A stretch of 54,329 nt of DNA from Clostridia bacterium (GTDB lineage Bacteria > Bacillota > Clostridia > Oscillospirales > CAG-272). The position numbers were made by a program, and so were the translations under genes. The stretch covers positions 1 through 54,329 of the forward strand of contig JAFUMW010000063.1 of the NCBI GenBank assembly GCA_017482465.1, written 5' to 3'. The notes under the pieces were generated by a model that saw only the letters and a list, made by a program, of their open reading frames with translations, did no database searches and was not told where the DNA came from. Positions 1-54,329 of the stretch are shown here, one piece after another. Each line of letters opens with the position of its first letter. The first letter of the stretch is position 1.

Positions 1-2070
1 AAAACCCGTGAGGGCGACCTCTGGTATGTAACTGGCGATTGCTCTGGCTGGGTAAGACGAAACATTGTTGCTGGCGATATGGTTCGTTCGATTTCGTTTG
101 ACGAATCCCAACATCCCGAATGTGATGTGGCTGAAAATGTTTTGATGTTAAGCACAGATTCAAACAATAACGCAACGCTGGTGTCTACTGCGGACGGACG
201 ACTGATGAGTCAAAGCGAAACTATATATGACGGTAGTAACTGGAGTGGTATCGCTCTTGGTTTTTATGCCGGAATAGGAATGGACTATCCTACGGTAGTT
301 TCGATTTCCACATCAAATCCATTCTATAGCTCGATAGTTTGTGAGTGTTACGAGTCTTATAAAGCAGGAAAGCTCTACAGATACAACGGAAGCTCTTGGC
401 AAGAAATTGTTGATGCCGATGCTATTGAGGCTATTGAAAAGGCAAACACTGCACAATCTACCGCAGACCAAAAGATTGTAACATATTATCAGAGGTTTGA
501 ACCATACCAACCTACTATCGGTGATTTATGGTATAACACCGCAGAAGCCAAAACTGAAACAAGACATATTGAGGTTGGTGACAATCTCGCAGGCGTAACC
601 ATTACTATAGACACATCTCTTGGTATACCATCTGTTTCAGATTACAACGAACTCATCAAGGCCTCTGGTGGTCTTATCTGTAGACAACCGTCTTTACTCA
701 ACAAAACCAGTCCGGGTACTTTAGAGTTAGTATTAAACAATATGTATTCTGAATTTTTATGTGATGGAGAATACTGGAACGCAACTACTACCGTACCTAC
801 TCCTTTTGGTATTGTTGATTCTGTAGATAAAGCAGACCCGTTCTATGCTTTAATCACGGCTACATTCACAAGCGACTACGAACCTAAGAAGCTTTATCGT
901 TATGACGGTACATCGTGGATTCTCGTTGAAGACGGCGATATCGAAAAAGTTAAAACAGATATCGACAACATTGGCAAAACTCTTGGTGAGTATATCACAG
1001 AAGAGGGCTACCTTACTGCTTCTAAATTAAAGGGTGCAATCAGCACAGCTTTATCTACTATGCAGAATGGTGCAGGAAATGTAATGTTTGATGACGACGG
1101 TATCTGGTTACTTAACGCCGCAACCAAAGAAGCATCTACCTCTGCTATCTGGATGAATGAAAAAGGTATTTTATTCGGTACCGGTACACGCGGATATATA
1201 AACGCAGACGAAGATGATGATAACGCTTGGACTTGGACTACCGCTATTGGTCACGACGGTGTTATTGCCGATGCAATGGCTACCAAGGTATTAAGTGCGT
1301 TCACTATCAATGGCGGTTCTATCAACATAGGCAACGGCAACTTTGTTGTAAATACCAAGGGTGAGCTCACCGCAAAAGCGGGTGTGTTCAAGGGTGTTGT
1401 ACAGGCTTCTGATTTCAAAGACTCAAGCGGTAACTCTATGATGAGTGGCAGTAAGTTTGATTCTGAATACCTATCTTTATATGGTATTGAGATTAAAAAT
1501 AAATCAACGAACGCTGTGACATTTGCGGTTGATGAAAACGGAGCGGTCACTATCAATGGTAGTGTTACACTTGGTACTGGAAGTAAAATCGAATGGGCAA
1601 ACATTGATGAATCTGGAAGCAGTGCTTATTCAGCAGCACAACAGGCAATTAGTGATGCCGACGATGCTTATTGGTACGCAGATGATGCTTATGACTACGC
1701 AAACTCTGCTTATTCAAGAGCGAACTCTGCACGAACACTTGCTCAAAATATTGCGAACGGTACTTATTCAGGTGGTACTTTCATCGATGGCACAAAAATC
1801 TATTCGCCAGAGATATATTCAGAGGAGTTTAGTGTAATTCCCGCAACCACCAGTTCAAGCGGCAGCTTCAATCTTTATGCGTACTACGGCTCAAGTTTAT
1901 TACACTGCTTTGAACTTGGATATTACGCAGGTACCGCACCATATGTTACATTTGATTCTCCTTGTTCTGCTTATGCACAATGGAATTTCAGCGTTACTGA
2001 TTTTAGCGGTAATATCAGCTTTGCTAATGCTACCGTTACAGGCTTAGATGTAACTGCAAAATTCGGATAA
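1..2070 (+). CDS. phage tail fibre / minor structural protein, 5' end cut by the window edge
   Basis: Frame 1 is open from nt 1 (KTREGDLWYVTG...), so the listed ATG at 79 is probably internal. Repeated motifs GDLWY and K(K)LYRY[ND]G[ST]SW are typical of Firmicute phage fibre proteins. A hairpin terminator follows. Confidence 0.6.
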   Translation, partial: KTREGDLWYVTGDCSGWVRRNIVAGDMVRSISFDESQHPECDVAENVLMLSTDSNNNATLVSTADGRLMSQSETIYDGSNWSGIALGFYAGIGMDYPTVVSISTSNPFYSSIVCECYESYKAGKLYRYNGSSWQEIVDADAIEAIEKANTAQSTADQKIVTYYQRFEPYQPTIGDLWYNTAEAKTETRHIEVGDNLAGVTITIDTSLGIPSVSDYNELIKASGGLICRQPSLLNKTSPGTLELVLNNMYSEFLCDGEYWNATTTVPTPFGIVDSVDKADPFYALITATFTSDYEPKKLYRYDGTSWILVEDGDIEKVKTDIDNIGKTLGEYITEEGYLTASKLKGAISTALSTMQNGAGNVMFDDDGIWLLNAATKEASTSAIWMNEKGILFGTGTRGYINADEDDDNAWTWTTAIGHDGVIADAMATKVLSAFTINGGSINIGNGNFVVNTKGELTAKAGVFKGVVQASDFKDSSGNSMMSGSKFDSEYLSLYGIEIKNKSTNAVTFAVDENGAVTINGSVTLGTGSKIEWANIDESGSSAYSAAQQAISDADDAYWYADDAYDYANSAYSRANSARTLAQNIANGTYSGGTFIDGTKIYSPEIYSEEFSVIPATTSSSGSFNLYAYYGSSLLHCFELGYYAGTAPYVTFDSPCSAYAQWNFSVTDFSGNISFANATVTGLDVTAKFG

Positions 2071-2077
2071 TAAATAC

Positions 2078-2106
2078 AACTCGCCAGATTCTCTCTGGCG
2101 AGTTTT
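2078..2106 (+). terminator. intrinsic terminator after the tail fibre gene
   Basis: aactcgccaga / tctggcgagtt 11-bp stem, 5-nt loop, then TTTT. Confidence 0.6.
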
Positions 2107-2128
2107 CATATGATTGGAGGTGAATTGA

Positions 2129-3562
2129 TTGGCAAGTATAAGCGTATCTAATTTAACAAATAAAACCTGTACCGTCAAGCTGACCTCTTTGGATACTGCT
2201 TGGGGTGGCGGTAGTAGAACTGTTAAATATTACTTCAAAACGGGTAGCTACCCTACGGAGTCAAGCTACTCTAAAAAAGTAAGCGGTAGTACTATATACG
2301 GCGCTCCTTCTTCTGGTGGTTCTGCGTCTGTTTCGGGATTGTCCGCTAATACGAAATATTATTGTCGGTGTTATGTTTATAACGGCAGCACATTACTTGC
2401 AACGATTCAAACCACATTCACAACAAAAAAGACAGTATCTGTTTCATCGTTCTCTGTTACACAAACGGCTACAGGTACCAAAAAGGCAACTGTTTCTTTT
2501 AGCGGTTCAAATTTGAGCGGCGGTTATTATTATATATGGGTTAGCGGTTGGTGTAAAGCTGAAGGCACACTATCATCCAACTCCAAAACAGTTACTATTT
2601 CGTTCGACTATTTCCAAGAATATGAGGTCGAGCTTGAAGTTGAAAACTATGGGCAGACCATATATAAGTACAAAACAGTAGACATTGAAGATATTGACTT
2701 AACGCCAACAAGCCTATCTACCACACGAATAGATGGTGGTTTTGAATTCTCGTGGAGCGGAGCTTATGATGCTGAATATTTTAAGGTCAGGCTTACAAGG
2801 AATTACGATAGTGTTACACAGACAAAAACCGTTTATTCAAAGTATGCTGAATTTACAGGACTTCAGTATGGTGTTGCGTACACCGTAGAAGTCAGAGCTT
2901 ATTATAGCTCAAGTAACTATGGAAGCTATGAGTTTGGCTATACTTGTACGACCGCTCCGGCTCAGCCAGAGTTTACGGCAACATCAAAAAATGGTGTTAT
3001 CACGGTTAGCTATAATCTGGCGGATACTTCAAATGTAACCTATGTATATATTAACCTATATGACAGCACCAACACTACGGCACTACAAACCAAAACACTT
3101 TCGGCGGCGTCTGGTTCGGTCTCGTTTGCTAAAGTTAGTGACGGGAAGTATTATATCAGAGCACAGTCTGTGTTTGTGTACAGTGGTAGTTATCTGTATT
3201 GTGTGGATGATTACGGAAGCAGATATACATTAACGAAGTCAATTACTGTTTCAAGCAAACCAGCATCTTTTAGCTGGACATACAGTAAAAGCTCAGGTAG
3301 TGCTTTTAACCTCAAGGCCACAGAGTGGAACTCGTTTACAAGCAAAATAAATGAATTCAGAGAGTGGAAAACCTTGAGTGATTATTCTTTTACCACAGCG
3401 GTTAAAGGTAATACTTTCACTGCCGCAATGTTTAATCAGGCAGTAAATGCAATCAACGCAATGTACAGTAATAACCCGCTTTCTACCGTGTCTAAAGGTA
3501 GTACTGTAACAGCTTATCTTTTGAATAACATTGTCAGTGTGCTGAACAATGTTCCAGAATAA
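2129..3562 (+). CDS. phage structural protein with several FN3-like beta-sandwich repeats
   Basis: TTG start 8 nt after GGAGG. Repeated ~90-aa Ser/Thr/Tyr-rich units (e.g. VSNLTNKTCTVKLTS..., FSVTQTATGTKKATVSFSG..., YFKVRLTRNYDS...VEVRAYY). Sits in the tail module. Confidence 0.5.
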   Translation: MASISVSNLTNKTCTVKLTSLDTAWGGGSRTVKYYFKTGSYPTESSYSKKVSGSTIYGAPSSGGSASVSGLSANTKYYCRCYVYNGSTLLATIQTTFTTKKTVSVSSFSVTQTATGTKKATVSFSGSNLSGGYYYIWVSGWCKAEGTLSSNSKTVTISFDYFQEYEVELEVENYGQTIYKYKTVDIEDIDLTPTSLSTTRIDGGFEFSWSGAYDAEYFKVRLTRNYDSVTQTKTVYSKYAEFTGLQYGVAYTVEVRAYYSSSNYGSYEFGYTCTTAPAQPEFTATSKNGVITVSYNLADTSNVTYVYINLYDSTNTTALQTKTLSAASGSVSFAKVSDGKYYIRAQSVFVYSGSYLYCVDDYGSRYTLTKSITVSSKPASFSWTYSKSSGSAFNLKATEWNSFTSKINEFREWKTLSDYSFTTAVKGNTFTAAMFNQAVNAINAMYSNNPLSTVSKGSTVTAYLLNNIVSVLNNVPE

Positions 3563-3586
3563 ATTTATGTATGAAAGGATAGTTTT

Positions 3587-3769
3587 ATGAACACTCAAAT
3601 CTTAAATAAACTTGCATCTGTTGTTAATGCACTTAACAACATCGAGGTTAAAGGAAAAGCAAACCTTATGAACCTTGGTGGTTGTATTGCAATTATCGAG
3701 GAAGTTTGTCAGGAGATTGTTTCTGCAAACGAGAACTCTGATAAAGCGGAGGCAAAAGAAAAGAAATAA
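3587..3769 (+). CDS. small hypothetical phage protein (60 aa)
   Basis: ATG preceded by gaaaggat, tightly packed in the late operon. No recognisable family. Confidence 0.4.
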   Translation: MNTQILNKLASVVNALNNIEVKGKANLMNLGGCIAIIEEVCQEIVSANENSDKAEAKEKK

Positions 3770-3785
3770 ATAGCGAGGTGATACA

Positions 3786-4589
3786 ATGGCTTTTTATGGA
3801 TGCGAATTTAGCTTTAACGGCATTTCGTGTACAGAGTATGGATTGATGATGTATGACTTCGGAACAAAGTCCGATACAAGCAACACCTTGTCTGTTAACT
3901 CGGAGATTGTTGAGGACAGAATCGCAAGACGATATACCCCGTTGCATTACGGCGTTATTACAAATAAACCGCTTGAGTTCACTATGACATTTGGAGCGGA
4001 TATCAATGCCATTAACAAGGGTGTGTTTCTTGATAGATGGGATATGGATATTATTGCGAACTGGCTAACGGCTCACGATAAATACCAGTGGCTTGAGATA
4101 ACTCAGCCAGATATGGAAATGTTCAGATACAAATGTTTTATTACCGACCTCAAACATACTGATGTCGGAAATCTCCCTTGGGGATTTACCTGCAAGGTTA
4201 TCTGTGACTCTCCATTTGCATACCAGTATCCCGAAGTTTTCACGGGTGTTGTAAACGGTACAACAGAAATTGATATACATAATAAAAGTTCGTATCGCGG
4301 ATATTACAAGCCCAAGCTTAATCTGTTCCTTAGCAAAGGCGGGACATTCAACATTATAAACGAAACGGATAACAATCGTATTATGCAGTTTACGGGATTG
4401 CCTACTTCTGCAACAAACATTTTTATTGATACAGAAAACGAAATCATTACTTGCAATACGGTTGAAAACCCATATCAGTATTTTAATTTCAACTTCCTGA
4501 GATTATGTCGTGGCAACAATCATTTGATTATGAACGGCGTAGGAAATGTTGAGATTATGTGTGAATTCCCAATTAGCATAGGAGGTTGA
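3786..4589 (+). CDS. distal-tail-protein-like (siphovirus tail component family) protein, tentative
   Basis: N-terminus MAFYGCEFSFNGISCTEYGL and C-terminus ...LCRGNNHLIMNGVGNVEIMCEF resemble the Sipho_tail/Dit pattern. RBS gcgaggtga. Confidence 0.45.
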   Translation: MAFYGCEFSFNGISCTEYGLMMYDFGTKSDTSNTLSVNSEIVEDRIARRYTPLHYGVITNKPLEFTMTFGADINAINKGVFLDRWDMDIIANWLTAHDKYQWLEITQPDMEMFRYKCFITDLKHTDVGNLPWGFTCKVICDSPFAYQYPEVFTGVVNGTTEIDIHNKSSYRGYYKPKLNLFLSKGGTFNIINETDNNRIMQFTGLPTSATNIFIDTENEIITCNTVENPYQYFNFNFLRLCRGNNHLIMNGVGNVEIMCEFPISIGG

Positions 4590-4593
4590 TGTT

Positions 4594-4965
4594 ATGCAAA
4601 CAACAGTTTATACACTTCCTGAGATTTCGTTTGTTGGAGGCGAAACCCAGAAGTTTAACTTTCATTTGAAGAATCAAAGAGGCGAACCATTTGACGCAAG
4701 CGGTGCTGATGTTAACTTCGCCATTTGTAATTATTCCAACAAAACTGGTGAACCACTCTTATCATATACACCCGAGTTGTTAGCTGATGAGGATGGTGTC
4801 GCAAGCGTAATCATTTTGACTATTCCCAAAGAGGATACAGCTCTTCTTTATGGAAAGTTCATTTACCAAATCACCATTGTTGATGCCAGCGGTAGTTCAG
4901 AAATTCCTAATCAGGGCATTATGAATATCGCTAAGAACATCAACCAAGAATATGTTTTAAATTAA
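4594..4965 (+). CDS. hypothetical phage tail-associated protein (123 aa)
   Basis: Start overlaps the end of the previous gene (ggaggttgatgttATG). Predicted beta-rich; no firm family. Confidence 0.4.
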   Translation: MQTTVYTLPEISFVGGETQKFNFHLKNQRGEPFDASGADVNFAICNYSNKTGEPLLSYTPELLADEDGVASVIILTIPKEDTALLYGKFIYQITIVDASGSSEIPNQGIMNIAKNINQEYVLN

Positions 4966-4983
4966 AGATAGGAGGAAACGACA

Positions 4984-5394
4984 TTGAATACTACATACTT
5001 TAAGAATGTCATTATGGGTAATGTTTTCGGTACTGCAACCGGTACGGAACTCCCAACAACTTACTATATTGGTCTGTCAAGCACAGCACCTACCGCTGAT
5101 GGAACCAATGTTACTGAACCTAACAGTGCCGGTAGCGGATATACAAGAGTTCAGCTCTCGTCTTTAACTGCTCCTGCCGACGGCGTAATCAGTAACGCAA
5201 ACGCAATCAATTTCCCTGAGAGCCTTTCTGACTGGTTTCCTGCATCTGCTCCCGCAAGATATTATGTCATTTATGATTCTAAGAACGAGGGCAATCTGTT
5301 GATGTATAACCAGCTTACCACTTCGAGAATTATCGAAACAAACACTATTGCTACTATTAAGGCAAACAGTCTTTACTTACAACTTACAGATTAA
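4984..5394 (+). CDS. hypothetical phage tail-associated protein (136 aa)
   Basis: TTG start after ataggagga. Pattern YYIGLSSTAP...GYTRVQL...NFPES...YYVIYDS is seen in small phage fibre-associated proteins. Confidence 0.4.
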   Translation: MNTTYFKNVIMGNVFGTATGTELPTTYYIGLSSTAPTADGTNVTEPNSAGSGYTRVQLSSLTAPADGVISNANAINFPESLSDWFPASAPARYYVIYDSKNEGNLLMYNQLTTSRIIETNTIATIKANSLYLQLTD

Positions 5395-5409
5395 ACGAGG
5401 TGATGAGTC

Positions 5410-6480
5410 TTGGCGCAGATTGATATTTTGCTAAACAGTCTGCCAAAAGAATATGACATCGTTGTAGATAAAAATAATTCATTCGATATTGTTCTTGACG
5501 AAAAGTATCATAACTACGATGTATATATTTATAACTTGACAGACAGGCAGGGTATCTACGGAGACGAGTTAAACCCTCTTATCTTCCGACTTACACAAAA
5601 TGAGGTTGACTGCTTAATAGATGTCAACCTCTTAAGCGACAAGAACTATAGCTATCTTGCACTTAATGGAAGTAAGGTTGAGGTAGACAAGAAAATGCTT
5701 GTTGCCTTAAAAGAGCAAATCTTAAAGCTGAAATCGAATGTAGATATGGCATTGGTTAAGACGACAGATATTGAACCGAATGAATTCAAGCTCCTTACTT
5801 CTGGAGAGGTAACCAACACAACCAGACTGAATACCACAAAATTATCAGCTCGTTTAACAGACCGCATCACTGCTAATATGAGTAAGGTTGTTGAGCTGTT
5901 ATTAAACACAAGTGGTACTCACTGGTTTGACGGCTATCTGTATGAGTATGACGACTGGCTTCTCTCGGATATGGATTTAATATATCCTAAATTATCTCTC
6001 GTTACGACCTGCGGGAAAATGTATATGAAATTCACATTTGATATCGGAGAACACAACCTGCATATATCAAGTGATATTGCAGACTTCACTTCAAATGTTG
6101 ATATCAGAAATGTTGTAAGAAACACCTTACAGCTTTCTGACGACATAGACTTTTCTTATCAGATTATTTGCTCTTGCAAACAGAACATCTTTGCTTTGAA
6201 AAACCCAGAGATATCTATAAGTATTTCATCGCTTATATATCCAAAGCAATCTTTAGCGAAGCTTTCAAACCAGACTCTTAAAGATATGGAGATAGCGGCA
6301 GGTCTTAATGTTGTATCTCAAACAATATTAAGTACATTTATGGTTGCTGATGAAATGGAAGCATACTATGGGCTTGGGCATTACGACAAGCGATACTTGT
6401 ACCAGTGGGATAACCACACGATTTACAGTATGAGTGCCGCAGTCGTAACTACACCTCAAAGCGGCTCTGTAGATATGTAA
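5410..6480 (+). CDS. hypothetical phage structural protein (356 aa)
   Basis: TTG start after acgaggtga, co-directional and tightly spaced in the tail module. No recognisable family. Confidence 0.4.
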   Translation: MAQIDILLNSLPKEYDIVVDKNNSFDIVLDEKYHNYDVYIYNLTDRQGIYGDELNPLIFRLTQNEVDCLIDVNLLSDKNYSYLALNGSKVEVDKKMLVALKEQILKLKSNVDMALVKTTDIEPNEFKLLTSGEVTNTTRLNTTKLSARLTDRITANMSKVVELLLNTSGTHWFDGYLYEYDDWLLSDMDLIYPKLSLVTTCGKMYMKFTFDIGEHNLHISSDIADFTSNVDIRNVVRNTLQLSDDIDFSYQIICSCKQNIFALKNPEISISISSLIYPKQSLAKLSNQTLKDMEIAAGLNVVSQTILSTFMVADEMEAYYGLGHYDKRYLYQWDNHTIYSMSAAVVTTPQSGSVDM

Positions 6481-6510
6481 AGAATTTAATATAAGAATTG
6501 GAGGAACGAT

Positions 6511-8031
6511 ATGAGTTATACACCAAACTTAAACTTATTGCTTACTCCCGAAGATGATACCACAACTACCTTTAAGGACTGGCGTGTTGGTATCAACGGA
6601 GAAGAAGGCAATTCCAATATGGCAAAAATTGACGAGGCGTATGGTGCCTTAAACGACCAGACACAGAAAATTCAATCTAAGGTTGATGTTGTTTCAGACA
6701 AGGTGTTTGGTGACGCTCCTAAGACTTGGGGCGATGTGCAGACAATCGTAAGAAACGGTGCGGCTGCACAGTACTTCGACATTGGTGACCAGTTCATTGT
6801 CGAAAAGTTATCTGCCGTTACAGCAAGTAAGGGTACAAGTACTGGTATTACAGCGGTTACTGTTAATGCAAACTCTTTCGTAGAAGGTTGTGGAGAAGTT
6901 CACGCTGGAGAGTATGTTTTCACATTTGATGGCAAGTCTTGGCGTAATGAAGCCGGTAAGGCTGTTAAGATTGAAAACTATGGTATCTCTGTAACCGGTA
7001 CCGCTAAAGCTGGCGACCATGTGATTATCACAGAGACATCTACACAGCTTGCTTTTGATGTTATTGGTATCGACCACGACACACCTGCAGACGGAACCTT
7101 AAAGCACAGTATGACATTACAGATGCACGACCTCTGGCCTACTGCTATTGCGTTTGACGCCACAGAGGCTACTTGGTATATCGACGAAGCTACCTATCCT
7201 CAGGGGCTTGTTGCAGGTACATATCACTTCACACTTCCTGCTGGATATGATAACGCTTATGGTGGTGGTTCCACATTAAACTTCACACTCACAAAAGATG
7301 TTCCCGTTGGTGGACAAATCAGATTTGCTTGGAGTTACAATGTGCAGGCTAACACTTGTAAAATTTCCACATACGAGTCTATCGGAGCGACTGCAGTAAT
7401 TGAAACTGTAAGTGTTGCCGATGGTGAAGCAGGAACCGCAATGCCTACACTTCACGCTACAGCGGTAAGTGATAACGCAAACTGCGTACATCGTTTCCGT
7501 TATGGTTCTAATAACTGGGCAGAATCTGGTCTTCGTCAGTGGTTAAACACTGATGCAGAAGCAAATACTTGGTGGGAGCCTAAAACAGTATTTGATAGAC
7601 CTATTGCGATTGCGGCAACAACTGCAGGTTTCTTAAAAGGAATCGACCCTGCGTTCCTTGATGTTGTTGGAGAAGTAGTGAAGACAACTCAGGAAAGTAT
7701 CTCTGACGAATACGGACACAACACATCTACCGAACGCTTCTTCTTACTCTCTCGTCCTGAAGTATATGCAGGCACAGAGCGTAGTGCAGACGGTGCAGAC
7801 GGTAAAGTATATGAGTACTATGGTGCTGGATATTCTGACTTAGCATCTCCCGGTACTGGAGCAGACTCGAACAGAATTAAATACAGAAACGGTTCCGCAA
7901 CTTATTGGTGGTTGCGTACTCCTTATTCTACCAGCGGTCATGATGTTCGTCTTGTCTACCCTACAGGTACCTTGAACAACGTCAGTGCCAACAGCAGTCT
8001 CGGCGTCGCTCCGGCTTGCGTAATCGTGTAA
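6511..8031 (+). CDS. DGR target protein: tail fibre / receptor-binding protein with C-terminal variable region
   Basis: RBS ggagga. N-terminus MSYTPNLNLLLTPEDD...W..GINGEEGNSNMAKIDEAY is a typical phage fibre N-terminus. C-terminus ...YWWLRTPYSTSGHDVRLVYPTGTLNNVSANSSLGVAPACVIV carries the VR. The W..SGLRQWLN and WWLR(T/S)P...GV(R/A)P motifs fit C-type-lectin-fold DGR targets. Confidence 0.85.
   Translation: MSYTPNLNLLLTPEDDTTTTFKDWRVGINGEEGNSNMAKIDEAYGALNDQTQKIQSKVDVVSDKVFGDAPKTWGDVQTIVRNGAAAQYFDIGDQFIVEKLSAVTASKGTSTGITAVTVNANSFVEGCGEVHAGEYVFTFDGKSWRNEAGKAVKIENYGISVTGTAKAGDHVIITETSTQLAFDVIGIDHDTPADGTLKHSMTLQMHDLWPTAIAFDATEATWYIDEATYPQGLVAGTYHFTLPAGYDNAYGGGSTLNFTLTKDVPVGGQIRFAWSYNVQANTCKISTYESIGATAVIETVSVADGEAGTAMPTLHATAVSDNANCVHRFRYGSNNWAESGLRQWLNTDAEANTWWEPKTVFDRPIAIAATTAGFLKGIDPAFLDVVGEVVKTTQESISDEYGHNTSTERFFLLSRPEVYAGTERSADGADGKVYEYYGAGYSDLASPGTGADSNRIKYRNGSATYWWLRTPYSTSGHDVRLVYPTGTLNNVSANSSLGVAPACVIV
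7907..8018 (+). repeat. DGR variable region (VR)
   Basis: 112-bp ungapped match to 8774-8885. 16 mismatches, every one opposite an A in the TR copy. The adenine-free GC-rich 3' block cggcgtcgctccgg (8001-8014) is identical in both. Confidence 0.9.
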
Positions 8032-8043
8032 TCTGGTAACCTA

Positions 8044-8237
8044 ACACCTTGTGGTTACAAAGGGAAATAATCCACCCGACAGGGTGGTTATTTTATTATA
8101 CTTAAAACAATGGTACACACTTTGCGGTATAGGATAGCAAAGGGTGTATCTATAATATGTGACTACCCTTTGTGGTATGTAATAACTTTGTCCCACCCTT
8201 TATGGGTTAAGACAAGGTGTAGGACACTTTACGATAT
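8044..8237 (+). repeat. five degenerate direct repeats (consensus ACAC-CTTTGYGGTAT) in the target-avd intergenic region
   Basis: Copies start near 8044 (acaccttgtggttac), 8115 (acacactttgcggtat), 8163 (ctaccctttgtggtat), 8193 (ccaccctttatgggtt) and 8223 (gacactttacgatat). Also inverted partners caaagggtgt (8138-8147) and acaaggtgt (8211-8219). Confidence 0.45.
8068..8097 (+). terminator. GC-rich hairpin with 4-nt loop plus T-run downstream of VR
   Basis: taa(t)ccaccc GACA gggtggtta followed by ttttatt. Serves as the target-gene terminator and resembles the VR-flanking hairpin of model DGRs. Confidence 0.5.
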
Positions 8238-8256
8238 ATAATGGGAGGTTGAAGAA

Positions 8257-8721
8257 ATGAGTGTACCAGAAGGTCAAAGATGTAGAGGAAAACTCGCCAT
8301 CGAAACAGAAGCTGATAATCTTTTGCAATACATATTTGATGTTACAGTAAAGTATTATCTGCCACCAGAGCCGTGCGAGGATGCAAAGGTTACAAGAGAC
8401 AAAATGCTTGAGTATGCAAACTCAAAATGGTTTGCAGACAATATGCGTTCTAAAATGTTGTCTTGTGTATCTAACATTCAAACGGCAAACAAAATTGTGA
8501 TTGAAGACAATGCAAGTCTTTATGAGCGAAGAAAATTTCAATCACAAGCAGAGCGTGCGGTTGAAGATGTACTCACTTCTGCCACTCTTATGTATCGCAG
8601 AAAACTTATTAAAAGCAAGAGAGTAAAGTATATCGGAGAACAGATAGGACACCTAAAGCGTATGATACAAAATTGGCGTAAATCTGATAAACAAAGATAT
8701 ACGGCTTCTCTTAAGAAATAA
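8257..8721 (+). CDS. avd: DGR accessory protein, Avd-like (accessory variability determinant), tentative
   Basis: Lies between target and TR. RBS GGGAGG 8 nt upstream. Helical and basic C-terminal half ...ANKIVIEDN..ERRKFQSQAERAVEDVLTSATLMYRRKLIKSKRVKYIGEQIGHLKRMIQNWRKSDKQ resembles the Avd AN...R..Q......GW.KS pattern. At 154 aa it is longer than canonical Avd. Confidence 0.55.
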   Translation: MSVPEGQRCRGKLAIETEADNLLQYIFDVTVKYYLPPEPCEDAKVTRDKMLEYANSKWFADNMRSKMLSCVSNIQTANKIVIEDNASLYERRKFQSQAERAVEDVLTSATLMYRRKLIKSKRVKYIGEQIGHLKRMIQNWRKSDKQRYTASLKK

Positions 8722-8773
8722 CTTATATGGGGTAGTCGTTGCAAGAAGTTCCGTGCTGCATTTTAGGTGCCTC

Positions 8774-8885
8774 AGTGGTTGCGTACTCCTAATTCTACCA
8801 ACGGTAATAATGTTCGTAATGTCAACCCTACAGGTAACTTGAACAACAACAATGCCAACAACAGTAACGGCGTCGCTCCGGATTG
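8774..8885 (+). repeat. DGR template repeat (TR), non-coding
   Basis: Invariant donor copy of the VR. In the VR frame it has 14 AAY (Asn) codons. The listed ORF 8767-8961 (N-rich) is this repeat. Confidence 0.9.
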
Positions 8886-9061
8886 GGTGGTATCAGTAGG
8901 AAGTAGCACTTTATGTGACCAAACCGAATACCCACGCAAGGAACGGCTATCCCAGCCGTAAAAGGCGAAACAGGTTTGCCGATGCAGTCTACTCAACCAA
9001 CGGTAGTAGGTACTGCTATACACGGTATTCAAAATTTATTTTAATCAGAAAGAGGTGCTCA
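8886..9061 (+). ncRNA. DGR RNA spacer region between TR and RT (putative priming/structural part of the template RNA)
   Basis: 176-nt non-coding gap in the canonical TR-RT position. Adjacent hairpins acggct-atccc-agccgt (8943-8959) and ggcgaa-acagg-tttgcc (8964-8980). Confidence 0.45.
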
Positions 9062-10165
9062 ATGAATACTACTAATGCACCTGCTGTCAAGGAGATGGCT
9101 TGTGACTTTGAAAATTTGTATAACGCAATGAATGTTTGTAAATCAAGTGTTATGTGGAAAGATAGTGTCGCAGGCTGGGTAAAGAACGGAATCGTAAACT
9201 GTGCAAAACTTGAAGAGCAGTTAATGAATGGCACTTATGACCTCGAAGAATATTCTCGGTTCACAATCTACGAACCCAAGAAAAGAGATATCGTAAGTAC
9301 ACGATTCAAGGATAGAGTGTTCCAAAGAAGTCTTTGCGACACATACTTGACAGAACAAATCACTAAATCCTTTATCTACGATAATGGTGCTTGCCTTGAA
9401 AATAAGGGCACAGAGTTTGCACGGCGTCGGCTCGTGGCTCACATTCAACGCTTTTACCGCAAGCACGGTCGTAGTGGTTATGTCTTGAAATGCGACATAA
9501 CTAACTACTTTGGCTCCACTCCACATAGTGTAGTCAAAGAAAAGATGCGAAAGTTATGTGATGACGATTGGGCTTACTCTGAAGTCTGTCGAATTGTTGA
9601 TAGCTTTAGCACGGAAGAAAGCCCGGGTGTTGGTATGGGACTTGGCTCTCAGGCAACACAGCTTTGTCAACTGGCTGTATTGAACGATATCGACCACGGG
9701 ATTAAAGAGCGTAAACGAATTAAACACTATGTCAGATATATGGACGACCTTATACTTATTCACGAAAGTAAGGATACCTTAAAGGATTGTTTGAAATATA
9801 TCGAAGACGAACTTAACAAAATGGGATTGAAACTGAGTGCGAAGAAAACACAGATATTTCCCATAACACAACCAATTCACTTTCTTGGATATTCATTCAG
9901 ACTTACCGAGACTGGTAAGGTTGTAAAGAAAGTTCTTCCAAAGAAAGTAACTCACGAGCGTCGCAAATTAAAGCGTATGAGAAAGTTGGTTGATGAGGGT
10001 CTGATGACTCGTGAAAAGTTAGACCAGTGTTTCGAGTCGTGGTTAGCTCACGCTTCGGCAGAACCGTCTGCCGGAAGAAAAGGTACTCCGTTCTTAAGTA
10101 GGACGGATGATTACTTTATGATTGAAAATATGAAACGATTTTATAAATCTTTATGGGAGGTTTAG
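9062..10165 (+). CDS. DGR reverse transcriptase
   Basis: ATG at 9062 after aaagaggtg. RT motifs present: KKRDIVSTRFKDRVFQRSL, LKCDITNYFGSTPH, GMGLGSQATQL (DGR-type GxxxSQ), YVRYMDDLILI (YMDD), FLGYSF. The ORF-track start at 8915 is an upstream extension through the spacer. Confidence 0.9.
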   Translation: MNTTNAPAVKEMACDFENLYNAMNVCKSSVMWKDSVAGWVKNGIVNCAKLEEQLMNGTYDLEEYSRFTIYEPKKRDIVSTRFKDRVFQRSLCDTYLTEQITKSFIYDNGACLENKGTEFARRRLVAHIQRFYRKHGRSGYVLKCDITNYFGSTPHSVVKEKMRKLCDDDWAYSEVCRIVDSFSTEESPGVGMGLGSQATQLCQLAVLNDIDHGIKERKRIKHYVRYMDDLILIHESKDTLKDCLKYIEDELNKMGLKLSAKKTQIFPITQPIHFLGYSFRLTETGKVVKKVLPKKVTHERRKLKRMRKLVDEGLMTREKLDQCFESWLAHASAEPSAGRKGTPFLSRTDDYFMIENMKRFYKSLWEV

Positions 10166-10166
10166 T

Positions 10167-10340
10167 ATGCAGTATTTATCAATAAAAGACCAGCTCTTGA
10201 TTGAGCGTAAGAAAAATGCTGCCCTCACCGCTGAGGTAGCTAAGAACAAGGCTGATACAGATTATATCGCTATGATGTGTGATGTAGAACTGGAAATGCC
10301 TGAAGACGAAATGATGGACACGGAAGTTGAGGAGGGCTAA
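10167..10340 (+). CDS. small hypothetical phage protein (57 aa, acidic C-terminus)
   Basis: ATG one nt after the RT stop: MQYLSIKDQLLIERKKNAALTAEVAKNKADTDYIAMMCDVELEMPEDEMMDTEVEEG. Below the ORF-track cutoff. Sits in the position usually found before xkdX. Confidence 0.4.
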   Translation: MQYLSIKDQLLIERKKNAALTAEVAKNKADTDYIAMMCDVELEMPEDEMMDTEVEEG

Positions 10341-10345
10341 GATAT

Positions 10346-10492
10346 ATGGAACACAGTGCAAAATTTGAAAAAGTAAAAGATTACTATGACCGCGGCCTTT
10401 GGAACGAAGCTCGTGTCGCAAATGCAGTGGTTAAGGGATGGATTACCGAAGCTGAGTATGAGGAAATCACAGGCATCCCCTATGCTGAATAA
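10346..10492 (+). CDS. xkdX: XkdX family phage protein (48 aa)
   Basis: MEHSAKFEKVKDYYDRGLWNEARVANAVVKGWITEAEYEEITGIPYAE matches the XkdX signature (YY..GLW......V.KGWIT..EY.EITG). Confidence 0.7.
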   Translation: MEHSAKFEKVKDYYDRGLWNEARVANAVVKGWITEAEYEEITGIPYAE

Positions 10493-10507
10493 TAGGAGGT
10501 AGTATTT

Positions 10508-10708
10508 ATGGCGATTGTAAAAAAGACTTATAAGGGTACACCCCTCGACTGTCAGCAGGAGTTTGTCTGCGATACTCGTGCAGATGTAGACAATCTTCCT
10601 ACACAATTTACTGAGAAAGACAAATGCCCTACGGGCTCTACTGCGCTCGTTATTGACGACAGCTCTGTCTGGATGTTGAATAGCGAAGGTGTATGGAAAG
10701 AATTATAA
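10508..10708 (+). CDS. hypothetical phage protein (66 aa)
   Basis: RBS taggaggt, ATG. No family recognised. Confidence 0.4.
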   Translation: MAIVKKTYKGTPLDCQQEFVCDTRADVDNLPTQFTEKDKCPTGSTALVIDDSSVWMLNSEGVWKEL

Positions 10709-10730
10709 TCACCAGAAAGGAGTGACTTGA

Positions 10731-11012
10731 ATGGCTATAAGTGTTGAGACTCTTGCTCTTGCCAAGAAGTATACAGATAAAACTATAGTCTCTAAAGGAG
10801 ACGCGGGTGCTGCTGTTATTCCTGATAACTTCATCGGAGCATCCAAGTTGACTGAAGACTTAAGAAAAGCCATCGATGCCGCTGGTGTACATATTGACGG
10901 TGCCGTTACTTCGGAAGACGGTGCCCACGCATTAAGATATTTTAACAACACCTTGCAGTATTATGATGGCAGTAAATGGGTAACGCTCTCCCTTGCAAAC
11001 CTGTTAATATAA
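10731..11012 (+). CDS. hypothetical phage protein with a fibre-like C-terminal motif (93 aa)
   Basis: RBS aaaggagtga. C-terminus LRYFNNTLQYYDGSKWVTL echoes the LYRYDGTSW motif of the 1-2070 fibre protein. Confidence 0.4.
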   Translation: MAISVETLALAKKYTDKTIVSKGDAGAAVIPDNFIGASKLTEDLRKAIDAAGVHIDGAVTSEDGAHALRYFNNTLQYYDGSKWVTLSLANLLI

Positions 11013-11022
11013 TCAAAAAAAT

Positions 11023-11062
11023 AAAACCGCCGTTGCGAGTTAATCGTGCGGCGGTCTTGTTA
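11023..11062 (+). terminator. intrinsic terminator ending the tail/DGR operon
   Basis: accgccg / cggcggt stem with an inner cga/tcg stem, followed by cttgtt. Confidence 0.5.
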
Positions 11063-11080
11063 TATCGGGAGGTGGCGATT

Positions 11081-11467
11081 TTGGCAAATAAGAAAAAGAA
11101 GAAAGTAAAATTGACTTCTCGTATTGCAAAGTTCTTTAAGAACATAGCGGCAAAACGAGAAAAGGAATATTCCAAAAGACTACTTACTCGAATTGTGAAC
11201 AGTTCGATACTGATGATGTGGGGCACTTATGTTCTCGCTTGGTATGGCAAGACAGAAATTGCGGAAACCCTATCTAAAACAATAGCGGCATCAATTATCG
11301 CTGTTGTAGTTGGATACCTCGCTAAGTCTGTTATCGAGAATATCAGCAAACACACAGATACTTTTGGAAAGAATGACTCGGTTAGCGTAGAGGAAGTAAT
11401 CAGAAAAGCTCAGGAACAAGCTGAGAGCTTTGATGTTCCCTATGTAAATATGAACCGTGATTGTTGA
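11081..11467 (+). CDS. phage membrane protein with two predicted TM helices (holin/antiholin-like, tentative)
   Basis: TTG start 6 nt after GGGAGGTGG. Basic N-terminus, hydrophobic stretches IVNSSILMMWGTYVLAWYG and TIAASIIAVVVGYLA. First gene of the lysis cassette. The ORF-track start at 10976 spans the upstream terminator. Confidence 0.35.
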   Translation: MANKKKKKVKLTSRIAKFFKNIAAKREKEYSKRLLTRIVNSSILMMWGTYVLAWYGKTEIAETLSKTIAASIIAVVVGYLAKSVIENISKHTDTFGKNDSVSVEEVIRKAQEQAESFDVPYVNMNRDC

Positions 11468-11487
11468 AACAAAGGAAGGAGGATTTT

Positions 11488-12195
11488 ATGGCATTAAGAG
11501 GAACAACTGTTGAGCAAAAGATATGGAACTACTTCAAGGACAGAGGCTTAAATGATTTTGGCTGTGCGGGCTTAATGGGTAATCTCTATGCAGAATCCGC
11601 TTTAAACCCTAAGAACTTACAGAACTCATATGAAAAGAAGTTGAAGTATACAGACGACACATACACACAGGTTGTAGATAATGGCAAGTATAAAAACTTT
11701 GTCAAGGACAGTGCCGGCTATGGTCTCGCACAATGGACTTACTGGAGCAGAAAGCAGGCTTTGTTAGAGTTTGCTAAAGCTATGGGTAAATCTATTGGAG
11801 ACCTTGAGATGCAACTTGACTTCTTGTATCAGGAGTTAAGTACAGGATATAAAAAGGTTTTGAAAACATTAACCAATGCCACATCTGTATTGGATGCTTC
11901 AAACTCTGTATTACTTGAGTTCGAGAGACCAGCCGACCAGAGTAAAGCTATGCAAAAGAAAAGAGCTTCATACGGCGAAGGATATTATGCAAAGTATGCT
12001 ATTAAGGAGGACGAGTCTATGGCAGAAATCAAATTAGATAACACGCCTGATGTTTGGGCTAAAGAAGCTGTTGATTGGGCGGTTAAGAATAAAATTCTCT
12101 TCGGAGATGAAAACGGCAACTACAAACTTCACAGTGCCTGCACCAGACAGGAGATGCTTGTATTTCTTGACAGGGTGTATGGCTTAGTTAAATAA
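11488..12195 (+). CDS. endolysin 1: phage lysozyme-like domain plus a C-terminal SLH-like wall-binding module
   Basis: ATG after aaggaagga. FGCAGLMGNLYAESALNP motif of phage (tail-tip type) lysozymes. C-terminus NTPDVWAKEAVDWAVKNKILFGDENGNYKLHSACTRQEMLVFLDRVY fits the SLH consensus. Confidence 0.65.
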   Translation: MALRGTTVEQKIWNYFKDRGLNDFGCAGLMGNLYAESALNPKNLQNSYEKKLKYTDDTYTQVVDNGKYKNFVKDSAGYGLAQWTYWSRKQALLEFAKAMGKSIGDLEMQLDFLYQELSTGYKKVLKTLTNATSVLDASNSVLLEFERPADQSKAMQKKRASYGEGYYAKYAIKEDESMAEIKLDNTPDVWAKEAVDWAVKNKILFGDENGNYKLHSACTRQEMLVFLDRVYGLVK

Positions 12196-12210
12196 GAGGG
12201 GTGATTTACG

Positions 12211-13206
12211 ATGAGATTGTTTGAAAGTATTTTAACCCTCAACGATTGCTATAAGGCAGGAAGAACTATTGTACCTAAAGGTATTATGGTTCATTCTACT
12301 GGAGCAAACAATCCGTGGCTGAAAAGATATGTACCTGACGACGGTCAGCTTGGATATAACCAGTACAACAACCATTGGAATATGAGTGGCGTCGGTGCCT
12401 GTGTTCACGGATTTATTGGAAAGATGGCTGACGGTACTATTGCTACATATCAGACACTTCCTTGGAACTGGAGAGGCTGGCACTCTGCCTCCGGTAAGAA
12501 AGGTTCCGCAAACAACACCCACATCTCTTTTGAGATTTGTGAGGATGGTCTTACAGATGCTACATATTTCAGAGCGGTGTTTAATGAAGCCGCAGAACTT
12601 TGTGCCTATCTCTGTAAGATGTATAACTTAAATCCATTAACGGATATTATCTGTCATTCTGAGGGACACACAATGGGTATTGCGTCTAACCACGGAGATG
12701 TAATGCACTGGTTCCCTAAACACGGTGAGAATATGGACACATTCAGACAGAAAGTATATGAACTTGTAAATGAAGAGTTTAAATGGAATGAGTCTAAGGT
12801 TGACTATATTGGAACTGTGTCGGTTAAGAATGATGTGCTTAATATCAGAAAACAGCCGAGGGTTGGAGCTACCATTATTGGTAAGCACGCAGACGGCGAC
12901 ACGGTAACTATCTGTGCTAAAACAGACAACGGATGGTACAGAGTTGAGTATCCGACAATCGGTACAGGATACATAAGCTCTGCATATGTGTCTGTGAGCG
13001 ACAGAAAGGCACCTCAGAGCGATGTTAAGCCTGAGGTAATAAAAGATAACACCCCAGACGCTTGGGCGGCTGAGGCGGTAAATAACGCGGTTAAAAACGG
13101 TATTCTCTACGGAGATGATACGGGTAATTACAAATTACATAGTGAGTGTACACGACAGGAAATGTTAATCTTCCTGTACCGTTTTTACAAATCAATCAAA
13201 GGTTAA
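12211..13206 (+). CDS. endolysin 2: N-acetylmuramoyl-L-alanine amidase (Amidase_2/PGRP) + SH3b + SLH-like module
   Basis: IMVHSTGANNPW...WHSASGKKGSANNTHISFEICED amidase core. SH3b-like VLNIRKQPRVGATIIGKHADGDTVTICAKTDNGWYRVEY. C-terminus NTPDAWAAEAVNNAVKNGILYGDDTGNYKLHSECTRQEMLIFLYRFY. Confidence 0.8.
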   Translation: MRLFESILTLNDCYKAGRTIVPKGIMVHSTGANNPWLKRYVPDDGQLGYNQYNNHWNMSGVGACVHGFIGKMADGTIATYQTLPWNWRGWHSASGKKGSANNTHISFEICEDGLTDATYFRAVFNEAAELCAYLCKMYNLNPLTDIICHSEGHTMGIASNHGDVMHWFPKHGENMDTFRQKVYELVNEEFKWNESKVDYIGTVSVKNDVLNIRKQPRVGATIIGKHADGDTVTICAKTDNGWYRVEYPTIGTGYISSAYVSVSDRKAPQSDVKPEVIKDNTPDAWAAEAVNNAVKNGILYGDDTGNYKLHSECTRQEMLIFLYRFYKSIKG

Positions 13207-13229
13207 TAAAGTAACAGGAGGATTTTAAT

Positions 13230-13553
13230 ATGGAATGGCTTAATTATGCAGTTTCTATCTTATCTGGTTTAGCAGTAGCAATCCCGCTTGTTGTTAAGCT
13301 CGTAGAGTATGTAAGCAAGTCAATCAAGGAAAAGAACTGGAGCAAGTTACTTGACCTTGTTATGAAGCTTATGTCTGAAGCTGAAAACAAATTCAAGACC
13401 GGTGCCGAGAAAAAGGAATGGGTTCTTGCTATGGTTAAATCTTCGGCTGATACCATTAACTATGACATCGACATCGATGCTGTTGGTAACTTAATTGACA
13501 GTCTGTGCGATATGGCTAATGTCGTAAACGCACCCGTGCAGGAAAGTAAGTAA
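13230..13553 (+). CDS. holin, LL-H-like family
   Basis: 107 aa with an N-terminal TM (AVSILSGLAVAIPLVVKLV), then ...TGAEKKEWVLAMVKSSADTINYDIDIDAVGNLIDSL, typical of LL-H type holins. RBS caggagga. Confidence 0.6.
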   Translation: MEWLNYAVSILSGLAVAIPLVVKLVEYVSKSIKEKNWSKLLDLVMKLMSEAENKFKTGAEKKEWVLAMVKSSADTINYDIDIDAVGNLIDSLCDMANVVNAPVQESK

Positions 13554-13576
13554 TCTATAAACAGTATTAAAGAAAG

Positions 13577-14200
13577 TTGGTGTTATGTGCTATGGTAAGC
13601 TTTGTAGAGTATTTGAATATCCCTGTAAAGATAGCACTTATCATCATAGGTATATTCTTTGTAATCCAAATCATTGGAGAACTATTAGAGTTTAAAGGAA
13701 AAGTTGTCCCCGAGATTGTAAAGGTTCGCAAATACTTTCAACGCAAAAAGCGTGAAAAGCAAGAAGCGGCACAGACATTAAAAGATGTAAAGGTATTACT
13801 CGCAGATGTTAATGCCCATTACTCAGCAGACAATATCGCTAAGCGTGACAGTTGGATGCAGTGGGTTAATGACAGAGCAGTTACTTATGATACATTCATA
13901 AAAGATATGGGCGAAAAATTCGGAGATGTCGTTAAGGTGTTGGAAGAAATATTCGTTCAGAGTAGCCGTGACCGTATCATTGACTTTGCTACCAAAGTAA
14001 GCGATGAAAAGTCTATGGTTTCGAGAGAAGAGTTCAACAGAATTTTCAAAGTACATAAGAAGTACGAAGACTTCCTTAATGAACGCAATCTTACAAACGG
14101 TGAAGTTGATATCGCATACCGCATCATCACAGATTCATACGAAGGACATATGAGAAATCATACATTCGTTGAGGATGTACGCGGGTACAACGAAGAATAA
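13577..14200 (+). CDS. membrane-anchored protein of unknown function in the moron position (lysis-int gap)
   Basis: N-terminal TM (IPVKIALIIIGIFFVIQIIGELL), then a charged helical ~160-aa domain. TTG start at 13577 or in-frame ATG at 13592; RBS weak. A strong terminator follows. Confidence 0.45.
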   Translation: MVLCAMVSFVEYLNIPVKIALIIIGIFFVIQIIGELLEFKGKVVPEIVKVRKYFQRKKREKQEAAQTLKDVKVLLADVNAHYSADNIAKRDSWMQWVNDRAVTYDTFIKDMGEKFGDVVKVLEEIFVQSSRDRIIDFATKVSDEKSMVSREEFNRIFKVHKKYEDFLNERNLTNGEVDIAYRIITDSYEGHMRNHTFVEDVRGYNEE

Positions 14201-14209
14201 AATAAGAAG

Positions 14210-14245
14210 GGCGAGTTCGTCGTAAGACGGCTCGCCTTTTCTTTC
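14210..14245 (+). terminator. intrinsic terminator after the lysis/moron genes
   Basis: ggcgag(tt)cgtc GTAA gacg(g)ctcgcc followed by ttttctttcc. Confidence 0.65.
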
Positions 14246-14250
14246 CGTTT

Positions 14251-14316
14251 TAACTTGTCATATTTGAATAGTTATAGCACAATACCATACTTAATTTGTC
14301 ATAAATGAATAGTTAT
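14251..14316 (+). repeat. two 25-bp direct repeats upstream of the integrase promoter
   Basis: taacttgtcatatttgaatagttat (14251-14275) and taatttgtcataaatgaatagttat (14292-14316), 22/25 identical, 41-bp period. Confidence 0.5.
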
Positions 14317-14365
14317 GTATTTATGAAATGATGGTTTTATACACACATAAATATCTCCAAAATCA

Positions 14366-14394
14366 TTGACTTGAGTTTTCAAAAGTGATATAAT
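14366..14394 (+). promoter_or_regulatory. sigma-70-type promoter upstream of the integrase
   Basis: TTGACT - 17 nt - TATAAT with TG extension (tgaTATAAT). Confidence 0.5.
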
Positions 14395-14426
14395 ATTCGG
14401 GAGATAAAAATGTAAATAGCAGCATT

Positions 14427-14470
14427 ATCCAATACAGTCCTTCGGGAATTTGTATTGGATATTTTTTTTA
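14427..14470 (+). terminator. terminator-like hairpin inside the integrase leader (possible attenuator)
   Basis: atccaataca...tgtattggat 10-bp stem with an inner tcc-ttcg-gga, followed by attttttttta. Lies between the promoter and the int RBS. Confidence 0.5.
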
Positions 14471-14525
14471 TCCTTAAAGGAGGTGGTGTAAAATTGAATA
14501 CCCGGATGAAAGGAGGTGAAAGATA

Positions 14526-15584
14526 GTGCCGTCTTTCAAGAACAATCAGCGTGGTACTTGGTATTGTAAGTTTTACTACACAGATTGGACTGGGGCTAAG
14601 AAACAAAAGAAAAAGGAAGGCTTCGCCACCAAGAGAGAATCGCAAGAGTGGGAACGCAACTTCCTTAACAGTTGCCGCATTGACTGCGACATTACATTTG
14701 AGAATTTTTGTGAGAAGTATATGGCTCATTGTAAAGCAAGATTAAAGCCTACGACTTACGAGAATAAGATGTACACCATAAGAGATAAGGTTCTCCCGTA
14801 TTTCAGGCATATGAAGCTCAAAGATATAAAACCCAGTACGCTCCGTACTTGGCAAGACTCTTTGATTACACACGAGAAAGGATACACAGAAACCTATCTT
14901 AAGACTATCAACAATCAGATGTCAGCAATCTTAAACTTTGCGGTAAAGAATGATTATATCCCTCATAACCCGATGCACAAATGTGGAAGTATGGGAAAGA
15001 AACACGCAGAGGGATTACAGTTCTGGACTCTGGATGAATTCAAACAATTCTTTGAGTCTGTAAAAGATAAGCCTATGTCAGAAGCCATATTCAATCTGAT
15101 GTTCTATAGTGGAATTCGTGAAGGAGAGTTACTTGCTTTAACATTAAAAGACTTTAACTTTGAAAAGAATACAGTCGATATAAATAAAAGCTATGTACGA
15201 TTCGATGGAAAGGATTTAATACAAACTCCAAAGACTCCTAAGAGCAAGAGAGTCATCACATTGCCTATACAGACAATGGAGATAATAAAAAATTATGCAG
15301 GCAAACTATACAGCTATCGTCCTACCGATAGGTTGTTTACCTGCACTAAAAGCTATTTATCTCACGAGATGATTCGTGGTTGTAGATTGTCGGGTGTGAA
15401 GAAGATTAGAGTTCACGACATCAGACATTCTCACGCTTCGCTTCTTATCGAACTCGGTTTCCAACCTCTGTTGGTATCAGAGCGTTTGGGACACGAGAAC
15501 ATCGAAACCACTTTGCAAACTTACTCACACTTGTATCCAAACAAGCAACAGGAAGTCGCTGATAAACTCAGTGAGATAGCTTAA
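14526..15584 (+). CDS. int: tyrosine recombinase / phage integrase
   Basis: GTG start 9 nt after GGAGG. N-terminal arm-binding-type domain (GTWYCKFYYTDWTGAKKQKKKEGFATKRE). Catalytic signature GIREGELLAL, HDIRHSHASLL, LGHENIETTLQTYSHLY. Confidence 0.9.
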   Translation: MPSFKNNQRGTWYCKFYYTDWTGAKKQKKKEGFATKRESQEWERNFLNSCRIDCDITFENFCEKYMAHCKARLKPTTYENKMYTIRDKVLPYFRHMKLKDIKPSTLRTWQDSLITHEKGYTETYLKTINNQMSAILNFAVKNDYIPHNPMHKCGSMGKKHAEGLQFWTLDEFKQFFESVKDKPMSEAIFNLMFYSGIREGELLALTLKDFNFEKNTVDINKSYVRFDGKDLIQTPKTPKSKRVITLPIQTMEIIKNYAGKLYSYRPTDRLFTCTKSYLSHEMIRGCRLSGVKKIRVHDIRHSHASLLIELGFQPLLVSERLGHENIETTLQTYSHLYPNKQQEVADKLSEIA

Positions 15585-15629
15585 GGGAGCTCGATATTAG
15601 TACGCTTTTAGTACTCACGACTCTCTCAA

Positions 15630-15677
15630 ATCCCCGGGAAGCCCGTAGTTAAGCGGTTTCTACGGGGATTGCTTTTT
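15630..15677 (+). terminator. hairpin plus T-run between the integrase and the guaA stop codon
   Basis: cccgtag/ctacggg (alternative atcccc/ggggat) then gcttttt. The T-run overlaps the guaA stop on the other strand. Confidence 0.4.
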
Positions 15678-16656
15678 ATTCCCACTCGATCGTGCCGATA
15701 GGCTTAGGGGTAAGGTCAAAGAGGACGCGGTTGATACCGTCGACCTCCGCTGTGATGCGGTCGGTTATTTTATGAAGTACATCGTACGGGATCTCCTCGA
15801 TAGTCGCTGACATTGCGTCTGTCGTGTTTACTGCGCGGATGATCGCCGGCCATCCCTCATATCTCTTGCCGTCCTTTACGCCTACACTCTTGAAGTCCGG
15901 TACTGCTATGAAATACTGCCATACCTTTGCCGCAAGTCCGCACTTATCAAATTCATCGCGCAGGATTGCATCCGCCTCACGCAGAGCGTGAAGCCTATCA
16001 CGCGTGATCGCACCGAGGCAACGCACGCCGAGTCCGGGACCCGGGAACGGCTGACGGTATACCATATCATCGGGAAGACCGAGCGCCTTACCTACCACGC
16101 GTACTTCATCCTTATAAAGAAGGCGCACGGGCTCTACAAGCTCAAAATGCATACCCTCGGGAAGTCCGCCGACGTTATGGTGAGCCTTTACTCCGTCGCT
16201 TTCGAGGATATCGGGGTAGATAGTTCCCTGTGCCAAAAATTCGATACCTTCAAGCTTGCATGCCTCTTCATTGAACACTTCGATAAATTCGCCGCCGATT
16301 ATCTTACGCTTCTTTTCAGGCTCATCTACACCTGCAAGCTTATCAAGGAAGCGGTCTGTCGCGTCTACATATATAAGGTTAGCGTCGAGCTGGTTTTGGA
16401 ACACCTCGATGACCTGCTCGCTTTCGCCCTTACGCATAAGTCCATGGTTTACATGAACGCATACGAGCTGTTTACCGATAGCCTTTATAAGCAATGCGGC
16501 AACTACAGACGAGTCAACGCCTCCCGAAAGAGCCAGAAGCACCTTCTTATCGCCTACCTGTTCGCGGATCTCCTTTATCTGTTCATCTATAAACGCATTG
16601 GCAAGCGCTTCGTTATTTATTCTTGCCATGTCATCCGGTCTTTTATTACAAAGCAT
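15676..16656 (-). CDS. guaA: GMP synthase, ATP-pyrophosphatase (synthetase) portion only; no glutamine amidotransferase domain
   Basis: LALSGGVDSSV P-loop, HHNVGGLP, FPGPGLGVR, C-terminal ...KPIGTIEWE. ATG at 16656 is 6 nt after GGAGGGG. The upstream neighbour ends 18 bp away, leaving no room for a GATase domain. Confidence 0.85.
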   Translation of the reverse strand: MLCNKRPDDMARINNEALANAFIDEQIKEIREQVGDKKVLLALSGGVDSSVVAALLIKAIGKQLVCVHVNHGLMRKGESEQVIEVFQNQLDANLIYVDATDRFLDKLAGVDEPEKKRKIIGGEFIEVFNEEACKLEGIEFLAQGTIYPDILESDGVKAHHNVGGLPEGMHFELVEPVRLLYKDEVRVVGKALGLPDDMVYRQPFPGPGLGVRCLGAITRDRLHALREADAILRDEFDKCGLAAKVWQYFIAVPDFKSVGVKDGKRYEGWPAIIRAVNTTDAMSATIEEIPYDVLHKITDRITAEVDGINRVLFDLTPKPIGTIEWE

Positions 16657-16673
16657 ATATGCCCCTCCGTTTG

Positions 16674-17873
16674 TCAGTTGGTATAGTTATCGAAATAACC
16701 CTGTACGAGGACAACGGGTGTACCCTTGTCTCCCGAGCCGCTCGTGAGGTCACAGAGCGAGCCGATAAGGTCGGTAAGCTGGCGGGGTGTTGTACCTTGC
16801 GAAGCCATATTTCCCACAAGGTTTCCGCCCTTTTCACGGATACTGTTCGAGATAGCCTCTTTTAGAGCCTCGCCCGAAAGATCCTTGAAGTCGTTATCGG
16901 CAAGATACTTGAGCTTGAGCTCATTAGGTGTACCTATAAGTCCGTCTGTATGTGCGGGAGATACTACCGGGTCAGCAAGCTCCCAGATCTTACCCTGGGG
17001 ATCCTTGAACGCGCCGTCACCGTAAACCATTACTTCAACATGCTTTCCTGTCTTTTCGAGGATACGTGCCTGAATATCGAGAACGAGATCCTTGCACTCA
17101 CGCGGGAATAGCTTGACCTTATCCTCGGTCGACTTATTAGAACCGAGAAGACCGTATTTTTCATTACAGCCGCTTCCGTTTACCGGAGCGTTCATGATAT
17201 CGTCAAGACCGCATACTACCATTGCGCCGTTAGCTAAAAGTATACGCTTTGTACGTGCGCGGGTATGAATGTCGCAGTTGATGATATGATCGGCGTATTT
17301 GAGTATGGTCTTGGCCTGGTTTGCGAATATTATCTCGACCTCAGCGCCGCATTCGCGGATAAGATCACCGTAATACTCAACATAGTCAACACCTGTGAAT
17401 TCGTGCTTGTTCACGCCGAAATGATGTCTGTATTCCTCGAGCGTGAGAACGTCCGAATAGGGATTGATACCCGCGGCATCGATCTTATCAAGGCTTACAA
17501 GCTCATTACCTACCTCATCCGAAGGATAGCTAAGCATCAGAACGATCTTCTTTGCGCCTTTTGCAATACCGCGCAAGCATATAGCAAAGCGGTTACGCGA
17601 AAGTATCGGGAAGATAACTCCGACAGTTCCTCCCCCAAGCTTTGCCTTAACATCAGCGGCGATATCATCAACAGAAGCATAGTTACCCTGTGCGCGGGCA
17701 ACTATAGACTCTGTGATCGAGATAACATCACGATCACGAAGCGAAAAGCCCTCGAATTCAGCCGCCTCAAGCACACTTTCGGTTACGATCGCGGCAAGAT
17801 CGTCTCCTTCACGGATAATGGGACAACGGATACCTCTCGATACCGTACCCACTCTTCTTTCATATTCCGACAT
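16674..17873 (-). CDS. CofE-like (F420-0:gamma-glutamyl ligase family) protein
   Basis: N-terminus RGIRCPIIREGDDLAAIV and C-terminus GTTPRQLTDLIGSLCDLTSGSGDKGTPVVLVQGYF match CofE-family ends. 399 aa, with a large central insertion relative to ~250-aa CofE. Confidence 0.65.
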   Translation of the reverse strand: MSEYERRVGTVSRGIRCPIIREGDDLAAIVTESVLEAAEFEGFSLRDRDVISITESIVARAQGNYASVDDIAADVKAKLGGGTVGVIFPILSRNRFAICLRGIAKGAKKIVLMLSYPSDEVGNELVSLDKIDAAGINPYSDVLTLEEYRHHFGVNKHEFTGVDYVEYYGDLIRECGAEVEIIFANQAKTILKYADHIINCDIHTRARTKRILLANGAMVVCGLDDIMNAPVNGSGCNEKYGLLGSNKSTEDKVKLFPRECKDLVLDIQARILEKTGKHVEVMVYGDGAFKDPQGKIWELADPVVSPAHTDGLIGTPNELKLKYLADNDFKDLSGEALKEAISNSIREKGGNLVGNMASQGTTPRQLTDLIGSLCDLTSGSGDKGTPVVLVQGYFDNYTN

Positions 17874-17922
17874 AATACCCCTCTTTTATAATTGGATTTT
17901 GTCATAAAATTTAACAACATAT

Positions 17923-17951
17923 ATTATATCACCATTATTCCCATTTTTCAA
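17923..17951 (-). promoter_or_regulatory. promoter of the cofE-like/guaA operon
   Basis: Minus strand reads TTGAAA - 17 nt - TATAAT with TG extension, about 45 nt upstream of the ATG. Confidence 0.5.
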
Positions 17952-18077
17952 TAGAAAATTTTGTTTTTTGACAACATACTGTATATTTTCTGTACATCTG
18001 CACTTTCTAAAAAATTTTTTTGTACTCAAAAATGTGCATTTTAACTGTAAAGACGCAGCACATACACTGTCAGACTC

Positions 18078-18106
18078 TTGCAAAATAGTTTTAATTATGT
18101 TATACT
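18078..18106 (+). promoter_or_regulatory. promoter of the ABC transporter operon
   Basis: TTGCAA - 17 nt - TATACT. Confidence 0.5.
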
Positions 18107-18167
18107 TTCAAAGTAAAAGCATATCACAAAAAAAGGTCAAAGCCTTAAGGCTTTACGGATCGCAGAA

Positions 18168-18920
18168 ATGAAAAAGTCAAAGCTCATAAACAAAATACTT
18201 ATAGGCGTACTGTGGATCATTATATGGCAGGCCGCCGCCATGATAATAGACCAGCGGCTGATCCTCGTTTCTCCTACAGATGTTATAGTCCGGTTGGTAA
18301 GACTTATACCCAACAAAGTGTTTATAACAAGCATCTGTGTGTCGGCGCTGAGAATAGTAACCGGCTTTTCGCTCGGCATGACCGTGGGAACACTTTTAGC
18401 TGTGCTCGCTGCAAGGTTCAATTCGATAAGAGAGTTTCTTGCACCGTTCATGTCAGCAGTAAAGGCTGTACCGGTCGCGTCTTTTACTATACTCGCGCTG
18501 TTTTTGATCCCGTCAAGAGATCTGTCGATACTCGTGACATTTCTTATCGCGTTACCGATCGTTTATTCAAACATTCTCACCGGCATCGACAACACTGACA
18601 GAGGACTGCTCGAAATGGCGAGTCTGTTCGGTATCAGCCCGATACGCAAGACACTATCAATATACTTTTCTCAAGTACTTCCCTATTTCAAGTCAGCTTC
18701 ATCGGTAGCGTCGGGGCTGAGCTGGAAATCGGGTGTTGCCGCCGAGCTTATCGTTATTGCCAAGAGCACTATCGGCGAGCGGCTCTACGAAGCTAAGGTC
18801 GGCTTTGAAATGGCGGATCTTTTCGCATGGACATTCATAGTCATATTGCTGTCGTTTCTTACCGAATTCTTGTATAGCAAGCTGATCGACGGCATCTGGC
18901 ACATTATACAGAAAATATAA
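18168..18920 (+). CDS. ABC transporter permease (NitT/TauT-like family)
   Basis: 250 aa, about six hydrophobic segments. Binding-protein-dependent permease signature region ...ASLFGISPIRKTLSIYFSQVLPY. Confidence 0.75.
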   Translation: MKKSKLINKILIGVLWIIIWQAAAMIIDQRLILVSPTDVIVRLVRLIPNKVFITSICVSALRIVTGFSLGMTVGTLLAVLAARFNSIREFLAPFMSAVKAVPVASFTILALFLIPSRDLSILVTFLIALPIVYSNILTGIDNTDRGLLEMASLFGISPIRKTLSIYFSQVLPYFKSASSVASGLSWKSGVAAELIVIAKSTIGERLYEAKVGFEMADLFAWTFIVILLSFLTEFLYSKLIDGIWHIIQKI

Positions 18921-18931
18921 AGGAAACAACA

Positions 18932-19501
18932 ATGATAATTCTTCGATCAATATGCAAAAGCTTTGACGGACATGATGTGTTGAACAACTTTAACATCTCC
19001 TTTGACGACGGCAGCCGCAGTGCGCTTATGGGACCGTCGGGCTGTGGCAAGACCACGCTTTTCAAAATAATATCGGGTCTTGAAAAACCGGATTCCGGTA
19101 CTCTGTCCGGTACAGAAAGCATGCGCTTTTCAGCCGTATTTCAGGATGACAGACTCTGTGAAAACATGTCTCTTTACGCAAACATGAAATTAGTGTGTCC
19201 AAAAAGCACGAAAAAAAGCGAGATACTTAACGGTATCCAAGAGCTCGGGCTCGGCGGCTTTGAAAACAAGCCTGTTTCAACGCTCAGCGGCGGAATGAAG
19301 CGCCGCGCTTCGGTACTTCGCGCGATGCTTGCTGAGTTTGATACACTGATACTCGACGAGCCGTTCAACGGACTTGACCGTGAATCCAAAGCAGTAACAT
19401 CAAAATATATCCTTGACAGGCTTAACTCACGCACGCTTATAATCATAACCCATAATCCCGAGGATGCCGAACTGCTCGAATGCAAAAAAATCACTCTGTA
19501 A
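18932..19501 (+). CDS. ABC transporter ATP-binding protein (short, 189 aa)
   Basis: Walker A GPSGCGKTT, signature LSGGMKRR, Walker B LILDEP, H-loop ITHN. Confidence 0.85.
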   Translation: MIILRSICKSFDGHDVLNNFNISFDDGSRSALMGPSGCGKTTLFKIISGLEKPDSGTLSGTESMRFSAVFQDDRLCENMSLYANMKLVCPKSTKKSEILNGIQELGLGGFENKPVSTLSGGMKRRASVLRAMLAEFDTLILDEPFNGLDRESKAVTSKYILDRLNSRTLIIITHNPEDAELLECKKITL

Positions 19502-19507
19502 CATAAA

Positions 19508-19550
19508 GATCCGAAAACCGCGCAGACACGCTGTTTTCGGATCTCTTTTA
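19508..19550. terminator. bidirectional intrinsic terminator
   Basis: gatccgaaaac...gttttcggatc 11-bp stem between convergent genes, with T/A runs on both sides. Confidence 0.65.
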
Positions 19551-19563
19551 TAAAATATAGCCT

Positions 19564-19764
19564 TTATCCGATATCATTTTTCCGAGCGATCTCATTGACG
19601 ATGCTCCTCATTTCGCTTTTCGAATGTGCGTGGGCCGCACGCTCATTTATGCTCTGTCTTTCGTCCTCATCCATAAGCGCATACATACGCATCGCATTTG
19701 CGTTCTGAGCAAGACTCATCGCAAAACCCATCGGTATCTCATCGGGCATTCTCTGCTTGTCCAT
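19564..19764 (-). CDS. small hypothetical protein (66 aa)
   Basis: ATG preceded by acggaga. No family recognised. Confidence 0.45.
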   Translation of the reverse strand: MDKQRMPDEIPMGFAMSLAQNANAMRMYALMDEDERQSINERAAHAHSKSEMRSIVNEIARKNDIG

Positions 19765-19856
19765 AACCTATCTCCGTAATAATACTTACACGGCTGTACT
19801 GCCGCATATTTATTATGTCCAAGCATAAAAAAATTATTTCTTTAATTCGAGGAAGA

Positions 19857-20456
19857 TCAGTCAGGCAGAAGCGACATTTCATAATCACTTTTAAGTATCG
19901 CGCAACAGCCTATGTCTCTGTACTCACCCTTTATAAGCATTAAGTCTCTCGCGATCCCCTCAAACTTCATATTGCATTTTTCCATGACACGTCGGCTCGC
20001 TTCGTTTCCTACAATATATTTAGCCTCGATACGGTGCATCTCAAGATCGTTAAACCCGAAATCAAGTACTCGGCTGACCGCTTCGCAGGCAAAGCCGTGT
20101 CCGCGGTACGCCGGATTTATAACATAACCTATCTCGGCACATCCGTTATCAGTGTCGATAGCTGTAAACCCGCAGGTTCCGATCATTTTGCTTTCCGATT
20201 TGAGCACGAGCGCCCAATCGTAAAATGTACCTTCACGGTACTTAGTCTGGATATAGTTTAGATACTGTTGTGTATACTCAAGGCTGTCATGGGGATGCCA
20301 GAGTAAATACTTCGTTACTTCCTCATCCCGTGCATACTCATACATATCGGCGGCATCAGATTTCTTCATCCGTCTGAGTATAAGTCTGTCACACTCGAGC
20401 TGAGGTATCGACGAAAAAATATTATAAAGTCTGTCTTTTTTGGAAAAGAACCTCAT
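19857..20456 (-). CDS. GNAT family N-acetyltransferase (RimJ/RimL-like)
   Basis: ATG at 20456 preceded by GGAGG. LILRRMKKSDA..., IGYVINPAYRGHGFACEAV, HRIEAKYIVGNEASRRVMEKCNMKFEG. The ORF-track start at 20549 runs through a terminator. Confidence 0.8.
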   Translation of the reverse strand: MRFFSKKDRLYNIFSSIPQLECDRLILRRMKKSDAADMYEYARDEEVTKYLLWHPHDSLEYTQQYLNYIQTKYREGTFYDWALVLKSESKMIGTCGFTAIDTDNGCAEIGYVINPAYRGHGFACEAVSRVLDFGFNDLEMHRIEAKYIVGNEASRRVMEKCNMKFEGIARDLMLIKGEYRDIGCCAILKSDYEMSLLPD

Positions 20457-20525
20457 ACTCTGCCTCCGATCGCTTGCTGTATTCACCTTCAGGCATGCAA
20501 AGCGCACACACCGATAAGTATATAA

Positions 20526-20559
20526 TTGAAAAACTCCGATGCAAAGCATCGGAGTTTTT
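20526..20559 (-). terminator. intrinsic terminator downstream of tRNA-Glu
   Basis: aaaaactccgatgc AAA gcatcggagttttt, a perfect 14-bp stem with a T-run on the minus strand. Confidence 0.7.
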
Positions 20560-20560
20560 C

Positions 20561-20635
20561 TGGTGACCCGTGGGAGAATCGAACTCCCGTTTCCGCCTTG
20601 AGAGGGCGGTGTCTTAGCCGCTTGACCAACGGGCC
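20561..20635 (-). tRNA. tRNA-Glu (anticodon CUC)
   Basis: Reverse complement GGCCCGTTGGTCAAGCGGCTAAGACACCGCCCTCTCAAGGCGGAAACGGGAGTTCGATTCTCCCACGGGTCACCA folds as a cloverleaf. Anticodon loop is CT-CTC-AA and CCA is encoded. Confidence 0.9.
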
Positions 20636-20666
20636 TTATTCACGACACTTCTTCATCGCGAAGTTT

Positions 20667-20695
20667 ATTATATCATAAACAAAATAAAATTGCAA
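20667..20695 (-). promoter_or_regulatory. promoter of tRNA-Glu
   Basis: Minus strand reads TTGCAA - 17 nt - TATAAT with TG extension, about 30 nt upstream of the tRNA 5' end. Confidence 0.5.
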
Positions 20696-20739
20696 TACTT
20701 TTTTGAAATTTTTCTTAAATATTATTTTTGACAGCCATA

Positions 20740-20768
20740 TTGAAAAAAGCTCACTCACATGTTATAAT
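20740..20768 (+). promoter_or_regulatory. promoter of the glycerophosphodiester phosphodiesterase gene
   Basis: TTGAAA - 17 nt - TATAAT. Confidence 0.5.
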
Positions 20769-20802
20769 TATGTGAATTAATTCATTGTGGAGGTATATAT
20801 CA

Positions 20803-21528
20803 ATGGATACGGTCAAATTTGACAAGAAAAACGTAAAGATCGTAGCTCACCGAGGACTTAGCGGAATAGAACTCGAGAACACGAATGCCGCATTTGTTGC
20901 CGCAGGAAACCGTTCTTATTTCGGTATCGAAACAGACGTGCACGTTACAGCTGACGGTAAGTATGTGCTTCATCACGACGACAGAACGGGCAGACTTACA
21001 GATGTTGATATCCGCATTGAGGAAATCTCGTTTGACGAGCTTATGAAGCTGAAGCTTCGCCGCAGTACAGATACTCCCGCAATGCTCAGACGCGACTGCG
21101 TAATGCCTGTGCTCGATGACTATATAGAAATATGTAAGAAATACAACAAGACCGGCGTTCTCGAATTAAAAGGAAGGATAACAAAAGAACACATCGGAGG
21201 TATCGTAAAAGTTGCAGACCGATACGGCTATCTTGATAAAATTATCTTCATCTCGTTCGACTGGAACAATCTTATTGATCTAAAAAGCCTTGTTCCGGAG
21301 CAGAAAGCACAGTATCTGACAAGCGAATACTCAAGCGAGCTTGTTTCAAGGCTCAAAGCCAACGGCATTGATCTGGACATACACCACAGTGCGCTCAATG
21401 ATACAAATGTACACGAGCTTCATGCAAACGGCATAGAGGTCAACTGCTGGACCTGCGATAACAGTGAGCGCGGTGAAGAGCTCGCATCATACGGTGTTGA
21501 TTATATCACGTCAAACATTCTCGAATAA
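20803..21528 (+). CDS. glycerophosphodiester phosphodiesterase family protein
   Basis: ATG at 20803 after GGAGG. VAHRGLSGIELENTNAAF...GIETDVHVTADGKYVLHHD is the GDPD signature. Confidence 0.8.
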   Translation: MDTVKFDKKNVKIVAHRGLSGIELENTNAAFVAAGNRSYFGIETDVHVTADGKYVLHHDDRTGRLTDVDIRIEEISFDELMKLKLRRSTDTPAMLRRDCVMPVLDDYIEICKKYNKTGVLELKGRITKEHIGGIVKVADRYGYLDKIIFISFDWNNLIDLKSLVPEQKAQYLTSEYSSELVSRLKANGIDLDIHHSALNDTNVHELHANGIEVNCWTCDNSERGEELASYGVDYITSNILE

Positions 21529-21533
21529 CAGTA

Positions 21534-21566
21534 CAGCCTCGGCTCTCGCCGAGGCTGTTGCTTTTG
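21534..21566. terminator. bidirectional terminator between the glpQ-like gene and purC
   Basis: acagcctcggc TCTC gccgaggctgt, then ttgctttt. Confidence 0.65.
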
Positions 21567-21568
21567 AT

Positions 21569-22252
21569 TTATCTGTTATTGATAAGCTTTGTGAGCTCAA
21601 CGGGATCAACGATCTTGCCGTCCTTGTAAACGCGCATATTACCCGATGCGATCTCGTCGATAAGGATTACCTCGCCGTTGTTGTATCCGAACTCGAACTT
21701 GATATCCCAAAGATCAAGACCGATCGTCTTAAGGTCATCGGCAACGATCTTTGTGATCTTGAGTGTCTGTTCTTTCATGCTTTCAAACATCTCGGGGGTC
21801 ATAACGCCGAGAGCGGCGAGACCCTCGCTTGTTACAAGCGGATCGCCCTTTTCGTCATTCTTGAAGGTACATTCAACGTAGCCGCCCTCAAGAACTGTTC
21901 CGTCCTTTATGTACTCGCCGTATCTGCGGATGAAGCTTCCTGTTGCAACAAGACGGCAGATAACCTCAAGTCCGTGACCGAATACCTTACCGGGAAGAAC
22001 CTCCATGGTAGCCTCTTCAAGATTTGCCGAAACATAGTGTGTTTTGATGCCCGCCGCCTTAAGAAGCTCGAAGTAGTAGATCGAAGTTTGAAGATTTGCC
22101 TTGCCGATACCCTCGATAGTAAGTCCGACACTGTTTTCACCGGGATCGAAAACGCCGTCCTTACCGGTGCAATCGTCCTTGAACTTGAGCATTACGTTGC
22201 CATTGTCAAGGCTGTAAACGTCCTTGGTTTTGCCTTCGTAGATCTTTTTCAT
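21569..22252 (-). CDS. purC: phosphoribosylaminoimidazole-succinocarboxamide (SAICAR) synthase
   Basis: [13 protein letters not shown]..., ...LWDIKFEFG..., length 227 aa. RBS aaaggag. Confidence 0.9.
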
Positions 22253-22298
22253 AAGAAACTCCTTTATGTAGTTGCTTGATTTTTTACATTACAAGGAT

Positions 22299-22327
22299 AT
22301 TTTACCACATTTTCTGTCATATTGCAA
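22299..22327 (-). promoter_or_regulatory. promoter of purC
   Basis: Minus strand reads TTGCAA - 17 nt - TAAAAT with TG extension. Short leader. Confidence 0.45.
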
Positions 22328-22458
22328 TATTTTTTCGATGTAAATCTGTACAAAATTATTACATGACGAAATACAAATAATTTGACAAAAAAACGGGACA
22401 CGGGTATCCGTCACGCGCAACAAGTTACTTTTTTATAATCAAGCGTCACTTTTTAATA

Positions 22459-22487
22459 TTGACATATCCGCCGACAAAATATATAAT
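22459..22487 (+). promoter_or_regulatory. promoter of the BNR/sialidase-like gene
   Basis: Consensus TTGACA - 17 nt - TATAAT. Confidence 0.55.
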
Positions 22488-22520
22488 TAAATAAAAATGT
22501 GTGTAAAAGGAGCTTTTACC

Positions 22521-24284
22521 ATGAATCTGTTTGTTGATAAAATATACGGACGTCTGACAGACAACGACAAGCGTCAGCTTGCCGATATATACGAGCCGAC
22601 CGTTGTTTCCGAGCCTGATGCCGACGCATGGAAGGGTCTTACCGTAATGCGTGACGGACGCTTACGCTTTTACGGCATATACAACAAAAAGAGCATCTTC
22701 GATCACGGTGACGTTTTGTGCTACAAAGAGTCCTGCGACGGCGGTCTTTCATGGAAAAAGCACATAATCGAGGATAAAAACATTCTCGGCGCATCGGTGT
22801 ATATTCCTTTTATGGACAAGTACATGGGCGCTGTCCACATAAAAGGAGAGGGCATATTTGTAAAGATAGGCAATGACCCCGACGACACCTCTCCCGAGAT
22901 CATAAAGGTCACCGATATTAAATGCAACGAGCCGCTTGCTCCGTTTCCGTTAAGAAGCCGCGAGCGTATTTTGCTCGTATGCACCGAGCAGCGTCCCGAC
23001 CGTCATCCCTCCTGCTATTATCCTGTGCTGTTTATTTCGGACGACCACGGTAAGACCTGGAGTGAGCAACACATGGACGAGTGCCCTTATTTCGAGCATC
23101 AGTGGCCGGATCAGGGAAAAAGATGGCAGCAGAACAACCGCGAAAACCATATCGTCGAGCTTTCCGACGGCACGCTTTACATGGTATCGCGAACCGCGAT
23201 GAACTATCATTATCAAAGCTACTCATACGACAGCGGTGATACTTGGACAGAATTTGAACCCAGCCCATTCCACGGTACGGGCTCAATGCCCTGTCTGACA
23301 AGACTTACCGACGGAAGAATAGTATTTTTGTGGTGCAATACCAAGCTTATGCCCGAGCTTGAGGGCGCAGACGGAATATGGGAGGACGGCTTTACCAACC
23401 GCGACGTAAACCATTGCGCTATAAGCTCGGATGACGGCAAGACCTGGCAGGGATACCGTGAAATGTACTTAAATCCGATCAGACACAGCCCAGATTTCCG
23501 CGCGTACGGAGGTCCTTCCGAGGGAGACAAGAGCGTACACCAATTCGAAGCGATCGAGCTTCCGATGAACAAGTTACTTGTCGTGTTCGGTCAGCATGAG
23601 GCGGTAAGAAAGATCATAATATTTGACCTTGACTGGCTCTATGAGCATTCACGCGAGGAGAGATTTCTCTATGGCTTCAAGAATCTTTCAACGCAGAATT
23701 ACGTAAAGAGCATACCCGGCGGTATCAAAGTGTCGCCCGAATATCCTGCCGCACATTCCGGTCACTGTGCGCTTAACAGAACGAGCCTTGCTTTGCTCGT
23801 GCCCTGCCCCGGCAACAGCTTTGAGGACGGCGCAGATCTCGTAAGCAACTTCAACGAGGCTCTGCACCTCACACGAAGCGACGATCCCAGACTTGTAAGC
23901 CCAATCGCAGGCGCGGTATGGAACTTCCCCGCTCACAAAATGGGTACGGTAACTGTAAGAGCGTATATCCCCGGACAGGGGCTTCGCGTATCATTGCTTG
24001 ATTATTGGATGAATCCGAGCGATCACACGGTCGAATACTTCGCCGACTACAGCATAGCTTTAAGAAACGATATGCAATACGGCGAAATGTTCACCGATTT
24101 CACATTTGACTTTGACTGTGACAGAGGCACGGTGATACTGACCGCGGGTGATAAGCTTCGCCTTGAAAAGAAGCTTGAAAATGAGCATCCGAACGGACTT
24201 TGCTACCTGCATCTGCAGTCCGCGGCAACAGGAAAGGACGACGTCGGTGCATACGTACAGAGCATGAAATTTGATGGAAGATAA
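22521..24284 (+). CDS. BNR/Asp-box repeat beta-propeller protein (sialidase-like glycoside hydrolase), cytoplasmic
   Basis: ATG at 22521 after aaaggag. Four Asp-boxes: SCDGGLSW, SDDHGKTW, SYDSGDTW, SSDDGKTW. No signal peptide. Confidence 0.7.
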   Translation: MNLFVDKIYGRLTDNDKRQLADIYEPTVVSEPDADAWKGLTVMRDGRLRFYGIYNKKSIFDHGDVLCYKESCDGGLSWKKHIIEDKNILGASVYIPFMDKYMGAVHIKGEGIFVKIGNDPDDTSPEIIKVTDIKCNEPLAPFPLRSRERILLVCTEQRPDRHPSCYYPVLFISDDHGKTWSEQHMDECPYFEHQWPDQGKRWQQNNRENHIVELSDGTLYMVSRTAMNYHYQSYSYDSGDTWTEFEPSPFHGTGSMPCLTRLTDGRIVFLWCNTKLMPELEGADGIWEDGFTNRDVNHCAISSDDGKTWQGYREMYLNPIRHSPDFRAYGGPSEGDKSVHQFEAIELPMNKLLVVFGQHEAVRKIIIFDLDWLYEHSREERFLYGFKNLSTQNYVKSIPGGIKVSPEYPAAHSGHCALNRTSLALLVPCPGNSFEDGADLVSNFNEALHLTRSDDPRLVSPIAGAVWNFPAHKMGTVTVRAYIPGQGLRVSLLDYWMNPSDHTVEYFADYSIALRNDMQYGEMFTDFTFDFDCDRGTVILTAGDKLRLEKKLENEHPNGLCYLHLQSAATGKDDVGAYVQSMKFDGR

Positions 24285-24300
24285 TATTCAGAAACAGCGC

Positions 24301-24330
24301 ACCGCCCACGGGGATATTCCCGTGGGCGGT
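24301..24330. terminator. bidirectional terminator
   Basis: accgcccacggg GATATT cccgtgggcggt, a perfect 12-bp stem between convergent genes. Confidence 0.7.
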
Positions 24331-24337
24331 TATCTCT

Positions 24338-27300
24338 TTATTCAAGTACCTCTATAACAGGACTTGCAAGTATTCCCATGTCCTTCAGTACATACTCATA
24401 GCACCATTTATCACCGTCAGTGTACCAATGATTCGGCCCAATCCAACAATCACCTGATATATTGTGAATGGAAGCAAACGTATTATATCTGCTCAGGTAC
24501 ACGGTAAACTCGACCGTGTGCTTCCCGGACTTTACTCCCGGTATATCAAGCTTATACGGATCGTAAACTATACATCCCTTATCCTCGCCGTCAATACCGA
24601 CTCTTACCATTGCCCCGCGATAACGGTTAACGCGTACACGCAGATCGCACTCAGGTACGTCGATCTCGGTCTTATATGTGACCGTTCCGCCGTAGAACGG
24701 AAGTCCCTGTGACGTGATGCTTCCGAACGCGAGTTCTCTCCCCGCTGATGTAAGCGTTGTCAGCATTCCCTCAACCTTTACGTCGAAATCTCCGATGAGA
24801 TAGCACCACTCGGTGTTTGTTGTCATACCGAAAGGCAGAGTTATCTCAAGAATATTCAGACCTTGCTTCACACACGGAAGAGCAAGCGTTTTATAGCACT
24901 CATCAACATAGTAGCCAACAGGCGTGCTGTCAACTGCCGCGCCGTTAAAGAAGATACGTGCTTTCTCTGCGTCCTCAAGCGCGAGCCTTACGCCGTTAAG
25001 CTCACATTCGCTGTTAATATCAAACACAAGCTTTATGCTATGCATCGGCTTCTCGGGCTTCATCGCCCAGGGTTGGGGAAGTCCGCGCGGTTTTTCGGGC
25101 AGTCCGAGCAGGCTTCGGCAAGCATTATCGATCTTCAGTATCTCATCCTTTTCATGCATCTCGCCGCCGTCAAGCGACCACTGTGCCAGATCAAGCAAGA
25201 GAACGTTATCCTCATCACGTGAATAGCATACCTTATGCTTAAAATCGATCGTCTTTGTCACCGTTTTTTGAGATGTAACGGCGGCATCGGAATGATTTTG
25301 TGCGTATCTGTCGAGCTTAAGCATAAGTGAGTCGTGATAATAAAGAACCGTTTCGATATAAGTATATCCGTTCGATACACGGTACAAAATATTCTTTATC
25401 TCTCCGTTGACCGTGTCATACAGGCTCGGTGAATACTCTCCCCGTATCTTTATGTATATCTTCTCGGGACGCGAGCAATCGGTCACCGGCTGTTTAACAG
25501 TACAGTGAGCTATAAACAGCCAATCGTTATCCGCTTCTTCTCTCATATTGTATATCAGATCGTTGCTCCTCATACCGTTTTCAAGGCGGATATCGATAAG
25601 CCTTTCATCCTTGAGTGCTTCACAAAGATCGTACCCTGTCAGACGGCACTGCACACTCTTACAGTACAGTGCCTTCGCGCGCTCATCAGCTCTGCCGTCC
25701 ATGTGCGTGGGACATCCGCCGACAAACACTACCCTGCCGCCCCTGTCAGCAAATTTTTCGAGTATTTCAAGCGTCGACGAACGTATGGTTTCAAGTGCCG
25801 GAACAAGTACAGCAGAATATCTCATAGCTCCTACCGCAAGCTCGTTTGTGATTTCTCCGAGCTGTTCCGGCAAAAGTCCCTCTGATATAAGGTCGAAATC
25901 CATGAGATTAAACAAAAGACCGTCGAGCATATTCTCATAGTCCTTTTGCATCCGCAAACGTTTTTCGCCCGTCAAATCGTGCGGTCCGAAATTGAGCCAA
26001 TAGCTCTCTATCGGGAATATCACTCCGATATTTACCTTAGGCTTTCCGCGCGTAAGTATCGACGCTACACGCGCGAAGTGATCCTCAACATAACGGTATT
26101 GAGTGTACCATGCAGACTGTCGCCCAATGCTTGCAGGATAATCGCGCTTGGCGTCACCGTTCATCGAAAGCCACGAAAGATGCGGAACTCTTACCGTAAC
26201 TCCGAGTGCCGCCTGCCAGTCACCCTGCAGCTTATGACCTCTGAAATCGAAATCCCAGCCTGTTACTCCGTACAGCTCGGAGAGCATTCCCTCCCGTGCA
26301 TACTGATGGACAGCCGACTGACACTGCTTGAGCGTCATAAACTCTCTTTTATCGCAAAGCACATCGACACCGGGAATTTGCATATACCTGTAAAATCTGA
26401 ACGGATCTCCGGTAGACGCAGAAAGATAATCAAGTCCATGCTCACCGTTGATGTGTCCGCTGAACATAAGTCCGTTCTTTTCGCACCAGTTTCCACAGGT
26501 TTTGGCATACGCCTCGGAAAAACGGTCGCTTAAATGGTCGTAGTAATGATATCTTGCCAGCGGCAGGATATCGCTTACACTTTCAAGTATTAACTCCGGA
26601 AGCTTATCGGTAAGATCGTATCCGTATTTACGTTTGAAGCTTTCATCAAAATCGAATGTCCAGAAGCTGTTTATTTCGATCGGGAAGCTACTGTTTTCAA
26701 GATGATACTCACAGTGAACGCCGCTGTACTGCGGCTCGTCGGTAAATACGGCAGGTATCACACCCCCGAAATCCTTGCCTACACAGTCCTTGTATCTTTC
26801 GTGGGTTATTTCCACAAATTTTTCTATAGCTTCGGCTCTCAGCGTATCAACGTAGGTTGAATTGTTAAACCACGGGTCATCTCTTCCGCACTCGCAATAC
26901 GCGTAAAGCTTATGAAACTTTGCCTTATCGCCTTCTCTGATACGTTTGTAGCTTACCATCCGATGCTCGCTGTCAAATTCGATGTCGTAAGCACCGACAA
27001 AATAGCTTTTGCCGCTTTCAACAGCTTCGGATTTTTCTACACTTTCCACTTTGTATTCGCAAAAATGTATAAATCTTGCCCTGTACCTGGGGATACTCGT
27101 AACATATCCCCCCGCAAAGCCCGAGGGCCACTTGTCCTCATCGTACAGCCATGCGTACATGCCGCGGCTTTTTGCCTCGTCAACACAGGTGCTGACGCAA
27201 TCCATAAACTCATCGCTCAGGTATTCGGTCGCCATACCCGCGCGCGGATGCATATTAAAGCCGCCAAATCCCATCTCCTGCAAACACGCAATATCATGCT

Positions 27301-27418
27301 TCAGTGCTTCTTTTGTAAGCTTTGTATTCCACGACCAAAACGGCGCACCCCTGTACTCGCTTGACGGTGACCTGAACATCTCATCAGTGTATTTTTTGTT
27401 TTTATCCTTGTACAGCAT
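24338..27418 (-). CDS. large cytoplasmic glycoside hydrolase (GH106-like alpha-L-rhamnosidase family candidate; family assignment tentative)
   Basis: ATG at 27418 after GTGAGG. N-terminus FRSPSSEYRGAPFWSWNTKL...LQEMGFGGFNMHPRAGM...YLSDEF is the pattern I associate with GH106-type TIM-barrel enzymes. ~1026 aa, no signal peptide. Confidence 0.55.
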   Translation of the reverse strand: MLYKDKNKKYTDEMFRSPSSEYRGAPFWSWNTKLTKEALKHDIACLQEMGFGGFNMHPRAGMATEYLSDEFMDCVSTCVDEAKSRGMYAWLYDEDKWPSGFAGGYVTSIPRYRARFIHFCEYKVESVEKSEAVESGKSYFVGAYDIEFDSEHRMVSYKRIREGDKAKFHKLYAYCECGRDDPWFNNSTYVDTLRAEAIEKFVEITHERYKDCVGKDFGGVIPAVFTDEPQYSGVHCEYHLENSSFPIEINSFWTFDFDESFKRKYGYDLTDKLPELILESVSDILPLARYHYYDHLSDRFSEAYAKTCGNWCEKNGLMFSGHINGEHGLDYLSASTGDPFRFYRYMQIPGVDVLCDKREFMTLKQCQSAVHQYAREGMLSELYGVTGWDFDFRGHKLQGDWQAALGVTVRVPHLSWLSMNGDAKRDYPASIGRQSAWYTQYRYVEDHFARVASILTRGKPKVNIGVIFPIESYWLNFGPHDLTGEKRLRMQKDYENMLDGLLFNLMDFDLISEGLLPEQLGEITNELAVGAMRYSAVLVPALETIRSSTLEILEKFADRGGRVVFVGGCPTHMDGRADERAKALYCKSVQCRLTGYDLCEALKDERLIDIRLENGMRSNDLIYNMREEADNDWLFIAHCTVKQPVTDCSRPEKIYIKIRGEYSPSLYDTVNGEIKNILYRVSNGYTYIETVLYYHDSLMLKLDRYAQNHSDAAVTSQKTVTKTIDFKHKVCYSRDEDNVLLLDLAQWSLDGGEMHEKDEILKIDNACRSLLGLPEKPRGLPQPWAMKPEKPMHSIKLVFDINSECELNGVRLALEDAEKARIFFNGAAVDSTPVGYYVDECYKTLALPCVKQGLNILEITLPFGMTTNTEWCYLIGDFDVKVEGMLTTLTSAGRELAFGSITSQGLPFYGGTVTYKTEIDVPECDLRVRVNRYRGAMVRVGIDGEDKGCIVYDPYKLDIPGVKSGKHTVEFTVYLSRYNTFASIHNISGDCWIGPNHWYTDGDKWCYEYVLKDMGILASPVIEVLE

Positions 27419-27453
27419 AACAAACCTCACACATAAGAATTTACAATTACCTC

Positions 27454-27482
27454 TTGACTAATTATAGCAAATCGGTTAGAAT
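27454..27482 (+). promoter_or_regulatory. promoter of the AraC-family regulator
   Basis: TTGACT - 17 nt - TAGAAT. Confidence 0.45.
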
Positions 27483-27546
27483 AAATCTATACCCTATTTT
27501 GCGGTTTTATAGGGGTATTTTGCGCTATTCACGGGGTAATTTTAAT

Positions 27547-28470
27547 ATGGAAAACAAACAAACGAAAAAAAGCAAGGATACATCAACGCGTACAAAAAGA
27601 TCCGGCTCTTCGGTCAACAAAGCGCGCGTGCTTAAATACATAGACCCGATCGAAAAAATACACACCTTCACAAGAATTCATACCGAGGTATCCCCTCACA
27701 TCCACAGATTTTTGGAGCTTGCGTATGTGCTTGAGGGTACGGCTGTACACGGCATGAACGGCGTTGAAGCGGTAATAAAAAAGGGAGACTATATCATAAT
27801 CGACCTTGGCGACGTTCACTATTACAACGCTCCGAATAACGGTCAGTTCATGATCCAGAACCTGCTTTTTCTGCCCGAATTTGTTGACCGTATGCTTATA
27901 AACGCTCAAAGCTTTTCAGAGGTTCTCAACTGCTATCTTGTTAAGTGCTCAAACGGTAAAACACCTCTCGCGATCGCAAACCGCATCTTTCATGATGACG
28001 ACGGACGTGTCAAAGATATACTGAGTCACCTATTAAATGAATACGAGCAAAAAAAGCTTGGTTACCTTGAGGCGATACGCTGTGATATAATCGAGATAAT
28101 AATCGAGACCATACGCAAAGCTTCTCCGGGCAACAACAGCTTCGCCGTCTCCAAGAGCACCGAATACATATGTCAATATATATCCAATCATTTCAAGGAA
28201 TCAATAACCCTTACAGACGTGTGTAACGCAACAGGATACAGCGTACCGTATGTCAGCCGAAGATTCAAGGAGGAAAACGGCATGACCTTCAGCCGTTATC
28301 TTCAGCAGATGCGTATAAACGAAGCTCGCAGACTTTTATTCGAAAGCAATGCCAAAATAATCGACATTGCCGAGCATGTGGGATATTCGGATATAAAGTT
28401 TTTCAACACTCTTTTCAAGAAACTGACCGGAAAGACCCCACGCGAATACAGATTGCTGTGCAGGGAATAA
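27547..28470 (+). CDS. AraC family transcriptional regulator (cupin sensor + HTH)
   Basis: ATG at 27547. C-terminus ...FSRYLQQMRINEARRLLFESNAKIIDIAEHVGYSDIKFFNTLFKKLTGKTPREYR. Confidence 0.8.
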   Translation: MENKQTKKSKDTSTRTKRSGSSVNKARVLKYIDPIEKIHTFTRIHTEVSPHIHRFLELAYVLEGTAVHGMNGVEAVIKKGDYIIIDLGDVHYYNAPNNGQFMIQNLLFLPEFVDRMLINAQSFSEVLNCYLVKCSNGKTPLAIANRIFHDDDGRVKDILSHLLNEYEQKKLGYLEAIRCDIIEIIIETIRKASPGNNSFAVSKSTEYICQYISNHFKESITLTDVCNATGYSVPYVSRRFKEENGMTFSRYLQQMRINEARRLLFESNAKIIDIAEHVGYSDIKFFNTLFKKLTGKTPREYRLLCRE

Positions 28471-28508
28471 TATAATTATATTCCTCACATTTTTGCCGAT
28501 TTCACCTA

Positions 28509-28537
28509 TTGAAAAACACATATCGTAATTGTATAAT
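28509..28537 (+). promoter_or_regulatory. promoter upstream of the GH2 gene
   Basis: TTGAAA - 17 nt - TATAAT. Confidence 0.45.
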
Positions 28538-28540
28538 TAA

Positions 28541-28572
28541 CCCGACCGATGTTATCGGTCGGGCATTTTTTT
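28541..28572 (+). terminator. intrinsic terminator of the araC-like gene, immediately after the GH2 promoter
   Basis: cccgaccgat GTT atcggtcggg followed by cattttttt. Confidence 0.6.
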
Positions 28573-28591
28573 ATGAGAGGAAGTAAGAATC

Positions 28592-30358
28592 ATGATACCG
28601 AGAAGCGAATACCCGCGTCCGCAGCTCGTGCGCGACGCATGGATCAATCTCAACGGAGAATGGGATTTCGAAATTGACAACTCTATGTGCGGAGAAGCCA
28701 AGGGCTTTCAGCGAAAAGACAGCCTTGCAGGCAAGATAACCGTACCCTTCTGCCCCGAAAGCAAGCTTTCGGGTATCGGCAACACCGATTTTATGCTTTG
28801 CGTATGGTACAGACGCGACCTTGTTATTCCCGAGGAGCATAAGGGAAAGAAGGTAATACTCCACTTCGGTGCGGTAGATTACCTTGCTAAATTGCACGTC
28901 AACGGACACTACGTCGGCGAGCACAGGGGCGGATATACTCCCTTCTCTTTCGATATTACACCGTATCTGAACGGCGGTAAAAACAACATTGCACTTACTG
29001 CTTACGATGACATCAGAAGCCGTAATCAGCCTGCGGGAAAGCAGTCCATGGCATTCAATTCGCACGGCTGTTTTTATACCCGAACAACAGGTATATGGCA
29101 GACGGTGTGGGTTGAATTCGTTGGTGAAAGCTATATAAAGGGCGTACGCTTCGGCACAGACACAAGCACACCCGCTGTCAATATAAAGGCAGAGCTTTGC
29201 GGCGATTACATCGGCTGTACTCTTGACGCCGAGATAACATATGAAGGTAAGCCTATGGGTAAGGCAAGCGTTGATATAAGCGGTAACACCGCATCCTTCT
29301 CTGTCGCTTTAGCTGAAAAGCATCTGTGGGAGGTCGGCTGTGGCAGACTTTACGACGTTGTTCTCACTCTAAAACGCGACGGCAATATTTGCGACCGTGT
29401 AAGCTCATACTTCGGCATGAGAACTGTATGCCTTGACAAGCGCGCGTTCAAGATAAACGGAAAGACCGTGTTTGGCAGATTTGTGCTTGATCAGGGCTTC
29501 TATCCCGACGGCATTTACACCGCACCCACCGACGAGGACTTAAAAAACGATATCGTCTGCTCAATGCAGCTCGGCTTCAACGGTGCGAGACTACATGAAA
29601 AGATATTCGAGCCGCGCTTCCTTTATTGGGCTGACAAGCTTGGCTACCTAGTATGGGGAGAGCATGGAAACTGGGGACTTGACGTGACCGAATACAAGCA
29701 AATAGAGCATTTCTTACCCGAATGGGTAGAATCAGTGCAAAGGGATATCAACCACCCCTCGATCATCGGCTGGTGTCCGTTCAATGAGACATGGGACAGC
29801 TTCGGCAGAAAGCAGAACGATATGCTTATAAAAACGGTATACAGGATCACAAAGGCGCTTGATAATACCCGTCCCGTGATCGACGTAAGCGGCGCATACA
29901 GAGTAGAAAGCGATGTTTACGACGTACACGATTACACACAGAGTGTAGAAGAATTCAAAGCCCATTTCCCTGCCAAGGAAAAAGGCAGTGCCTCGTATTC
30001 GTCCGATTTTCTTAAGAAATATCATTCCCATCGACAGCAGCTTGACGATAAAGCACCGTTATTCATAAGCGAATACGGCGGAATCGGCTGGAGCGATGCT
30101 TTCCTGAATGACTATAGTGAAGCAGGGGACGCATGGAGCTACGGAAACGCGCCCAAGACCAAGGAAGAATTCATAGCACGTTACAAGGGACTTACCGACG
30201 TGCTTCTTGACAACCCATACATATTCGGCTTCTGCTACACACAGCTTTACGACGTTGAGCAGGAGATGAACGGTCTTATGACCTACGGACGCAAATTCAA
30301 ATTCGATCCCGCGATTATTCATGCTATCAACTCGCGCAAGGCGGCTATCGAGGAATAA
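28592..30358 (+). CDS. glycoside hydrolase family 2 enzyme (beta-galactosidase/beta-glucuronidase-like), cytoplasmic
   Basis: EYPRPQLVRDAWINLNGEWDF N-terminus. NHPSIIGWCPFNE (acid/base region) and LFISEYGG (nucleophile region) are typical of GH2. Confidence 0.75.
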   Translation: MIPRSEYPRPQLVRDAWINLNGEWDFEIDNSMCGEAKGFQRKDSLAGKITVPFCPESKLSGIGNTDFMLCVWYRRDLVIPEEHKGKKVILHFGAVDYLAKLHVNGHYVGEHRGGYTPFSFDITPYLNGGKNNIALTAYDDIRSRNQPAGKQSMAFNSHGCFYTRTTGIWQTVWVEFVGESYIKGVRFGTDTSTPAVNIKAELCGDYIGCTLDAEITYEGKPMGKASVDISGNTASFSVALAEKHLWEVGCGRLYDVVLTLKRDGNICDRVSSYFGMRTVCLDKRAFKINGKTVFGRFVLDQGFYPDGIYTAPTDEDLKNDIVCSMQLGFNGARLHEKIFEPRFLYWADKLGYLVWGEHGNWGLDVTEYKQIEHFLPEWVESVQRDINHPSIIGWCPFNETWDSFGRKQNDMLIKTVYRITKALDNTRPVIDVSGAYRVESDVYDVHDYTQSVEEFKAHFPAKEKGSASYSSDFLKKYHSHRQQLDDKAPLFISEYGGIGWSDAFLNDYSEAGDAWSYGNAPKTKEEFIARYKGLTDVLLDNPYIFGFCYTQLYDVEQEMNGLMTYGRKFKFDPAIIHAINSRKAAIEE

Positions 30359-30363
30359 ATCAA

Positions 30364-30390
30364 AAATGTGCAGATTAAATCTGCACATTT
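30364..30390. terminator. bidirectional terminator
   Basis: aaatgtgcagat TAA atctgcacattt, a 12-bp stem between convergent genes. Confidence 0.7.
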
Positions 30391-30403
30391 CTTTATTTTA
30401 CCG

Positions 30404-33400
30404 TTATTGTACATACGGCAGTGACATGTAACCGTCCCACTTGGCAAGATAGCGTGCAAGGATAACACCATCTGCCGATACGACCTCACCATCTGCATCT
30501 ACGTCTGCTACCGTTAGATCAAGTACGTCCTCACCGTATCCGCTCCATTTGGCAAAATAACGCTCAAGCATTACCGAGTCGGAGGCAGCGACATAGCCAT
30601 CACCGTCAACATCGCCGAGAAGCAGACCGTCATCTCCGGTGCAATCGTATGCAGCTGCGTCCTCCACACTGTTAAAAAATGCAATGTACGCAATATCAAA
30701 GTAATCACCTGCGGTGACTGTCGGAGTCTTGAAATAAGGCTTGAGTGTAACCTTTTTCGGATTTCCTCCGCTTATTCCGTCCCACCATGAATCTCCTTCC
30801 GCTCTGCTAAGACCTGCCCAACTGTTGGCAGAGCCGTACTGTCCGCCTGTCCAACCGTTATGTGGGCTTTCGCTGACACCGTCAAGCGTAAGATCGTAAA
30901 TAAGACCGTTCCATACTCCGTCGGCGTCATAATACTTTTCATATCCCCAAAGACGCGCATCGGCATCGGCTGTACTGTCCTTTAGATATGGAATAAACAT
31001 CATAGTATCAATAAGCTCTGCCCCCGCAGAGTTATACGCTCTGTAGCCAATCTTCATAACGCTTGCTTCTCTTATATCAAAGCCCTCGGGGAAGAAGTCT
31101 TCGCCGAATCTGATCTCAAGAGACGTATCAGCGTTTGTGGACGCTGACGTATTAAAGCGTTTTATGCTTTCATATCTGCCGCTGTTATCCGCAACGGTTA
31201 CAGGATCAAGTAAACCGCCCGATCTGCTGTAGGTCAGGCTACTGTCATCCGATGTTCTCACAAGCACAGTCTCAACCCTTCTGAAGCTTGCTTTTACTGT
31301 CATATTCTCAGTAACAGCCATGCCCTCGGGAACACTCCAGCCTGTAAACACTCGATTTGTCACAGAAGGTGTGTCTTCGGGATAGCTAAGCGAGCTGCCA
31401 CTTTCAACATACTGTGTCTTGAACACTTCTCCGTTTACCGTATATTCGACCTTAATATATCCCTGTTCCTCAAGTGAATACTCATACGCCTTTGCCTCCT
31501 CAACAGAATTAAAGAAGGATATTGCCGCAATATCGAAATAATCGTTTGCCGTAAGCTTTTTACCCCCATAGTAGGGCTTGAAAACAAACGCTTCGGGAGG
31601 AAGCTCGTCCCACACACTGTCCCAATATGTCATTTGAGACATCTGTGTCAAAGAAGCATAATTGCCCGACGCTCCGAGCTGACCGCCTGTCCACTGTGCC
31701 GTTGACAGATCAAGTATGAAGCTCGTCCACTCGCCGCTCGTATCATAATTCGCTCTGACTCCCCAAAGTCTGGCGCCGGTATGCATGATCTGACCGTCCA
31801 TATATGCTATACGGAGATTTATGTCCGCAAGATCGGTGTTCGCAACGTTTGATCTCATGTCTATCCTGATAACCGGAGATTCCTTCAAGCGGAAATCGGA
31901 AGGAAATCCCGCAGCACTAAACACAGCGTCAATACGGGTGTTATCAGTTGCAGTGTAGTCATCAGAACCAATAAAGTGCTTGTATACACCGTGAGTTGTA
32001 AAGCTGTCGTACACGGTCTGCCCTGCGGTGATACCTGTGCTTGCATTTAACGTAAGCGCTTCATCGTCTGCAAGAAATAGTGCCGCAGGCTTTACCTTAC
32101 CCATTATCGCATTGACCGTGATATCTCCGTTTACAACGCATCCCTCTTCAACATCCCATTTTACAAGATAATATCCGTTTCCGCTCGGCTTTTTGTCAGG
32201 ATAAGTAAGCTTTGCTCCGTTTTTCACGTTCTGTACCGCAAACAGATCATTTCCATACATATACTTTACTATACTGCGGTCACTGTAGCTAAAGCCGCTT
32301 GCCGAAGCTTCATCGTCAAAGGCCGCTATATATCCGATAGTAACATATGCATCATCTCCAAGCTCATCCGATGCGTACCAAGGATATATGTACATCTCCT
32401 TGATAACGTCATTATACGAACAGTCCTCATAGCTTATGCCACTCGTATCGCTCTCGGTGAGCGATGCAAGGTCAATAAGGACTTCCTTATATGTACCCAC
32501 AGGAGTGAGATCAACATATCCGGTCAAAGTTACGGTTGCATCGCTGTTTGAATATGTGGCAAGCGCACTTACCATTGCGTTTGCAGACGCATTCCCTCCA
32601 ACCTCAATACCGAGCTTCAAATATCTGGTTGTAGCAGGAGTATCAAGTACAAGCCTTACACAAGCATCTGTATCTGCTAATGCAAACGCCGAGCTTTTTA
32701 CGGTTTCGGTTGCCGCATCGTATGTAAACCTTGAAAATCCTGCGGACATTTCTGCCTCAAGCTGTTCTGCCCCAATTATCACATACGGCTCTCCCTCAGG
32801 GGCCGATTCTCTCAACAATTCGAACTTAAGCGTATTAATGTTAGCTCCTCTGTTCTTGCAACGAAGCTCGATATACTGTTCTCCGGCTTCAAAATATCCG
32901 GCAGTTTCAAAGGATTTCCATGTCTGCCACCCGCCGGTTGAGGGCACGTCAAAGCCGCATATTGTTTCACCGTCGATTCGATGTACGGTAACTCTGTCCT
33001 CAACGTATTCGGTTCTTGTTGTCGCCGCACGCAGTGTAAGCTTGTAATATCCCGATTTCTCAATATTAACTAAATAACGCACGAATCTTTCGTTTTCAAA
33101 ATAATTGACACATTTACCGCCGTCGGTATCACTGCAGCTCTCGGTGCCTACCTCTGGTGAGGACGCGACGTATTCGGACAGCTTTATCGTTCCGGGAAGA
33201 GCGAGTGCATATGACTCTACCTCTTCATCGACATAAAACTCTTCACTTGTCTCTTCTTTTTTAAGACCGTAGCCAAGGCTCCAAAGATTGTCTCCTGTAA
33301 GCTCTTCGCCAACAGTGGGAGTATTGTCTATACCAGCATAGCTTGCAGGCCAATCTATCGGAAGCTTACCTGTAAAATCATACGCTTCATTAAACAGCAC

Positions 33401-35245
33401 CTCTCCGACGCCGTCCCCCTCGCTTCCGGGAAGCCATGCGGCAACAAGTCCGTCGATCATATTGTAGTAACCGCCGAGAAGCATCGGACGGCCCGAAACG
33501 AGGATAACGATTATCGGAATGTCCGGATTTTCTCGTCTGATATTCTGCAGGCACATTCCGTCTACTTTAGAAAGCTCAAGATCCTCTTTCGTAGCATCTC
33601 CGTTCGTTTCGGCGTAAGGTGCTTCGCCAATAACAGCTATGGCAACATCATACCCTGTGCTGCCCGTACCGTCAGCAGAATAAGTAACCTCTCGCTCACC
33701 GGCGTTTTTCTCAATACCTTCAAGTATCGTCGTGCCCTCGGTGATGGCACCTGCGCTTCCCTGCCACGATATCGTCCAACCCCCGCACTGAAGTCCTATA
33801 TCGTCAGCGCTCTTACCGCAAACGAATATCTTATCGTTATTTACCAAGTTACCGACAACATCGTTTTCATTCATAAGAAGCACGAGCGACTCGCGTACAG
33901 CCTGTCTTGCAATGTCAAGATGCTCCTCGGATCGGATAGCCGCATCAAGTACGACCGCTTCTTCGTCAGCGTAGCGTCTTTCGTCAAAAAGACCTAACAA
34001 GAACTTGACTCTGAGTATTCTGTAAACAGCGTCGTCAAGCCTTGAGTCGGTGATAAGACCCACGTTATAGCCTATAGTAAGCGACTCAATCGCTTCATCG
34101 ACAAGCTCCACGCTTCCACCGCACATAAACATATCAAGTCCGGCGTTGAAGCAGGATACATGTCGTCTTACAGCAGATGTCTGTGCCGCATATACCTCTG
34201 CCAGATCTTCCGCAGAAGCAAATATACAGTCTGCGTATTTGTCGGTATATGCCTCATGATCCTTCACGTATACATGGGCGTTATAGTCACCGATCACAAA
34301 GCCCTCAAAGCCGAGCCTTTTCTTGAGAAGCTCGGTCAAAAGAAAATAGTTCTGGTGACAACTGAGATTATTTATCTTGTTAAAGGATGCCATCACTGTG
34401 AGCGCTCCCGCCTCTATCGCCGCTTTATACGGAGCTAACTCGGGCATAAGTACGTTTTCTATGTATTCTTCGTCGGTCTGATAATCCTCGGGCAGAACAA
34501 CGTTACCTTGATTCTTGCCGTTTTCAGCACTTCCTTCAAGAGCAAAATGCTTGATGGTTGCGGCAATCGTGTCTGCTCTTTTATAGTCCTCAACAGTCGT
34601 GCCCTGGAATCCGCGCACACTCGCCGCGGTAAGCTTTGCCGCTATGTCAATGTCCTGACTGAAGCCTTCGTACGTACGTCCCCATCTGATATTCTGAGGT
34701 GTTGCCACACAAGGTGCAAAGGTCCAGTGTATACCGCTTGATGCGGTCTCTATGGCTGCCGCACGGGCTATCTTCTCGGTAAGCTCTTCATTATTCGCGG
34801 CACCAAGAGCTATGTTGTGTGGAAATATCGTAGCATCCTTAAGGTGATTATGCCCATGAACCGAGTCTATTCCGTATATTATCGGTATCCCGAATTCAGT
34901 GTCAGCCATAGCAGTCTGATAACCGTCTATCATACTGCGCCAATCATCGGGAGTGTTACCTGTAGACGGCACAGAGCCTCCACCGGCAAGTATAGATCCG
35001 ATCATATACTGATCCATAATGTCAGACGTGATCTTTTCGTGTGATCCCTGAATAAGCTGTCGTATTTTTTGATCGACAGTCATACGCGAAAGCAGATCCT
35101 TCGCCCGTTCTTCTGCCGAAAGTGACGTATCAAGATACAGATACATCTCGCCTTCCTCTGCACATATTCCTATTGATGCAAACAAAGAAAAAAGTATCAT
35201 AAGGCACAAGAAAAGCAAAATCTGAGACAAGACATTTTTTTTCAT
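30404..35245 (-). CDS. secreted multimodular GH3 beta-glycosidase - CBM6-like - 3x (unknown module + Listeria-Bacteroides-type repeat) - type I dockerin
   Basis: Signal peptide MKKNVLSQILLFLCLMILFSLFASIGICA. GH3 motifs GIDSVHGHN and GFEGFVIGDYNAH. CBM6-like ...GGWQTWKSFE...ELRCKNRGANINTLKFE. C-terminal dockerin GDVDGDGYVAASDSVMLERY...ADVDADGEVVSADGVILARY. Confidence 0.85.
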   Translation of the reverse strand: MKKNVLSQILLFLCLMILFSLFASIGICAEEGEMYLYLDTSLSAEERAKDLLSRMTVDQKIRQLIQGSHEKITSDIMDQYMIGSILAGGGSVPSTGNTPDDWRSMIDGYQTAMADTEFGIPIIYGIDSVHGHNHLKDATIFPHNIALGAANNEELTEKIARAAAIETASSGIHWTFAPCVATPQNIRWGRTYEGFSQDIDIAAKLTAASVRGFQGTTVEDYKRADTIAATIKHFALEGSAENGKNQGNVVLPEDYQTDEEYIENVLMPELAPYKAAIEAGALTVMASFNKINNLSCHQNYFLLTELLKKRLGFEGFVIGDYNAHVYVKDHEAYTDKYADCIFASAEDLAEVYAAQTSAVRRHVSCFNAGLDMFMCGGSVELVDEAIESLTIGYNVGLITDSRLDDAVYRILRVKFLLGLFDERRYADEEAVVLDAAIRSEEHLDIARQAVRESLVLLMNENDVVGNLVNNDKIFVCGKSADDIGLQCGGWTISWQGSAGAITEGTTILEGIEKNAGEREVTYSADGTGSTGYDVAIAVIGEAPYAETNGDATKEDLELSKVDGMCLQNIRRENPDIPIIVILVSGRPMLLGGYYNMIDGLVAAWLPGSEGDGVGEVLFNEAYDFTGKLPIDWPASYAGIDNTPTVGEELTGDNLWSLGYGLKKEETSEEFYVDEEVESYALALPGTIKLSEYVASSPEVGTESCSDTDGGKCVNYFENERFVRYLVNIEKSGYYKLTLRAATTRTEYVEDRVTVHRIDGETICGFDVPSTGGWQTWKSFETAGYFEAGEQYIELRCKNRGANINTLKFELLRESAPEGEPYVIIGAEQLEAEMSAGFSRFTYDAATETVKSSAFALADTDACVRLVLDTPATTRYLKLGIEVGGNASANAMVSALATYSNSDATVTLTGYVDLTPVGTYKEVLIDLASLTESDTSGISYEDCSYNDVIKEMYIYPWYASDELGDDAYVTIGYIAAFDDEASASGFSYSDRSIVKYMYGNDLFAVQNVKNGAKLTYPDKKPSGNGYYLVKWDVEEGCVVNGDITVNAIMGKVKPAALFLADDEALTLNASTGITAGQTVYDSFTTHGVYKHFIGSDDYTATDNTRIDAVFSAAGFPSDFRLKESPVIRIDMRSNVANTDLADINLRIAYMDGQIMHTGARLWGVRANYDTSGEWTSFILDLSTAQWTGGQLGASGNYASLTQMSQMTYWDSVWDELPPEAFVFKPYYGGKKLTANDYFDIAAISFFNSVEEAKAYEYSLEEQGYIKVEYTVNGEVFKTQYVESGSSLSYPEDTPSVTNRVFTGWSVPEGMAVTENMTVKASFRRVETVLVRTSDDSSLTYSRSGGLLDPVTVADNSGRYESIKRFNTSASTNADTSLEIRFGEDFFPEGFDIREASVMKIGYRAYNSAGAELIDTMMFIPYLKDSTADADARLWGYEKYYDADGVWNGLIYDLTLDGVSESPHNGWTGGQYGSANSWAGLSRAEGDSWWDGISGGNPKKVTLKPYFKTPTVTAGDYFDIAYIAFFNSVEDAAAYDCTGDDGLLLGDVDGDGYVAASDSVMLERYFAKWSGYGEDVLDLTVADVDADGEVVSADGVILARYLAKWDGYMSLPYVQ

Positions 35246-35381
35246 AACAAATATCCTTTCCGTGTATTTTGGGTGATTGCTGTTAATACACTTCTATTTT
35301 ATCACAGTCAAAAGGAATTTGTCTTTACATAAAAAAACAAATATTTGCACAATACTGTTATCCCCAAAATGATACAATCCG

Positions 35382-35410
35382 TTGACAAACGTCGTTTTTT
35401 CTGATATAAT
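35382..35410 (+). promoter_or_regulatory. promoter of the second AraC-family regulator
   Basis: Consensus TTGACA - 17 nt - TATAAT with TG extension. Confidence 0.55.
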
Positions 35411-35479
35411 CAAAGGAAAGTCACATGTGTAAAAAAATTAGTCATTATCAAAATACTGTAATCAAAGGAGATATTCGGA

Positions 35480-36256
35480 ATGATTGAAGCTCCGGCATAC
35501 GGAGGCCATAAGAATCCGCCCGATTTTGTTCCCACCCGTCCGCCTCACCGCGAGGACTATTGGTTGCTTCTAAATTTCAAAACGGATTTTTCATATATAT
35601 CCAACGGCAAAATGCTTGAAGGCAAATGCGGACAATATCTCATATACAAGCCGCACGAGCCGTCAACTCATACAAGAAGTCCGAGTATGAAGACAGGCCA
35701 CCACAGTCTGTATTTATGGTTTAGGGGAAACGATGCGGACGCAATTATGGCAGAAAGCGGTCTGCCGACGGCAACCCCGTTCAATATACCTGACACATAT
35801 CTTATGCAAAGATGTATACAAGAGCTTTACAGAAGAAAATATCTCACTCCAATATGTCAGGAATATATGGAAAGCGCATTGGTAACAAAGCTACTTACCG
35901 AGCTTGCAAACGAATATCACAGTATTCAGAATCACTCGGTGCAGATAAACCGAAAGATAGCCGAAACACGGAGTATTATGTTTCAGAATTACAGCGAGCA
36001 GTGGACGATCGAAAAGCTTTCTGCCATCGCAGGTTATTCTCAAAGCAGATTTCAACAGCTCTACCGCCTTGCGTACGGACAAAGTCCGATTAACGATCTG
36101 ATACGCTTCAGAATACATTATGCGCAGATCAAGGTAGCCACAGGAAAACTGAACATAACCGAAATAGCAACGGAATGCGGTTTTTCCTCTGTACACTATT
36201 TTTCGCGATGCTTCAAAAAAATTACAGGTAAAACGCCGTCCGAGCTGATCAGATGA
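35480..36256 (+). CDS. AraC family transcriptional regulator
   Basis: RBS aaaggag. C-terminal HTH ...SQSRFQQLYRLAYGQSPINDLIRFRIHYAQ...ITEIATECGFSSVHYFSRCFKKITGKTPSE. Confidence 0.8.
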   Translation: MIEAPAYGGHKNPPDFVPTRPPHREDYWLLLNFKTDFSYISNGKMLEGKCGQYLIYKPHEPSTHTRSPSMKTGHHSLYLWFRGNDADAIMAESGLPTATPFNIPDTYLMQRCIQELYRRKYLTPICQEYMESALVTKLLTELANEYHSIQNHSVQINRKIAETRSIMFQNYSEQWTIEKLSAIAGYSQSRFQQLYRLAYGQSPINDLIRFRIHYAQIKVATGKLNITEIATECGFSSVHYFSRCFKKITGKTPSELIR

Positions 36257-36274
36257 TCAGTCGGACGGCGTTTT
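36230..36274. terminator. bidirectional terminator overlapping both convergent stop codons
   Basis: aaaacgccgtccga (36230-36243) / tcggacggcgtttt (36261-36274), a perfect 14-nt inverted repeat. The araC stop ends at 36256 and the ytvI stop begins at 36257. Confidence 0.6.
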
Positions 36275-37327
36275 GTTACAATCATACACCGCCTTTGCAA
36301 CCGACAAGCCTATCGGCAGACCGAACAGTCCGACAAGCCCGAAAAGGCGTGTTCCAACAAACATTGCTATAAGCGTGAGCGCAGGGTGAAGTCCTACCTC
36401 CTTGCCTACTATCTTCGGCTCGATTATATTGCGTACCACCGTCATAACAGCGTAAACCACAAGCAGTATAACACCGAAGCGTATCTGCCCTGTAATTATT
36501 CTTATCACTCCCCACGGTACAAGTATAAAGCCTATCCCAACGATCGGGAGTATATCAAACATTGCAATAAGCAATGCCGAAGCGGCAGGGTTTTGTGCTC
36601 CAGCGACGGTAAGGCCCAAAAACAGCTCTCCGAATGTAACAAAAAATATAAGCAGATACGATCGGCAATACTTAAACAGCACCGAGCCCGTACATCTTTT
36701 TATTTCAAAAAGCCTCTCTCTCGCCGACCAGGGTATCAGTGAAAGCAAAAAATCGGTTATAAAAGCATAATCGGCGGCAAAAAAGAATGTACTTATGACA
36801 GTCAGGACTATCTCAAGAACAAACATCGGCATATTTGCGACCACTCCCGATATAAATCCGACCGCCTTTGAAGAAAGCGCGCTTATGGCAGTTCCGAGTG
36901 ACAGCTGTGCATCACTGAAAAGTGTACCGTACTCGCTGACGGCTGAATTGTCAAATCGTGCTACAATGTCACTAACAAATTCAAAAAAGCCGGCGAGCAT
37001 CGGTGCGATCGTTTCCGAATAAAAGTCGGGCAGATACCCGAATGCCTTGCCCGCGGCGACAAACAGCTTCACACAGATAACGCTGACAAGTGTGCCGACA
37101 GTTGCGTAAAACAAAAGCACGGCGACAAACGATACAAATTTTTTGGAAAGAGAAAGACGCTTGCTGATCTTTCTTACCGTCGGATTTAAAAGCGACGCTA
37201 CCGCAAAGCCTATAATAAACGGAAGCAAAAGTCCGAGCAAATACTTAAAGATCAGACAAACGATAAGAACTATCACCGCCGCATACGTAAAATTGATGAT
37301 AAAGCGTCTGCGTTTTTCGATATGCAT
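36257..37327 (-). CDS. ytvI: AI-2E family transporter / sporulation integral membrane protein YtvI-like
   Basis: ATG at 37327, 7 nt after AAGGAGG. Multi-TM with LLPFIIGFAVASLLNP motif. Confidence 0.7.
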   Translation of the reverse strand: MHIEKRRRFIINFTYAAVIVLIVCLIFKYLLGLLLPFIIGFAVASLLNPTVRKISKRLSLSKKFVSFVAVLLFYATVGTLVSVICVKLFVAAGKAFGYLPDFYSETIAPMLAGFFEFVSDIVARFDNSAVSEYGTLFSDAQLSLGTAISALSSKAVGFISGVVANMPMFVLEIVLTVISTFFFAADYAFITDFLLSLIPWSARERLFEIKRCTGSVLFKYCRSYLLIFFVTFGELFLGLTVAGAQNPAASALLIAMFDILPIVGIGFILVPWGVIRIITGQIRFGVILLVVYAVMTVVRNIIEPKIVGKEVGLHPALTLIAMFVGTRLFGLVGLFGLPIGLSVAKAVYDCNKTPSD

Positions 37328-37430
37328 CAAACCGCCTCCTTATAAACAGCATCTGTTTACTATTTTATAACTGCAGTGCCCTTTTTATTCAACAAAGCAC
37401 GGCGGCTCAAAACGAGCCGCCGTTTATTTC

Positions 37431-39419
37431 TTATTCCCAATCGGTCAAAAATAATGCCGCGTACGACAGTGTAAGGTGGAAAAGCGAGGCGTTGTGCTTG
37501 GAGTCCTTCCCCCAACCCTCAAAGGTTGTCGTCGCGCCCTCGCGAAGCATCCTCTTCCATGCTCCCTCATCCGACAGAAAACGGTATATCTTCTCCTTAT
37601 CTCCGATACGCTTAAGTCCTGCAAGCAGAGGATACGCGCCGAACAGCATTACTTTGCTAAAGCCCTTTTCATCAACAAAATCAAGCATTCTCTTTTCGCT
37701 TTCAGCGCTTGGGAAAAGTCCGTACATGAATGGGAAAACGTTTGCGACAAGGCTTATATGCTTTGTTTCGACGCTGTCACGGAAAAGTCCGATTTGTTCG
37801 TCAAAGAAAGCATTTAAGTACGCCTGCGTGAGCGTATTTTCATCGCAATAGTCCTCGCGTCCGAGTACACGCGCGATCTTGTTCATATACTTCACCGCGC
37901 CGATATAATGCGCGTTTATGGCGTTGTGCTTGGTTGTGCAGACCTTACCCTCGGTCACGTCAACGTCATAGCCGTCCCTGTATTCGCTCGGCCATTCGAC
38001 AACGCACCATTTATCAAGATTATTTAAAAGCCCGTCGTCTTCCGCATAGCTTTCTCTGTAAAAATCAAGTATGTCGCAGAGTGCGTCGTAATGCTTTTCA
38101 AGATATTCCCTGTCACCGCTGAAGCGGTAATAGCTGTAGAGCATATAATGAAGCATAAGCGGATACTCGGCGATCTCCTGCATGAACGAGCAGGCGGCAC
38201 AGGTCATAAGTCCGCGGTTTACAAAGCGGCTTCTGATGCTGTCGTCCACAAGCTTTTTAAGCATCGAGGCGTCGTGTGTCAGCACCGTGTATGCAAGCGC
38301 GGTATAACAGCCGTCGCCGAGGTAGTTGCCCTTTTCGCGGTCCATGCAGTCTTGTATCACCTCTTGAACGCCGTATTCAAGCGAGTGTACGCACAGCTAC
38401 CATATTCTTAAAAGCTCGGGATCATCTGTGTTCGGTCTTGCCCTCAGCTCAAACGGATAATGACGCGCACGAAGCCGTATATTTCCCACCTTGCAGCCTT
38501 CCGGCAGGTTAAATCTTGCGTATCTGAACGCCTTATAATCAAACTCATTAAGCTTATCGTCTCCGCCCGAAAGTATCCATTCCTCGCGGTACTCGCAATT
38601 AGCACGGATATTATAGCGCAGGCTTTTGTCCTCATTTAACTCCTGCGCGAACAAAAGCGTGATCCTTTCACCCTTTTTGCCCTTCGCGTCGGCACAAAGA
38701 TAGCCAACGTAAGTACTTCCGAAATCGGCTGTGATGCCGTTTTCATCTACGGTAAGCGTTGGTACTATATCCTCAAGCACAAGCATTTCTGACGGCTGAC
38801 TTACAAGAGTATAGTCAATATGCTCTCTGACACAAGCGTTTTTCCACGTGCTGTCATCGTATCCGGGCAGCTCAAAGCCCTCGGCACTCCTTCCGCTTAC
38901 ATAGCGCTCGGCATACTGCGTGTGATAACCGTACTCGTGTCCCATCAGCTCAAAGCCATCGTGATACGCGTACACAAAGCTCTCGTCGGACGATAGTATG
39001 CTCTCGCCGCTTTGTTCAATATCGAGTATGAGTCCGTGCCTGTCGTCTCCGCTTACCCAGACGCGGTTTATCAGACCCTGATAATAGGTATGCACCGCTA
39101 TAATGTTTTCGCCGTCGATGATATGATCGGTTATATCAACGGTGTTGTAGTAATAATTAAAATGGTAGCCCGGAGCAGGACCCTGACAGACAAAGCTTCC
39201 GTTTATATAGAGCTTGTAATAGTCATCCGCCGATATGTATATGTAGGTTTTTGTGCCGGCATTTGCCGAAAATCTCTTTCTGAACAGAATGTGCGCGTTT
39301 TTTGATCCCTTTGCATCGATCACGGTCTTTTCAAGCTGACGGTGAAAAACGTTTACAGGTTCAAGCGAGGCATGCTCCGCAGAGCTTATCCATTTACCCT
39401 TAAAAATATGCTCCTTCAT
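37431..39419 (-). pseudogene. GH78 alpha-L-rhamnosidase interrupted by a single in-frame TAG (38399-38397)
   Basis: ORFs 38397-39419 and 37431-38360 are in the same frame: ...DPELLRIW-TAG-LCVHSLEYGVQEVIQDCMDREKGNYLGDG... N-terminus KGKWIS...YKLYINGSFVCQGPAPG, and DC.DRE..(x)GD plus six-hairpin C-terminus ...TTTFEGWG, are GH78-like. Confidence 0.7.
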
Positions 39420-39436
39420 AGCTCTCTCCCATATTC

Positions 39437-39468
39437 AAAATGCCGCAACCGCTTTAAGCGGTGCGGCA
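39437..39468 (-). terminator. intrinsic terminator of hom
   Basis: Minus strand reads tgccgcaccgc TTAAA gcggttgcggca followed by tttt. Confidence 0.6.
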
Positions 39469-39473
39469 CTTGT

Positions 39474-40661
39474 TCATGCTAACACACGTATTCTTGCTTT
39501 GATCTCGCATCCTTCGTCTGCAAGCGCCTTTTCAAGCTTGCACGCATCAGCTTCGCTCATGGCATCGGTGATATATGCGCCGTCGCCTGCCTTCTTATAT
39601 GAAGCAAGAAGACCGCTTTCACCGCTGACGCGTATGTACTGACGCGAAACAACGTCGGAGAAGTCTGTTATCTCTCCCTCTTCTGCGCGTCTCCATGAGT
39701 AAGAAACGCCGTTTCCGGTAAGAATATTGATAATATCCGAAACGACCGCGCTTGCCGTCGGCATCTTGCCCGCGCCGCGTCCGTAAAGCATTACCTCACC
39801 GACTGCGTCGCCGTTTATCTTGATGCCGTTGAAAACATCGTTGACCGTAGAAAGCGGATCGCTTGCTCCGACAAGCATCGGGCATACGTAAGCGCAAATT
39901 TTATCATTCTCGGCAAAGGTTCTTCCGATAAGCTTTACCGCATACCCTGCGTCAGATGCATTTGCGACGTCAACGCTGTCAATGCTTCTTATGCCCTCGG
40001 TATGTATGCTCTCGGGTGCGATAAGTCTGCCGAATGCGAGGGCGGCAAGTATTGCTATTTTACGGCAGGCGTCGATACCGTCAACATCGGCTGCGGGATT
40101 AGCCTCGGCATATCCCTTTTCGCGCGCCTCGGCAAGCGCCTCGTCAAATGCCGCGCCCGAGGTGTTCATTCGAGTGAGGATATAGTTTGTAGTACCGTTG
40201 AGTATGCCGTCGATCTCCTTGATATCGTTCTGCACAAGTGAGGTGTCGATTGTATGTATAACGGGTATACCGCCGCCGACGCTCGCCTCAAACATGTACG
40301 TAACACCGTTTTCCTTTGCACAGGCAAGAAGCTCAAGTCCGTGTGTGGCAACTACCTCCTTGTTCGAGGTAACAACGCTCTTTTTAGCCTTCATCGCCGA
40401 AAGCGAAAACTCAAGCGCGGGGTGCGAGCCGCCCATCATCTCGGCTACAAGCTCGACCTCGGGGTCGTTTAATATAATATTGTAATCATGTACGACCTTA
40501 TCCGCGTACGGACTGTCCGGGAAATCTCTCAGGTCAAGTATATATTTTACTTCTATCTCGAAGCCGCAACGCTCGCTTATAAGCTTTTTATTCTGTGCAA
40601 GCACGTCGGCGCATCCGCCTCCGACAACTCCGAAACCGAGTATCGCTATATATTTTTTCAC
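39474..40661 (-). CDS. hom: homoserine dehydrogenase
   Basis: KKYIAILGFGVVGGG Rossmann N-terminus, ...TSNKEVVA..., ...SVGGGIPVI..., ACT-like C-terminus. GTG at 40661 is preferred (gaaagg RBS, predicted TSS near 40691). The ORF-track start at 40769 lies upstream of the promoter. Confidence 0.85.
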   Translation of the reverse strand: MKKYIAILGFGVVGGGCADVLAQNKKLISERCGFEIEVKYILDLRDFPDSPYADKVVHDYNIILNDPEVELVAEMMGGSHPALEFSLSAMKAKKSVVTSNKEVVATHGLELLACAKENGVTYMFEASVGGGIPVIHTIDTSLVQNDIKEIDGILNGTTNYILTRMNTSGAAFDEALAEAREKGYAEANPAADVDGIDACRKIAILAALAFGRLIAPESIHTEGIRSIDSVDVANASDAGYAVKLIGRTFAENDKICAYVCPMLVGASDPLSTVNDVFNGIKINGDAVGEVMLYGRGAGKMPTASAVVSDIINILTGNGVSYSWRRAEEGEITDFSDVVSRQYIRVSGESGLLASYKKAGDGAYITDAMSEADACKLEKALADEGCEIKARIRVLA

Positions 40662-40697
40662 GTCTTTCTGCCTTTCTGTAAGCATAATAATAAAAGT

Positions 40698-40726
40698 AGT
40701 ATACCATAACACGGCAAAAAAAGCAA
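40698..40726 (-). promoter_or_regulatory. promoter of hom
   Basis: Minus strand reads TTGCTT - 17 nt - TATACT. Confidence 0.45.
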
Positions 40727-40839
40727 CAAAAATTTTTCCGTTATTAAGGGGTTTTGCCCGTATTTTCACGTATTTTCAAAGGCAAGGAGACGCCAAAAAG
40801 CACTTTTTTCGAAAAATTACAATATTTTTCAAAAAAGTC

Positions 40840-40868
40840 TTTACAAATGCGAAAATCTGTGGTATAAT
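40840..40868 (+). promoter_or_regulatory. promoter of rpsO
   Basis: TTTACA - 17 nt - TATAAT with TG extension (tggTATAAT). Confidence 0.55.
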
Positions 40869-40874
40869 ACACTC

Positions 40875-40978
40875 CGTATGTACCGTTTGCTCGGTTTGCG
40901 GACTAAAGAGCCAAGCGCTGTTTCACCCGCCGCTTGCTGTGCGTACGGTAAATAAAAAATTTATATGAGGTGAAAATC
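40875..40978 (+). promoter_or_regulatory. structured rpsO 5' leader (possible S15 autoregulatory element)
   Basis: ~100-nt leader with complementary segments (taccgt near 40890 / acggta near 40945, plus GC-rich internal arms). S15 translational autoregulation via the leader is known in several phyla. The fold was not verified. Confidence 0.3.
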
Positions 40979-41245
40979 ATGTTACTCAAAGAAGAAAAGA
41001 ACCAGATCATTACCGAGAACAAGCTCCATGACACCGACACAGGCTCGCCTGAGGTTCAGATCGCTATTCTCACAAACCGCATCAACTCTCTCAACGCTCA
41101 TCTTAAGAACAACCCGAAGGACCATCACAGCCGCCGCGGTCTTCTTAAAATGGTCGGACACAGAAGAAATCTTCTCGGCTACCTTGCAAAGAAAGATATC
41201 ATGCGTTACCGCGCAATTATCGAAAAGCTCGGTATAAGAAAGTAA
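40979..41245 (+). CDS. rpsO: 30S ribosomal protein S15
   Basis: ATG after gaggtga. ...[50 protein letters not shown]... Confidence 0.92.
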
Positions 41246-41252
41246 AATGCGT

Positions 41253-41292
41253 CAAGCCGTAACCCTATGCTTTCTTTCGGGGTTACGGCTTG
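41253..41292 (+). terminator. rpsO-distal hairpin (partial terminator/processing site)
   Basis: caagccgtaaccc / gggttacggcttg 13-bp stem. The downstream tract aattattctc is only weakly U-rich. Confidence 0.5.
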
Positions 41293-41326
41293 AATTATTC
41301 TCGTTCAAATACGGCAGATTTTCCGA

Positions 41327-41384
41327 GGCTTTAGCAGTTAAACATGTGCCAAAGACCGTTTGACACGTGTTTAAGTGCTAAACC
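41327..41384 (+). promoter_or_regulatory. long imperfect hairpin in the pnp leader
   Basis: gg(c)tttagcagttaaacatgtg ... cacgtgtttaagtgctaaacc, a ~21-bp stem with one bulge and two mismatch/wobble positions, 45 nt upstream of the pnp ATG. Confidence 0.45.
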
Positions 41385-41429
41385 GAAAGGAAACAGAGCC
41401 GTAAATTTATAAATTTAAGGAGAAAAACT

Positions 41430-43511
41430 ATGTTTCCCAATTACAAGGTTTTTAACTACACCTACGCAGGCCGTCCTCTCGTTGTAGAAACAGGTAAGCT
41501 CGCAGGTCTCGCTAACGGAAGCGCGCTCGTTCGCTACGGCGACACAGCCATCTTAGCTACCGCTACGGCATCGGCAAAGCCCCGTGACGGCATCGACTTT
41601 CTTCCCCTCTCTGTAGACTTTGAAGAAAGAATGTACTCTGTCGGCAAGATCCCCGGCGGTTATCTCAAGAGAGAAGGCAAGCCCAGCGAAAAGGCTGTTC
41701 TTACCTCGCGTGTTATCGACCGACCCATACGTCCCCTTTTCCCCAAGGATCTTCGCAACGACGTAAACCTTAACCTCACAGTTATGTCGGTAGACCCCGA
41801 CTGCTCGCCCGAAATCACAGCTATGATCGGCGCTTCGATCGCTCTCTCCATTTCCGATATTCCGTGGAACGGACCTATCGGCGGTGCGTTCATGGGTATG
41901 ATCGACGGTCAGTTTGTAATCAACCCCACGCTTGAAGAGCGCGCACAGAGCGACCTTCAGCTTACAGTAGCCGCAAGCGAAGCAAAAGTAGTCATGATCG
42001 AGGCAGGCGCAAACGAGGTATCCGACGACGCTATGTTCGAGGCAATCATGATCGCTCACGCTGAGATCAAGGGACTTATCAAGTTCATAAACGAGATCGT
42101 AGCAGAGATCGGAAAGCCGAAGTTCGACTATCCCTCCTGCGATGTCGACCACGACCTCTTCGAGCAGATCAAGGATTATATCATTGATGACGTTAAGTAC
42201 GCAATGGATACAGACGACAAGACAGTACGCGACGAACGTATGCTTGTTGTTTCCGACAAGGTAAACGAAAAGTTTGACCCCGAAGGAGAAAATCAGGTAG
42301 AGATCGCAGAGATCATCTACAAGATCCAGAAGTTCGTTGTTCGCCGCTGGCTTCTTGACGAAGGCAAGCGCGTTGACGGCAGACGTCTTGACGAGATCCG
42401 TCCCCTCGCGGCAGAGGTTGGACTTCTTCCCAGAACACACGGAAGCGGTCTCTTCACACGCGGACAGACACAGGTCCTCACTGTTGCTACACTCGGCACT
42501 ATGAGCGAAGCTCAGATGCTCGACGGTATCGACGAAGAGGATTCCAAGAGATATATGCATCACTACAACATGCCCGGCTACTCTGTAGGCGAGGCAAAGG
42601 CTGTACGCAGCCCCGGCAGACGTGAGATCGGTCACGGTGCGCTCGCAGAGCGTTCGCTCGTTCCGGTACTTCCCTCTGTCGAAGAATTCCCCTACGCGAT
42701 CAGACTCGTTTCCGAAGTAGTATCCTCCAACGGTTCCACATCGCAGGCATCTGTCTGCGGTTCAACACTCGCTCTTATGGACGCAGGTGTTCCGATCAAA
42801 GCTCCCGTTGCAGGTATCTCCTGCGGTCTTATCACAGAAGGCGACCGTTGGATGACAATGATCGACATCCAGGGCGTTGAAGACTTCTTCGGCGACATGG
42901 ACTTCAAGGTAGCAGGTACTCACAAGGGTATCACCTCTATACAGATGGACCTTAAGATCGACGGTCTTACACCCGAGATCATCAAGAGCGCGTTTGAAAC
43001 CACACACAAGGGACGCGACTATATCATCGACGAGATCATTCTCAAGGCTATCGACAAGCCGCGTGAGGACGTATCCGAATACGCACCTAAGATGATCTCT
43101 ATGAGCATCGACCCCGAAAAGATCCGTGAGGTTATCGGAAGCGGCGGAAAGGTGATACAGAAGATCGTTGCCGACACAGGCGCGAAGATCGACATCAACG
43201 ACGACGGAAGCGTATTCATCGCGGCAGTAAACCGCGACAGCGCACTCGCCGCAAAGCAGATCATCGACGCTATCGTATTCGAGCCCGAGGTAGGCGAGAT
43301 CTATGAGGGTGTTGTAACAAGAATCATTCCGATCGGCGCGTTCGTTGAGATCGCTCCCGGCAAGGAAGGTCTTGTACACATCTCCAAGCTCGATAACAAG
43401 CGCACAGAAAGAGTTGAAGATGTTTGCGAAGAGGGTGACACCATGAGAGTCAAGTTCCTCGGAACAGACGAAAAGGGCAGATATAATCTCTCGAGAAAAG
43501 ACGCTCTTTGA
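41430..43511 (+). CDS. pnp: polyribonucleotide nucleotidyltransferase (PNPase)
   Basis: 693 aa with two RNase PH-like halves, a KH region (REVIGSGGKVIQKI) and an S1 region (GVVTRIIPIGAFVEI). Confidence 0.95.
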   Translation: MFPNYKVFNYTYAGRPLVVETGKLAGLANGSALVRYGDTAILATATASAKPRDGIDFLPLSVDFEERMYSVGKIPGGYLKREGKPSEKAVLTSRVIDRPIRPLFPKDLRNDVNLNLTVMSVDPDCSPEITAMIGASIALSISDIPWNGPIGGAFMGMIDGQFVINPTLEERAQSDLQLTVAASEAKVVMIEAGANEVSDDAMFEAIMIAHAEIKGLIKFINEIVAEIGKPKFDYPSCDVDHDLFEQIKDYIIDDVKYAMDTDDKTVRDERMLVVSDKVNEKFDPEGENQVEIAEIIYKIQKFVVRRWLLDEGKRVDGRRLDEIRPLAAEVGLLPRTHGSGLFTRGQTQVLTVATLGTMSEAQMLDGIDEEDSKRYMHHYNMPGYSVGEAKAVRSPGRREIGHGALAERSLVPVLPSVEEFPYAIRLVSEVVSSNGSTSQASVCGSTLALMDAGVPIKAPVAGISCGLITEGDRWMTMIDIQGVEDFFGDMDFKVAGTHKGITSIQMDLKIDGLTPEIIKSAFETTHKGRDYIIDEIILKAIDKPREDVSEYAPKMISMSIDPEKIREVIGSGGKVIQKIVADTGAKIDINDDGSVFIAAVNRDSALAAKQIIDAIVFEPEVGEIYEGVVTRIIPIGAFVEIAPGKEGLVHISKLDNKRTERVEDVCEEGDTMRVKFLGTDEKGRYNLSRKDAL

Positions 43512-43526
43512 TCCGTGAAATAAAAC

Positions 43527-43571
43527 AATGCTGTCGCAATTAACACGCTGTTATTTGCGACAGCATTTTTA
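43527..43571 (+). terminator. intrinsic terminator of pnp
   Basis: aatgctgtcgcaa ... ttgcgacagcatt 13-bp stem followed by ttt. Confidence 0.7.
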
Positions 43572-43607
43572 AAACCATCCTCCGATCTACAGGAAAGGAC
43601 AGCAAAG

Positions 43608-44528
43608 ATGACCGTACAGGAAATGAAAAACGAGATAATACGTCTCAAAAAGGAAAACGATATCTGCATACTTGCACACGCATATCAGAGCCATGATATA
43701 TTCGAAGTCGCCGACTTTATAGGCGACTCGTACGGACTCAGCGAAAAGGCTGCCTCCGCAAAGGAAAAGACTATACTCATGTGCGGTGTACGCTTTATGG
43801 CAGAGACCGTAAAAATACTGTCTCCCGAAAAAACCGTATTGCTTTCGCACACAGACGCGGGATGCCCGATGGCAGAGCAGATGGACAAAGAGCTTATCTT
43901 ACAGCTTAAAGAAAAGTATCCGGGCTACACAGTAGCCGCGTACATAAACACAACGGCAGAGCTAAAGACAGTATGCGACGTTTGTGTCACCTCCTCATCT
44001 GCGGTAAAGATCATCCGCAATATAGAAAACGACAACATTCTTTTCATACCCGACTGCAACCTCGGAGAATGGGTGGCGGATACGATCCCCGAAAAGAACA
44101 TAAAGCTGTTTAACGGCGGCTGTCCTACACATCTGCGTATCAGCCCCGCAGACGTTAAACGAGCGCGCGCCGCGCATCCCGACGCCATTGTTCTCGTTCA
44201 TCCCGAGTGCAGACCCGAGGTCACAAAGATGGCAGATTTCGCCGGAAGCACAACCGAGATCATGGACTATGCCGTAAAGAGCGAACACAAGGAGTTCATA
44301 ATCGGAACCGAGAACAGTATCGTCGAACATTTGCAGTACAGCTGTCCCGACAAGCTCTTTTTCGCGCTTTCAAAGGACTGTGTATGCCATAACATGCGCT
44401 TAACGACGCTCGGTGATGTGTACAACGCGGTAAGCGGACGTGTACGTGAAGAGATCAGTCTTGACGCTGAAACAATAAAGCTTGCAAAACATCCTATCGA
44501 TGAGATGCACAGGCTCGGAAGCATGTAA
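43608..44528 (+). CDS. nadA: quinolinate synthase
   Basis: 306 aa. ...ILAHAYQ...DFIGDSY..., ...MAETVKILSPEK..., ...CPMA..., ...VHPEC... are NadA-typical. Confidence 0.88.
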   Translation: MTVQEMKNEIIRLKKENDICILAHAYQSHDIFEVADFIGDSYGLSEKAASAKEKTILMCGVRFMAETVKILSPEKTVLLSHTDAGCPMAEQMDKELILQLKEKYPGYTVAAYINTTAELKTVCDVCVTSSSAVKIIRNIENDNILFIPDCNLGEWVADTIPEKNIKLFNGGCPTHLRISPADVKRARAAHPDAIVLVHPECRPEVTKMADFAGSTTEIMDYAVKSEHKEFIIGTENSIVEHLQYSCPDKLFFALSKDCVCHNMRLTTLGDVYNAVSGRVREEISLDAETIKLAKHPIDEMHRLGSM

Positions 44529-44530
44529 TT

Positions 44531-45124
44531 TTACCCCGGACGCACTTTTGTGCGTCCTTTTTTGCTTTTTAACTTTGAAAGGCTTTGCATACTCACACAC
44601 TTTGGAATCTTTATCTTGATCCTCGCACTTTTTCCGTCGCAGTACGCATCAATATCGCTTCTGCGTCCGATACGCATACCTCGCTCAAGAGAGCGAGAGA
44701 CAGTAACAGCGGCAATACCGTCCCCTTCCGGGACAAGGTAAAACGACGACACGTCGCGCGCCCTGAGCTTGCCCGACACAAAACGAGGCAACAGTAATAT
44801 CTCAAGCGCAGTGTGCATGTTGACGCAAAAACGCTTATGATAAACGAGCACACCGTTTGATGACAGCGTGAGATCGTATTTGATACTTATGATGTCATCG
44901 CGCATATACGTAACGGTTGGCGTAAGAAGAACAACGGTATTCCCGCTTATACCGTCGCCCGCACCGAGACCGCGGCAAAAAGCAAGCATGTTTTCGGCAA
45001 GCTTACGGCTAAAAAAGCTTAGATATTCACATTCTTCGCTCGTAACGAATGTTATCTTTGTAATAATGTTAAGGCTCATGTCTATACGCCGGTTCTCGGT
45101 GATACATTCTTTTTGTATCTTCAT
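44531..45124 (-). CDS. hypothetical protein (197 aa)
   Basis: ATG after GGAGG. No family recognised. The basic C-terminal tail is encoded by the nadA terminator region. Confidence 0.5.
   Translation of the reverse strand: MKIQKECITENRRIDMSLNIITKITFVTSEECEYLSFFSRKLAENMLAFCRGLGAGDGISGNTVVLLTPTVTYMRDDIISIKYDLTLSSNGVLVYHKRFCVNMHTALEILLLPRFVSGKLRARDVSSFYLVPEGDGIAAVTVSRSLERGMRIGRRSDIDAYCDGKSARIKIKIPKCVSMQSLSKLKSKKGRTKVRPG
44538..44564 (+). terminator. intrinsic terminator of nadA
   Basis: ggacgcac TTTT gtgcgtcc followed by tttttt. It lies inside the last codons of the convergent ORF. Confidence 0.7.
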
Positions 45125-45143
45125 ATATCCTCCGCGTTAAATG

Positions 45144-45173
45144 TTGACATTCGGGAATGAAATGTTATATAAT
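45144..45173 (+). promoter_or_regulatory. promoter
   Basis: TTGACA - 18 nt - TATAAT. Confidence 0.5.
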
Positions 45174-45201
45174 TAAAATATACAAACGGAGGTATCGATT
45201 T

Positions 45202-45798
45202 ATGTGTAATATAGATGAGCTTTTTGCTATGCTAAGCTGGAACAATACCGAAGAAATACAGCAAAAAGGAATTGAATCCGCACGTGAAGTAAAGAGCCTG
45301 TGTGTCTTTTTCCGTCCGAACAGAAAGGATATATGGGAAAACTGTGCAAAAGTCCTGTGCGAAAGGTCTGACGATGAGCTTCGTCCCTATATAAAAAACA
45401 TGCTTGAATGGCTTGAGGATATAAATGATCCGGGAGCGACATTAATAGAAGAACGTCTTCACAAGTTTCCTGCCGAAAAGATACTTGAGCACTATACGCA
45501 CGCATTGGAGAAGGCGATATTAACAGACGATAACATGTGGACAGGCTGTCTTGCCGAGTTTGCTAAGGATGACTCGGTCCTGTTCGACAATCTTTCAAAC
45601 GATCACAGACAGCTCGTTATGGATATACTCACAAGTCCAGAAAAAGACCACCGCGAAAAGCTTATAAAAATTATAAAAGACAGAGAGGCGCAGTCAAACG
45701 AAAAAGCCAAACGCGATATGGAAAATTACATTTCCAAGGTCGGAGACAATCTTAATGACGAGCAACGCGCGTTCCTGCGTCGCCTGGTACAAGGTTAA
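45202..45798 (+). CDS. hypothetical protein (DUF5071-like, tentative)
   Basis: ATG at 45202 after GGAGG. ...NMLEWLEDINDPGATLIEERL... resembles the WL.D.NWPGA motif I associate with DUF5071. Confidence 0.45.
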   Translation: MCNIDELFAMLSWNNTEEIQQKGIESAREVKSLCVFFRPNRKDIWENCAKVLCERSDDELRPYIKNMLEWLEDINDPGATLIEERLHKFPAEKILEHYTHALEKAILTDDNMWTGCLAEFAKDDSVLFDNLSNDHRQLVMDILTSPEKDHREKLIKIIKDREAQSNEKAKRDMENYISKVGDNLNDEQRAFLRRLVQG

Positions 45799-45869
45799 GA
45801 ATAACAAAAATTTGCGGTAAATTCATTGATTTTTCACCATTTCCACTACTCCAAATCGGCGGTAAAACA

Positions 45870-45898
45870 TTGACAAGCGCTGATAATTATGATATAAT
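45870..45898 (+). promoter_or_regulatory. promoter of yicC
   Basis: Consensus TTGACA - 17 nt - TATAAT with TG extension. Confidence 0.55.
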
Positions 45899-45952
45899 AT
45901 ATATCTGTATAGCTATGCTAAATTTAATGTACGCAAAGAGGGACTGACGATC

Positions 45953-46840
45953 ATGATAAAAAGCATGACGGCATTCGCAAGATGCACCGAAACCACCCCT
46001 ACAAAAAATATCACGGTAGAACTCAAATCGGTCAATAACAGATATCTCGACTGCACGGTCAAAATATCCCGCGTGTTCTCTTTTCTTGAGGACAAGGTAC
46101 GCAGGTATGTTTCCGAATGCGGCATCAGCCGTGGAAAGCTCGATGTTTACATCGGAGTCGAGGTCACCGAAGATACAGGTACGCTTGTTGACATAGACAG
46201 TGCATACGCCGAAAGCTACATCAACGCTTTGAAGGCTCTTCGCGACAAGTTCTCGCTGAAAGACGACATTTCAACAATGACCGTAGCACAGAACCGCGAG
46301 ATATTCACAGTGGTCAAAAAAGAAGAGGACATGGAAGCCGCCTGGCTTGAGATCAAGCCGATACTTGATCAGGCGATCGCCGAGTTCATAAAGGTACGCG
46401 AGGCTGAGGGTGAAAAGCTCAAGGCAGACATACTTGACAAGCTTGCAAAGATCGAAAGCCTCAAAAAAACGATCGAGGCATATTCCGAGACCGACGTAAA
46501 AAATTACCGCGAGCGCTTTGAAAACAAGCTGCGTCAGGCTATCGCCGACAGCGGAGTCGAGCTCAACGAATCTCTTATCCTCACAGAGTGTGCCATATAC
46601 GCCGACCGTGTTGCCGTCGACGAGGAAATGGTAAGACTCAACTGTCACTTTGATTCATTCAGAAAGATATTCGAGGAAAGCACGCCTATCGGACGCAAGA
46701 TCGACTTCCTTCTTCAGGAGATCAACCGCGAGATAAACACAACAGGCTCAAAGTGCAACAACGCAGACATAGCCGCCGTTGTTGTCGAGGTCAAGAGCGA
46801 GCTTGAAAAGATTCGCGAGCAGATTCAAAACCTTGAATAA
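45953..46840 (+). CDS. yicC: YicC/YloC family stress-induced protein (endoribonuclease)
   Basis: MIKSMTAFAR..., ...EINREINTTGSKCNNADIAAVVVEVKSELEKIREQIQNLE C-terminus. Confidence 0.85.
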   Translation: MIKSMTAFARCTETTPTKNITVELKSVNNRYLDCTVKISRVFSFLEDKVRRYVSECGISRGKLDVYIGVEVTEDTGTLVDIDSAYAESYINALKALRDKFSLKDDISTMTVAQNREIFTVVKKEEDMEAAWLEIKPILDQAIAEFIKVREAEGEKLKADILDKLAKIESLKKTIEAYSETDVKNYRERFENKLRQAIADSGVELNESLILTECAIYADRVAVDEEMVRLNCHFDSFRKIFEESTPIGRKIDFLLQEINREINTTGSKCNNADIAAVVVEVKSELEKIREQIQNLE

Positions 46841-46849
46841 AAACGTTGC

Positions 46850-46974
46850 GAGCAAGCTCGCACCGTTAGAAAGCACCTAACTACGTGCAAAGCTTTCAGC
46901 TCAATAAAAGCATTGAGCAAGCTCGCACCGTCAGAAAGCACCTAACTACGTGCAAAGCTTTCAGCTCAATAAAA
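46850..46974 (+). repeat. tandem direct duplication, two 60-nt units with 65-bp period
   Basis: 46850-46909 vs 46915-46974: gagcaagctcgcaccgt(t/c)agaaagcacctaactacgtgcaaagctttcagctcaataaaa, 59/60 identical. Confidence 0.85.
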
Positions 46975-47034
46975 CCATCAAAACAAACAATGTTTGTGTC
47001 GTTTACACACCTTTTTTCGAAAGTGGTGATAACA

Positions 47035-47307
47035 ATGAAATTTATAAACGCGGGCTTTGGAAACATGATCGCGCTTGAGCGTATAGTCGCTCTCGCGTCA
47101 CCTGATTCCGCACCCATAAAAAGAATAGTACAGGACGCCAAGGACGACGGCAGAGCGATAGACATCAGCTGCGGCAGACGTACCCGCTCGGTCATCATCA
47201 CCGACAGCGACCACGTAATATTATCGGCGATCCAACCCGAAACACTTTCGGGTCGTCTTAACGGCAAGCCTGATGCCGACGACGGCGATGACGAAGATGC
47301 CGATTAA
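47035..47307 (+). CDS. remA: RemA/YlzA (DUF370) family regulator
   Basis: [71 protein letters not shown]. The ORF-track start at 46885 is an extension through the tandem repeat. Confidence 0.85.
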
Positions 47308-47375
47308 ACAGTCTTTACAAGGTAAATAATAAATAAACATATACACATTTTCACAGCATTTTCTTGGAGGTTACC

Positions 47376-47666
47376 ATGATCTATCCGTCAATTGATGAGC
47401 TTACAAAGGGCAAGTTCAACAGATACACACTCGTAGTTGCGACAGCAAAGTGCGCGCGTCTTGTTACCGATGAGTACGTACGTCAGCGCGAAGCGGCTGA
47501 AAAGCTCATTTCAAACAAGGAAACAGAAAAGAGCCTTGTTGCAATGATAAAGCGCGAATTCCGCGATGACAAGGCAGTCAAGACCGCCATCAACCGCATC
47601 AATACGGGCGAATTCCAGATAAAGGAAGACTCGCTTGTTTTTGATGAGGATGTCACAAACGGTTAA
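47376..47666 (+). CDS. rpoZ: DNA-directed RNA polymerase subunit omega
   Basis: ATG after GGAGG. MIYPSIDELTKGKFNRYTLVVATAKCARLV. Conserved position before priA. Confidence 0.8.
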   Translation: MIYPSIDELTKGKFNRYTLVVATAKCARLVTDEYVRQREAAEKLISNKETEKSLVAMIKREFRDDKAVKTAINRINTGEFQIKEDSLVFDEDVTNG

Positions 47667-47674
47667 GCCGCTTG

Positions 47675-49951
47675 ATGACAGATAAGAAATCCGCCGTATA
47701 CGCGGGTGTCTATGTACTCGAGCTTCCGCTTGCGGCAGACCGCATATATGACTATTCTGTCCCCGAGCACCTCGTGGGACAGGTGCGTCCCGGAACAATA
47801 GTAAAGGTTCCTTTTTCAAGAGGAAACCACAGCCGTTTAGCTGTTGTCGTACGCATCAGCCCGTGCTGTGAATATGATAAAGTCAAGCCCGTGCTGGCGG
47901 TCGCAACCGACCGCGTTTCTCTTGATGAGGAAATGCTCGGGCTGTGCTCATTTATCAAGGAACGTACATTCTGCACCTTCACCGACGCCGTTCACACTGT
48001 AGCCGGACCTGTTGATAAGATCGCCGCAGGCAAGCTCAGGGCGGTTGCCGAATACAGCTACTCGATCACAGAAGCCGGAAGATCGGCAAGTGTACGCGGA
48101 AGCGTAAGACAGCGCATCCTTGAGTGCTTGCGTGAGCACACAAGTCTCACAAAGACCGAGCTCAAGGCATGCGGAGCCTCGTCAAAACAGCTTGACGAGC
48201 TTTGTAACGCAGGTCTGCTCACATGTCACAAAACGGAGCTTTTCCGAAACTCGTATGAGCGCTCTTTTGCACCTTCGCAGGCAAATGCGTTAAGCCCTGC
48301 ACAGCAACAGGCATTTGATGAGCTGGCTTCCGAGCTTGACGCAGACGAAGCGCGTGCGGCACTTCTCTACGGTATTACCGGAAGCGGAAAAACACGTGTT
48401 ATAAAAGCACTTATCGACAGAGCGGTAAGCACAGGAAGATCGGTCATCGTTCTTGTTCCCGAAATATCACTCACTCCGCAAACAGTCGATCTGTTCTGTT
48501 CATTCTATGGGACACGCGTCGCGGTACTTCATTCCTCTCTTTCTCCCGCCGAGCGCTTTGACGCAAGACGCCGGATAGAATCAGGCGAGGTCGATGTAGT
48601 TATCGGAACAAGAAGCGCGGTGTTTGCTCCACTTAAGAATCTCGGCATGATAGTCCTTGACGAGGAACAGGAGCACACATACAAATCGGACATGTCGCCG
48701 AAATATCACACGAAAGATATCGCAAGGTACCGTGCGGCGTATCATAAAGCGCTTATGCTATTATCATCGGCAACGCCGTCGTTTGAAAGCTTTTACAAGG
48801 CGGAAAGCTCAAGCTACAAGCTCGTCAGACTGACCGAGCGCTACGGAGAAGCAAAGCTTCCCGAGGTGATAGTCGCTGACAGACGCCTTGACTCAGCGGA
48901 AGCGGACATGTCGGTCATCGGAAGCGTACTCAGTTCGGAGATACAAAAGAATCTCGACAAAAATGAGCAGAGCATTCTGTTCGTCAACCGCAGAGGATAT
49001 AATAATTTCGTGTCCTGCGTTATGTGCGGTGAGGTCATAAGCTGTCCTAACTGCAGTGTTTCGCTGACACTTCACAAAAAGAAAAATTCAAAGTCGGGTA
49101 TGCTGATGTGCCATTACTGCAATCACCGTGAACCATTGCCCGAAAAATGCCCGAGCTGTCAAAGCACACATCTTAATTTCAAAGGCTTCGGTACACAGCT
49201 TGCCGAAACCGAGCTTGCTGAAAAATTTCCGAAAGCAAGGATCCTTCGCATGGATGCGGACACCGTTTCGGGAAGATCCGGTAATGAAGACACGACCTTT
49301 AATCACGAGCAGATACTCAAGGATTTCCGTGAGCATAAGGCTGACATACTTTTAGGCACACAGATGGTAACAAAAGGTCACGACTTTCCCGACGTTACGC
49401 TTGTCGGCATAGTAAACGCCGACAGTGCGCTCTATCTTGACGATTACAGAGCGACCGAGCGCGCATTTTCGCTGATTACACAGGTCATCGGCAGAGCGGG
49501 ACGTGCAAGCAAGCCGGGCAGAGCAGTCATACAGACATACAATCCCGACAACGAAACTCTTCTGTACGCATCAAAGCAGGACTACGACAGCTTTTACGGG
49601 AGCGCGATAAAACTAAGACGCGCGCTCGTGTTCCCACCGTTCTGCGATTTCGCGTTACTTACACTTTCAAGCGATAAAGAAAACGAGCTTTTTGCAGCCA
49701 CAAACGAGCTTGACAAGAGATTGCGCGAGCTTATCGGCAAGGGCGGCGAATACTCAAACATCGCCGCGACCGCGTTCAGACCTATCGAAGCGCCTGTTTA
49801 CAAGGTGAACAACATCTACCGCATGCGTCTTGTCATAAAATGCAGGTTCACAAAGCGTTGCCGAGAGCTTATATCGCTTTTACTTAATGAATTTACTCAA
49901 AAATACACGTCGGTATCACTTTCAGCCGACATAAATCCAACGAACATATGA
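47675..49951 (+). CDS. priA: primosomal protein N' (replication restart helicase)
   Basis: Walker A GITGSGKT, DEEQEH, zinc-binding CxxC pairs (CVMCGEVISCPNCS, CHYCNH, CPSC), helicase C-terminal motifs. Confidence 0.9.
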   Translation: MTDKKSAVYAGVYVLELPLAADRIYDYSVPEHLVGQVRPGTIVKVPFSRGNHSRLAVVVRISPCCEYDKVKPVLAVATDRVSLDEEMLGLCSFIKERTFCTFTDAVHTVAGPVDKIAAGKLRAVAEYSYSITEAGRSASVRGSVRQRILECLREHTSLTKTELKACGASSKQLDELCNAGLLTCHKTELFRNSYERSFAPSQANALSPAQQQAFDELASELDADEARAALLYGITGSGKTRVIKALIDRAVSTGRSVIVLVPEISLTPQTVDLFCSFYGTRVAVLHSSLSPAERFDARRRIESGEVDVVIGTRSAVFAPLKNLGMIVLDEEQEHTYKSDMSPKYHTKDIARYRAAYHKALMLLSSATPSFESFYKAESSSYKLVRLTERYGEAKLPEVIVADRRLDSAEADMSVIGSVLSSEIQKNLDKNEQSILFVNRRGYNNFVSCVMCGEVISCPNCSVSLTLHKKKNSKSGMLMCHYCNHREPLPEKCPSCQSTHLNFKGFGTQLAETELAEKFPKARILRMDADTVSGRSGNEDTTFNHEQILKDFREHKADILLGTQMVTKGHDFPDVTLVGIVNADSALYLDDYRATERAFSLITQVIGRAGRASKPGRAVIQTYNPDNETLLYASKQDYDSFYGSAIKLRRALVFPPFCDFALLTLSSDKENELFAATNELDKRLRELIGKGGEYSNIAATAFRPIEAPVYKVNNIYRMRLVIKCRFTKRCRELISLLLNEFTQKYTSVSLSADINPTNI

Positions 49952-49970
49952 CCGAAAGGAATATCAATAT

Positions 49971-50438
49971 ATGGCAATACTCAATATAATCACCGAAGAA
50001 GATCCTACCTTAAGACGCGTCAGCCGCAAGGTCGACGAGATCACTCCCAGGATCATCAGACTGCTCGACGATATGCGCGACACACTTCACAAAGCACAGG
50101 GAGCGGGCCTTGCCGCCGTCCAGGTAGGCGTTTTACGCAGAGTCGTCCTTGTTGAGGTCGAAGAGGGCAAAACGATCGAGCTTATCAACCCCGAGATAAT
50201 TGCCTCAAGCGGTAAACAGAATGAGGTCGAGGGTTGCCTTTCACTGCCGCACAAATGGGGCGTTACAGACAGACCGATGAGCGTTACCGTACGCGCACTC
50301 GACCGCAACGGAAATACATTTGAAATGACAGGCGAGGGTCTGCTGGCGCGTGCCTTCTGCCACGAGCTCGATCATCTTGACGGCAAGCTCTTTACCGACA
50401 ATGCTGTCAGAATGGTAGACGAGAGCGAGCTTGGATAA
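49971..50438 (+). CDS. def: peptide deformylase
   Basis: GAGLAAVQVG, EGCLSLP, HELDHLDG motifs. Confidence 0.92.
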   Translation: MAILNIITEEDPTLRRVSRKVDEITPRIIRLLDDMRDTLHKAQGAGLAAVQVGVLRRVVLVEVEEGKTIELINPEIIASSGKQNEVEGCLSLPHKWGVTDRPMSVTVRALDRNGNTFEMTGEGLLARAFCHELDHLDGKLFTDNAVRMVDESELG

Positions 50439-50465
50439 TCTCATACCGAAAGGAATGACCCGAAA

Positions 50466-51413
50466 ATGAGAATACTGTTTATGGGTACGCCGGATTTCGC
50501 GGCAAGCGTGCTAGACCGCATAAGCGAATATCCCGATGACACTATAGTAGGTGTGCTTACACAGCCCGACAAGCCGCGCGGTCGCGGATACGAGCTTGCT
50601 CAGTCGGCGGTAAAAAAGCTGGCGCTCGAAAAGAATATTCCGGTATATCAGCCCGAGACCTTGCGCGATAACGCGTTCTTACCCGAACTTAATGCTTTGG
50701 ATCCTGAGCTTATAATAGTCGCCGCGTACGGAAAGATACTTCCGCTGTACGTACTTGATTATCCGAAATACGGATGCATAAACGTACACGGCTCACTTCT
50801 GCCGAAGTACCGCGGTGCTGCGCCTATACAGCGCTCTATCATAGATGGCGAAACGGTGACAGGCATCACGATAATGAAAATGGCAAAAGGGCTTGACACA
50901 GGCGACATGATGCTCAAGCGCACTGTTGAAATAACAGAAAACGACAACTTCGAAACTCTCCATGACAAAATGGCTCTTTGCGCCCGCGATGCTGTTTCAG
51001 AGGCAATAAAGCTTATCCGAGAAGGCAAGGATGTTTATGAGGCACAGGATGATTCTCTCGCAACATACGCCGAAAAGATCACAAAAGACGATTGCTTCAT
51101 AGATTTTGACACAGATGCAAAAAGCGTTCATAACAGGATCCGAGGTCTTTCGCCTATACCGCTCGCATACTCATATCTCGATTCAAAAATGATAAAATTC
51201 ACATCATCGGTTATAGTAAGTACAGACGGTGAGAACGCTCCTGAATCCATTGGAAAGATAACAGCAGCCGTCGGCGATTTGATAACAGTCGCTTGCCGCA
51301 AAGGCAGTATCGGTATAACCGGTGTACTGCCCGAGGGAAAAAAGAGAATGTCAGCCGCTGATTTTATCAGAGGACAGCAAGATCTCGCCGGCAAAAAGCT
51401 CACCGCAAAATAA
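50466..51413 (+). CDS. fmt: methionyl-tRNA formyltransferase
   Basis: MRILFMGTPDFA..., ...NVHGSLLPKYRGAAPIQ..., length 315 aa. Confidence 0.92.
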   Translation: MRILFMGTPDFAASVLDRISEYPDDTIVGVLTQPDKPRGRGYELAQSAVKKLALEKNIPVYQPETLRDNAFLPELNALDPELIIVAAYGKILPLYVLDYPKYGCINVHGSLLPKYRGAAPIQRSIIDGETVTGITIMKMAKGLDTGDMMLKRTVEITENDNFETLHDKMALCARDAVSEAIKLIREGKDVYEAQDDSLATYAEKITKDDCFIDFDTDAKSVHNRIRGLSPIPLAYSYLDSKMIKFTSSVIVSTDGENAPESIGKITAAVGDLITVACRKGSIGITGVLPEGKKRMSAADFIRGQQDLAGKKLTAK

Positions 51414-51427
51414 AAGGGAGAAAAGCA

Positions 51428-52114
51428 ATGTTTTTTTACGGAATAGATACCACTTATCTCATCCTTGTACTGCCCGCTGTGATTTTTGCCTTTTGGGCAC
51501 AGTCAAACGTGCAGTCGACATTCAAAAAATACAGCAAGGTACGTTCGGGAATGACCGGCTATGACAGTGCCCGTGCCATACTCGACGCAAACGGATTAAG
51601 ACATGTTCAGATCGAACGCGTGTCCGGAAACCTTACCGACCACTTTGACCCAAAGACAAATGTTATCAGACTTTCCGAGTCTGTTTACAGCGCGACCACA
51701 GCTGCCGCTGTCGGTGTTGCCGCTCATGAGGCGGGACACGCGGTACAATACGCAGTTGGATACTCACCGATGAAATTAAGAAGCGCTATCATACCGATAA
51801 CCAATATCGGCTCAAACCTTGCGATGCCCCTTATAATTCTCGGTATACTCTTGTCCTTCCCGACGCTTGCCTATCTCGGCATCGCCGCGTTCGGACTTTC
51901 CACCGTATTCCAGCTTGTAACTCTGCCGGTCGAGTTCAACGCAAGCAACCGCGCGATGGACGCGCTCAGATCAGGCGGCAGACTCTCTGCAGAAGAGACC
52001 TCAGCCGCAGGAAAGGTGTTGCGTGCAGCCGCCATGACATATGTAGCGGCTCTTGCAGTATCGCTTGCAAACCTTTTAAGATTTATAACACTCGTCAACC
52101 GTTCAAAAAAATAA
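51428..52114 (+). CDS. membrane zinc metallopeptidase (YugP-like, Zn_peptidase_2 family)
   Basis: N-terminal TM, HEAGHAVQ zinc motif, C-terminal TM segments. Confidence 0.8.
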   Translation: MFFYGIDTTYLILVLPAVIFAFWAQSNVQSTFKKYSKVRSGMTGYDSARAILDANGLRHVQIERVSGNLTDHFDPKTNVIRLSESVYSATTAAAVGVAAHEAGHAVQYAVGYSPMKLRSAIIPITNIGSNLAMPLIILGILLSFPTLAYLGIAAFGLSTVFQLVTLPVEFNASNRAMDALRSGGRLSAEETSAAGKVLRAAAMTYVAALAVSLANLLRFITLVNRSKK

Positions 52115-52135
52115 AGCTTCACGGAGGTCACGACT

Positions 52136-53530
52136 TTGCCCGGAGCAAGAGAGATCGCATATCTCTCGCTTGAGAGATGCGAAAAGCAAAAGAAATATTC
52201 AAATCTTGAAATAGACGCGCAGGTTCGGAAATATAAGCTCTCGGGTGCGGAAAAAGGGCTGTATGTCAGCCTTATATATGGCGTTATCGAAAGAATGATA
52301 ACACTTGATTTTATCGTGTCCTCACTTGCTTCGCGTCCTTTAGAAAAGCTTGACCGAGCGGTTCTTCTGCCGCTCAGACTGGGACTTTACCAGCTTATAT
52401 TCATGGACAGGATACCGCAAAGCGCCGCGGTGGACGAAAGCGTAAAGATAGCAAGCAAGTACGCAAACAAGCCGCTCGGCGGTTTTGTGAACGCGGTACT
52501 TAGAAGCTTTCTTCGCGCAACAGAAAACGGCAGAATCAAAAAGCTTGATGAAATATTTTCTCGTGAGCCATTCAAGAAAAATTACGACTCACTCGGTAAA
52601 TACGCCCGCCTTTCGGTAAAATACTCGTATCCCCAATGGCTCTGCCGTCAATTTGCCGAAGCGTACTCTGATGATACCGCCGAAAGTATCATGGAGGCTC
52701 AAAACGCAAGCACGAGCACAACATTCAGAGTAAACACACTGAAAACAGACCGCGAAGCGGTATTAAAGGAGCTTGCCGAACACAACGTAAGCGCCGTACC
52801 CACACGATTTTCACCCATTGGCATCATATCCGACGGTGTAGCGGTATCAGAGCTGTCAGACCTTTTGGAATGCGGAAAGATCTTTGTACAGGACGAGGCA
52901 TCACAGCTTGCCGCGCTTGCTCTTGATGCAAAAAGCGGCGACACAGTCCTTGACTGTTGTGCCTGTCCGGGCGGAAAAAGCTTTTCAAGTGCGATGCTGA
53001 TGCAAAACACGGGACGTATAGTCTCCTCCGATCTGCATGAGAGCAAGCTGTCGCTAATAAAAAGCGGTGCCGAGCGCCTCGGTATCTCGATAATAGAAAC
53101 ACGTACGGCAGACTCATCGGTATACGACAAAAAATTCGCCGACACACTCGGAAGCGGCGCACAACGCGTGCTGTGCGATGTTCCCTGCTCGGGACTCGGA
53201 GTTATCGCTAAAAAACCCGAGATAAGGTACAAATCCAAGGATGACATCGACAGATTACCGACCGTGCAGATGAAGATACTTCAAAACTGTGCAAAATACG
53301 TTGCACCCGAAGGCATACTCGTATACTCGACCTGTACGCTCAATCCGCGAGAAAACGAAGAAAATATAAAAGCTTTCCTCTCGGAAAATACGGACTTTGA
53401 GCCTGTTGAGATCGAATTCTGTTCAAAGAGCGGAGAAAAAATAAAAAGCGAAAGCGGAATGATAACTCTCTTTCCGCATATTCATAATACTGACGGCTTT
53501 TTCATAGCCAAAATGAGAAGAAAAGCATAG
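52136..53530 (+). CDS. rsmB: 16S rRNA (cytosine967-C5)-methyltransferase
   Basis: TTG start 7 nt after GGAGG. NusB-like N-terminal domain. SAM methyltransferase motifs DCCACPGGKS and VLCDVPCSGLG, ...YSTCT... Confidence 0.85.
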   Translation: MPGAREIAYLSLERCEKQKKYSNLEIDAQVRKYKLSGAEKGLYVSLIYGVIERMITLDFIVSSLASRPLEKLDRAVLLPLRLGLYQLIFMDRIPQSAAVDESVKIASKYANKPLGGFVNAVLRSFLRATENGRIKKLDEIFSREPFKKNYDSLGKYARLSVKYSYPQWLCRQFAEAYSDDTAESIMEAQNASTSTTFRVNTLKTDREAVLKELAEHNVSAVPTRFSPIGIISDGVAVSELSDLLECGKIFVQDEASQLAALALDAKSGDTVLDCCACPGGKSFSSAMLMQNTGRIVSSDLHESKLSLIKSGAERLGISIIETRTADSSVYDKKFADTLGSGAQRVLCDVPCSGLGVIAKKPEIRYKSKDDIDRLPTVQMKILQNCAKYVAPEGILVYSTCTLNPRENEENIKAFLSENTDFEPVEIEFCSKSGEKIKSESGMITLFPHIHNTDGFFIAKMRRKA

Positions 53531-53548
53531 ATCAAGGAGGGATAAGCT

Positions 53549-54329
53549 TTGGTAAGTATAACAGACAAGCCCGATATAATGTCAATGTCCAAAAGTGAGC
53601 TTCGCACTTATCTTACCGAAAGCTTTGACCTTCCGAAATACAGGGCAGACCAGATATTTGACTGGCTTTGCCGCGGAGCTTCGTTTGAGGATATGACAAA
53701 CATTCCGAAAGCTCTTCGCGAAAAGCTTGCAAGCGAGGTCTTCTGCTCGCTTCCGACGATCGAAGCGAAGTTTGTTTCCAAGGTCGACGGTACTGTAAAG
53801 TACCTGTTCAGACTTTACGACGGCAATCTCATTGAAAGCGTCGTGATGCATTACGCCCACGGAAACTCGATCTGTATATCCTCCGAAGTCGGCTGTAACA
53901 TGGGCTGCCGCTTTTGTGCCTCTACTATCGGAGGCATGACGCGAAAGCTTTTACCGGGTGAGATGCTCGGACAGGTAGCACGTGCCGATTTCGACGGAGC
54001 AGACATATCAAACATCGTAATGATGGGTATCGGTGAGCCGCTTGACAACTACGATAACGTCATAAAATTCTTAAAGCTTGTCACAAGCGACGATGGTATA
54101 AACATCGGTGCGCGGCACATATCGCTCTCCACCTGCGGACTTGCCGATAAAATATACGAGCTTGCAAAAGAGGAGCTCGGCATAACCCTCTCAATATCAC
54201 TTCATGCATGCGATGATGAAACACGCTCGTCAATAATGCCTGTAAACAACAAATGGAATATTGAAAAGCTGTTGCGTGCCTGCCGTGATTATTTTATAAC
54301 TACAGGTCGCCGCATATCATTTGAATACA
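53549..54329 (+). CDS. rlmN: 23S rRNA/tRNA (adenine-C2)-methyltransferase RlmN, radical SAM, 3' end cut by the window edge
   Basis: Open frame to the window end, so not in the ORF track. TTG at 53549 is 7 nt after GGAGGG (in-frame ATGs at 53579/53585). ...KYRADQIFDWL..., CxxxCxxC cluster GCNMGCRFCAST. Confidence 0.85.
   Translation, partial: MVSITDKPDIMSMSKSELRTYLTESFDLPKYRADQIFDWLCRGASFEDMTNIPKALREKLASEVFCSLPTIEAKFVSKVDGTVKYLFRLYDGNLIESVVMHYAHGNSICISSEVGCNMGCRFCASTIGGMTRKLLPGEMLGQVARADFDGADISNIVMMGIGEPLDNYDNVIKFLKLVTSDDGINIGARHISLSTCGLADKIYELAKEELGITLSISLHACDDETRSSIMPVNNKWNIEKLLRACRDYFITTGRRISFEY

Follow-up and report, generated by a model that had tools for sequence, protein, structure and literature searches.

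The prototype diversity-generating retroelement (DGR), that of Bordetella phage BPP-1 (mtd-avd-TR-brt), follows a fibre gene and consists of a target gene with a 3'-terminal VR, avd, the TR and a reverse transcriptase (RT), with small ORFs, an endolysin and att beyond. In gut Clostridia, DUF6273 has been described as a C-lectin-like DGR target of phages and prophages (PMC10743442; PMC11792537; bioRxiv 10.1101/2024.10.15.618418). The VR lies at the C-terminus of DUF6273 both in the Faecalibacterium prophages Lelie, CP11, Roos and Pioen (PMC11792537) and in "target2" of phages nd4 and nd12 (PMC10743442), and Toutatisvirus also has a DUF6273 DGR target (bioRxiv 10.1101/2024.10.15.618418). DUF6273-type targets in such phages are thus already known and are not new here.

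We analysed a stretch of 54,329 nt of a Clostridia bacterium contig (JAFUMW010000063.1), referred to below as the window. With a probability of about 0.9, the region 6511-10165 is a complete BPP-1-type DGR, situated in the tail/lysis arm of a temperate phage that is integrated in an uncultured rumen/gut Ruminococcaceae-type member of the Clostridia. The preliminary description of this DNA had reported all DGR parts in the classic order within a prophage of a class-Clostridia host. The order target(VR)-avd-TR-spacer-RT is indeed that of BPP-1, and from the fibre gene to att the window follows the BPP-1 arrangement given above; the prophage context and the host class were confirmed, the host being dockerin-bearing. 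The coordinates of the three ORFs were checked and found correct, and the 176-nt spacer and the YMDD of the RT likewise stood.

6511-8031, forward strand: DGR target gene, 506 aa (Pfam DUF6273, 1.2e-18; phrog_19280, 2e-47)
7908-8001, forward strand: mutable VR proper, differing from the TR at 14 positions (A to N); its variable codons number 18 (aa 470-497)
8257-8721, forward strand: Avd-like accessory gene, 154 aa, pI 9.6 (phrog_3206 "Avd protein of DGR", 6.3e-10)
8775-8885, forward strand: non-coding TR, with 33 adenines in its mutable part (8775-8868), then a GC block (8869-8881)
8881-8885, forward strand: GATTG at the TR 3' end
8886-9061, forward strand: spacer (Sp) of the DGR RNA, 176 nt
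9062-10165, forward strand: DGR RT, 367 aa, with YMDD and LGSQATQ (Pfam RVT_1; phrog_1423, 2e-84)

Adenine-specific differences between VR and TR

The two repeats are homologous without gaps (VR 7908-8018, TR 8775-8885, offset 867), and no further VR copy was found in the window. As claimed in the preliminary description, mismatches occur solely opposite TR adenines: in all 16 mismatches over 7907-8018 the TR base is A (35 A in 112 nt; P=4.3e-10), with caveats at 7907 and 8015. The mismatch 7907/8774 is ambiguous because it lies at the edge of the homology. The difference at 8015/8882 (VR C, TR A) is the same and fixed in nearly all relatives and the codon to which it belongs, Ala502, is invariant in all relative clusters, so this difference is of the IMH/IMH* type and did not arise by mutagenesis. 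In the strict core, 7908-8014, 14 of 14 mismatches were at a TR adenine (P=6.7e-9). The A-mismatches are all in codon positions 1 or 2, and the 18 variable TR codons comprise 14 AAY and four ANN codons, in none of which a stop codon can be reached by mutation.

Elements downstream of the VR

The following elements were found at and beyond the VR 3' end:

8002-8014, forward strand: IMH core at the VR 3' end, the GC-rich block GGCGTCGCTCCGG, with an identical copy in the TR (8869-8881)
8015-8029, forward strand: IMH-like 3' segment, unlike its TR counterpart IMH* (8882-8896), beginning with a fixed C (VR) or A (TR)
8030-8065, forward strand: 36-nt insertion directly after the target stop codon, defined by alignment to loci L001 and L011
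8072-8087, forward strand: GC-rich hairpin CCACCC-GACA-GGGTGG with a 4-nt GRNA-type loop, then a T-run

The GC-rich block is kept at the same place in related loci, and the extent of the IMH-like segment, by analogy with BPP-1, would be 8015-8029. The hairpin at 8072-8087 is a candidate for the DGR target-recognition hairpin and/or the target-gene terminator. An equivalent hairpin occurs 19-30 nt past the VR in most relatives. The published consensus of GRNA-loop hairpins gives stems of 7-10 bp at a distance of 4-34 bp (PMC3240598); the window hairpin, with only six GC-rich pairs and a distance of 53 nt to the end of the homology, falls outside both ranges. We also noticed that it resembles an ordinary terminator. 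The 36-nt insertion holds a small hairpin of its own (8035-8058) and is polymorphic in close relatives, being present or absent among L084-L093.

Predicted elements of the DGR RNA

Further elements flank the TR and lie within the spacer:

8728-8740, forward strand: upstream strand of a long-range RNA duplex, pairing with 8942-8954
8932-8942, forward strand: primer strand CCAC-G-CAA, pairing with the TR 3' end (8883-8885 and 8887-8890)
8942-8954, forward strand: downstream strand of the cPRT-Stop-like duplex, AACGGCTATCCCA
8955-8972, forward strand: short stem-loop GCC-GTAAAA-GGC, then GAAACA
8984-9016, forward strand: 10-bp covarying hairpin in the 3' half of the spacer

By analogy, the duplex 8728-8740:8942-8954 appears to be the counterpart of the "cPRT Stop" avd:Sp duplex of BPP-1. 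Among related loci, the mean energy of such duplexes was -19.1 kcal/mol within a locus, compared with -13.4 kcal/mol between loci (permutation p=2e-4). The TR:Sp priming duplex covaries (p=6e-4) and CAAGGA (8937-8942) is the same in all 20 spacers aligned; the priming nucleotide is predicted to be A8939, followed by G8940, as in A56/G57 of the BPP-1 spacer. [quoted passage not shown] Of 25 distinct loci, 20 had a stem-loop followed by an A-rich tail, and 18 different stems occurred among them; the shuffle control was weak (11%). Another candidate, for the RT-binding stem-loop, is the hairpin 8984-9016, where RNAalifold showed compensatory changes in all 10 pairs. For the long Avd-binding stem-loop we found no clear equivalent, as positions 8906-8917 form just a short hairpin, and the single-sequence fold of the TR-Sp RNA was not more stable than shuffled sequences (z=+0.49).

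Variation among relatives

In four clusters of relatives (at least 90% identity), the entropy was 0.88-0.97 bit in the VR compared with 0.02-0.11 bit outside it, and the hypervariable columns were all predicted TR-A codons (Fisher 1e-21 to 1e-27). Similarly, in ten contigs of close relatives, whose target genes outside the VR differ by 11% from that of the window, 169 of the 169 VR differences from the window fell at TR-A positions and the TR was identical; across 11 related contigs it is 100% identical. VR polymorphism in the close-relative contigs is therefore confined to positions of TR adenines, as had been anticipated, and the protein clusters vary almost exclusively at the predicted codons.

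The window DGR, by which the tip of a protein of the phage tail module is rewritten, is probably still active. The same RT occurs in just one other contig, and the VR there is identical to that of the window, which would fit a genuine DGR whose copy here is now an inactive, recently fossilised cassette, the VR pattern recording past activity only. The shift of the hairpin by the 36-nt insertion, to a distance beyond the published range, points the same way, and since the RT ORF of L093 is split, decay does occur in the lineage. We nevertheless consider such a fossil quite unlikely: the three ORFs of the window DGR are undamaged and have the catalytic YMDD and their ribosome-binding sites, there is no non-adenine mismatch among 107 nt of VR/TR, and the TR and all cis-elements are intact. 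In addition, the VRs differ in relatives that share the 36-nt insertion, which shows that diversification and the insertion are compatible.

The reverse transcriptase

The RT starts at ATG 9062, preceded by the ribosome-binding site AGAGGTG, and not at the upstream GTG 8915. Its closest PDB match is bRT (8ub7, 1e-23), followed by Cas6-RT-Cas1 (5e-9) and a group II maturase (1e-8), and it is 27% identical to Brt (6e-30). The GxxxSQ motif of the preliminary description had to be corrected, as the GLGSQ seen there is out of register: I181-G-S-L-T-S186-Q187 of bRT aligns to L-G-S-Q-A-T-Q of the window, i.e. GxxxTQ. Among 77 RT relatives TQ was found in nine and SQ in 62. The window RT has conserved equivalents of bRT R74 and Q187, and L in place of I181.

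Generic RT models also matched the protein (TIGR04416 group II, 84.7 bits; Drt3a, 64.8 bits; PADLOC RT models), as might be the case if it were a group II intron, retron or Abi/DRT RT and the 111-bp repeat a coincidental duplication of the gene 3' end. However, its scores with the NCBIfam group II, retron, DRT and Abi models were all far under the curated cut-offs (e.g. 84.7 versus 300), bRT leads the solved relatives by 15 orders of magnitude, and no group II intron or retron RNA of Rfam was found in 6000-11000. A simple duplication cannot explain the population data, and the strict adenine bias (P about 1e-9 to 1e-10) also argues against it, so that this explanation is refuted for practical purposes. 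Profile and PDB matches group the protein with DGR RTs, as stated earlier, rather than with those of group II introns, retrons or Abi/DRT systems; the sequence comparisons thus support its place among DGR RTs. Adenine-biased TR/VR pairs (at least 80% A-specific mismatches) were found in 52 of 80 RT-related genome loci, the TR lying mostly just upstream of the RT, and RT relatives in deposited phages include the reported DGR carriers nd12, Faecalibacterium FP_Toutatis and Bordetella phages.

The Avd-like protein

The AF2 model of the Avd-like protein (pLDDT 91) has four helices, the C-terminal one strongly basic, and its top fold matches are 2gsc and 2rld (TM 0.67-0.84 normalised to target). 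The earlier naming of the gene as avd-like stands as regards the basic four-helix bundle and the PHROG Avd match, but not as regards sequence similarity to bAvd: profile comparison with bAvd showed none, and bAvd was absent from the top 50 fold matches. The NCBIfam Avd model gave E 0.04 (14 bits versus a cut-off of 80) and Pfam no match; the search brought up only 30 homologues, all of them unnamed, and none (0/30) has a precomputed Pfam domain.

The target protein and its probable role

The target was divided into low-confidence helices (aa 1-90), a beta-rich middle (aa ~94-320) and DUF6273 (aa 325-505, nt ~7483-8025, forward strand). Its AF2 model (pLDDT 90) matched DUF6273 phage proteins and the N-terminal domain of 9qa6 in Foldseek. 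On one side of the gene are tail genes, namely a DUF6558 tail protein gene and a Gp80 fibre-I-like gene, and on the other the lysis cassette. These data suggest that the target is a ligand-binding protein of the virion tail module, and from its position VR diversification most likely alters the choice of host surface receptors open to the phage. The preliminary description had supported such a tropism role by a phage tail-fibre N-terminus, a claim that was not borne out, family searches with the N-terminus giving no match; the role therefore rests on synteny and the DUF6273 literature.

The lack of tail-fibre homology would also be compatible with an active DGR whose target is not a host-receptor binder but a virion-surface adhesin (tentaclin- or Hoc-like, for plant fibre, mucus or non-host surfaces) or a protein that benefits the lysogen. 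The DUF6273 part does match phrog_10993 "Hoc-like head decoration" (5e-25), and DUF6273 is found also in tentaclins and in the N-terminal domain of a bacterial IgA peptidase. On the other hand, neither the domain search nor the AF2 model revealed tentaclin- or Hoc-type Ig-like repeats in the target, a "tail-collar fiber protein" is among its best viral fold matches, and its place between the tail genes and the lysis cassette is exactly that of mtd in BPP-1. An adhesin or lysogen-benefiting role thus seems unlikely, although less so than a fossil cassette, and receptor binding remains our preferred reading.

A model of VR diversification

Steps 1-4 of the model below follow the prototype and are supported by the conserved cis-elements; step 5, VR rewriting, is shown at the population level. 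(1) The avd-TR-Sp(-RT) transcript would fold to bring the TR 3' end (TTG..GTGG) into a duplex with CCAC.CAA of the spacer, setting A8939 as the cis-priming nucleotide. (2) The 13-bp duplex 8728-8740:8942-8954, with the short stem-loop and adenosines that follow it, would serve as a stop/positioning element. (3) The RT, with the basic four-helix-bundle Avd-like protein bound, would copy the TR into cDNA, faithfully at C, G and U and with random incorporation opposite A. (4) The cDNA would replace the VR, the TR itself never being altered, and three elements would fix the 3' junction: the GC block common to TR and VR, the IMH segment specific to the VR and, further downstream, the GC hairpin with its GRNA loop. 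(5) In this way the last 37 residues of the DUF6273 domain have 18 of their codons rewritten, allowing up to about 10^19 protein variants.

Comparison with known DGR systems

Besides gene order, the window shares with BPP-1 the AAY codon design, the GC block, the IMH/IMH* difference and the GRNA-loop hairpin downstream of the VR. Features of the BPP-1 RNP, namely the TR:Sp priming duplex with A then G and the TR-flanking duplex followed by a stem-loop and adenosines, are likewise common to both. The Avd-like gene occupies the position of bAvd between target and TR, and its product resembles pentameric four-helix bundles of the Avd/PF05635 type (bAvd; Xcc0516, 2gsc; BT_0352, 2rld) in its basic character and predicted fold, although it has 154 aa compared with 128 aa in bAvd. 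The two systems differ in several respects. The DUF6273 target has no detectable sequence similarity to Mtd, motif 4 of the RT is GxxxTQ instead of GxxxSQ, and the upstream strand of the stop duplex, which lies inside avd in BPP-1, is here in the avd-TR intergenic region, 7 nt past the avd stop. The distant hairpin and the missing clear Avd-binding stem-loop also set the window apart, as does its host, a Gram-positive anaerobe.

The DUF6273-DGR phages of gut Clostridia are, like that of the window, temperate phages of gut anaerobes of the class Clostridia. The DUF6273 part of the window target is 30-34% identical to the nd4 and nd12 proteins, and the RT is 38%, 35% and 32% identical to those of nd12, FP_Brigit and FP_Toutatis. 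The nearest deposited phage relative is an unannotated human-faecal contig, MT835664 (RT 60%, target 50% identity); there was no DNA-level match, and by sequence comparison the deposited phage genomes include only distant relatives of this lineage. Unlike these gut phages, the window has just one target, a second one of the tentaclin or Ig-domain type being absent from it, and it differs in habitat and host, its relatives being ruminant-gut MAGs and its host dockerin-bearing. The window DGR is an ordinary representative of a well-described class, previously reported from phages of gut Clostridia.

The repeat pair and the order of the element

The element is made up of the following parts, in this order:

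6511-8031, + strand, target gene, 506 aa, with the variable repeat (VR) at its 3' end
8257-8721, + strand, Avd-like gene, 154 aa, between the target and the template repeat (TR)
8775-8885, TR
8886-9061, spacer (Sp)
9062-10165, + strand, reverse transcriptase (RT), 367 aa, the longest ORF starting from GTG at 8915

Target with VR, avd-like gene, TR, spacer and RT are thus all present in the classic order of a diversity-generating retroelement (DGR), as the preliminary description had claimed. The TR lies upstream of the RT at a distance of 176 nt, and the VR ends 13 nt ahead of the stop codon of the target.

The direct repeat of about 111-114 nt (7908-8021 and 8775-8888) runs without gaps at a constant offset of 867. 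Over 7907-8018, the stretch originally taken as the VR, a TR adenine stands opposite all 16 mismatches (35 A in the 112-nt TR; P=4.3e-10). The same holds for 14 of 14 mismatches in a strict core, 7908-8014 (33 A in 107 nt; P=6.7e-9), where the replacements are balanced between T (5), G (5) and C (4). The first mismatch not at an adenine is at 8019/8886, beyond which the copies are unrelated. When the 54-kb window was searched with the A-masked TR pattern, only the VR and the TR themselves matched and no second VR was found; on its left side the prophage extends beyond the window. Together, the mismatch statistics and the masked search place the adenine-specific pattern far beyond chance, thus confirming the initial observation.

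The count of 16 itself needs a qualification. All of these differences do fall at TR adenines, but two of them stand apart. Base-by-base comparison puts the onset of homology at 7908/8775, and 7907/8774 is an ambiguous edge column. At 8015/8882, right after the GC block GGCGTCGCTCCGG shared by both copies (8002-8014 in the VR, 8869-8881 in the TR), the VR has C and the TR has A. Nearly all related loci read G-C-TTG in the VR and G-A-TTG in the TR, and the codon at 8015, Ala502 in the motif GVAPAC, is invariant among natural variants. Because it is shared by relatives and Ala502 does not vary, we regard 8015/8882 as a fixed difference of the IMH/IMH* type (the 3' elements of VR and TR, respectively) and not as a product of mutagenesis.

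The mismatches all occupy codon positions 1 or 2 in the frame of the target. AAT or AAC makes up 14 of the 18 adenine-bearing TR codons, and a stop codon can be reached from none of them. In theory, about 10^19 different proteins can arise in this way.

The reverse transcriptase

The RT matches Pfam RVT_1 and phrog_1423 (2e-84). Its best PDB sequence match is 8ub7_A, the bRT of Bordetella phage BPP-1, the DGR prototype (1e-23), followed by Cas6-RT-Cas1 (5e-9) and group II maturases (1e-8); pairwise identity with Brt is 27% (6e-30). Residues R74, I181 and Q187 of bRT contact the template or the incoming nucleotide (bioRxiv 10.1101/2023.10.23.563531), and their equivalents in the window RT are R, L and Q. 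The GxxxSQ motif described earlier proved to be out of register. In register with bRT I181-G-S-L-T-S186-Q187, motif 4 reads L-G-S-Q-A-T-Q, with Thr in place of Ser and the Gln kept, so that the consensus [I/L/V]GxxxSQ is not matched there. Of 77 RT relatives, 62 carry SQ at the in-register position and 9 carry TQ (the window's own subclade); the other 6 have LQ, VQ or NQ. Since relatives with bona fide TR/VR pairs vary at this place, GxxxSQ is a tendency in this clade and no strict requirement.

Other classes of reverse transcriptase were considered with the NCBIfam models. The RT did match models of group II intron RTs (TIGR04416, 84.7 bits, cut-off 300), of DRT reverse transcriptases (Drt3a, 64.8 bits, cut-off 200, with the Drt2-5 models all far under their cut-offs), of retron RTs (St85, 41 bits, cut-off 235) and of AbiA (11.8 bits, cut-off 250). 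As all these matches are sub-threshold and no DGR-specific RT model was matched, NCBIfam excludes the other classes and is otherwise uninformative on membership. PADLOC gave only generic RT matches, and an Rfam scan of 6000-11000 (E<=1) returned nothing, neither a curated DGR RNA family nor an intron or retron RNA.

We screened 80 genome loci of RT relatives for ungapped repeats that span 50 nt or more and have A in one copy at 80% or more of the mismatches. A DGR-type TR/VR pair was detected at 52 of them, many of the remainder being short contigs, and most of the detected relatives have their TR directly ahead of the RT gene, as in the window. With bRT as its best PDB relative and adenine-biased repeat pairs at 52 of the 80 loci, the enzyme is by these comparisons an RT of DGR type, as first proposed.

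The Avd-like protein

The small gene between target and TR had been described as avd-like. Its product matches PHROG 3206, 'Avd protein of DGR', over the full length (6e-10) and is basic (pI 9.6), with 15 K/R and 2 D/E among the last 50 residues; the AF2 model (pLDDT 91) has four long helices. No Pfam match was obtained, and the NCBIfam Avd model scores only 14 bits (E=0.04) against a cut-off of 80. Profile comparison of the family with bAvd, the BPP-1 protein, gave no similarity, and a PDB sequence search no meaningful match. The 30 homologues that we found are all annotated as 'hypothetical protein', none with a precomputed Pfam domain. The top Foldseek matches, 2gsc and 2rld, reach a TM of 0.67-0.84 normalised to the target structure, at E-values of only 0.05-0.4; they are annotated as a conserved hypothetical protein and an 'S23 ribosomal protein family' protein. 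Both are members of the Pfam family of bAvd (PF05635) and were the structures first singled out as its nearest homologues. From the PHROG match, the four-helix model and the basic pI we accept the 154-aa protein as Avd-type, an accessory protein from a divergent subfamily.

The target protein

Pfam DUF6273 spans aa 325-505 of the target (1.2e-18), and the protein also matches phrog_19280 (2e-47). Foldseek of the whole AF2 model (pLDDT 90) against the PDB gave one significant match, the Thomasclavelia ramosa IgA peptidase 9qa6 (8.6e-8), whose N-terminal domain is labelled DUF6273 in the paper describing it; Mtd, the BPP-1 target protein, and TvpA were not retrieved. Neither hhalign of the target family with the Mtd profile nor a PDB sequence search gave any similarity or meaningful match. 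Against BFVD, the matches were DUF6273 proteins of uncultured sipho-, podo- and myoviruses and a 'tail-collar fiber protein'. The N-terminal 95 residues belong to no Pfam or PHROG family, so the phage tail-fibre N-terminus that had been attributed to the target is without homology support.

DUF6273 proteins are known as DGR targets in nd4 and nd12 (PMC10743442), in the Faecalibacterium prophages Lelie, CP11, Roos and Pioen (PMC11792537) and in Toutatisvirus (bioRxiv 10.1101/2024.10.15.618418). The fold has been called C-type-lectin-like in the tentaclins (PMC10743442) and Toutatisvirus papers, and the VR lies at the DUF6273 C-terminus in the Faecalibacterium prophages and Toutatisvirus. It seems probable that the window's target is a tail-associated ligand-binding protein, which is the most likely reading; it may also be an adhesin with a role other than receptor binding.

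The prophage and its host

Positions 1 to about 15600 of the window form the right arm of a prophage, with a GC content of 0.39-0.43 compared with 0.44-0.50 beyond. The genes of this arm and, from 15676 on, two of the host genes beyond it are:

3786-4589, DUF6558 phage tail protein
4984-5394, Gp80 podophage-fibre-I-like protein
5410-6480, 356-aa ORF, no family
between the DGR and the endolysins, small ORFs
11461-12195, endolysin with a C-terminal SLH domain
12211-13206, endolysin with a C-terminal SLH domain
14526-15584, + strand, tyrosine integrase
15676-16656, - strand, GMP-synthase C-terminal-type / PP-loop gene, 326 aa
30404-35245, - strand, GH3 + CBM6 protein with a C-terminal type I dockerin, 1613 aa

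A Pfam search of the 356-aa ORF found nothing. All close relatives keep this gene directly ahead of their target gene, so it may encode a partner tail or baseplate protein. For the large ORFs at 79-3562 (663 and 477 aa), too, there was no significant family assignment. The two adjacent endolysins, one with Phage_lysozyme2 and the other with Amidase_2 + SH3_3, each end in an S-layer-homology domain, which suggests a host with an S-layer or an SLH-anchoring cell-wall polymer, a candidate class of phage receptor. Some 90 nt separate the end of the integrase gene from the 3' end of the GMP-synthase C-terminal / PP-loop gene. The attachment site is probably at that 3' end, the other end of the prophage lying outside the window.

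The host genes that follow include tRNA-Glu, glycoside hydrolases, PNPase, PriA and RsmB; the neighbours of the dockerin protein are GH106-like, GH2 and BNR glycoside hydrolases, and the host is a cellulosome-type fibre degrader. Its PNPase is 99% identical to that of a 'Clostridia bacterium' MAG and 96% to that of a 'Ruminococcaceae bacterium' MAG, and the closest RT relatives come from goat-rumen and other ruminant or gut Clostridia MAGs. Tail, endolysin and integrase genes, these relatives and the dockerin thus bear out the proposed context, a prophage in a host of the class Clostridia that has dockerin proteins. No match of window 1-25000 to deposited phages was found by megablast, and the best deposited-phage relative is an unannotated faecal contig with 60% RT and 50% target identity. 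Judged by these comparisons, deposited phage genomes include no close relative of the lineage, only distant ones.

Natural variation of the repeats

The search with the target retrieved clusters with unusually many member sequences (17, 35, 77 and 743). The largest, P0071, a 461-aa DUF6273 relative clustered at 90% identity, has 743 distinct members, an illustration of how DGR hypervariation inflates protein catalogues. In the aligned members, mean column entropy was 0.88-0.97 bit in the VR and 0.02-0.11 outside. At least four residue types occur at aa 472, 475, 477, 478, 481, 483, 487, 489-492, 494, 495 and 497, and in one cluster also at aa 470 and 474. Every such column is among the 19 codons predicted from the TR adenines of the window (Fisher 1e-21 to 1e-27).

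At the DNA level, we compared the window with ten contigs (L084-L093) encoding a 99%-identical Avd. Their divergence is about 11% in the target outside the VR, 6-10% in the RT and 4% in avd. The VR differences lie at TR-adenine positions in 169 of 169 cases, with 0 elsewhere, and the TR with its flanks (8772-8902) is 100% identical to that of the window (0/131 differences). Such a combination is the signature of continuing replacement of the VR from an invariant TR. Had these 131 nt diverged as much as avd, they should show about 5 differences. The unchanged TR points either to very strong selection on the TR or the DGR RNA, or to avd-TR recombination between phages; exchange of the avd-TR module as a unit is one possible cause. 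In L093 the RT ORF (3305-4406) is broken into two pieces of 91 and 272 aa, for which a frameshift or a mistake in assembly is the probable cause; L093 shares its VR with L086, where the RT is intact.

The exact element was found in one further contig only, with an identical RT, 6 SNPs in 4.5 kb and an identical VR. The expected confinement of VR polymorphism to TR-adenine positions holds across the close relatives. The window copy and that sole further copy share one VR; for the window copy we infer that the DGR very probably still operates, or ceased to do so only very recently.

Elements downstream of the VR

After the GC block, the VR-specific segment opens with the fixed C/A difference at 8015/8882, which is conserved in relatives. 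It is followed by:

8072-8087, GC-rich hairpin CCACCC-GACA-GGGTGG, loop GACA of the GRNA type, then a T-run

In phage VRs, GC-rich stems of 7-10 bp with 4-nt GRNA loops lie 4-34 bp downstream, and the hairpin of BPP-1 is required for retrohoming (Guo et al. 2011, PMC3240598). The hairpin in the window differs from the published ones in its shorter GC stem (6 bp) and its distance of 53 nt from the VR. Equivalent hairpins in relatives are found 19-30 nt past the VR, with the loops GACA, GAAA, GGTA, GTTA and GCAA. The distance of 53 nt rather than about 19 nt is due to a 36-nt insertion just past the target stop codon (about 8030-8065), which contains a small hairpin of its own (8035-8058). The insertion is polymorphic, being absent from L001, L011, L084, L085, L087 and L090 and present in L086, L088, L089 and L091-L093. 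Since the VRs differ among the contigs with the insertion, it does not stand in the way of diversification. Both the IMH/IMH* difference and the GRNA-loop hairpin used as marks of a DGR are thus present, with a deviating stem length and distance. The hairpin may double as the terminator of the target gene.

Elements of the DGR RNA

In the BPP-1 ribonucleoprotein (RNP), a TR:Sp duplex sets Sp A56 in place as the priming nucleotide, with G57 coming after it; a 'cPRT Stop' is formed by a duplex between the region upstream of the TR and the spacer, then a short stem-loop and unpaired adenosines, and there are also RT- and Avd-binding stem-loops. According to the same authors, the RNA elements are conserved across phyla including Bacillota (bioRxiv 10.1101/2023.10.23.563531).

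All TRs end in GATTG, and CAAGGA (8937-8942) is invariant in 20 aligned spacers. The TR 3' end (8883-8885 + 8887-8890) pairs with 8932-8935 + 8937-8939, and the variable flanks of this priming duplex covary (within-locus -6.1, between-locus -4.6 kcal/mol; p=6e-4). By analogy, A8939 would be the priming nucleotide and G8940 the equivalent of G57. Directly after the primer strand, 8942-8954 pairs with 8728-8740, a strand beginning 7 nt past the avd stop codon. Nearly all relatives have equivalent stop-type duplexes of 12-14 bp with differing sequences (within-locus -19.1, between-locus -13.4 kcal/mol; p=2e-4). These long-range duplexes were detected by an alignment-free test within and between loci, whereas MAFFT/RNAalifold gave only the 3' hairpin, 8984-9016, with compensatory changes at all 10 pairs.

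Next after the stop duplex strand come a stem-loop, GCC-GTAAAA-GGC, and GAAACA. Of 25 loci, 20 have a stem-loop with an A-rich tail, built from 18 different stems, against a weak shuffle control (11%), and the heuristic chose another hairpin in the window itself; the arrangement is consistent with part of a cPRT Stop. Single-sequence folding showed the TR-spacer RNA to be no more stable than shuffles (z=+0.49), and no convincing counterpart of the long Avd-binding stem-loop was found in the DGR RNA of the window.

These results also bear on the Avd-like proteins of this clade, which might define a sequence-distinct accessory family that could assemble a variant DGR RNP. A distinct family would fit the lack of Pfam/NCBIfam membership and of bAvd similarity and the roughly 30 unnamed homologues. 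The variant RNP would have no obvious long Avd-binding stem-loop, a stop duplex outside avd and TQ in motif 4, and its TR would be unusually strongly conserved, with 0/131 differences beside about 7% in the RT. We consider this joint proposal rather unlikely.

Comparison with known DGRs

We conclude, with a probability of roughly 0.9, that this is a genuine, complete DGR with the BPP-1 type of architecture. The literature already describes DGRs with DUF6273 targets from gut Clostridia, both in phages and in prophages, and the element is one more well-documented DGR beside the tens of thousands catalogued, opening no new question. Its value is that of a clean natural example from an uncultured, fibre-degrading Ruminococcaceae lineage of the rumen or gut. 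With adenine-only variation restricted to the VR and an invariant TR in public assemblies of many samples, it lends itself to benchmarking DGR finders, to work on receptor dynamics between phages and cellulolytic rumen bacteria and to testing the reach of the BPP-1 RNP model (priming duplex, cPRT Stop) in Bacillota phages with a divergent Avd.

The atypical traits are the divergent Avd subfamily, the TQ in RT motif 4, the intergenic strand of the stop duplex, the insertion before the hairpin and the ultra-conserved TR, none of which places the element outside the known DGRs. Like BPP-1, it has a TR:Sp priming duplex and a duplex, stem-loop and adenosines resembling the cPRT Stop; as these RNA elements were already known across phyla, the present results add support for a shared mechanism rather than discovering one.

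Follow-up and report, generated by a model that had tools for sequence, protein, structure and literature searches.

A DGR cassette in a gut prophage and the variation of its DUF6273 target among related phages

In the DGR of Bordetella phage BPP-1 (mtd, avd, TR, brt), a target gene that carries the variable copy of a repeat (VR) is followed by avd, the template copy (TR) and the reverse transcriptase (RT) gene. The target is a tail receptor-binding gene whose 3' end is the VR, the TR is rich in AAY codons, and the two copies differ adenine-specifically. The IMH starts with a GC-rich block of 14 nt, after which come a few fixed TR/VR mismatches. Retrohoming in BPP-1 requires a hairpin or cruciform downstream of the VR, and the hairpins of phage DGRs have a GC-rich stem of 7-10 bp and a 4-nt GRNA loop and stand 4-34 bp from the VR (PMC3240598). 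Among gut Firmicutes, DGRs have been described in the Faecalibacterium prophages Lelie, Roos, Pioen and CP11, with the variable region at the C-terminus of DUF6273 (PMC11792537). 'Tentaclin' and related targets of phages nd4 and nd12 carry DUF6273 with its VR at the N-terminus, ahead of Ig-like domains; DUF6273 has been noted to resemble the C-type lectin (CLec) fold (PMC10743442).

We analysed a DGR locus in a window of 54,329 nt (the whole stretch of DNA that was studied). The locus matches BPP-1 in the order target-VR, avd, TR and RT, in the placement of the VR at the 3' end of its target gene, in the adenine-specific TR/VR differences and AAY-rich TR, in the GC-rich 14-nt start of the IMH with its few fixed mismatches, and in the GC hairpin that follows the VR and bears a GRNA-type loop of 4 nt (PMC3240598). 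Unlike BPP-1, its target domain is DUF6273 rather than Mtd, its Avd (154 aa) is recognised by a PHROG profile only, its hairpin has 6 bp and stands 50 nt from the VR end (8 bp and immediately downstream in BPP-1), and its host would be a Gram-positive gut anaerobe, to judge from SLH lysins and dockerin genes. The Faecalibacterium prophage DGRs share its domain and VR placement but belong to another host and phage lineage, and several of them have two targets where a single VR is present here (PMC11792537). In contrast to the tentaclins, DUF6273 is here C-terminal, behind beta-rich N-terminal domains. A megablast search of a phage collection returned no DNA nearly identical to the cassette. The system is an ordinary DGR, which adds an example to a well-known kind without changing what is known of DGRs. 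Very probably it is a canonical phage DGR that is competent, and its resident VR the product of at least one retrohoming event.

The repeat pair and the parts of the cassette

All canonical DGR parts are intact in the window, in the order target-VR, hairpin, avd, TR and RT (Table 1). An ungapped comparison at an offset of 867 pairs positions 7908-8021 with 8775-8888 as a direct repeat of 114 nt, and an independent repeat search recovered the same VR/TR pair (114 nt, 86 per cent identity). The repeat is bounded by position 7907, which is G against A at 8774. Fifteen mismatches separate the two copies within 7908-8018, and the TR base is A in 15/15 of them; with adenine at 34 of the 111 aligned TR positions, such a pattern would arise by chance with a hypergeometric probability of P = 1.4e-9. 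In the frame of the ORF at 6511-8031, the TR peptide is WLRTPNSTNGNNVRNVNPTGNLNNNNANNSNGVAPD and the VR peptide is WLRTPYSTSGHDVRLVYPTGTLNNVSANSSLGVAPA.

Table 1. Features of the DGR locus, in window coordinates.
Feature	Position	Strand	Basis or remarks
DGR target gene, tail-module protein, 506 aa	6511..8031	+	ORF; C-terminal DUF6273; VR = last ~40 codons
VR	7908..8014	+	Mutagenised tract 7924-8000; differences from TR only at TR adenines
VR/TR mismatch positions	7924, 7934, 7939, 7942, 7951, 7952, 7957, 7970, 7981, 7982, 7985, 7994, 7999, 8000, 8015
IMH-like 3' end of VR	8001..8021	+	CGGCGTCGCTCCGG then CTTGCGT; fixed differences from TR at 8015, 8019
GC-rich hairpin/cruciform, 6-bp stem, GACA loop	8072..8087	+	CCACCC GACA GGGTGG; covariation
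Avd (accessory variability determinant), 154 aa	8257..8721	+	phrog_3206 'Avd protein of DGR'
TR	8775..8888	+	34 adenines, 28 in 14 AAY codons of the VR frame; 3' end 8868-8888 = IMH* counterpart
TR-RT spacer, 173 nt, presumed part of the DGR RNA	8889..9061	+	Conservation in relatives
DGR reverse transcriptase, 367 aa	9062..10165	+	RVT_1, phrog_1423; YMDD 9737-9748, LGSQATQ 9641-9661

The initial annotation had described a VR in which 11 of 14 Asn codons were recoded by one or two substitutions each, with changes confined to TR A sites, no stop codons, room for about 3x10^16 protein variants and an adenine-free 3' block identical in both copies. Codon-by-codon alignment confirmed this description, including both peptides exactly as given: 11 of the 14 AAY codons of the TR are recoded in the VR, each by one or two substitutions, and every mismatch falls on a TR adenine. 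The A-free, GC-rich 14-mer CGGCGTCGCTCCGG is identical at VR 8001-8014 and TR 8868-8881. No TR codon can be turned into a stop by an A-to-N change, and the arithmetic is right, as 15^14 for the 14 AAY codons comes to 2.9e16 protein variants. If all 34 TR adenines are counted, the figures are 3.0e19 protein variants and 2.9e20 DNA variants. Some of the adenine sites look constrained in the VR alignment: position 7970 is C in 10/12 tabulated VR alleles (see below), giving Thr or Ser, and positions 7918 (ACT) and 7996 (AGT) are unchanged in all 12. The accessible VR diversity would thus be smaller than the arithmetic maximum.

The earlier reading needed revision at the 3' end of the repeat. The codon at 8014-8016 is GAT in the TR and GCT in the VR, and the initial annotation had counted this change as diversification. 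The change is present (at 8015), but it is a fixed TR/VR difference in every relative rather than the outcome of mutagenesis. The pentamers GCTTG (VR) and GATTG (TR) are constant in 21/21 VR/TR pairs of the wider family, a set that reaches relatives with RTs only ~30-45 per cent identical, and position 8015 is C in 12/12 tabulated VR alleles. Because of this constancy across the family, we regard 8015 as the first fixed IMH*/IMH difference. The corrected tally for the resident VR is therefore 14 substitutions; they occupy 14 of the 33 mutable adenines and all lie in 11 AAY (Asn) codons. The annotation had also placed the break of an IMH/IMH* pair at a non-A mismatch. That mismatch is found at 8019 (C in the VR, G in the TR) and is the first non-A mismatch between the copies, but the first fixed difference lies four bases earlier, at 8015. 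The reading of the 3' GC-rich block and fixed mismatches as an IMH/IMH* pair holds on sequence grounds, and by the BPP-1 model the pair would act directionally.

The hairpin at 8072-8087 begins 40 nt past the stop codon of the target gene and 50 nt from the VR end. Compared with published phage DGRs, its stem of 6 bp is one pair below the range of 7-10 and its distance is above the range of 4-34 (PMC3240598). A hairpin is kept downstream of the VR in 20 relatives, where the stem sequences change and the loops follow the pattern G-N-N-A. In these relatives 89.5 per cent of stem cells are paired, against 43-47 per cent once the partner strand has been shifted by 1-3 columns. Double-sided (compensatory) changes number 27 against 7.4 in shuffles, and 0/500 shuffles reach 27. 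The element also scores as a terminator, with TTATTTTATT after the stem. It matches the BPP-1-type hairpin element, and it may serve retrohoming in the same way. A lineage-specific insertion of 33 nt (8032-8067), itself a weak hairpin, moves 8072-8087 away from the VR. The hairpin at 8036-8058, the first after the stop codon, was considered as the DGR element and rejected, as it sits inside this insertion, which only some lineages carry. The related loci L098, L099 and L100 have the same insertion and spacing, and their VRs still vary; since these relatives share the insertion and still turn over their VRs, it seems not to disable the system.

Avd matches phrog_3206 (E 6.3e-10) over residues 1-150 of its 154, and searches of Pfam and PDB gave no match for it; the gene is 96 per cent identical in nucleotides in relatives. 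The TR lies between avd and the RT gene, is non-coding, and stands 174 nt upstream of the RT start. The spacer that follows it is 96-99 per cent identical in relatives whose RT genes are 91-97 per cent identical. There is no Rfam match in 7500-10300, and the fold energy of the TR-spacer RNA is no better than that of shuffles (z = +0.49). Pfam RVT_1 (E 1.9e-17) and phrog_1423 (E 2e-84) both match the RT, and among solved structures it comes closest to 8ub7 (E 1e-23, alignment covering residues 42-331), a reverse transcriptase of 328 aa that we take to be the bRT of BPP-1. The YMDD of the window's RT (residues 226-229) aligns with the YMDD of 8ub7, and LGSQATQL stands opposite IGSLTSQL, with T in place of the S of the [LIV]GxxxSQ-type motif.

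Dit-like and Gp80 fibre-like tail genes precede the target gene, whose product matches phrog_19280 (E 2e-47). Its residues 325-505 match Pfam DUF6273 with E 1.2e-18 and 68.1 bits, where the gathering threshold is 23.5. A full-length AlphaFold model has a pLDDT of 86, with the C-terminus above 90, and a model of the isolated C-terminal domain is poor (pLDDT 56). The full-length model matches many DUF6273 proteins of uncultured phages, and its only PDB match by Foldseek is the DUF6273 domain of the IgA protease 9qa6. A profile of 30 relatives matches the DUF6273 N-terminal domain of 9qa6 with E 3.8e-12, and the N-terminal domain of this protease has been assigned to DUF6273 (PMC12402451). Foldseek against PDB with the full-length model returned no chain of the CLec fold, be it Mtd, TvpA or FGE-type, and sequence searches likewise gave no Mtd match. 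The 90 per cent cluster of the target protein has one member only.

VR alleles beside a constant TR

We fetched related loci through their RT proteins, a route that is unbiased as to the VR; the 90 per cent cluster of the RT has 87 members. A scan of viral contigs by an exact pattern with N at the adenine sites is biased towards A-only variation and was not used as evidence. In 24 related loci, with flanks up to ~12 per cent divergent, the TR agrees with the window's at every one of 115 nt, and in two more loci (L113 and L114) it differs only at the boundary base. Beside the identical TRs we found eleven full-length and two partial VR alleles, all of them distinct.

For the adenine statistics twelve full-length alleles were tabulated, one of which (L115) has a slightly different TR. 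Among these alleles ~48 per cent of mutable adenine cells are substituted, with T more frequent than G and G more frequent than C. Of the non-adenine cells, only 3/847 (0.35 per cent) depart from the TR; L106/L107 account for two of these and L111 for the third. In L115 there are three apparent non-A changes of the VR, and all three bases are present in its own TR. Overall, non-adenine VR positions are 99.6 per cent identical to the TR across alleles. The window's target gene upstream of the VR is 9-12 per cent divergent from relatives, and the 77 non-A positions of its VR are the same as in the TR. Judged from these alignments, the non-A sites of the VR evolve in concert with the TR across lineages, as repeated TR-to-VR copying (retrohoming) predicts.

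Sister phages differ far more in the VR than in their flanks (3.7-17.8 per cent against 0.03-0.2 per cent). L098, L099 and L100, whose RT proteins are identical, are 0.11-0.20 per cent apart in the flanks and 10-18 per cent apart in the VR. The corresponding values are 0.06 and 3.7 per cent for L091 and L092, and 0.03 and 7.5 per cent for L100 and L101. A goat-gut relative in run X4, ~2 per cent divergent across avd, has yet another VR, again differing at TR-A sites. By these comparisons of assembled sequence, VR turnover is rapid in near-identical sister phages. The initial annotation had proposed comparing related prophages, with an identical VR or variation at non-A sites counting against diversification; the alleles differ from one another, and almost only at TR-adenine sites.

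The closest sister pairs also show where in the VR the changes fall. L091 and L092 have 9 differences in 9,104 nt, four of them within 14 nt of the VR, and L100 and L101 have three VR differences and one elsewhere in ~3.9 kb. In both pairs the differences form a patch in the 5' part of the VR, and the 3' two-thirds are unchanged, including 13 previously mutated adenine sites. A single replacement tract anchored at the IMH does not predict this 5'-restricted pattern. We tentatively consider patchy or 5'-limited conversion, for example by heteroduplex repair after cDNA annealing, though we think it improbable as the cause. The patches could instead have arisen when VRs of co-infecting phages recombined, or when an assembly merged a mixed VR population into chimeras. 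Were 5' patchy conversion real, it would matter for how the cDNA of DGRs is integrated, a step still unsolved, and the patches are the sole lead here beyond the textbook picture of these elements.

Competence of the window's copy and other explanations

Of the window, a bacterial contig, the prophage occupies ~1-15.6 kb and ends with an integrase (14526-15584). The rest of the window consists of host genes, among them a dockerin-bearing GH3, PNPase and PriA, and in this phage family the lysins carry SLH and SH3 modules. The dockerin genes and SLH lysins point to a cellulosome-bearing Firmicute of the gut or rumen as the probable host. The sequencing runs that contain the stretch are all gut, goat, pig, sheep or faecal metagenomes. 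Three samples of a single study (X1-X3) are the only ones in which the window's own lineage occurs. A VR identical to the window's is present in the VR contigs of X1 and X2 and in the assemblies L096 and L097; this comparison was made from assembled contigs, which drop rare variants, so that minor VR alleles are invisible in it. At 80-85 per cent likeness, TRs and VRs of other DGR phages pile onto the stretch. In X1 the VR contig has a depth of 4.3 where the flanks have 6-8; this drop was considered as a sign of heterogeneity and rejected, as it is absent in X2. One assembly, L097, has a G-to-T change at window position 9764 that places a stop at RT codon 235, just after YMDD; the X1 and X2 contigs have G at this position.

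The initial annotation had taken the state of the VR to imply recent or active diversification. This stands at the level of the family, where sister VRs vary beside an identical TR and the system evidently works in nature. It does not carry over directly to the window's own lineage, which has one VR in all assemblies and whose present activity is only probable. The VR state alone cannot date the event, and the recency of change in the window's prophage is thus judged from the intact parts and the sister lineages.

These observations leave some room for a different history, in which the DGR wrote the VR at an earlier time and the cassette of the window's prophage has since fallen silent or been disabled. 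This could have come about through repression in the lysogen, displacement of the hairpin by the 33-nt insertion, or RT-null variants. The single VR in all assemblies and runs of the lineage fits such a relic, as do the premature stop in L097 and a hairpin whose distance from the VR end is outside the range of phage DGRs (PMC3240598). Against it, the RT, Avd, TR, IMH and hairpin are intact in the window, the RT codon is intact in the X1 and X2 contigs, and the three relatives with the same 33-nt insertion show rapid VR turnover. Moreover, three samples from one study may represent a single clonal lysogen, in which case an identical VR is a weak sign of inactivity. We therefore consider a relic unlikely. 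It is far harder still to credit an origin of the repeat pair without any retroelement, by ordinary duplication followed by point mutation of the VR under diversifying selection, or by gene conversion between phages, and we give this almost no weight. The alleles of L091/L092 and L100/L101 are part shared and part different, and recombination or patchy conversion may add some allele shuffling. However, point mutation cannot give 15/15 changes at TR adenines (P = 1.4e-9), nor can it give change at 48 per cent of adenine cells against 0.35 per cent of other sites. Nor would it keep the non-A sites of the VR equal to the TR in a gene that is otherwise 9-12 per cent divergent. A DGR-class RT and Avd adjoin the TR.

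Mechanism and meaning of the competent DGR

Under the favoured reading of a competent canonical DGR, the avd-TR-RT unit would be transcribed, and the RT, with Avd, would copy the TR(-spacer) RNA into cDNA while misincorporating opposite template adenines. This cDNA would then take the place of the VR in the 3' end of the tail-module gene, with the GC-rich IMH and the GC hairpin downstream directing the replacement and the TR staying intact. The 14 A-templated substitutions would in this way have recoded 11/14 Asn codons in what is presumably the ligand-binding surface of the DUF6273 domain, and the recoded surface would most likely change which host surface receptor the phage can bind. We infer the cDNA synthesis, the roles of the IMH and hairpin and receptor binding from the BPP-1 model, and the present competence of the window's copy from its intact parts.

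The locus gives a well-documented case from nature of a DGR diversifying what is probably a receptor-binding protein, within a family of prophages from Firmicutes of the ruminant, pig and human gut. A TR that is invariant across ~10 per cent divergent lineages, non-adenine VR sites that move in concert with it, and VR turnover far above the genomic background can be seen here together. The example should help in annotating DUF6273 proteins as targets of DGRs and in picking a lysogen in which to study tropism switching.

Conservation of the TR and variation in the VR

Across lineages, the TR shows 100% identity and the TR-RT spacer 96-99% (8774-9061 in the window). The genes of these same lineages are far more diverged, with identities of 91-97% for the RT and 84-91% for the target. 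Because the TR and spacer are conserved beyond the RT and target genes, this comparison of sequences indicates that the non-coding RNA of the diversity-generating retroelement (DGR) is strongly constrained.

Within the VR, not all adenine sites vary alike. Site 7970 is a C in ten of the twelve VR alleles (giving a Thr or Ser codon), and the adenines of an ACT codon (7918) and an AGT codon (7996) are unchanged in all twelve. The pattern at these three sites suggests selection on scaffold positions inside the mutable tract.

In two pairs of near-identical sister phages, L091 (2867-2880) with L092 and L100 (202-208) with L101, the VR differs only in a short 5' patch, at TR-adenine positions. Both partners of each pair have the same 3' two-thirds of the VR, all mutated sites included. 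L091 and L092 have only nine differences across 9,104 nt, four of which fall inside 14 nt of the VR. Such a pattern would not be expected from a single replacement tract anchored at the IMH (the GC-rich 3' end of the VR); it could instead come from recombination, from patchy conversion or from chimeric assembly.

Many independent assemblies of related phages have a break within or just upstream of the VR: the contigs of L100, L101, L104, L105, L107, L108 and L109 start there and retain no more of the target gene than its final 35-101 codons. Breaks at this point are the expected outcome of the TR/VR repeat, of mixed VR populations in the samples, or of both. Finally, one assembly of the window's own lineage (L097) carries a G-to-T change (position 3977; 9764 in the window) that turns RT codon 235, just past the YMDD motif, into a stop. 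The site is a G in the window, in a further assembly of the lineage (L096) and in the contigs from sequencing runs X1 and X2. The stop may reflect a subpopulation with a null RT, or a mistake in assembly.

Intergenic region and prophage end

Additional features of the window.
Feature	Coordinates	Location or strand	Description
33-nt insertion	8032-8067	Between target stop codon and conserved DGR hairpin	TCTGGTAACCTAACACCTTGTGGTTACAAAGGG..., small hairpin in itself
Repeated motifs	8100-8256	Intergenic, 5' of avd	CCTTTG(C/T)GGTAT-like
Tyrosine integrase	14526-15584	Prophage end
326-aa gene	Within 14526-16656	Abuts integrase, on opposite strand	Partial GMP synthase domain set

The window, L106 and L098 carry the 33-nt insertion; L004, L085 and L103 lack it. 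Without it, the DGR hairpin lies 5-11 nt after the stop codon; with it, the distance is about 40 nt. Further downstream, the window has a GGTACAC..CTTTGCGGTATA motif that is also found upstream of avd in the relatives L004, L085, L086 and L103. In more distant relatives avd directly follows the hairpin. A simple promoter scan of the region before avd (8100-8256) found no sigma-70-like promoter. This region may serve as a regulatory or operator array.

In the lysis module, relatives carry a homing-endonuclease-like gene just 5' of the lysozyme gene (e.g. L091:6869-7723 and L111:5417-6268), which is NUMOD1/HNH-like in L091-L095 and GIY-YIG in L111 and L112. It is absent from the window (at ~11460) and from L098, and the site looks like a variable insertion hotspot. 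Of the GMP synthase domains, the 326-aa gene at the prophage end encodes just the ATP-pyrophosphatase and the C-terminal one. Since the contig begins within the prophage, it lacks the other attachment site.

The DUF6273 domain of the target protein

The domain diversified by the DGR (7468-8028, residues 320-506) has a sole solved homologue, 9qa6 (profile E 3.8e-12), whose homologous part is the N-terminal DUF6273 domain of a Thomasclavelia ramosa IgA protease. The alignment takes in a YWLRTP...GVRPA segment, the counterpart of the VR scaffold. By this homology, the DUF6273 domain is common to a bacterial enzyme that binds host protein and to phage receptor-binding tips.
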